25,457 nt of DNA from an uncultured archaeon (GCA_964525635.1 CAZGJX010000021.1:1-25457); one strand, 5' to 3'. Shown: positions 1 to 25,457, numbered from the stretch's first letter. Notes: generated by a model from the letters alone, not told the origin. Program-made: numbers and translations.

Positions 1-561
1 CAAAAAAAGTGGATTCTCTCAAACCAGACGATGTAGTGTTATTTCAAGACGAGGCAAGTGTTCAATTTTCTCCAACAATCACGCGTACGTGGTCTCTCAA
101 AGGTCTGCAACCAGAGGTATTCACTTCAAGCAGTCGATTACGTCAACACCTCTTTGGTGCTGTAGACCCAAAAGTTGGAAGAGTACATGTGGCATTTTCT
201 GATACTTTGAAAACAGAGCAATTCCAACATTTTCTTGAAGGTCTTCTTTATAGATATAAGGATTCAGGAAAGATTCTTATGATCTTGGACAATGCTCGAA
301 TTCATCACGCATTATCTCTCCAACCTTTTCTAAAAGCTAATAAAGAAAAGCTTGAGTTTCTCTATTTACCTTCTTATTCTCCTGATCTGAATCCAATGGA
401 GTGGTTTTGGAAATTTTTACGCAAACGGGTAACCCATAATACATTTTTTGATTCCTATAAAAAATTCCAGAGAGCTATCACGAAATTTATCAGAAAATTC
501 AAAAGATCATCCATAGAAATTCAAACACGATGCAGTTATGAGAAATTACTTATGGCAATAT
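1..561 (+). mobile_element. IS630-family insertion sequence, right part (left end outside window)
   Basis: DDE transposase ORF ends at ...ATGGCAATA|TA. The stop codon overlaps a TA dinucleotide, the known IS630/Tc1 target. Sequence becomes abruptly very AT-rich after 563. The terminal inverted repeat cannot be verified without the left end. Confidence 0.75.
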
Positions 562-563
562 AA
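9..563 (+). CDS. IS630-family transposase, DDE catalytic domain (5'-partial or ORF B of a frameshifted gene)
   Basis: Motifs VLFQDEA, MILDNARIH and YLPSYSPDLNPMEWFW are diagnostic of DDE_3/IS630. The frame is open to the window edge and preceded by A7G at 2-9. Confidence 0.92.
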   Translation: MDSLKPDDVVLFQDEASVQFSPTITRTWSLKGLQPEVFTSSSRLRQHLFGAVDPKVGRVHVAFSDTLKTEQFQHFLEGLLYRYKDSGKILMILDNARIHHALSLQPFLKANKEKLEFLYLPSYSPDLNPMEWFWKFLRKRVTHNTFFDSYKKFQRAITKFIRKFKRSSIEIQTRCSYEKLLMAI

Positions 564-739
564 ATATATTATTATCTCAATTATTTGAATTATTTAAATA
601 TAAAAAGACTAAAAATCAAATATTCAGAATCAATTATAAAATAGTTATCAATTTATATCTATTTAAAAATTTGTTTTTTCTTTAAATACTTCCATCTTAT
701 TTTAGCCCTTAACCTTTAAAAAAGTATCTTGATGATAGC

Positions 740-1970
740 ATGGTCGTCGAATACACAAATATCATACCATTTGATACGCTCTTTTCCCCTACCACAAATC
801 AGTTCTTAAATCCCTTTGTAGATATCGTTGACACCGATATACGCAATAAAATGCGCCTTACCTTCGAGATCTCAGAAAGACAGCGAGAGAGAAAAATTAC
901 CCCGATTCTCCAGCTCGCAAGACCTCAAGATGCCAAGGCAATTGTTAATATTTATCTCGATATCTACAAAGGGATGTACCCCTATAAAGAGATGGAGGAT
1001 GTTTCAGAGGTTAAAAGGATGATTGAGAGCTCAGAATACCACTGAGTTTTGTTTAAACATCCCAAAACAGAGAAAACTCTTGGGTGCTTTACCTATCATT
1101 TGGATTTTAAAAACAAAAGGGGATACATGCGTGGATTTAACGTACCTCCAAGAGTTCAGGGAAAGCTTGACTCCATGAAGGCACTCATTGGAAGCATGAT
1201 CGGGATCTGGAGCGAGCTTAAGGATGAGATTTACGTGTGGTACAGCAAGAATAGGACTTCCCATACAAGCTCGCAGTATTTGGCAAATGTGTGCGGGATT
1301 AAGCCGATTGCGTTTTTGCCAAATAAGGATTTGTTTTTCGGAAAAGGGAAGTCTGATGTAATGCAAATTATTTATGATTCGAAGGCACTTAAAGAACTAA
1401 GGAGTACCATTACTCCGAAAATCATTCCTGCCTGAAGTAAAGGGATACTATAATTACTCGAACAATCGCTATAATTTAGGAAAAGTGGATTCATATCGAC
1501 CTTCCTTAGGATTAGATCTTAAGAAGGTTGAGCAGTTAAAAAAAGAGCTTAATGTCTCGGTTGAGAGATCAGAGTTTGGATATTATCATATCACTTTCTC
1601 TTTTGAGAACTCAATTGATCACTTTACATTCCTCTACACTCCACGAGTGCAGAACATCGAGAAGACGGAGTATGAAGTTAGCTCGTTGGAAGCTCTGGCG
1701 GTCTTTATTGGTAAATTTAAGGAGTTCATGTATCACCTTCGAGTGAGATATGCTGAAGTTATGGTCTCCGCCTACAAACCTGCTCACCAGCAGTTATTTT
1801 ACAATGCGGAATTACGCCCGAGAGGGTACATCCCAAGCTGGAAATATGATTCATTTTTAAACAGTTTTGAAGATTATTTAATGTTTAATTGGTTTAAGGG
1901 GAGAATTGAGAATATTAGATTAATTGATGAAGCAATTGAACTAAAAGGCAAATTAAACCTTGTTTCTTAA
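740..1970 (+). pseudogene. GNAT-fold acetyltransferase-like protein, disrupted by an in-frame TGA (1043-1045) and a 4-bp CCTG duplication frameshift (1427-1434)
   Basis: ORFs 740-1045 and 1049-1435 share a frame (EYH*VLFKHP). Removing one CCTG copy gives IIPEVKGYYNYSNNRYNLGKVDSYRP, which joins the 1485-1970 ORF. GNAT-like cues: LARPQDAKAIVNIY, RGYMRGFNVPPRVQGK, and the C-terminal YAEVMVSAYKPAHQQLFYNAELRPRGYIP. Confidence 0.8.
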
Positions 1971-2323
1971 AATATCATATTCCTTTCTTAAAACTAAACT
2001 TTTATTATCTTCAAGAAGTTCAAATTCGGTAATAAATAATTTAAAACTATTAAAGGATTTTTCATTATTTTATCTTAATTATATGCATAAGACTAAAAGT
2101 AAAAATATTCAAAATTTATTTTAACGAATTTTTCTTAATAGCGGAGATAAGGAACAAATAAATCTTTATTTTTTAAATTATTAGACAAGTTGATGCGATC
2201 TTTTTGAATTGATAGTTGTATAGGACCTTTTAATAACCATTAAATACTATTAATAAATAGAGATCATTAAATTGATAATATTTTTCAAACTTATTAATAA
2301 TATAATAATATTTTTCTCAAGAA

Positions 2324-4366
2324 CTATTGTATATTCTTAGCGAATGCCAAAAATCTTTGATATAAATCATCTGAATTAGCAATAATTCCAATTTTTTTTG
2401 AATGAAATTTGAAATTTCTCCTCCCAATTGGCGCCAAAATCCTGTAATTCGACATATATATCAAATTCTTTGCAGAAATTATCGTATTTAGTTTAAGATT
2501 TTTCTCGATTTCAGAATAATTTAAATTATCGGAAATTTTTTTCATATTATCTAATTTTATTTTACCTAGATCCCATGAATTAGATATATCATTAAGATCA
2601 GGAGTAATTAAAATGATTGAAAGCGAGGGTATATTTGCTAGAAATGAAGCTAAAACATTACCAACTCGTTTATCATTTAGATCATCTGTAATTATATGAA
2701 ATTGATCCTTATTTTCATCCATCATATCGAATAAAATATCTTCATGTTCAAAATTGTAAATTAAAGATATAGTAAAATAGTTATTTATTGATATGAGATA
2801 TTCTTTCAAAAGTCTTATTAGTTTTAGAGCATCTTCTATTTCACTATTTAATAAATAGTAATCCAGCATTTCTACTGATTTTTTTAATCGTAATACCAAT
2901 TTTTTTCGATTCGGGTTCAGTTCTTTAAAATAAATGGAATGGGCAACTTTCAGATATTTTTCCAATTCTTTTTTAAGCTCTAATGAATCTGGTAAGTAAT
3001 CGATAACAAATTGGGAGAAATCAACCGGACTACTTCCGCCCTCAATATATAACGTAGGAATAAGATCACTTTCATTATAATAATCATTACCAAAAAAGGA
3101 CATATTATTATAGAAAATTTTATTAAAATCTATAATGATAAAATTACTATCTATTTTTGTACTTGCTAAAGTAAAAACTACTCTTTTTTCATCAATCCTG
3201 TCTAAATTCTTTAACAATTCTTTTTTAAAATCTGAAAATTTTTTCTTTTTCTCTATATTTGGTATATCTTCAATTAGTCCCCAAATTAAAAATATTTTTA
3301 CGTTATTTTTTTTAGATTCTTTAATTATATTTTGAAGGAAATGGATATTATTTATATTCAATATATCTGAACAAATTAAAATATAGCTCGTAGATAATTT
3401 AGCGCATTTTAAAATTTCTTTTATTACTTCTGAGTTTTTAATAAAAAAATTGATTGAATTCACACTTTCTATGCGAGTAATTATATCATTAGCCTTATAA
3501 TTAAGAGTTTCAAGTTCATCTTCGAAAGAAAATAAATATTTTGCATTTTCTTTTTTATTTTGGATAATTGATTGAATTGAATCCAGTCTTTTATTTATAT
3601 CCTTAATTAGTTTATTATTAGTAATAATTCTTGGACTTCTAATGAATTTTGATAGATCTATTTCCTTTTCATCATTAAATTGTGAATTATATGCATTTTG
3701 CCAAGATTTCTGGACTGAAAGTGGAAAAACATCATAATCCAAATCAAAAAATTTATTTTCTTCCTTTGGAAGATAAATATACATTGAATCTCGATGAATA
3801 GGGTATAAAAAATTGATCTTTTCAACATCTTCAAAATCAGATTGAATCTTAGGACGAATACATTTTGTATATTTATTCAGAGAATAGTTTTTTAAATCTT
3901 GAAATGATTCAGACGGAGAAGCTTTTAGATTTATATAATTAGTTGTTTCTTTAGGGGGATTTCTTAAATAATCTTTAACAATATCTTCAATAAAAATCTC
4001 GCCACCTATTTTCTCTTGAATTATAGTCACAGGAAATTTGCTAACATTAGCTTCCACATTTAAATATTCATCAAGCCTATTATTTTCTACATAATCAAAA
4101 ATCTCATCACTAAGAGTGACAACGCCTCGATTTAAATCTAAGTTAATCAATTCTGCATAAAACATTTGAGCAAGAATATAATTCATGATATGAGCACCTA
4201 CATTAAAAGCTTTTAGTAAATTTACTAAAGAATTATCAATATAGATAAATTTCAAGATAAAGATTTCAAAATTCGATAATCTTCTGCTTTTTCTTATTAC
4301 AATTTCGCATTTTTCCATACGTATAGGTATTACTAAATAATTATTCATTTCTTCTATATTTTCCAA
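2324..4366 (-). CDS. mkoB: Mokosh type I MkoB-like protein: N-terminal wHTH-like region plus two PLD-fold domains with degenerate HKD motifs
   Basis: PLD-type strands YILICSDIL...KNNVKIFLIWG...KIDSNFIIIDFNKIFYNNMSF and FHIITDDL...LSIILITP...LNTIISAKNLIYMSNY. TTG start lies 1 nt after the kinase-helicase stop, with SD AGGTGA at 4376-4381. Name rests on layout and context. Confidence 0.65.
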   Translation of the reverse strand: MENIEEMNNYLVIPIRMEKCEIVIRKSRRLSNFEIFILKFIYIDNSLVNLLKAFNVGAHIMNYILAQMFYAELINLDLNRGVVTLSDEIFDYVENNRLDEYLNVEANVSKFPVTIIQEKIGGEIFIEDIVKDYLRNPPKETTNYINLKASPSESFQDLKNYSLNKYTKCIRPKIQSDFEDVEKINFLYPIHRDSMYIYLPKEENKFFDLDYDVFPLSVQKSWQNAYNSQFNDEKEIDLSKFIRSPRIITNNKLIKDINKRLDSIQSIIQNKKENAKYLFSFEDELETLNYKANDIITRIESVNSINFFIKNSEVIKEILKCAKLSTSYILICSDILNINNIHFLQNIIKESKKNNVKIFLIWGLIEDIPNIEKKKKFSDFKKELLKNLDRIDEKRVVFTLASTKIDSNFIIIDFNKIFYNNMSFFGNDYYNESDLIPTLYIEGGSSPVDFSQFVIDYLPDSLELKKELEKYLKVAHSIYFKELNPNRKKLVLRLKKSVEMLDYYLLNSEIEDALKLIRLLKEYLISINNYFTISLIYNFEHEDILFDMMDENKDQFHIITDDLNDKRVGNVLASFLANIPSLSIILITPDLNDISNSWDLGKIKLDNMKKISDNLNYSEIEKNLKLNTIISAKNLIYMSNYRILAPIGRRNFKFHSKKIGIIANSDDLYQRFLAFAKNIQ

Positions 4367-4367
4367 T

Positions 4368-7300
4368 TTAGTTATTCACCTGATCAAAATCAATTAATTT
4401 ACCATTCTCTCTAATAAATTCTGCAAATTTAACAAACTTGTCCATATAAGGATTTTTTTTATGATTAAGAACCATATCATAATTTCCAATAATAATTTCT
4501 ATTTTCTTGGCTCTTGAGAGCATAACATTTAATCTTTCTGAATCTAGAACAAAACCCCATGCGAGTTGTGCAATTTCTTTAGAATTACTTCTTACTAATG
4601 AAATAATAACTAGCTCGGCTTCTTGTCCTTGAAATCTATCAATAGTATAGCAAGATTCTTTAATATTTATTTCTGGTAGATTTTCGATTTTATTTGGGAG
4701 AATGATTTTCAATTTTTCCATTTGTTCCTTATAAGGTGTTAAAATCGCTATTTTAAAATCTGTATATTTTTTAGATATTTTAAATAATTTTAATAAATCT
4801 AGAATAAGCTTAGCCTCCCCTAAATTAAAAATATCAGTGCCCTTTCTTTCTTCATTAAATCTTCTATTTCTCTTTGTATTTATCCAAATTAACTGTTCAT
4901 TTTTAAATATACTTGGTTCTACTATAAAATCATCACTATCTAAAATCTTTTGATTAAATTCTTCTTCATAAAAAACACTTGAAATCATTTTACTAATTTT
5001 AGAAGGTAATCGATATTGGTCCATTAGTGTATCACATGATTTTCTTTTATCTGATGATTTATAAGATGGACTTATACTTTTAAATCTATTAAACATTGAT
5101 TGGAATATTTTTAATTCACTTAATACAAGTTTCTTAAAATTAAAATGTTCAGTTATATTAAATTCGTTATTATCTTTATTTTCTTGTTCAATCAAATCCA
5201 GCTTTTCATTTAAAATTCTTTCAATATCATTTAGACGGAAAGGAGGCAATTGATTCTGATCTCCAATTAAAATCCATTTATTTCCTAATTGTAATGGACG
5301 AAATAATTCTGAAGGATAAGTTTTTCCTGCTTCTTCAACAATTACTAAATCAAAATTTGGTGATGTGAACTCTAATTCTCTTAAATCATGTGCGGTACTG
5401 GTGCAAAAGATTAAATTAGCACTTTCCCTAATAATATCTACCCATTCTCTACTGGGTGCTATTATTTCTTCCTTTAATATTTCAGATATCGATATTTTAA
5501 GTTCATTATACTTCTCATTTTCAGGATTCCAATTTAATATATCATTTAGCATTTTAATTGTCATTTGTTTTGGAAAATGTTTAAAAGGTGTTGAATTTGG
5601 GGTATAATCCTTCTCTCTATCGGTACTAATTAGACGTACTAATATTGGTCTTGGATAAATTTCTAATTTTTGCGACATCTTAAATGTTTTATAAAGTAAA
5701 TCATCTAAAGCCGCATGCTCCTTACTTGATATTAAAATTCTTTTAAAAGGATCTTTACTAAGACTTAATTTTATCAGTTCCTTTGCGGTCCATGTTTTTC
5801 CGGTGCCTGGTGGACCTTGTAAAATAAAAATTGGAAATGTATAAAAAATAAATTTTACTATATCATTCTCTTTTTCTCCAAGAAAATATTGATGTGAGAC
5901 CGCGGGATTTAAGATGGCATCAATTAAATAAGAATATTGCTCAAGATTCTGGATTATTATATATTTCCTTCTTAATAGAAATAGTGTGGATCTTAAATCC
6001 CAAAATCTTAAAAATCCACTTAATGGAGGATCTTCATTTTTTCTAAGTTCCTGCAATTTAATAATGGTATTAGTATTATCTTTTTCATCAACTGTTTCAA
6101 TTATTTTCCACTTTCTCTTTCGTTTGAATTTCTCTCTTAATTCTGGATTATTAACCAATTCTACTGTTTTATGTTGGGAATTTCTTAATACATCTAAAAA
6201 AGATGTATACTCCGAATTATTATAGATATTGATAATGATAAATCTCTTTTGATCCTTTTGAACTTCAATATCTTTAGAGTCTTCTATAATCTCATATTCA
6301 AAAATATTTCTTTTTTCTATTTCTTCTTCCGCTTCAGTAATAAGTTTTAAAGCATTTAACCAATCAAGTTTTTCACGCTCATATTCAGAAGGTTTGAGAT
6401 CTAAAGTTCTTATTTGAGATAATGATTCTGCAAATTTTTGTTCCCAAACTCCAAAAGCTCGTTCTCTATTATCTAACCAATAAAATTCTCCTACCCCTAA
6501 TACTTTATGATCTGTCAAAAAGAAATCCCTTTCTTCTCTTTTATGAAGAATTGCTATTTCTGCAAGATTTCTATTATTATGAGCTCTCCTAAATTTATAT
6601 TTCGCATTTTTTCCAATAGTCCATAATGGCCACTGTCTATTATCTGTTAAAAATAAAGTACAATTGTGTAATTCATTAATAAGAAATTCATTAGGATCAT
6701 CCCTTAATCCTTGTATGTTAATATCGATTCTTCTTGCTATACTTCTTAAAAAAGAGCTATTAATATCTCTATGGAAATATATTGGCATTCTTGAATTAAA
6801 AGAAAATTTATAATTTATTTGCTTAACAAATTCTCTTATTGCTTGTGTAAGATCTTCAGTACTCTCATATCTATGTTCTGGATCAATTTCAATAGCTTTT
6901 AAGATAATCTTTTTTTCTTCTTCAATTCCTTCTGTAAATTGGATTTTTTCTCTTATGGATTCATATAGTTCAATTCTTTCAGTTAAATCAGATTTTAAAA
7001 AGATATCAATATTATCAAAGTCATAAACTAGAAATGCTAATACCAAACCAAAAGAAAAAATATCTGATCTAAAGGTTTCAATATCAAGACATTCAGGTGC
7101 TCTAAAAAAATGAAGATTATTTTGGATTATTTCCCGCGAAATTTCATTAGAGACAAAATTTGATATTGAAAAAAGGTATATACTCCAATTAAAATCACCT
7201 AGCTTGAGAAAATGGCTTTCACCTTCTCTGAAAGCATTTCCATTGAAATATACAGTATCTAATGATATATTCCTATGCAATAATCCTGCATTATGCAAGC

Positions 7301-7769
7301 ATCCTAAGCCTTCCGATAATTTTAAAATTCCCTCCCATATTTTTTTTTTTGAGAATTCTGCACTCCTTAATTTAAGAATAGAACTTACATCTTCATCATT
7401 ATCTTCAGTTAATAATAAATTTTTAAGACATCTACCTCCAGATTCAGTAACTAGAATAAAACATTTTTCTTCAGGATCATAGGCTCCATCAATTAATTTA
7501 ATAAGAGTTTTGCCTTCAAATATATTGAGTGCTCTTTGATTGAGAGAAATTTCATAATGCCAAAGATATTGAGCTAAATCTTGCATTTCTGGTTCTTCAT
7601 TAACAAATATTTTTTTAAGAATCACTTCTTGGTTAAATATAGTATCTTTGGCCTTATATTGTTTAATCTCAACCTTCCCAGCAAAAGGAATTACTCTATG
7701 GTCCGTTAATTCTTTTAAATCTTTATATCTAGATTTCCAAGTATCAAATTTATCTGACATTATCATCAA
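4368..7769 (-). CDS. mkoA: Mokosh type I MkoA-like Ser/Thr (pseudo)kinase fused to a UPF1/DNA2-like SF1B helicase (AAA_11/AAA_12)
   Basis: Kinase motifs: VILKK, LLHRNIS, LKLGDFNWS, FRAPE, SDIFSFG, PEHR. Helicase motifs: ILQGPPGTGKT, ILISSKEHAALD, LVIVEEAGK, LIGDQNQLPP, QYRL, AILTPYKEQ, TIDRFQGQEAELVIISLVRSN, RLNVMLSRAK. Confidence 0.88.
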   Translation of the reverse strand: MMIMSDKFDTWKSRYKDLKELTDHRVIPFAGKVEIKQYKAKDTIFNQEVILKKIFVNEEPEMQDLAQYLWHYEISLNQRALNIFEGKTLIKLIDGAYDPEEKCFILVTESGGRCLKNLLLTEDNDEDVSSILKLRSAEFSKKKIWEGILKLSEGLGCLHNAGLLHRNISLDTVYFNGNAFREGESHFLKLGDFNWSIYLFSISNFVSNEISREIIQNNLHFFRAPECLDIETFRSDIFSFGLVLAFLVYDFDNIDIFLKSDLTERIELYESIREKIQFTEGIEEEKKIILKAIEIDPEHRYESTEDLTQAIREFVKQINYKFSFNSRMPIYFHRDINSSFLRSIARRIDINIQGLRDDPNEFLINELHNCTLFLTDNRQWPLWTIGKNAKYKFRRAHNNRNLAEIAILHKREERDFFLTDHKVLGVGEFYWLDNRERAFGVWEQKFAESLSQIRTLDLKPSEYEREKLDWLNALKLITEAEEEIEKRNIFEYEIIEDSKDIEVQKDQKRFIIINIYNNSEYTSFLDVLRNSQHKTVELVNNPELREKFKRKRKWKIIETVDEKDNTNTIIKLQELRKNEDPPLSGFLRFWDLRSTLFLLRRKYIIIQNLEQYSYLIDAILNPAVSHQYFLGEKENDIVKFIFYTFPIFILQGPPGTGKTWTAKELIKLSLSKDPFKRILISSKEHAALDDLLYKTFKMSQKLEIYPRPILVRLISTDREKDYTPNSTPFKHFPKQMTIKMLNDILNWNPENEKYNELKISISEILKEEIIAPSREWVDIIRESANLIFCTSTAHDLRELEFTSPNFDLVIVEEAGKTYPSELFRPLQLGNKWILIGDQNQLPPFRLNDIERILNEKLDLIEQENKDNNEFNITEHFNFKKLVLSELKIFQSMFNRFKSISPSYKSSDKRKSCDTLMDQYRLPSKISKMISSVFYEEEFNQKILDSDDFIVEPSIFKNEQLIWINTKRNRRFNEERKGTDIFNLGEAKLILDLLKLFKISKKYTDFKIAILTPYKEQMEKLKIILPNKIENLPEINIKESCYTIDRFQGQEAELVIISLVRSNSKEIAQLAWGFVLDSERLNVMLSRAKKIEIIIGNYDMVLNHKKNPYMDKFVKFAEFIRENGKLIDFDQVNN

Positions 7770-7792
7770 ATATTAAATTTGATTTTGTCTTT

Positions 7793-7802
7793 TTATATAT
7801 AT
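7793..7802 (-). promoter_or_regulatory. Putative archaeal TATA box for the kinase-helicase/PLD pair
   Basis: TATATATAAA on the minus strand about 25-35 nt upstream of the ATGs at 7760-7769. The region is very AT-rich, so specificity is low. Confidence 0.35.
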
Positions 7803-7879
7803 TATTATATCGATACATTTAAAATTTCTTTATTTACATACAAATAGTTATAAAAATAAGTTTATAATCAATAAACATT

Positions 7880-7889
7880 AAAAAAAAAA
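7880..7889 (-). terminator. Putative archaeal oligo-T terminator after the nuclease-HerA gene
   Basis: A10 on the plus strand, i.e. T10 on the minus strand, 13 nt downstream of the stop at 7903. Confidence 0.45.
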
Positions 7890-7902
7890 GAATAATTTAA
7901 GA

Positions 7903-10227
7903 TTAATTAAGATAGGGAAACCTAATAATTACTGGTTGATGTTTTCCTTTACTCATGATAAACGCTTCTCCAGTTGAAAAATCCTTTAGTTGACGCCTTT
8001 CTTCCTTATCTAAATACTCTTTCAGTAAATAATTTGTCTGCCCCTGAATTTGAAAGAATACTTTAATATTACAGAGATCAATAATCTCTTTACTGATATC
8101 TAAGGGGCTATGAGTAGCAAATATCACTCCATAATTCCTTTTACGCCCTCTGTGAACGATCTCATCGAGAAATCCCATTATCCTTTTTTGATATTCAGAA
8201 TCGGCATTTGATTTTGATTTGGGTAATAGTCTCTGAATCTCATCCAGCACCAAAAGAAGTTTGAGGTTTTGTTCACTCTTCAAGGCAATTTTATGTAAGA
8301 GGGCAAGTAAATACAAACCAACAATTCTCTGATGTATATCACGTAGATTGTGAGTATCAATAATAATAACTTTTTTAGTTAAGAAATGTGAAATGATATC
8401 AATTGATTCATATTCAGGAATGTCAAAAATTTTTAATGCTATTGAATTCAATGCCCTGCAAATAGCCATCTTTGTCACACTTGCTAATGTATAGTTCTCA
8501 TGATTTGCATATTCAATTATTTTACTTCGTAATACTGGAAAAGTGAACTCCATACCTTTATTTTCCTCAACAATATCATACAAGATAGTACTCAAAGAAT
8601 CATGGGTAATTGGAGTTAATTCTCTTAATAAAAAGGGAAAATCTAACGGATCAATTGCATTAAGAGAAAGGCAGGTTCTATCCTCTGAATCTAAGGTTAT
8701 GATCCCTACTTGGTCAGTATCAAGTGATTTTAAATTCAATTTCTCCATTAGACCTCTTGATATATCCGTAGTTGGTATATCTATGATATTTCTGTATTCT
8801 CCTTCATTATCAAGGATAATAACTTTAGGGGAATTATCTTTTTGATTGATTTTTAGGGTAAGGAATTTTAAGGCAGAAGTCTTTCCAGTACCCTGTACTC
8901 CGCCTATGAACATGCTTTGATATAATAGTCTTTGATCGAGATGATATGGATATTGCTCGCCTTTTTCAGCGATATTTCCAATTACAGTCCCATTTAAGGG
9001 GAGATTTTTAAATTGGAAAAACTCGATCTGCGTTGGGATTTTGATTTTTCCGCCGATTATTGTTTGAGGTCGAAGCTCCTGATAGCCTTTTGGATTAAAT
9101 TCTCCAACAGGATTTAATTTTATATTATAATGTTCCTCTTTGTGGGTTTTAGTTATTGTTGAGGCGCTCTCTTCTAAACAGTCTATTTTTTCCACAATGC
9201 ACATAATTCTAACACCATCCTCTTTCTCGACGATTACGCAATGCCCATCCTTTACTAAGGAAGCTTTTGAAGGGTATAAATACCCCTTAAGTTTGTTTTC
9301 TTTTCCCTTTATTAATTGAAGTGGTTTTCCAGGGATTGTATTTATCCATCCAAGGCAATCATTTTCATCATTGAGATCCTCGATTATATCTTTAGGTATA
9401 AGATTCTCTCCTTTTTTAATCAGAGATTCTGATCCATTGATAGTATATTCTTCTTCTGATATAGGTAATACCTCAGTATCTACATCAAAATCAAGACTCA
9501 CATCTTCATATCCTTCAAACGCAGTATCCTTCGCAAATTCTATTGCCTTTTTCCTTAACTCTTCAGTAAACTCATATTTAATTACTTTATTGGGAAAGTA
9601 GACAAGCTGTATTGATTTACATTTTTGATTTCTCGCTTCTTCAAATATTATTGCATATAAACATAACTGCATGAAATTACGATGGTCTTTTGATTCAGAA
9701 TCAAGGGGATCAATATTTAACTCATATTCATAGGATTTAAAATCTTGAGCAATAAAATGATTTGAATTGATTTCTATTAAATTATCAATCCTTCCATTAA
9801 CTTTTATTCCGCCTATTCTCCCCTCACCCTTATATTCAAGACTTGGCTCTCCTCCGAAGAAATCTGTCTCAATTTCTCTTGGGATGATGATTCCATAATT
9901 TTGCTTCGAATGCTGTTTTGCTATATGCAGTATCTCTTTTTTTAGAATATTAAGTAGAATTTTAGCATCTTCATGGTAAAGAATATACTGATCACTTATA
10001 CGGATATTCGAAAGTTTATCATTAACAGCTTTGGTGACTCTCTGGCTAAATATCCTGATATTTGTTTTATTTGAACGATCTGAAGTCTTGAAGACTTGGT
10101 TTAAGAATTGTGATCTTGATTCATGGAGAACAATACCGCGTTCCCCTTCATTATGTAGCATTATCTTCCCATATTTTTTATTAAGAAGATTGCTAACTGT
10201 GGGCTTTTTATATTTTATATAATTCAA
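7903..10227 (-). CDS. RecB/Cas4-like PD-(D/E)xK nuclease fused to a HAS-barrel-like region and HerA/DUF87 (FtsK-HerA) ATPase
   Basis: Nuclease motifs: ERGIVLHE, REIE, VNGRIDNL, AQDFKS, MQLCLYA. ATPase motifs: SMFIGGVQGTGKT, VIILDNEGEY, LLVLDEIQRL, HRGRKRNYGVIFATHSP, TGEAF. Start reassigned to TTG 10227 because SD AGGTGA (10236-10241) lies 8 nt upstream; the track start is 10260. Confidence 0.88.
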   Translation of the reverse strand: MNYIKYKKPTVSNLLNKKYGKIMLHNEGERGIVLHESRSQFLNQVFKTSDRSNKTNIRIFSQRVTKAVNDKLSNIRISDQYILYHEDAKILLNILKKEILHIAKQHSKQNYGIIIPREIETDFFGGEPSLEYKGEGRIGGIKVNGRIDNLIEINSNHFIAQDFKSYEYELNIDPLDSESKDHRNFMQLCLYAIIFEEARNQKCKSIQLVYFPNKVIKYEFTEELRKKAIEFAKDTAFEGYEDVSLDFDVDTEVLPISEEEYTINGSESLIKKGENLIPKDIIEDLNDENDCLGWINTIPGKPLQLIKGKENKLKGYLYPSKASLVKDGHCVIVEKEDGVRIMCIVEKIDCLEESASTITKTHKEEHYNIKLNPVGEFNPKGYQELRPQTIIGGKIKIPTQIEFFQFKNLPLNGTVIGNIAEKGEQYPYHLDQRLLYQSMFIGGVQGTGKTSALKFLTLKINQKDNSPKVIILDNEGEYRNIIDIPTTDISRGLMEKLNLKSLDTDQVGIITLDSEDRTCLSLNAIDPLDFPFLLRELTPITHDSLSTILYDIVEENKGMEFTFPVLRSKIIEYANHENYTLASVTKMAICRALNSIALKIFDIPEYESIDIISHFLTKKVIIIDTHNLRDIHQRIVGLYLLALLHKIALKSEQNLKLLLVLDEIQRLLPKSKSNADSEYQKRIMGFLDEIVHRGRKRNYGVIFATHSPLDISKEIIDLCNIKVFFQIQGQTNYLLKEYLDKEERRQLKDFSTGEAFIMSKGKHQPVIIRFPYLN

Positions 10228-10246
10228 TTTTTTTTTCACCTTTTTT

Positions 10247-10825
10247 TTAATATAAATCAAATTCTCCTTTTGTATGCTCTATTCTTTTTAATACATCTAA
10301 AGTAGAGATCTGAGAATCTATTTTTTCAAATTGATTTATTTTTTCTTTATTCTCTGGGAAATTAGGAACATTGCTATATTCTATATTTGGACTTAGGCAT
10401 ATCTCATCATTAATAAGAAGAAATGAAATTCGTCTATCCTCAATCCATCTTTTATTTGGTAGTTGCTCTATATATTCTCTAAACTTATCATTTGAAATAA
10501 TTAAGCAAAAATCATACTTTAGAGCATAACTAAGAATAAACTCATCAGCAACTTTCGGAGCTTCAATTAAAATGCCTTCTTTTTTTAGAACTTTATACTC
10601 TAATGGTTTATCGATTCTATATTTTAAAGCGGGATCGCAAATACAAATAATATCTTTCTTTTTAAAATGTAATTTTTCTTTTAAAAGTTCATACACTAAT
10701 AAAATATCAGAAAGACTTGGTGGTTTTAATTTATTATTTCTTGAATAGGCTATATTATTACAATCCAAAATAATTTTAATATTCTTAATCCGTGTCAATC
10801 TTTCTATAATCGGTTCTAAACACAT
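10247..10825 (-). CDS. NYN/PIN-fold ribonuclease, Zc3h12a (Regnase)-like
   Basis: Acidic motif set KIILDCNNIAY, ICDPALKYRID, KVADEFILSYA, IISNDKFREY is typical of RNase_Zc3h12a/NYN domains. Confidence 0.85.
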   Translation of the reverse strand: MCLEPIIERLTRIKNIKIILDCNNIAYSRNNKLKPPSLSDILLVYELLKEKLHFKKKDIICICDPALKYRIDKPLEYKVLKKEGILIEAPKVADEFILSYALKYDFCLIISNDKFREYIEQLPNKRWIEDRRISFLLINDEICLSPNIEYSNVPNFPENKEKINQFEKIDSQISTLDVLKRIEHTKGEFDLY

Positions 10826-10885
10826 TTTTTAAAATACCTATCTTTTATTATAATAGAAGAATTCCAACTATTTTATTCAATTGTA

Positions 10886-10922
10886 TGGGACAAAGTACGG
10901 AATTTGGGACAATCTTTATAAA
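10886..10922. promoter_or_regulatory. Divergent promoter region: TGGGACAA direct repeat and TATA box
   Basis: TGGGACAA at 10886-10893 and 10905-10912, TTTATAAA at 10915-10922, and SD GGTGA at 10951-10955 before ATG 10965. Confidence 0.5.
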
Positions 10923-10964
10923 TATTATCAATTATTGTTTTTATATAGTTGGTGATAAAAAATT

Positions 10965-13900
10965 ATGCCATATCCAGATGATTTAAAACCAAGGAGATAT
11001 GAATATAACATTTTAAGAACTTTAGAATTTAATCCAGAGGGATTTATATTTGAAAAGCGAGATTTCAATAAAATGTATATGGAAAAAACTGCATTTTATG
11101 ATTATAGAAAAAAGCTCGAAAATAATGGTTATATTCAGAAAATTAATACGCCGAGAGAAAATAGACAAGGAGAAATAGGTAGGAAGAAAACATATTTTAT
11201 TACAGATAAAGGAATACAAAGATTAAAAGATTTAAAAAGTATAAGGAAAGATATACAATTTCCTCCTAATAATTTAGAATTAAATAATGAGGAAAGAATT
11301 CTTTGGATGCTTGCAAATAATACTTTTTGCAGGGCAAGAGATTTTAAAAATAGAAATTGTGGAATTCGATCATCTTCATTTTATAGTAATGTTGATAGAT
11401 TATTGAATAGACAATATATAGTGAGGGACAATATATCAGAGATCAGTCATTCTGTCTATAAAATTACCGATAAAGGTAGAGAAAAATATTTAAGTATTTT
11501 AAAGGAAAAAGGGCGAGATCCAAAGATAATTCATGAAGAAAAGATTAATATTTTATCAAAAATGAATCAATCAAATCAAATTTTTTTCAATAAATACAAT
11601 ATTGAGAAATCAAATATAAGATATCGTTTTAATAATTATAAGATTATTTTTAGTTATTCTTCCTATAAAGATATCTTTGGAAATAATGAAAATAACTATA
11701 ATCTATTTTTATTATATCTTGTATTAAATCATCCTGATAATTATCCAATTTGCATAAATGAGGAAAATTTTTGTAAAAAATATGGATTAGATATTGTAAA
11801 TCTTAAATATTATATACATCAGATATTTAAAGAGGCAAAATCTATAATAAAGATTTTTAGAATTAAGATAGAAGAAGGTAATTGTATTTATTATTTTCAT
11901 GAAAAAGATTTAATCTACAAAATGATGAAAATTATTATTGAGGAGTATTTTGAATCAAAATTTATACGAATGTTAGATCTAAAATCTAAAAAATCTGTTG
12001 ATAAAAAAGTATCAAATATCTATAATAGAAATTATTTTTCTATAAATGATGAAGATTTATATGATATAGCTTCGCAAATTTGTGAAAATTATAGTATTTT
12101 AGATAATAATTTTCAATATATACTTACAGAATTCTTAGAAGATTTTATAAAACACTTGGAATATAAATTTGAAGAAGAATATGAATCCTTTGATAGATAT
12201 AGATATAATCAAAAGAGTGTTACATCATTCGATATCTATAATATGTTCTCTAAAATGGAAGAGATTTCCCAAAAACCTGTAAAAAAGATCAATATTACCG
12301 AAGATAAATCTACCAATATTTTATATGAAATCATTGATGATAAAAAATTAAATTTTTTAAATCATATCCTAAAAAGAACAGAAACATTAACTAGCGAACA
12401 TAATTTTAGAGAAGCATTGAAAACTATAAATACTGGATTAGATGAAATTAAAAAAATAGATTTACAATTAAGAAATGAGGAAGATGGAAAATTAAATAAT
12501 AATTATTATTATTTCCGCATTCAATTTTTCTCAAAAAAAGTCGATATCTTATTTGAATTAAAGGAATTTAATAAAATAGCCAGTCTTATGAAAGATATTG
12601 ATAGTATAACATTAATTGATGTGATAGTATCAAGATTAATAGATATAGAGGAGATATCGTATGCTAAAAAAGTATTTGATAATGTTTTTTCAGATCCTCC
12701 TGAAAATATATCAAAGGAAGATTTAGATGAATTTTATTCAGAATGTTATTTTCAAATAGAAGCAAATTTTCATAATGAAATATTAGATTTATATAGAAAT
12801 AATGAAAATGAAAGAGCAATAATGATTGCAGATAAATTCTTGAAATTTAATCCACATGCGAAAGACATTTTAAAAATTAAAGCTTTTGCTCTTGCTGAAT
12901 TAAAAAAATATAGAGAAGCATTAGAAGTAATTAATAAGGCTATTAAACTAAGTCCTAAAGGATTAAGAATATTAGGTAAAAATTGGTTAGAAGAATTCTC
13001 TGAAGAAAAGAAATCTAAAAAGCGAATAAAAAGTTATGAAGACTCAAATTATCAATATGATTATTATATATCAAAAATACGACTTCTGATGAAAATGCAA
13101 AATTATAAAGAATCAAAAACTTTATTAAATCGAATAATAAATCTTAATCCAAGAGTATCAGAAGCACATTTTCTACTTTCAATCATTAATGCATATGTAG
13201 ATAATAATTATAAACAAGCCCTTGTATATGTAGAAAATGCAATTAAACATAGTAATGGTATTAATCATAAATATCATGGTCAAAAGGCTAATTATCTGTT
13301 AACATTGAATAGACCTAAAGAAGCTTTAGAGACAATAAATCAATTTGAGCAAAAATATTCAATGGATCTAAAAGAATTCTTATCTACCAAATGTGAAGCA
13401 TTGGAAAGAGTAGGGAAATATAAGGAAGCTTTAATTGTTGTTAATGATTTAATTAAGAAAAATAATAAAAAACCATGGAATTATTATAAAAAAGCATTTA
13501 TTCTCAATAAAATGGGAGAGAATTCTGAAGCATTAAAAAATATCAATAAAGCGCTTAAGATTAAGCCAAAAAAATTCGTATATCTACAAGATAAGATTGG
13601 TATATTAGAAGATTTGGGAAGAATTGATGATGCCCTTAAACTTATTGATATAGAAGAGTCAGTTCTTACCAGCCATGCAAATCAATTTAGAGCACAATTA
13701 TATCCAAAGAAGGCAATTCAATTAGCAAATTCTGGTAACAAGAAAGAAGCAATAGATACAATAGAAAAATCAATAAAAATTGATCCTGAAGAAGCAAATT
13801 ATTTCAATACGTATGGAGAGATTTATATGAAATTTGAAGAATATAAAAAAGCAATTGAGAAGCTAGAGATTGCAATAAAACTTCACTTTACACCAACTGA

Positions 13901-14117
13901 AGCTTATATAAACTTAGGTATATGTTATTATCAAATTAAAAATTATGAGAATGCTTTAGAATTCTTGAGAAGAGGAAGGAATTTAGCTACACATTCTTTT
14001 GATAGATTAAAAAAAAATAAAAATATTAAATTAACACAAGAAGACTATCTCCAAGAAGAATTAATTAAAGAAGCAGATAATTATATTTTAAAAATTCAAA
14101 AAGTAATAGAAAAATAA
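10965..14117 (+). CDS. Tandem winged-helix (PadR/MarR-like) plus TPR-repeat protein
   Basis: Two wHTH wing motifs (KLENNGYI...TYFITDKGIQRL and RLLNRQYI...VYKITDKGREKY). The C-terminal half has many TPRs (KAFALAELKKYREALEVINKAIKLSP, YFNTYGEIYMKFEEYKKAIEKL, AYINLGICYYQIKNYENAL). Confidence 0.85.
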   Translation: MPYPDDLKPRRYEYNILRTLEFNPEGFIFEKRDFNKMYMEKTAFYDYRKKLENNGYIQKINTPRENRQGEIGRKKTYFITDKGIQRLKDLKSIRKDIQFPPNNLELNNEERILWMLANNTFCRARDFKNRNCGIRSSSFYSNVDRLLNRQYIVRDNISEISHSVYKITDKGREKYLSILKEKGRDPKIIHEEKINILSKMNQSNQIFFNKYNIEKSNIRYRFNNYKIIFSYSSYKDIFGNNENNYNLFLLYLVLNHPDNYPICINEENFCKKYGLDIVNLKYYIHQIFKEAKSIIKIFRIKIEEGNCIYYFHEKDLIYKMMKIIIEEYFESKFIRMLDLKSKKSVDKKVSNIYNRNYFSINDEDLYDIASQICENYSILDNNFQYILTEFLEDFIKHLEYKFEEEYESFDRYRYNQKSVTSFDIYNMFSKMEEISQKPVKKINITEDKSTNILYEIIDDKKLNFLNHILKRTETLTSEHNFREALKTINTGLDEIKKIDLQLRNEEDGKLNNNYYYFRIQFFSKKVDILFELKEFNKIASLMKDIDSITLIDVIVSRLIDIEEISYAKKVFDNVFSDPPENISKEDLDEFYSECYFQIEANFHNEILDLYRNNENERAIMIADKFLKFNPHAKDILKIKAFALAELKKYREALEVINKAIKLSPKGLRILGKNWLEEFSEEKKSKKRIKSYEDSNYQYDYYISKIRLLMKMQNYKESKTLLNRIINLNPRVSEAHFLLSIINAYVDNNYKQALVYVENAIKHSNGINHKYHGQKANYLLTLNRPKEALETINQFEQKYSMDLKEFLSTKCEALERVGKYKEALIVVNDLIKKNNKKPWNYYKKAFILNKMGENSEALKNINKALKIKPKKFVYLQDKIGILEDLGRIDDALKLIDIEESVLTSHANQFRAQLYPKKAIQLANSGNKKEAIDTIEKSIKIDPEEANYFNTYGEIYMKFEEYKKAIEKLEIAIKLHFTPTEAYINLGICYYQIKNYENALEFLRRGRNLATHSFDRLKKNKNIKLTQEDYLQEELIKEADNYILKIQKVIEK

Positions 14118-14157
14118 TCTTATCTTTTATTATATTATCCTTTCTATATTTTTTGAA

Positions 14158-14307
14158 TTATTCTTTATCCTTATTTTTAAATTCAAATTCTTTGAGTTCT
14201 TCTTTTAATATCAAATTTAGAAGGTTTTTTTCTTCTGATAAATCATGAAAATTTAGATTAGGATTTTCTACTTCTTTTATTTCCTTTTGCTTCTTTCTTA
14301 TTTTCAT
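14158..14307 (-). CDS. Small hypothetical protein (49 aa, MKIRKKQKEIKEVENPNLNF...), not in ORF track
   Basis: ATG 14307 to TAA 14158. Purine-rich, K/E-rich composition like coding DNA, and co-directional with the upstream small genes. Confidence 0.35.
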   Translation of the reverse strand: MKIRKKQKEIKEVENPNLNFHDLSEEKNLLNLILKEELKEFEFKNKDKE

Positions 14308-14360
14308 AAAAGCCCTCTTACTAATTTAATCAATCTCATTAATTTTAATATAAAGTAACC

Positions 14361-14651
14361 TTAATAAAGGCAGTCCTTCAGCAAGGATTTTACCAAATTC
14401 TTCTCTTGCTCGGCAATTTCCTTAACATCTTTTCCAATATTATCATAATCATTCGATTTTTCCTCTGAAGCATAGTACAAGAAAAGTAAATTACTTTGAA
14501 CAAGTTCACTCGCTCTTGCTTGAGGGGTATTTAACAACTGGTTTAGGAATTTTTCTTTCTTCTGCTCAGAATTGTTCTTAGATAACAGGTACTCTATTAG
14601 TTGGTAATAAAGCGATTCCTCGGTTAAGATATGGTGGTCTTCATTATTCAC
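14361..14651 (-). CDS. Hypothetical protein (about 96 aa)
   Basis: Open frame (track start 14681). GTG at 14651 overlaps the upstream TGA (GTGA coupling) and has GAGGGG 6 nt upstream. Confidence 0.55.
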   Translation of the reverse strand: MNNEDHHILTEESLYYQLIEYLLSKNNSEQKKEKFLNQLLNTPQARASELVQSNLLFLYYASEEKSNDYDNIGKDVKEIAEQEKNLVKSLLKDCLY

Positions 14652-15490
14652 ATGCATCCCCTCGGAAGCCAATAATAACATTTGTTTGATTTCTTTATTA
14701 AGTTTGTAGGAATGTTTAAAAATCCCTTGTCTATTAAATATAACAATGCCCGATATAACACCTGTCTATCATATCTCTTTTTAAACTGCTTTAAAATACG
14801 CTTGAGTAACGCTTTTCCCGTCAAATTACGTTGAAAAGAAAGCTGTTTAGAGAACTTTAAAATCTCTTGCTTTACTAAATTGTTGAAATTCTTATCGTGG
14901 AACCGAACAATCTTCACACCGTTAAACTCAGAGCAGAGAAGATCAAGAGAGGGAATTTTAACAACATTCTGGTTCATGATGTAATAGCGGTTAAATCCTT
15001 TTCGAAATCTTTTATTTCGATATCTTTTCTTTAAAGCAGGGGAGAAATTTAGGGCAAAAAAATAAAAACCCCCTGAATTAAGATTCTTTAGTCTTTTTAT
15101 TCTCCTAATATAATAGACCCTTCCCCCATACATTTTATGAAGATATTTTTCCAATTGTGAGATTTTAACATTTTTAACGTATTTAGGATGGCGTGTTGAA
15201 TTTACCGCAGAAGATTTTGAATCAAGTATCCACAGAACATATACTCCTTGATGATTATAATCTTTTGTACGTTCAATTAGGCTATGAATAGAAATAGGCG
15301 ATCTTTGTATTTCGACAGCAATATTTTTGTCTGAGCTAAGAGTAAGAAATATATCTGCTCTTCTTTATCCCACATTCTTTTCAATCTTACAATAGGAAAT
15401 ATTAGACAGGTTATTGAGTAATGATTCTTTTAAGGAATGCTTTAAAAAATAATGCTCTTTGGATTCATTCAAACCTCTTTGCATATTCAT
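14648..15490 (-). pseudogene. CoiA-like PD-(D/E)xK nuclease with a single in-frame TAA at 15365-15367
   Basis: Manual translation from ATG 15490 reads MNMQRGLNESKEHYFLKHSL...EKNVG*RRADIFLTLSSDKNIAVEIQRSPISIHSLIERTKDYNHQGVYVLWIL, continuing in frame into LEKYLHKMYGGRVYY (track ORF 14648-15154). ESxxH, RADI, AVEIQxS and ERTxxY...WIL are CoiA-family hallmarks. Confidence 0.8.
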
Positions 15491-15761
15491 TCTCCTTCAC
15501 TAATTTTTCATAATAGTGTAAAAGATCACGAGTAATTTCTAATTCAGTATCAAGGATATGAGGAAAATAAGTATCTATGATTTTAAATGTGGCTTTTAAT
15601 ACAGAAATGAGTCTCTGATTCCATTCAAAAAATCTCTTAATTGACTCTTTACAAATTATCTTAATTTTGGTAGGATAATCAGATTTCTTAATTTTATAAA
15701 TATCGCTTATTTTATCTATTAAATCTAAGGCTTCCTCGTCTAATTGTATTTTTGAAATCAT
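15465..15761 (-). CDS. Small hypothetical protein, possible ribbon-helix-helix DNA-binding protein
   Basis: 98 aa. N-terminal SKIQLDEEALDLIDKI fits a strand-helix pattern. The 3' end overlaps the CoiA-like start. Confidence 0.55.
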   Translation of the reverse strand: MISKIQLDEEALDLIDKISDIYKIKKSDYPTKIKIICKESIKRFFEWNQRLISVLKATFKIIDTYFPHILDTELEITRDLLHYYEKLVKENEYAKRFE

Positions 15762-15784
15762 AATTCTGAATTTTTGTATAATAC

Positions 15785-15887
15785 GGAATCTCGTGATCCG
15801 GATTCCCTAATTTAGTAAATGGAAATAATAATATTTAAATATTACCTTATTTAGTGATACGGATCACAAATGATCGTGGAATTGGGA
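15785..15887. promoter_or_regulatory. Inverted-repeat operator cluster between divergent small regulators
   Basis: GGAATC (15785-15790) / GATTCC (15801-15806); GTGATCCG (15793-15800) / CGGATCAC (15860-15867); GTGAT-N4-ATCAC (15854-15867). These are GC-rich motifs in an AT-rich spacer. Confidence 0.5.
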
Positions 15888-15964
15888 AAATTCAAGAAGA
15901 AAGATAGAATATTTAAATAATAAAGATTATATGTTGTTTGAATATAAGGAAATATCGTTTAAAT

Positions 15965-16231
15965 ATGAAAATTGAAAAGCTAAAACTATACCTCAATATC
16001 CTTCTTTATATATTTAAAAATAGACCAACAGAAGTGAGAGCTATTTGTAATGAATTTAATTTAAGTTACACTACAGTTGAAGGTCTAATTAAGAAATGGA
16101 TGGAGGAGGGTTATATCTATCGACAACAAAAAGAGATTCTTCTACTCGGCGGTGATAGATTTGAATATAGCATGACAGATACAGGGATAAATTTGCTGAG
16201 AGACTTAAAAAAAAATTTTGAACAAATTTAA
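15965..16231 (+). CDS. Winged helix-turn-helix transcriptional regulator (MarR/PadR-like)
   Basis: VRAICNEFNLSYTTVEGLIKKWMEEGYI...YSMTDTG is an HTH plus wing. ATG 15965 is preferred over the track's TTG 15938. Confidence 0.8.
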   Translation: MKIEKLKLYLNILLYIFKNRPTEVRAICNEFNLSYTTVEGLIKKWMEEGYIYRQQKEILLLGGDRFEYSMTDTGINLLRDLKKNFEQI

Positions 16232-16534
16232 TTTGATTAATTCTAAAGTAATTATAAATTATATTCTCTTTTATATCAACATTTATTCTTCCTTAATAAT
16301 TAAGATAAATCAATTTTGTATCTTTATAGCGATAATTTAATAATATTTAAAATTCAATAAAAACGAATTAAATCTAAAAATGTTTCAAAACCAATAATTT
16401 CTTTGATATTTCTTTATTTAGAGATGATATTTTAATAGTTGAAATAGGTTAAGTCTATAACTTTATAAAAAGACATCAATACTATTTATTTTGTTATAAA
16501 ATGTAATTAAAAAAATAAATAAGGTGAGGAAAAA

Positions 16535-17267
16535 ATGGAACGAAATATAGGGTTATTTGTTGGAATTATTGGATGTATTATTGGATTTTCTGGTCTAGGT
16601 TTAGGAGCATATAATATGATAAATTTTCAAGTAGTTGATGGAATCCAAGGACCTGAAGGACCTGAAGGACCACCTGGATCTGAAAATATGATTGAACTGT
16701 TATCGGGTATATATACTGGATTACAGCTTTATGGAAAAAATGTATTAATCCCTGAAGGAAATAATGTTACATTTCAAAATGCCCAAATTCTCGGAGGAGA
16801 ATTGTATGTATACGGAAATTTGACAATTCTGGATTCTGAAATAGATCACTCTATCAATGGATTTGGCAATGGAAAAATTGATATTATTAATTTAGAGATA
16901 TTAAATCATTATTCTACGATTCATTTATATGAAAATTGCAGTACAGTTGCGGATAAGTAAAACTCGTTATGCTATTGTATGCTATGTTTTTGATAACAGT
17001 ATTTTAAATACAACTAATCTATTACCTCATATGTCTATAGCTTTCTATTCTAATTCACAAGGTACAATTCGCTATTGCAATATAACGCACTTGGATTGTT
17101 TTGAACAGTCCCAAGTTTATCTTTTACAAAATACTACTGTATATGAGTTACGGTGTTTTGGAACACCCGGTAATCCTTATAATTCTGCGATAATTTATAA
17201 AGACAGTACTTCCACAATAACATTGCCCCCAACTTTATATGATGATGCTCAAATAATTGACATTTAA
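16535..17267 (+). pseudogene. Membrane-anchored collagen-like / beta-solenoid surface protein, split by a frameshift near 16945
   Basis: SD AGGTGAGG, N-terminal hydrophobic helix and GIQGPEGPEGPPG. The repeat unit xxY/F-D/E-N-S continues across ORFs 16535-16960 and 16929-17267 (LYENCS, VFDNSI, FYSNSQ, CFEQSQ, LYDDAQ), which overlap in frames offset by +1. Confidence 0.65.
16640..16678 (+). repeat. Short collagen Gly-X-Y repeat (GGACCTGAA x2 plus variants)
   Basis: GGAATCCAA GGACCTGAA GGACCTGAA GGACCACCT GGA encodes GIQ-GPE-GPE-GPP-G. Confidence 0.75.
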
Positions 17268-17277
17268 ATTATTCATT

Positions 17278-17295
17278 CCTTTTTATTTTCTTTTT
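17278..17295 (+). terminator. Putative T-rich archaeal terminator
   Basis: CCTTTTTTATTTTCTTTT begins about 10 nt after the stop at 17267. Confidence 0.35.
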
Positions 17296-17368
17296 AATAC
17301 TAAATTTCTAATTCAGTAATTTCTCACTCAATCTTCTCTTTTAAGTCGGCATTTTTTCTTCCTTATTA

Positions 17369-18121
17369 ATGGTATTTGACTCAGGTTTAAGGGAGTTTAA
17401 AAAGAAGGAAAGCATCCCAATCATCCCAACTGGAGATGAGACACTCAACAGGCTCCTGCTCGGCGGATTTCACATGGATCTCCTTTATTTACTCTACGGA
17501 GACAGGCGCATCACGACCAATATCTTGCTGAAAACTGCTGTAAATTCCCAGATAATTCTCAGCAAAAATGGAATATCTAACTGTTCTATTAAAATTGCTT
17601 ATATCGATGGAATCAACCGCTTCAATCCCTATAACATCTCTAAGTATGCCTTAAGCCTCAAGCTAAATCCACGAATCGTTCTGGAAAATATCTTAATATC
17701 GAGGGTATTTACCTGGGATCAGATGGTTGAGGTGCTTGAAAACCAAATCATTAAATTAAACTCAATAAATGTGGTAATGATTTCAGGGATAACGCAGTTA
17801 TTTGAGTATGAGACGGAGAGATATGAAGGACTATGGAAGGCAATTGGCGGAATCAAACAATTATTGGCAAAATTAAATCCCTTAATTGTTTTAACTGCCC
17901 CTCAAAATCGATTCTCCGATTTCAAGCCAAAAGGCGGGCAAGTCATCACCCATTTTGGAAATGTGTTGGTGTGTATTGATAATTTGGAAAGAGTGATAAA
18001 ATACAGCCTCGTTCAGCATCCATCAATGCCTGAAATGACCTTAACACAAATGAAACTATATGAATCAAAGAGAAGGAAACCAAAATCAATTAAGAATGAG
18101 AGAATTGATAAATGGCTGTAA
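17369..18121 (+). CDS. Inactivated RadA/Rad51-like (RecA-fold) protein with C-terminal PIP-like box
   Basis: RadA-like segments IPTGDETLNRLLLGG, IAYIDGINRFNP, ILISRVFTWDQM and PKGGQVITH. Walker A is replaced by YGDRRITT and Walker B by VVMISG. The protein ends NERIDKWL. Confidence 0.8.
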   Translation: MVFDSGLREFKKKESIPIIPTGDETLNRLLLGGFHMDLLYLLYGDRRITTNILLKTAVNSQIILSKNGISNCSIKIAYIDGINRFNPYNISKYALSLKLNPRIVLENILISRVFTWDQMVEVLENQIIKLNSINVVMISGITQLFEYETERYEGLWKAIGGIKQLLAKLNPLIVLTAPQNRFSDFKPKGGQVITHFGNVLVCIDNLERVIKYSLVQHPSMPEMTLTQMKLYESKRRKPKSIKNERIDKWL

Positions 18122-18348
18122 ATAAAATGTTTTTTCTTTAAATAAATATAGTTATAATTAATATAAGACAATATCAGATATCAATAAATTATGATTCCTG
18201 CTGAAACCTGAATTTTGTCTTTTGGTTAATGCTTTGTAAAAATACGCTCTTTCTCTCTTTTCCTATACCTTATATGGTTTTCAATGGTCTTTTCAGTAGG
18301 AATCACACTTATTCATCATTTTAAAATTAAAGAGGAGAAAAATCGCTT

Positions 18349-18612
18349 TTAAGTCTTAAAACGAGATTCTTTTTCCAGAGCTTTAAGTATCTCTGAATTC
18401 TCTTTTTTCTTGAGCAATTCTTCAATTTTAGGATTCTTTTTTCTCTCAGATTGTAAATAATCTAAAATGCGATTTACTTCTTCATGGATAACTAGTCTAA
18501 GATGATCTGAAGCAAATTTTAATTGAGAAAGTGGATCAGGATTAATAATCAGATATAGATCTACAATCTTCTTAATCATAGGGTTTAACTTCAAATCATA
18601 TTTCTCAGGCAT
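18349..18612 (-). CDS. Small hypothetical protein (87 aa), possible RHH-like regulator
   Basis: ATG-started ORF with normal composition, divergent from the TFB-like gene. Confidence 0.55.
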   Translation of the reverse strand: MPEKYDLKLNPMIKKIVDLYLIINPDPLSQLKFASDHLRLVIHEEVNRILDYLQSERKKNPKIEELLKKKENSEILKALEKESRFKT

Positions 18613-18752
18613 ATAAATACTATAGTAGGCATTATGATAAAAAAATATAAGCTTTAGAATTTATTTATCATAAATATAGGATATATTTATATACTGATTC
18701 ATCATATGATCATATTAACCAAAAATAGATAATTCCCAGATAAGAAGAAATA

Positions 18753-19925
18753 GTGATAAAGATGATTTATCATCCTTTTATAGACTTTAATTGTAATTTA
18801 TGCAATTCCTCAAATATAATAGAAACTTCTCAAGGATATGTCTGTATAGATTGCGGATTAGTCTTAGAGATTCAAAAAATCGTATATCATCGACCATATA
18901 ATATTGAAAAATTACAAAACAAGCCAAATCTAACCAGTACAAGAATCGGTACCATTTCAGAATTAAAGAATAAGGGATATCCTTCTAATTTGACAAGACT
19001 TAAAATACTTAATAGATATAAAACCAATGAACAAGCAATCTACAGTAAAGCGAAAGCTGAAATATATCGAATTTTAACATCATTAGGGCTCAAAAATATC
19101 CTAAAAAACGATATTTTTATCCGATTCAAATCTATTTATGAACAATTACAACCGCAGTCGAAATTTAGGAATCCTGAGAAATTAATTCCCTGTATCATCT
19201 ATTTATTTTGCAAAGAAGACTCCATAATTATAGATGAAGGAGCTCTATTGGAGATCTCAAAAATCACAAAAAAGGAATTTAATGCCTTTAGACTTCAATA
19301 TAATCAATTCTTTCCGAAGCGGACTGACCGAGATCGTATAAGATACATTTTAAATCAGATATTTCAGATATTTGAAATGAATGCTCTACCAATATCGTTT
19401 TATTATGAATCGAGAAAGATTCTAATTAAACTCTGGAAGTTAATTAAGAATACAACTGATCGCATAATTGCTGGAGTTGTTAGTTCTATAACTAGTCTCT
19501 GTTATTATCCAGAGCAGGTTAGTGTGTCTACAATATGTAAGCACCTTCACATCTCCATTTGTAATGTTCAATATCAGGTAAAGATTAATATTTTCCAGAG
19601 ATTAAAACTATCGGGATTTACCACTTTGAAAAAATCCGTATCTATATTAAGAAAAATCACTAAAAAGTTGCTCTCTATCCCTAAGAAAAAGAAAAGAAAG
19701 AAAATCTCAATTCCAATAAGACAAGTAAAGATCCATCAACATATCAAAATTATAAAATTCTTGTTTCAAATAAATAGAAAAACTGAAAAAAGATTCTTGC
19801 ATCATCAATTTATCATTTTATTTAATGTATCTCATAAAAAGATTTTTATCTGTCTTTATTATCCTAAAATCAAGTTAAGGGCAGGAGAAATCTTTTTTAT
19901 AGGAAAAGGTCCGCCTAAAAAGTAG
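18753..19925 (+). CDS. tfb: Divergent transcription initiation factor IIB (TFB)-like protein
   Basis: Zn ribbon CNLC...YVCIDCG, then two cyclin-fold repeats (KAEIYRILTSLGL...LIPCIIYLFC and IIAGVVSSITSL...VSTICKHL). Basic tail ends GKGPPKK. The start could instead be ATG 18762. Confidence 0.8.
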   Translation: MIKMIYHPFIDFNCNLCNSSNIIETSQGYVCIDCGLVLEIQKIVYHRPYNIEKLQNKPNLTSTRIGTISELKNKGYPSNLTRLKILNRYKTNEQAIYSKAKAEIYRILTSLGLKNILKNDIFIRFKSIYEQLQPQSKFRNPEKLIPCIIYLFCKEDSIIIDEGALLEISKITKKEFNAFRLQYNQFFPKRTDRDRIRYILNQIFQIFEMNALPISFYYESRKILIKLWKLIKNTTDRIIAGVVSSITSLCYYPEQVSVSTICKHLHISICNVQYQVKINIFQRLKLSGFTTLKKSVSILRKITKKLLSIPKKKKRKKISIPIRQVKIHQHIKIIKFLFQINRKTEKRFLHHQFIILFNVSHKKIFICLYYPKIKLRAGEIFFIGKGPPKK

Positions 19926-20137
19926 AAATAAAGAGAACTAATTGAAACCCATTTTATTTTTTAGGTCTCAATTCAATTGATGATTTGAAAATGTTATAGT
20001 AGTTTAAATTTATTGATCAAGCAAATTTACCTAATGTTCACTGTAAAAAATCTAGAAATGCCTCAAATTTAATTTAAGGGAGATTTTTCTTTTAAAATTA
20101 GTTAAATTTAATATAAATCGAGGAATATAGCAATATA

Positions 20138-21316
20138 TTATTTACCTCTCTCTAATTCAATCTGTCTTGCTTTAATAATTCTTTTAAAAGTCGGATTTTT
20201 CATAAGCACTTTATTATACCATTCAAGAGCCTCTTGATGCTTTTTATTATACCCCAATATCTCTCCTTTAATTAACAAATATTCCTCATTATCTGGATCC
20301 AACTTTAATGCTTTATCTAAACACTCAATACCTTCTTTACATTTCTTAAAAGTCTGTCCTAATATTAAACCTTTCATCTTCCATGCTTCTGGTGATTTTG
20401 GATTATTTTTTAGAACTTTATCAAAATACTCTATAGCTTTTTCAAGTTGACCTATCCTAGCATAACCTTTTCCAAGATCAGTCATTAGATTCAAATTATT
20501 AGGATTTTTTTTCAATAAATCTGTAATTTTTTCCACTTCTTCCTTATTTTTTCTTAAATGCTGTGTTAATTTGATTTTTACTTGTCTAGCCTGATTATCA
20601 TTTGGATTTAAGTTCAATATGGTATCATAATCTTTAATTGCTTCCTTAAACTTGCCCAATCTCGCATAACTAGCCCCTCTTCCATGATATATATTTGGTT
20701 CTTTAGGATCTAAATCCTTTGCTCTATTATAACATTCAATACCTTTTTCATATTCATGAAGATATCCTAAACAAGCTCCTTTATCAATCCAGCTTTTAAC
20801 AAAGTCTGGTTTTAATTCAAGTACTTTATCATAGCACTTGATTGCCTCTTCATATTGACCAAGAAATTGATGAGATACACCCTTATTACACCAAGATCTA
20901 AAATCCTCTGAAAACAAATCTATGGCTTTATCATAACACCCAATTGCCTTTGGATATATACCTAGATCAAAAAAATTATTTCCCTGATCATATAATTTTG
21001 AATATTCAACACTCATAGTAGTTAATTCTCTGAACTTTTTTTCATTAATTATTCCCTTTCCAAATTTTATAGGATCATAATCGGGAAGAGAACTTAACAA
21101 TCGCTCTAAATTTTGCTTAATTTTTGTCGAATTTGAGTATTTTGAGGCCTCATATAAACAATTGACAGCGTTTTTAAGATCTCCTTTAAGTTCGAAAACT
21201 TTTGCTTTATAATACAATGCTTCTGTGCTATTAGGATCAGTCTTTAAATATTTATTTATTTCATTCATTGCTTCTTCATGTTTTGATTTTTCAATTAATT
21301 GTCTAAATTCTTCCAT
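20138..21316 (-). CDS. Tetratricopeptide repeat protein
   Basis: Many canonical TPRs, e.g. WCNKGVSHQFLGQYEEAIKCYDKVLELKP and GKGYARIGQLEKAIEYFDKVLKNNP. Confidence 0.92.
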   Translation of the reverse strand: MEEFRQLIEKSKHEEAMNEINKYLKTDPNSTEALYYKAKVFELKGDLKNAVNCLYEASKYSNSTKIKQNLERLLSSLPDYDPIKFGKGIINEKKFRELTTMSVEYSKLYDQGNNFFDLGIYPKAIGCYDKAIDLFSEDFRSWCNKGVSHQFLGQYEEAIKCYDKVLELKPDFVKSWIDKGACLGYLHEYEKGIECYNRAKDLDPKEPNIYHGRGASYARLGKFKEAIKDYDTILNLNPNDNQARQVKIKLTQHLRKNKEEVEKITDLLKKNPNNLNLMTDLGKGYARIGQLEKAIEYFDKVLKNNPKSPEAWKMKGLILGQTFKKCKEGIECLDKALKLDPDNEEYLLIKGEILGYNKKHQEALEWYNKVLMKNPTFKRIIKARQIELERGK

Positions 21317-21358
21317 TATTTTTTTATATGAAATTTCTAATCACCTTCTCTGATTTTA

Positions 21359-21736
21359 TCATGTAATTTCAATATCATTCTTTTTACATTGAGTCTTATA
21401 ATATTCCAACCATAGTTCCAATATGTGTTTATTCTGTTTAGGGTTAAACAAATCATACACTCCTTGATTTTTTAAGGTAATTTTAGCGATTTTAGCGGGT
21501 GATCCATACCCTTCCCTTGGAAATTCAAATTGCCATTGTTCATTAGTTAGGAGTCCATTGTTGGTAGAATAAATACCCATGTAATGAGATGAGCCCTCTG
21601 TATATTTCATCTCCAAGACTGAAGAAAATTCATTCCATCCAATTGAATCAAGAATAAGTTCAGCTATCTTTAATATATTAAAATCCTTCTTTTCTGCATT
21701 TGAAAAAAGATCAAATAGTTCTTGATAATTATCCAT
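21359..21736 (-). CDS. Hypothetical protein (125 aa)
   Basis: ATG-started ORF with AGGTAT upstream and globular-looking composition. It lies 42 nt upstream of the TPR gene on the same strand. Confidence 0.7.
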   Translation of the reverse strand: MDNYQELFDLFSNAEKKDFNILKIAELILDSIGWNEFSSVLEMKYTEGSSHYMGIYSTNNGLLTNEQWQFEFPREGYGSPAKIAKITLKNQGVYDLFNPKQNKHILELWLEYYKTQCKKNDIEIT

Positions 21737-21884
21737 TATATAAGATACCTTTATAATACAGTGTTTTTTTTGTCTTTATTTTTCAAAAGATTCTTTTACT
21801 GAATTTTCAATTGGTTACTATTTTTTATATCTTTATATATTTAAAATTTTCTTAATATTCTACATAAGAATATAAAAATCAATG

Positions 21885-22190
21885 TCAGATAGAGTTAAGA
21901 ATATATTTCTTTATTAGTGATATAATTTCTTCTAAGTAATGCTTTAATTTCTCAGTCCCTATTAGTGTATAGAGTATTTTAGAATGAAATTTTTTATAAG
22001 AATCATTATAATGTCTATCAATATAACCTGTATTAACCAAATCTCGAATATATTGTCTTAATGTAGTTGCCTTACCAGGAAATATCTCCAGTAACTCATT
22101 TATTGTACATTCATGGTTATTTACATAATCTAATGTTTTAAATATTTCAAAGATCCATATAAGGTTTTTTTTTAATTTTCCTAACTTCAT
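21885..22190 (-). CDS. Small winged-helix DNA-binding protein
   Basis: CTINELLEIFPGKATTLRQYIRDLVNTGYI...YTLIG is an HTH plus wing pattern. Confidence 0.7.
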   Translation of the reverse strand: MKLGKLKKNLIWIFEIFKTLDYVNNHECTINELLEIFPGKATTLRQYIRDLVNTGYIDRHYNDSYKKFHSKILYTLIGTEKLKHYLEEIISLIKKYILNSI

Positions 22191-22390
22191 TTCTCATATA
22201 TATACATTTTAATTTATATTATAGATATTATCAGATCTTTTTAAACAAAAAAATGAAAAATTTCATCCATTTTTCCTAATTTTATTAGACATCCATCGTC
22301 TGAGCCAGCAATATTATGAAAGAGATCTTTCCTAAATAACAAAATATTACATACATACAGTAATTTAAGATGGTGGAATTGGAAATATAC

Positions 22391-22404
22391 GATGCGATCG
22401 CATC
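22391..22404. promoter_or_regulatory. Perfect 14-bp palindrome GATGCGATCGCATC, candidate operator
   Basis: Self-complementary and GC-rich within the AT-rich intergenic region upstream of the wHTH gene and the large membrane gene. Confidence 0.4.
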
Positions 22405-22915
22405 TGATTTTACTTGAATTGGAGTTTAGAGGGCAAAAAAAAATATACCTTTAAATATAAGATTGTATAAATATGAGTATACGACAAAAATTAAAATAAG
22501 ATTAAGGTCTTTTCAAATAGGAAAAACATAACACCCATAGTTATCATTACATATATTATGAAAATAATTAGTCCAATTTCAGAAAGGTTTCACATAAATG
22601 AAAGTAAGAATTATTTCTTATTTGATAGGTTTATTATAAAATTGGGTTCTTCCCAAGGTATTCTATTTTTTCTTATTTCTAAAGAATACAAATTTAATGT
22701 AGATAAATTAAATTTACCAATTCAAGGAGATAAAGGATCTTTGAATCTTATTTTTATTATATTTTTATTTATATTAAAAAGAATTCCGATTATCCATTTT
22801 TCATATAAATTTGGATCTTCTGGATTTTTAGTTATTTATTTGAATAATCAATTTTATTTTTTCTTTTTAAATAAAAATGATAATAATTTGTATTGATAAA
22901 AAAAATTAAAAAAGA

Positions 22916-25457
22916 ATGGTAAAAATGTCAAATAAATTGGATAGAATAAATGAATGGCAATACAGTATCGCAAATAAAGAATACTCATATAAAAAAGGTA
23001 GAATACAACCATTTAATTCTCTGGAAGAAAGAGAAAAATATGAGCAACAGCAAGAATTAGCAGCAAAGAAAAAATCAGAAATCAATCAATGGAAGTTAGA
23101 AATTGAGCAGAAGAAAAATAGAATTGAAAAAATAACACGATATTATTTTCCTCTTATTAATAAATGTCTTTCTAACCAAAAAAAATATAGAGAATATTTA
23201 AACAACGATAAAAAAGGAATTGTATTTTTTGCTTTTTATTATAATACCATAAAGAAAATTCTGAACAATAGAATCTTTCTAAAATCCAATAATATTAATA
23301 AAAAGAGAAAACGATATAATAAGACTTATCTACATCGCTTAACAATTTGGCTTTATCATTTATCTTGTAGATATCTTACAAAAATATCAAATTCCCCTAA
23401 TAATAAAGATATTGAGCAAAAATATCAAGAAAAAATTAGCAATTTATTATATAATAAAGAAAATGCTAAAGATTTACGTTCTATAGTTGGATATTCTAAA
23501 AAAGAGAGACTTTCTGATTTCTGCACTCGTATAAAAAATATATATGAGATGATTACAAGCGAAGAGATCTCATCAAAAGAGAGGAGATCGCTAGAGTCTA
23601 TTTTTAGCGAAATTAGTGTAGATTGGGAAGGCAATTATACAAAAACTGCTATCCTCAAGGCAAAAAGAGTTATTAAGGATTCTAAAAGCAAGATTCCTAA
23701 TCTAATAAATTTGGTCAATAAAAAAGTTATTGGGTTTGTATTATTATTCTCAATCCTATTTTTAGGTTATATATATCTAGTTCCCTTATCATTCTATCAT
23801 AATTATAAAGAAATATTGTTTACAACCTCTCTATTTATTATATCATTCCTATCTTTTTTCTCTATCAGATATTTTTATTGGAAAATACTATTATGGAGAA
23901 TTAAAAGAAATGACAATTTTAAAGAGCGATTAATTAATTTATTGCTCAAAATAATAATCTTAACTCTCTCTGAATATTTTCTATTTAGTGTTTTATTAAT
24001 CTATCATTCAAAACTGTCATTATTTTTGGTAAAAACTCTATTGATTATAGAGACTCTCATTACCATCTCATACATCCTTAAGAATGATGTAAATATCAAT
24101 AAAAAATATTTTTATAATGTCTATTGGCTCATATCTTCTTTATGTATTTTATTAACAATTGGAATTGTTTTATTTTCAGAATATCCTGAAATTTCATTGT
24201 TTATCCAACCCTTCTATATAACTATTATTGTATTTCTAAGAAGAAATCAGGAGTACCTGCAATTATTAAAAGATAAAGCGTATATATCAATAAATTATCA
24301 TGGGAGGAAAAGAATAATTCTCTTTGATTTTCTTTTATTATTGCTTATTGCAACTGTTTTATGTTATCTATTCATACCTCCCTTTGCTTCTATTCCAATA
24401 TTACTAATGATAATTCCATCATTTCTTCTTCTAAAATCTTTAAGATATAAACTAAGAAGAAAGATTAAAATAATTAAAAGAAAATCGAAAAAAGTAAGAA
24501 AAGCATTAAATATAACAGAAGAAAGAATTGAAGATAAAGCACTTTATACAGAATTAAAAGGAAAATATCAAACAAGCGCGATTTTAACATTTATTTTTCT
24601 CATCCTTTTACCTTTGCTTTTTGGAATTCAGCCAACAACCTCTATTCCTAGCCCAGAACTTCAATTTGCAAGTATTGATCGTAATATGAGACTTGAGAAA
24701 TCCCAAATCAACTATGATGATTTAATTTTTGGTCCTTATGATGAGTTAAATGGGATGGCGATAAATGATATGTTTATAGTTAAGACTACTACTTCATTGG
24801 CTTTATCTCAATCAGCAAACTTATTTGTGCGATTGGCCCCTGATCCTAATATAGAAGATATCGAAGGAAGGAGAAAGCAAGAATATTATGATTTTAGAAG
24901 TAGTTTCTTAAATGGCCCTCAAGAAAATAAAGATATATTCACAGAAGTACGCCTAAACAGGTACGACTTGATCCCTGGAAATTACAGCGTTTTTATCGAA
25001 TATTCTCAAATGAACACTTTTGCTTGGAGATCCTCAGAGGCAAAGACTTACGATTTAACCTTAAGTAAAGATGATCTTAGAGTTGTTGGCAATGATCCTT
25101 TTCCAAACGTCAGTATTGACTATGGCTCCTGCTATACTTTTGAATATGAAGACTTTTGGAAAGTAATTTACAATGGACATATAGAAAATTCTGCTGGAGA
25201 ACGCATGCCATTAAAGGGATTATCACTATATCTTGAGAGGAATAATAAGTTTGAGGAAGTAGCAACAATAGATACCGATCAACAGGGAAATTTTTACTAT
25301 GAGACCTGTATATATGGTTCATTTGATATAAATAGTCTAATAAAAGTTCAATTTGAAGAAAATGAACTTTATAATAAACTAGAATATCTAGAATTTGCAG
25401 GTTTGGAGCATGATATTAATGGAAATCGTCTTTTTATAGATGAGGATGGTGATGAAT
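22916..25457 (+). CDS. Large multi-pass membrane / cell-surface protein, 3'-partial, not in ORF track
   Basis: Frame from ATG 22916/22925 (MVKMSNKLDRINEWQYS...) stays open to the window end (...NGNRLFIDEDGDE). It has a basic soluble N-terminus, about 8-9 hydrophobic helices (approx. 23730-24630), then a beta-rich, Ig-like-looking region (LIPGNYSVFIEY, TIDTDQQGNFYY). Confidence 0.85.
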   Translation, partial: MVKMSNKLDRINEWQYSIANKEYSYKKGRIQPFNSLEEREKYEQQQELAAKKKSEINQWKLEIEQKKNRIEKITRYYFPLINKCLSNQKKYREYLNNDKKGIVFFAFYYNTIKKILNNRIFLKSNNINKKRKRYNKTYLHRLTIWLYHLSCRYLTKISNSPNNKDIEQKYQEKISNLLYNKENAKDLRSIVGYSKKERLSDFCTRIKNIYEMITSEEISSKERRSLESIFSEISVDWEGNYTKTAILKAKRVIKDSKSKIPNLINLVNKKVIGFVLLFSILFLGYIYLVPLSFYHNYKEILFTTSLFIISFLSFFSIRYFYWKILLWRIKRNDNFKERLINLLLKIIILTLSEYFLFSVLLIYHSKLSLFLVKTLLIIETLITISYILKNDVNINKKYFYNVYWLISSLCILLTIGIVLFSEYPEISLFIQPFYITIIVFLRRNQEYLQLLKDKAYISINYHGRKRIILFDFLLLLLIATVLCYLFIPPFASIPILLMIIPSFLLLKSLRYKLRRKIKIIKRKSKKVRKALNITEERIEDKALYTELKGKYQTSAILTFIFLILLPLLFGIQPTTSIPSPELQFASIDRNMRLEKSQINYDDLIFGPYDELNGMAINDMFIVKTTTSLALSQSANLFVRLAPDPNIEDIEGRRKQEYYDFRSSFLNGPQENKDIFTEVRLNRYDLIPGNYSVFIEYSQMNTFAWRSSEAKTYDLTLSKDDLRVVGNDPFPNVSIDYGSCYTFEYEDFWKVIYNGHIENSAGERMPLKGLSLYLERNNKFEEVATIDTDQQGNFYYETCIYGSFDINSLIKVQFEENELYNKLEYLEFAGLEHDINGNRLFIDEDGDE

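What the first reader, a model, noticed from the sequence alone, without database searches (positions are those of the whole stretch)
7903..10825. Candidate new two-gene defence module: Regnase-like NYN RNase + RecB-type nuclease-HerA fusion
Seen: an NYN RNase with intact-looking acidic motifs ends 19 nt before a TTG start that has an AGGTGA SD. That gene fuses an apparently intact RecB/Cas4-like nuclease (GxxxH, GRID, DFKS, QLxxYA) to a HerA ATPase, and a T10 tract closes the unit. Established: HerA works with separately encoded partners in NurA-HerA repair and in Sir2-HerA and DUF4297-HerA anti-phage systems. Inference: a nuclease fused in cis to the HerA motor plus a dedicated RNase is a layout I do not recognise from named systems. 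It could couple DNA translocation and cleavage to RNA destruction (abortive infection). No nurA, mre11 or rad50 is nearby, which argues against a housekeeping HerA.
Basis: partly seen in the sequence, partly recalled or inferred. Interest (0 to 1): 0.85.

Follow-up and report, generated by a model that had tools for sequence, protein, structure and literature searches.

The report
Asgard nuclease-HerA motor with docked partners
A rare, patchily distributed gene set of Lokiarchaeia-type Asgard archaea encodes a DNA-pumping HerA ATPase fused to a Cas4-like nuclease; its usual upstream partner is a Regnase-like NYN nuclease ending in a short conserved tail, and it looks like an uncharacterised variant of the HerA-plus-nuclease antiviral systems, with no experimental test so far.

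Summary
On the minus strand a 192-aa Regnase-like NYN protein (10247-10825) is followed by a 774-785-aa Cas4-like PD-(D/E)xK nuclease fused to a HerA ATPase (7903-10227/10260), with the SD, TTG and T10 as described.

- **Accessory gene.** The fusion was found in 8 of 151 class genomes, 6 of 301 phylum genomes and 0 of 3 same-genus genomes. A canonical HerA-NurA pair lies elsewhere in this genome.
- **Setting.** The window's neighbour is Mokosh (MkoA/MkoB). Related loci carry Lamassu, Uzume, Thoeris-like or BREX/Dpd-like genes.

The unit is not an obligate NYN + fusion pair.
- Of 35 related loci, 19 have the NYN, 8 have an unrelated small domain and 6 have no upstream gene.
- The constant part of the upstream gene is a ~19-aa C-terminal tail (TTLDVL-x2-IE-x3-G-x-F/L-x-L-F/Y). 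It is under peptide-level selection and occurs once in this genome.
- A divergent wHTH+TPR giant (10965-14117) is a third conserved partner, present in 18 loci.
- Cas4-HerA fusions also exist in more distant proteins, one from a bacterium.

Best reading: a new variant of the HerA-nuclease conflict systems, with tail-docked exchangeable partners. Defence, docking and substrates are inferred, not shown.

The parts
10965..14117 (+). c1: 1050-aa wHTH (PadR-like) + TPR protein, transcribed divergently from the NYN gene. Proposed regulator or sensor of the module.
   Evidence: Pfam gives PadR at aa 37-88 and TPRs at ~600-1010. Orthologues sit directly upstream and divergent in 18 related loci, 6 of them with no NYN gene in between. 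A non-TPR N-terminal region is conserved and there is no Walker A motif.
10826..10964 (.). 139-nt shared intergenic region between c1 and the NYN gene; presumed divergent promoters.
   Evidence: Sequence read. The divergent arrangement is conserved. Promoter function was not tested.
10247..10825 (-). Gene for the 192-aa NYN protein with a C-terminal tail.
10388..10777 (-). Zc3h12a/Regnase-like NYN nuclease domain (aa 17-146).
   Evidence: PF11977 3.4e-9. Acidic residues are invariant. Foldseek matches MCPIP1 3v34 at 1.1e-5.
10250..10309 (-). Conserved C-terminal tail (aa 173-192, ISTLDVLKRIEHTKGEFDLY), proposed docking peptide. It follows a variable linker.
   Evidence: The tail is shared by NYN and non-NYN upstream genes. 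It is the only region that hhalign aligns between the two classes. Codon-position identities are 0.66/0.85/0.48. It is the only significant hit in the own genome. It is present in 77 of 81 NYN homologues.
10225..10241 (-). AGGTGA Shine-Dalgarno-like site (10236-10241) and the most likely TTG start (10225-10227) of the fusion gene.
   Evidence: Sequence. The homologues' N-termini align with this start.
7903..10227 (-). Nuclease-HerA fusion gene (774 aa from TTG 10227; the ORF is open up to 10260).
9517..10149 (-). N-terminal helical region plus Cas4/RecB-like PD-(D/E)xK nuclease core (aa 38-248 of P0002).
   Evidence: PADLOC Cas4 3.5e-8 and TIGR00372 2.2e-6. E142, D159, K175, Q198 and Y202 are invariant. 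The profile's best PDB hit is Sso Cas4 4ic1 at 0.0045.
9361..9516 (-). About 50 aa of variable, acidic, disordered linker between the nuclease and the HerA part.
   Evidence: pLDDT is 22-35 for aa 249-300. Length and sequence vary in the alignment.
9001..9360 (-). HAS-barrel-like beta domain of HerA (aa ~301-420).
   Evidence: All-beta secondary structure in the model. Lies within the span matched to solved HerA chains.
7906..9000 (-). RecA-like HerA/FtsK ATPase core with Walker A (8878-8886), Walker B (8239-8244) and an invariant HRGRKRxYG motif.
   Evidence: Pfam DUF87 and AAA. Invariant columns. Foldseek matches HerA of the HerA-NurA, DUF4297-HerA and SIR2-HerA complexes.
7880..7889 (-). 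T10 tract 14 nt after the stop; likely an archaeal oligo-T terminator.
   Evidence: Sequence. The terminator function is inferred.

Best explanation
This is an accessory, horizontally exchanged conflict (probably antiviral or anti-plasmid) module of Lokiarchaeia-type Asgard archaea.

**Core.** One polypeptide carries a Cas4-like PD-(D/E)xK nuclease tethered by a ~50-aa disordered linker to the HAS-barrel face of a HerA ATPase. By analogy with solved HerA assemblies it should form a hexameric ring. The ring would pump double-stranded DNA through its pore towards six cis-attached nuclease domains and degrade it. This would do in one chain what DUF4297-HerA and NurA-HerA do with two proteins.

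**Upstream gene.** It encodes an exchangeable partner, which is most often a catalytically intact Regnase-like NYN nuclease. In one clade it is an unrelated ~110-140-aa domain, and in some loci there is no gene at all. The partner is held to the ring by a conserved ~19-aa C-terminal tail, a short amphipathic helix followed by G-x-F/L-x-L-F/Y at the C-terminus. The NYN would add a second nuclease activity on RNA or on single-stranded or flap DNA.

**Divergent gene.** The wHTH+TPR protein most likely represses or senses, and so gates the module.

**Shown:** domain identities, intact motifs, family-wide conservation, gene order, patchy distribution, peptide-level selection on the tail, and defence-rich surroundings.

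**Inferred:** hexamer formation, DNA degradation, the tail docking onto the fusion, the regulatory role of c1, and defence itself.
For: Domains and motifs:
- The AF2 model of the fusion (pLDDT 80.8) matches HerA in HerA-NurA 9x1m (1.3e-22), the anti-phage complex 8xav, DUF4297-HerA 8zit/9c1n and SIR2-HerA 8wod/8sub/8j4u.
- In DUF4297-HerA the PD-(D/E)xK nuclease layers stack on the HAS side of the hexamer and form one continuous channel. That paper models DNA as being moved towards the nuclease (PMC11291478). The fused N-terminal nuclease here is attached on that same side.

Accessory status:
- Found in 8 of 151 class genomes, 6 of 301 phylum genomes and 0 of 3 same-genus genomes.
- Only 8 loci were found among 185,579 species genomes.
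- One MAG holds two diverged copies (L004 and L011).
- The own genome has a separate HerA next to a NurA on contig C25.

Defence context:
- In the window, MkoA (1.2e-162) and MkoB (7.9e-19) lie directly downstream.
- Roughly 10 of 99 non-redundant neighbours in related loci hit PADLOC at E<=1e-10 (my count from the per-model tallies). They include LmuA/B/C, UzuA, ThsA, PD-Lambda-4 and PDC candidates. Pfam adds Schlafen/AlbA_2, SIR2_2, CAP12-TIR and HNH.
- One clade, and the 27-30%-identical outgroup, sit with DpdB-like (7e-29), BrxP-like (2.4e-51), PglZ and TGT-like genes.

Tail:
- 28 of 35 loci have a tail-bearing gene ending within -40 to +30 nt of the fusion start.
- Only the tail aligns between the NYN and non-NYN partners (hhalign 95%).
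- Third codon positions vary while the peptide is kept.
- The tail HMM has one significant hit in the 4.45-Mb genome.
- 77 of 81 NYN homologues carry it.
- Tail-like ends persist next to fusions that are only 26-27% identical (L076, L092).
- The tail is kept in loci that lack c1 or any TPR gene, and c1 is kept in loci that lack the tail gene. This points to the fusion as the receptor.
- In the NYN model the tail is a low-confidence helix after a disordered linker.

c1: it is adjacent and divergent in 18 loci.
Against: - No experiment of any kind exists for this family. Defence is argued by association only.
- Neighbourhoods also contain housekeeping genes such as MutS, enoyl-CoA hydratase, short-chain dehydrogenase, glycosyltransferase and Ras/Roc GTPases. 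The loci are variable regions, not pure defence islands.
- No complex could be modelled. Tail docking therefore rests on co-occurrence.
- The NYN-less state needs at least 5 changes on the tree. This could also mean that many of these loci are decaying.
- The NYN substrate (RNA or DNA) is unknown.
- PADLOC gives no system-level match. Its HerA and mad8 hits cover only part of the ATPase.
Confidence: 0.55

Rival explanations
1. One reading: an obligate two-gene abortive-infection system. The HerA-nuclease motor detects or cleaves invading DNA, and the dedicated NYN RNase then destroys cellular or viral RNA.
For: The NYN active site is intact and conserved in 75-81 of 81 homologues. The two genes are tightly coupled. 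The closest solved relatives of the NYN domain are RNases (Regnase, KHNYN). A Mokosh system, described as degrading viral transcripts (PMC11291487), lies next door.
Against: Six loci keep c1 and the fusion with only 115-178 nt between them and no upstream gene. Eight loci replace the NYN with an unrelated domain that keeps only the tail. Two have an N-truncated NYN, and the outgroup L076 partner has lost acidic residues. The NYN-less state needs at least 5 changes on the tree. Nothing speaks for cell suicide. Mokosh is next to the module only in this window; its genes cluster with no gene in any of the other 44 mapped loci.
Confidence: 0.15
2. A function of a mobile genetic element rather than of the host. 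This could be a DNA-processing, packaging or transfer ATPase-nuclease of an integrated plasmid or virus, or a weapon used between competing elements.
For: HerA/FtsK ATPases also serve DNA transfer and packaging; there are weak hits to CedD, TraD and TrwB models. The distribution is patchy. A DDE transposase fragment lies at 3-563, and small wHTH and zinc-ribbon genes lie in the window. Flanks vary between loci.
Against: No relatives were found in 2.9 million viral contigs, 50,697 phage records or (using the bacterial fusion P0123 as query) 72,556 plasmids; these collections may hold few Asgard elements. No integrase, replication, capsid or membrane-channel gene recurs beside the module. The CedD score is 49.6 bits against a cut-off of 600.
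Confidence: 0.15
3. A specialised DNA-repair or recombination paralogue: an end-resection machine like NurA-HerA. The Cas4-like domain and the NYN (a PIN/FEN-like fold) would each process one DNA strand.
For: The best structural match is HerA of the archaeal HerA-NurA resection complex. T5 flap endonuclease appears as a weak structural hit for the NYN model (E 0.013). From general knowledge, not tested here: Cas4, Exo5 and Dna2 nucleases act on DNA ends.
Against: The module was found in about 2-5% of related genomes and in none of 3 same-genus genomes. A canonical HerA-NurA pair is present elsewhere in the genome. One MAG has two diverged copies. No mre11 or rad50 is linked. Neighbours are often defence genes.
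Confidence: 0.1
4. Variant of the best model for the tail only: the free C-terminal peptide is read by the TPR array of c1 and not by the fusion. Under this variant c1 holds or senses the NYN protein.
For: TPR domains classically bind C-terminal peptides; this is general knowledge (Hsp70/90 EEVD, PTS1) and was not tested here. c1 is the commonest neighbour of the NYN loci.
Against: The tail is kept in the clade whose loci have no c1 and no TPR gene within about 10 kb. c1 is kept in six loci that have no tail gene. Four NYN loci have an SMC/HerA-type ATPase in place of c1.
Confidence: 0.15

Closest known systems
DUF4297-HerA anti-phage system
   Same: A HerA-fold ATPase is combined with a PD-(D/E)xK nuclease placed on the HAS side of the ring. 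The partner protein is built as a nuclease domain plus a C-terminal HerA-binding part, as the NYN-plus-tail protein may be.
   Different: Here the PD-(D/E)xK domain is Cas4-like, with no DUF4297 match, and is fused in cis. The trans partner is an NYN or another domain with a ~19-aa tail rather than a folded C-terminal domain. A wHTH+TPR gene is added. The family is archaeal. PADLOC HerA models of this type hit only weakly (3e-8 or worse).
NurA-HerA DNA end-resection complex of archaea and bacteria
   Same: It gives the best structural match to the ATPase part (9x1m, 1.3e-22). It is also a translocase that feeds DNA to a nuclease.
   Different: No NurA is adjacent, and the genome has its own HerA-NurA pair on C25. 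The nucleases are of other folds. The distribution is patchy and accessory, not widespread.
SIR2-HerA (Nezha) anti-phage system
   Same: A HerA hexamer serves as a platform for an effector (structures listed).
   Different: The effector there is an NADase and not a nuclease. No Sir2 is present in the module.
MADS MAD7-MAD8 ATPase-nuclease module
   Same: The PADLOC mad8 model hits the ATPase part (3.8e-18). MAD7/MAD8 is described as an ATPase-nuclease module (PMC13662399).
   Different: No methyltransferase and no other mad gene lies in the window. MADS is an eight-gene bacterial operon. The match covers the ATPase only.
Cas4 / Exonuclease V / Dna2 nuclease family
   Same: The motif set E...D...D/ExK...QxxxY is shared. 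The best PDB sequence hits are Sso Cas4 4ic1 and Exo5. Dna2 is likewise a Cas4-like nuclease fused to a motor (my comparison from general knowledge).
   Different: Only two conserved Cys lie in the domain, so the four-Cys Fe-S cluster is missing. No cas1 or cas2 is nearby. The score is below the TIGR00372 cut-off (27.6 against 65). The motor is a HerA ring rather than an SF1 helicase.
Regnase-1/MCPIP1, ZC3H12B/C and KHNYN NYN RNases
   Same: Fold and catalytic motifs are shared.
   Different: The protein has no CCCH zinc finger or KH domain. It carries the family-specific tail, is archaeal, and its substrate is unknown.

Membership tests
HerA clade of the FtsK-HerA ATPase superfamily | HAS-barrel plus RecA-like core fold | tested here: met
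   Foldseek probability is 1.0 to many solved HerA chains, TM (target) 0.5-0.62 over about 520-610 columns.
HerA clade of the FtsK-HerA ATPase superfamily | Walker A, Walker B and a family model score above the curated cut-off | tested here: met
   GTGKT and DE are invariant. PF01935 scores 36.6 bits against a cut-off of 23.2.
HerA clade of the FtsK-HerA ATPase superfamily | Hexameric ring that translocates DNA | not testable with these tools
   Only single chains could be modelled.
Cas4 (CRISPR adaptation nuclease, TIGR00372) | PD-(D/E)xK motifs with QxxxY | tested here: met
   E142, D159, K175, Q198 and Y202 are invariant.
Cas4 (CRISPR adaptation nuclease, TIGR00372) | Score above the equivalog cut-off | tested here: not met
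   27.6 bits against a cut-off of 65. It is Cas4-like, not Cas4.
Cas4 (CRISPR adaptation nuclease, TIGR00372) | Four-cysteine Fe-S cluster | tested here: not met
   Only C200 and C214 are conserved within the domain.
Cas4 (CRISPR adaptation nuclease, TIGR00372) | Linkage to cas1/cas2 or a CRISPR array | tested here: not met
   No Cas families were found among the window's ORFs.
NYN domain, Zc3h12a-like (PF11977) | Family model score above the cut-off, and the NYN/PIN-like fold | tested here: met
   37 bits against a cut-off of 23. Foldseek matches MCPIP1, ZC3H12C and KHNYN.
NYN domain, Zc3h12a-like (PF11977) | Conserved acidic metal-binding residues | tested here: met
   D21, N24, D64, D94/E95 and SND111-113 are invariant in 16 orthologues. 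The motifs are present in 75-81 of 81 homologues.
NYN domain, Zc3h12a-like (PF11977) | RNase activity | not testable with these tools
   Needs biochemistry.
DUF4297-HerA, SIR2-HerA or NurA-HerA two-gene systems | An adjacent separate DUF4297, Sir2 or NurA gene | tested here: not met
   None was found in the window. NurA genes lie on other contigs.
MADS | Operon of mad1-mad8, including a methyltransferase | tested here: not met
   Only a partial mad8-type hit on the ATPase. No methyltransferase is in the window.
Ced DNA import system (CedD) | Score above the equivalog cut-off | tested here: not met
   49.6 bits against a cut-off of 600.
Anti-phage defence system (functional class) | Patchy, accessory distribution and enrichment next to known defence genes | tested here: met
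   Roughly 10% of non-redundant neighbours hit PADLOC at E<=1e-10, alongside housekeeping genes. No background rate was computed.
Anti-phage defence system (functional class) | Protection against a virus or plasmid | not testable with these tools
   Needs an experiment.

The most novel reading that the evidence does not exclude
[quoted passage not shown] A self-contained nuclease-HerA ring acts as a hub that recruits interchangeable effector or adaptor domains through a ~19-aa C-terminal docking peptide. The recruited domains include a Regnase-type NYN nuclease and an unrelated helical domain. The same hub is wired to different upstream modules in different lineages: a wHTH+TPR sensor, an SMC/HerA-type ATPase, or a BREX/Dpd-like DNA-modification set.
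Probability: 0.35. Interest if true: 0.7.

Novelty: new variant of a known kind. Interest (0 to 1): 0.58.

Why it matters
HerA rings that carry an effector (NurA, Sir2, DUF4297) are an emerging theme in repair and immunity. This family would add three things to that theme:
- a form with the nuclease fused in cis;
- a simple, testable rule for recruiting further partners, namely a short C-terminal peptide shared by unrelated domains;
- a case in which one motor-nuclease core is combined with several different sensing or modification modules.

The family lies in Asgard archaea, whose defence repertoire is studied for its links to eukaryotic immunity, and its partner is a Regnase/KHNYN-type nuclease domain. 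If the docking rule holds, the tail could be used to find further partners and to build minimal complexes for structural work.

Tried and rejected
**Core-gene hypothesis.** Rejected by whole-genome searches: 8 of 151 class genomes, 6 of 301 phylum genomes and 0 of 3 same-genus genomes.

**Small partner as a truncated NYN.** A MAFFT alignment suggested that the non-NYN upstream domain might be a cut-down NYN. A profile-profile comparison aligns only the 27-residue tail region, so no homology of the bodies is supported.

**Tail conserved for nucleotide reasons** (translational coupling or SD). Rejected, because third codon positions vary freely while the peptide is kept.

**Tail as a general hub-binding motif** such as a PCNA-type box. 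It has no other significant hit in the own genome.

Rejected. The MkoA and MkoB genes of the window cluster with no gene in any of the other 44 mapped loci.

**Viral or plasmid origin.** No relatives were found in viral contigs, phage records or plasmids.

**CedD, TraD or TrwB identity.** All scores are far below the cut-offs.

**Middle region of c1.** The Protein Atlas search gave only scores of 0.77 or less, which is uninformative.

Neighbour annotation therefore rests on my own ORF calling plus family scans.
- One family scan failed on a wrong coordinate.
- Iyer et al. 2004 (PMC521647) is not held.
- Two scripts failed on a regex length and were corrected.


Full report
**1. What is in the sequence**

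On the minus strand a 192-aa ORF (10247-10825) is followed by a 785-aa ORF (7903-10260).

The first protein is a Zc3h12a/Regnase-type NYN protein.
- Pfam PF11977 scores 37 bits against a cut-off of 23.
- In 16 orthologues D21, N24, D64, D94/E95 and S111-N112-D113 never vary.
- A profile of the family finds ZC3H12C/B/A and PRORP2 among solved structures.
- The AF2 model (core pLDDT 73-91) matches MCPIP1, ZC3H12B/C and KHNYN at 23-25% identity for the Regnase-family chains.

The second protein has four parts.
- aa ~38-248: a helical region and a Cas4/RecB-like PD-(D/E)xK core. E142, D159, K175, Q198 and Y202 are invariant. PADLOC Cas4 gives 3.5e-8. The best PDB sequence hit is Sulfolobus Cas4 4ic1.
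- aa 249-300: a variable, acidic, disordered linker (pLDDT 22-35).
- aa ~301-420: an all-beta HAS-barrel-like domain.
- aa 421-785: a RecA-like ATPase with invariant GTGKT, DE and HRGRKRxYG.

The C-terminal ~570 residues of the model (mean pLDDT 80.8) match HerA in HerA-NurA, DUF4297-HerA and SIR2-HerA structures at Foldseek E 1e-22 to 1e-17.

- AGGTGA lies at 10241-10236.
- TTG lies at 10227, 19 nt after the NYN stop. It is also the start that fits the homologues' N-termini.
- T10 lies at 7880-7889.

**2. Not a core gene**

About 90 full-length homologues of the fusion exist at roughly 40-66% identity. Almost all named ones are from Promethearchaeota/Lokiarchaeota MAGs and marine-sediment metagenomes.

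Whole-genome searches found the fusion as follows.

| Set searched | Genomes with a match |
|---|---|
| Same class | 8 of 151 (3 of 40 high-quality) |
| Same genus | 0 of 3 |
| Same phylum | 6 of 301 |
| 185,579 species genomes | 8 loci |

- One MAG carries two diverged copies (L004 and L011).
- The window's own genome has seven DUF87-type genes. One of them is a 525-aa HerA directly beside a NurA on contig C25. The housekeeping pair is therefore elsewhere.
- No relative was found in viral contigs or phage records. The bacterial fusion P0123 found nothing in the plasmid collection.

**3. The partners**

I called ORFs in 45 related loci of at least 6 kb and clustered them. The upstream gene was read in all loci that hold the fusion's N-terminus.

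In 35 main-clade loci with upstream DNA, the gene directly upstream and co-directional is one of the following.

| Upstream gene | Loci |
|---|---|
| Full NYN | 17 |
| N-truncated NYN | 2 |
| Unrelated 111-144-aa domain ("altB") | 8 |
| Another short protein | 1 |
| Absent (115-178 nt to the next, divergent gene) | 6 |
| Replaced by an HTH-containing 398-aa ORF | 1 |

Loci were not de-replicated beyond removing same-genome duplicates.

What all 28 upstream genes share is their last ~19 residues, with the consensus T-T-L-D-V-L-x-x-I-E-x-x-x-G-x-F/L-x-L-F/Y followed by the stop.
- Profile-profile comparison of the NYN and altB classes aligns only this tail (27 columns, 95% probability).
- Pairwise nucleotide identity in the tail is 0.66/0.85/0.48 at codon positions 1/2/3. 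Invariant T and G residues use 3-4 synonymous codons. Selection therefore acts on the peptide, not on an RNA or DNA signal.
- An HMM of the tail finds one significant hit in the six-frame translation of the whole 4.45-Mb genome (E 1.2e-10; the next hit is 0.046).
- Of 81 NYN homologues in the large protein database, 77 carry the tail, and 69 carry it within three residues of the C-terminus.
- Tail-like ends persist next to fusions that are only 26-27% identical: TWLDILYNSDNAGKSFKIY in L076 and NWLKILYHTEIKDKKIDFY in L092. The L076 partner is a degenerate NYN-like protein.
- In the NYN model the tail is a low-confidence helix (aa 175-184) behind a disordered, length-variable linker.

A maximum-likelihood tree of 32 fusions was built.
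- The NYN partner is scattered through the main clade.
- The NYN-less state needs at least 5 changes.
- altB forms one clade of 5 rows within the main clade; a distant sixth member lies in the outgroup.

A third partner is conserved. A 650-1377-aa protein with PadR-like wHTH and TPR repeats lies directly upstream and divergent in 18 loci. The window's copy is at 10965-14117.
- Its orthologues share a non-TPR N-terminal region and have no Walker A motif.
- In four NYN loci its place is taken by an SMC_N + DUF87 ATPase (PADLOC mad3 2.9e-26).
- The altB clade sits in a different, conserved setting of DpdB-like (7e-29), BrxP-like PAPS reductase (2.4e-51), TGT-like, DUF5591, AAA and HATPase genes.
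- The 27-30%-identical outgroup loci L076 and L083 keep the DpdB-like and BrxP-like genes and add a PglZ protein.

**4. Context**

- In the window, the genes directly downstream are Mokosh type I: MkoA 1.2e-162 at 4368-7769 and MkoB 7.9e-19 at 2324-4366.
- These two genes cluster with no gene in the other 44 mapped loci, so Mokosh is a separate system.
- Among 99 non-redundant neighbours from the other loci, roughly ten hit PADLOC at E<=1e-10 (my count from the per-model tallies). They include LmuA/B/C, UzuA, ThsA, PD-Lambda-4 and PDC-S35/S25/M50A.
- Pfam adds Schlafen/AlbA_2, SIR2_2, CAP12-TIR and HNH. It also finds MutS, metabolic enzymes and Ras/Roc GTPases.
- These are variable regions rich in defence genes, not pure islands.

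**5. Wider family**

A profile search of 1.84 billion representatives gave 1281 hits, 77 of them at E<=1e-30.
- About ten representative clusters are full-length fusions.
- More distant relatives match from the HAS barrel onward. Many are ~500 aa with no N-terminal domain.
- Several of 843-1027 aa again carry Cas_Cas4/PDDEXK_1 domains. One is annotated as a Dna2/Cas4 domain protein of a Pseudomonadota MAG.
- The cis fusion is therefore rare and, as far as I could find, unnamed, but it is not confined to this family.

**6. Mechanism**

Shown:
- the domain identities and intact catalytic motifs;
- the operon-like spacing;
- the accessory distribution;
- the conserved tail.

Established elsewhere: in DUF4297-HerA the PD-(D/E)xK nuclease layers stack on the HAS side of a planar HerA hexamer and form one channel. 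That paper models DNA as being moved towards the nuclease, and reports that assembly activates both enzymes (PMC11291478).

Inferred:
- The fusion forms such a ring with six tethered Cas4-like domains on the HAS side and degrades translocated DNA.
- The upstream protein is bound through its tail and adds an optional second nuclease.
- c1 gates expression or activation.

The receptor of the tail is more likely the fusion than the TPR protein. The tail persists where no TPR gene is near, and c1 persists where no tail gene exists.

**7. Comparison and verdict**

The family works like the HerA-nuclease systems, but it is a member of none of the named ones.
- There is no adjacent DUF4297, Sir2 or NurA gene.
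- The Cas4 and CedD equivalog cut-offs are not met.
- No mad operon is present (see the membership table).
- Four full-text searches and term look-ups in two Asgard defensome papers found no description of it.

I class it as a new variant of a known kind. Its new features are the docking tail shared by unrelated partners and the alternative upstream modules. Defence itself remains untested.

Noticed in passing
window 2324-7769 (-): A Mokosh type I pair lies directly downstream of the module. The kinase + UPF1-like helicase gene is MkoA (PADLOC 1.2e-162) and the 680-aa gene is MkoB-like (7.9e-19). Neither gene clusters with any gene in the other 44 mapped loci, so this is a separate system.
   Followed up: partly
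window 3-563 (+): A DDE_3 transposase fragment (3.3e-35) lies at the window edge, consistent with a variable region.
   Followed up: no
window 17369-18121, 18753-19925, 20138-21316, 22916-25456: Further genes in the window: a Rad51/RadB-like ATPase (8.9e-14), a TFIIB-zinc-ribbon protein, a 392-aa TPR protein, and a long ORF with no Pfam match that runs off the window end.
   Followed up: no
L014, L017, L020, L027, L032, L063; L076, L083: A conserved island surrounds the altB-type fusions. It holds DpdB-like, BrxP-like PAPS reductase with 4Fe-4S, TGT-like + DUF5591, an SMC/LmuB-like 669-aa protein flanked by two ~150-aa genes, AAA and HATPase_c_3 genes. The outgroup loci add PglZ. It looks like an undescribed BREX-type-4/Dpd-like DNA-modification system that has adopted the nuclease-HerA core.
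   Followed up: partly
L035:1875-6140, L050:3141-6038 (also L013, L037): In four NYN loci the divergent partner is a giant SMC_N + DUF87 (HerA-like) ATPase (PADLOC mad3 2.9e-26, mad8 2e-10) and not the wHTH+TPR protein.
   Followed up: partly
L015:2955-4928, L019:640-2586, L056:2230-5067, L075:16650-18623: A second HerA-like ATPase (~650-945 aa; mad8 1.3e-15) often lies next to the wHTH+TPR gene. A third HerA-like gene (c20, ~590 aa), in some loci paired with a ~200-aa gene, recurs in L015, L019 and L024.
   Followed up: no
L037:2904-4178 and L034:4656-5852: A 398-424-aa ORF with a C-terminal ArsR/HTH_20 motif is inserted between the NYN gene and the fusion in L037. In L034 it stands in place of the NYN gene.
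   Followed up: no
L076:9366-9995: The upstream partner of a 27%-identical fusion is an NYN-like protein that has lost several acidic residues but keeps a tail-like end. This suggests a structural role for the partner that does not depend on catalysis.
   Followed up: partly
G000 contig C25:27241-29304: A canonical HerA (525 aa) lies next to a NurA in the same genome. A second NurA lies on C71.
   Followed up: partly
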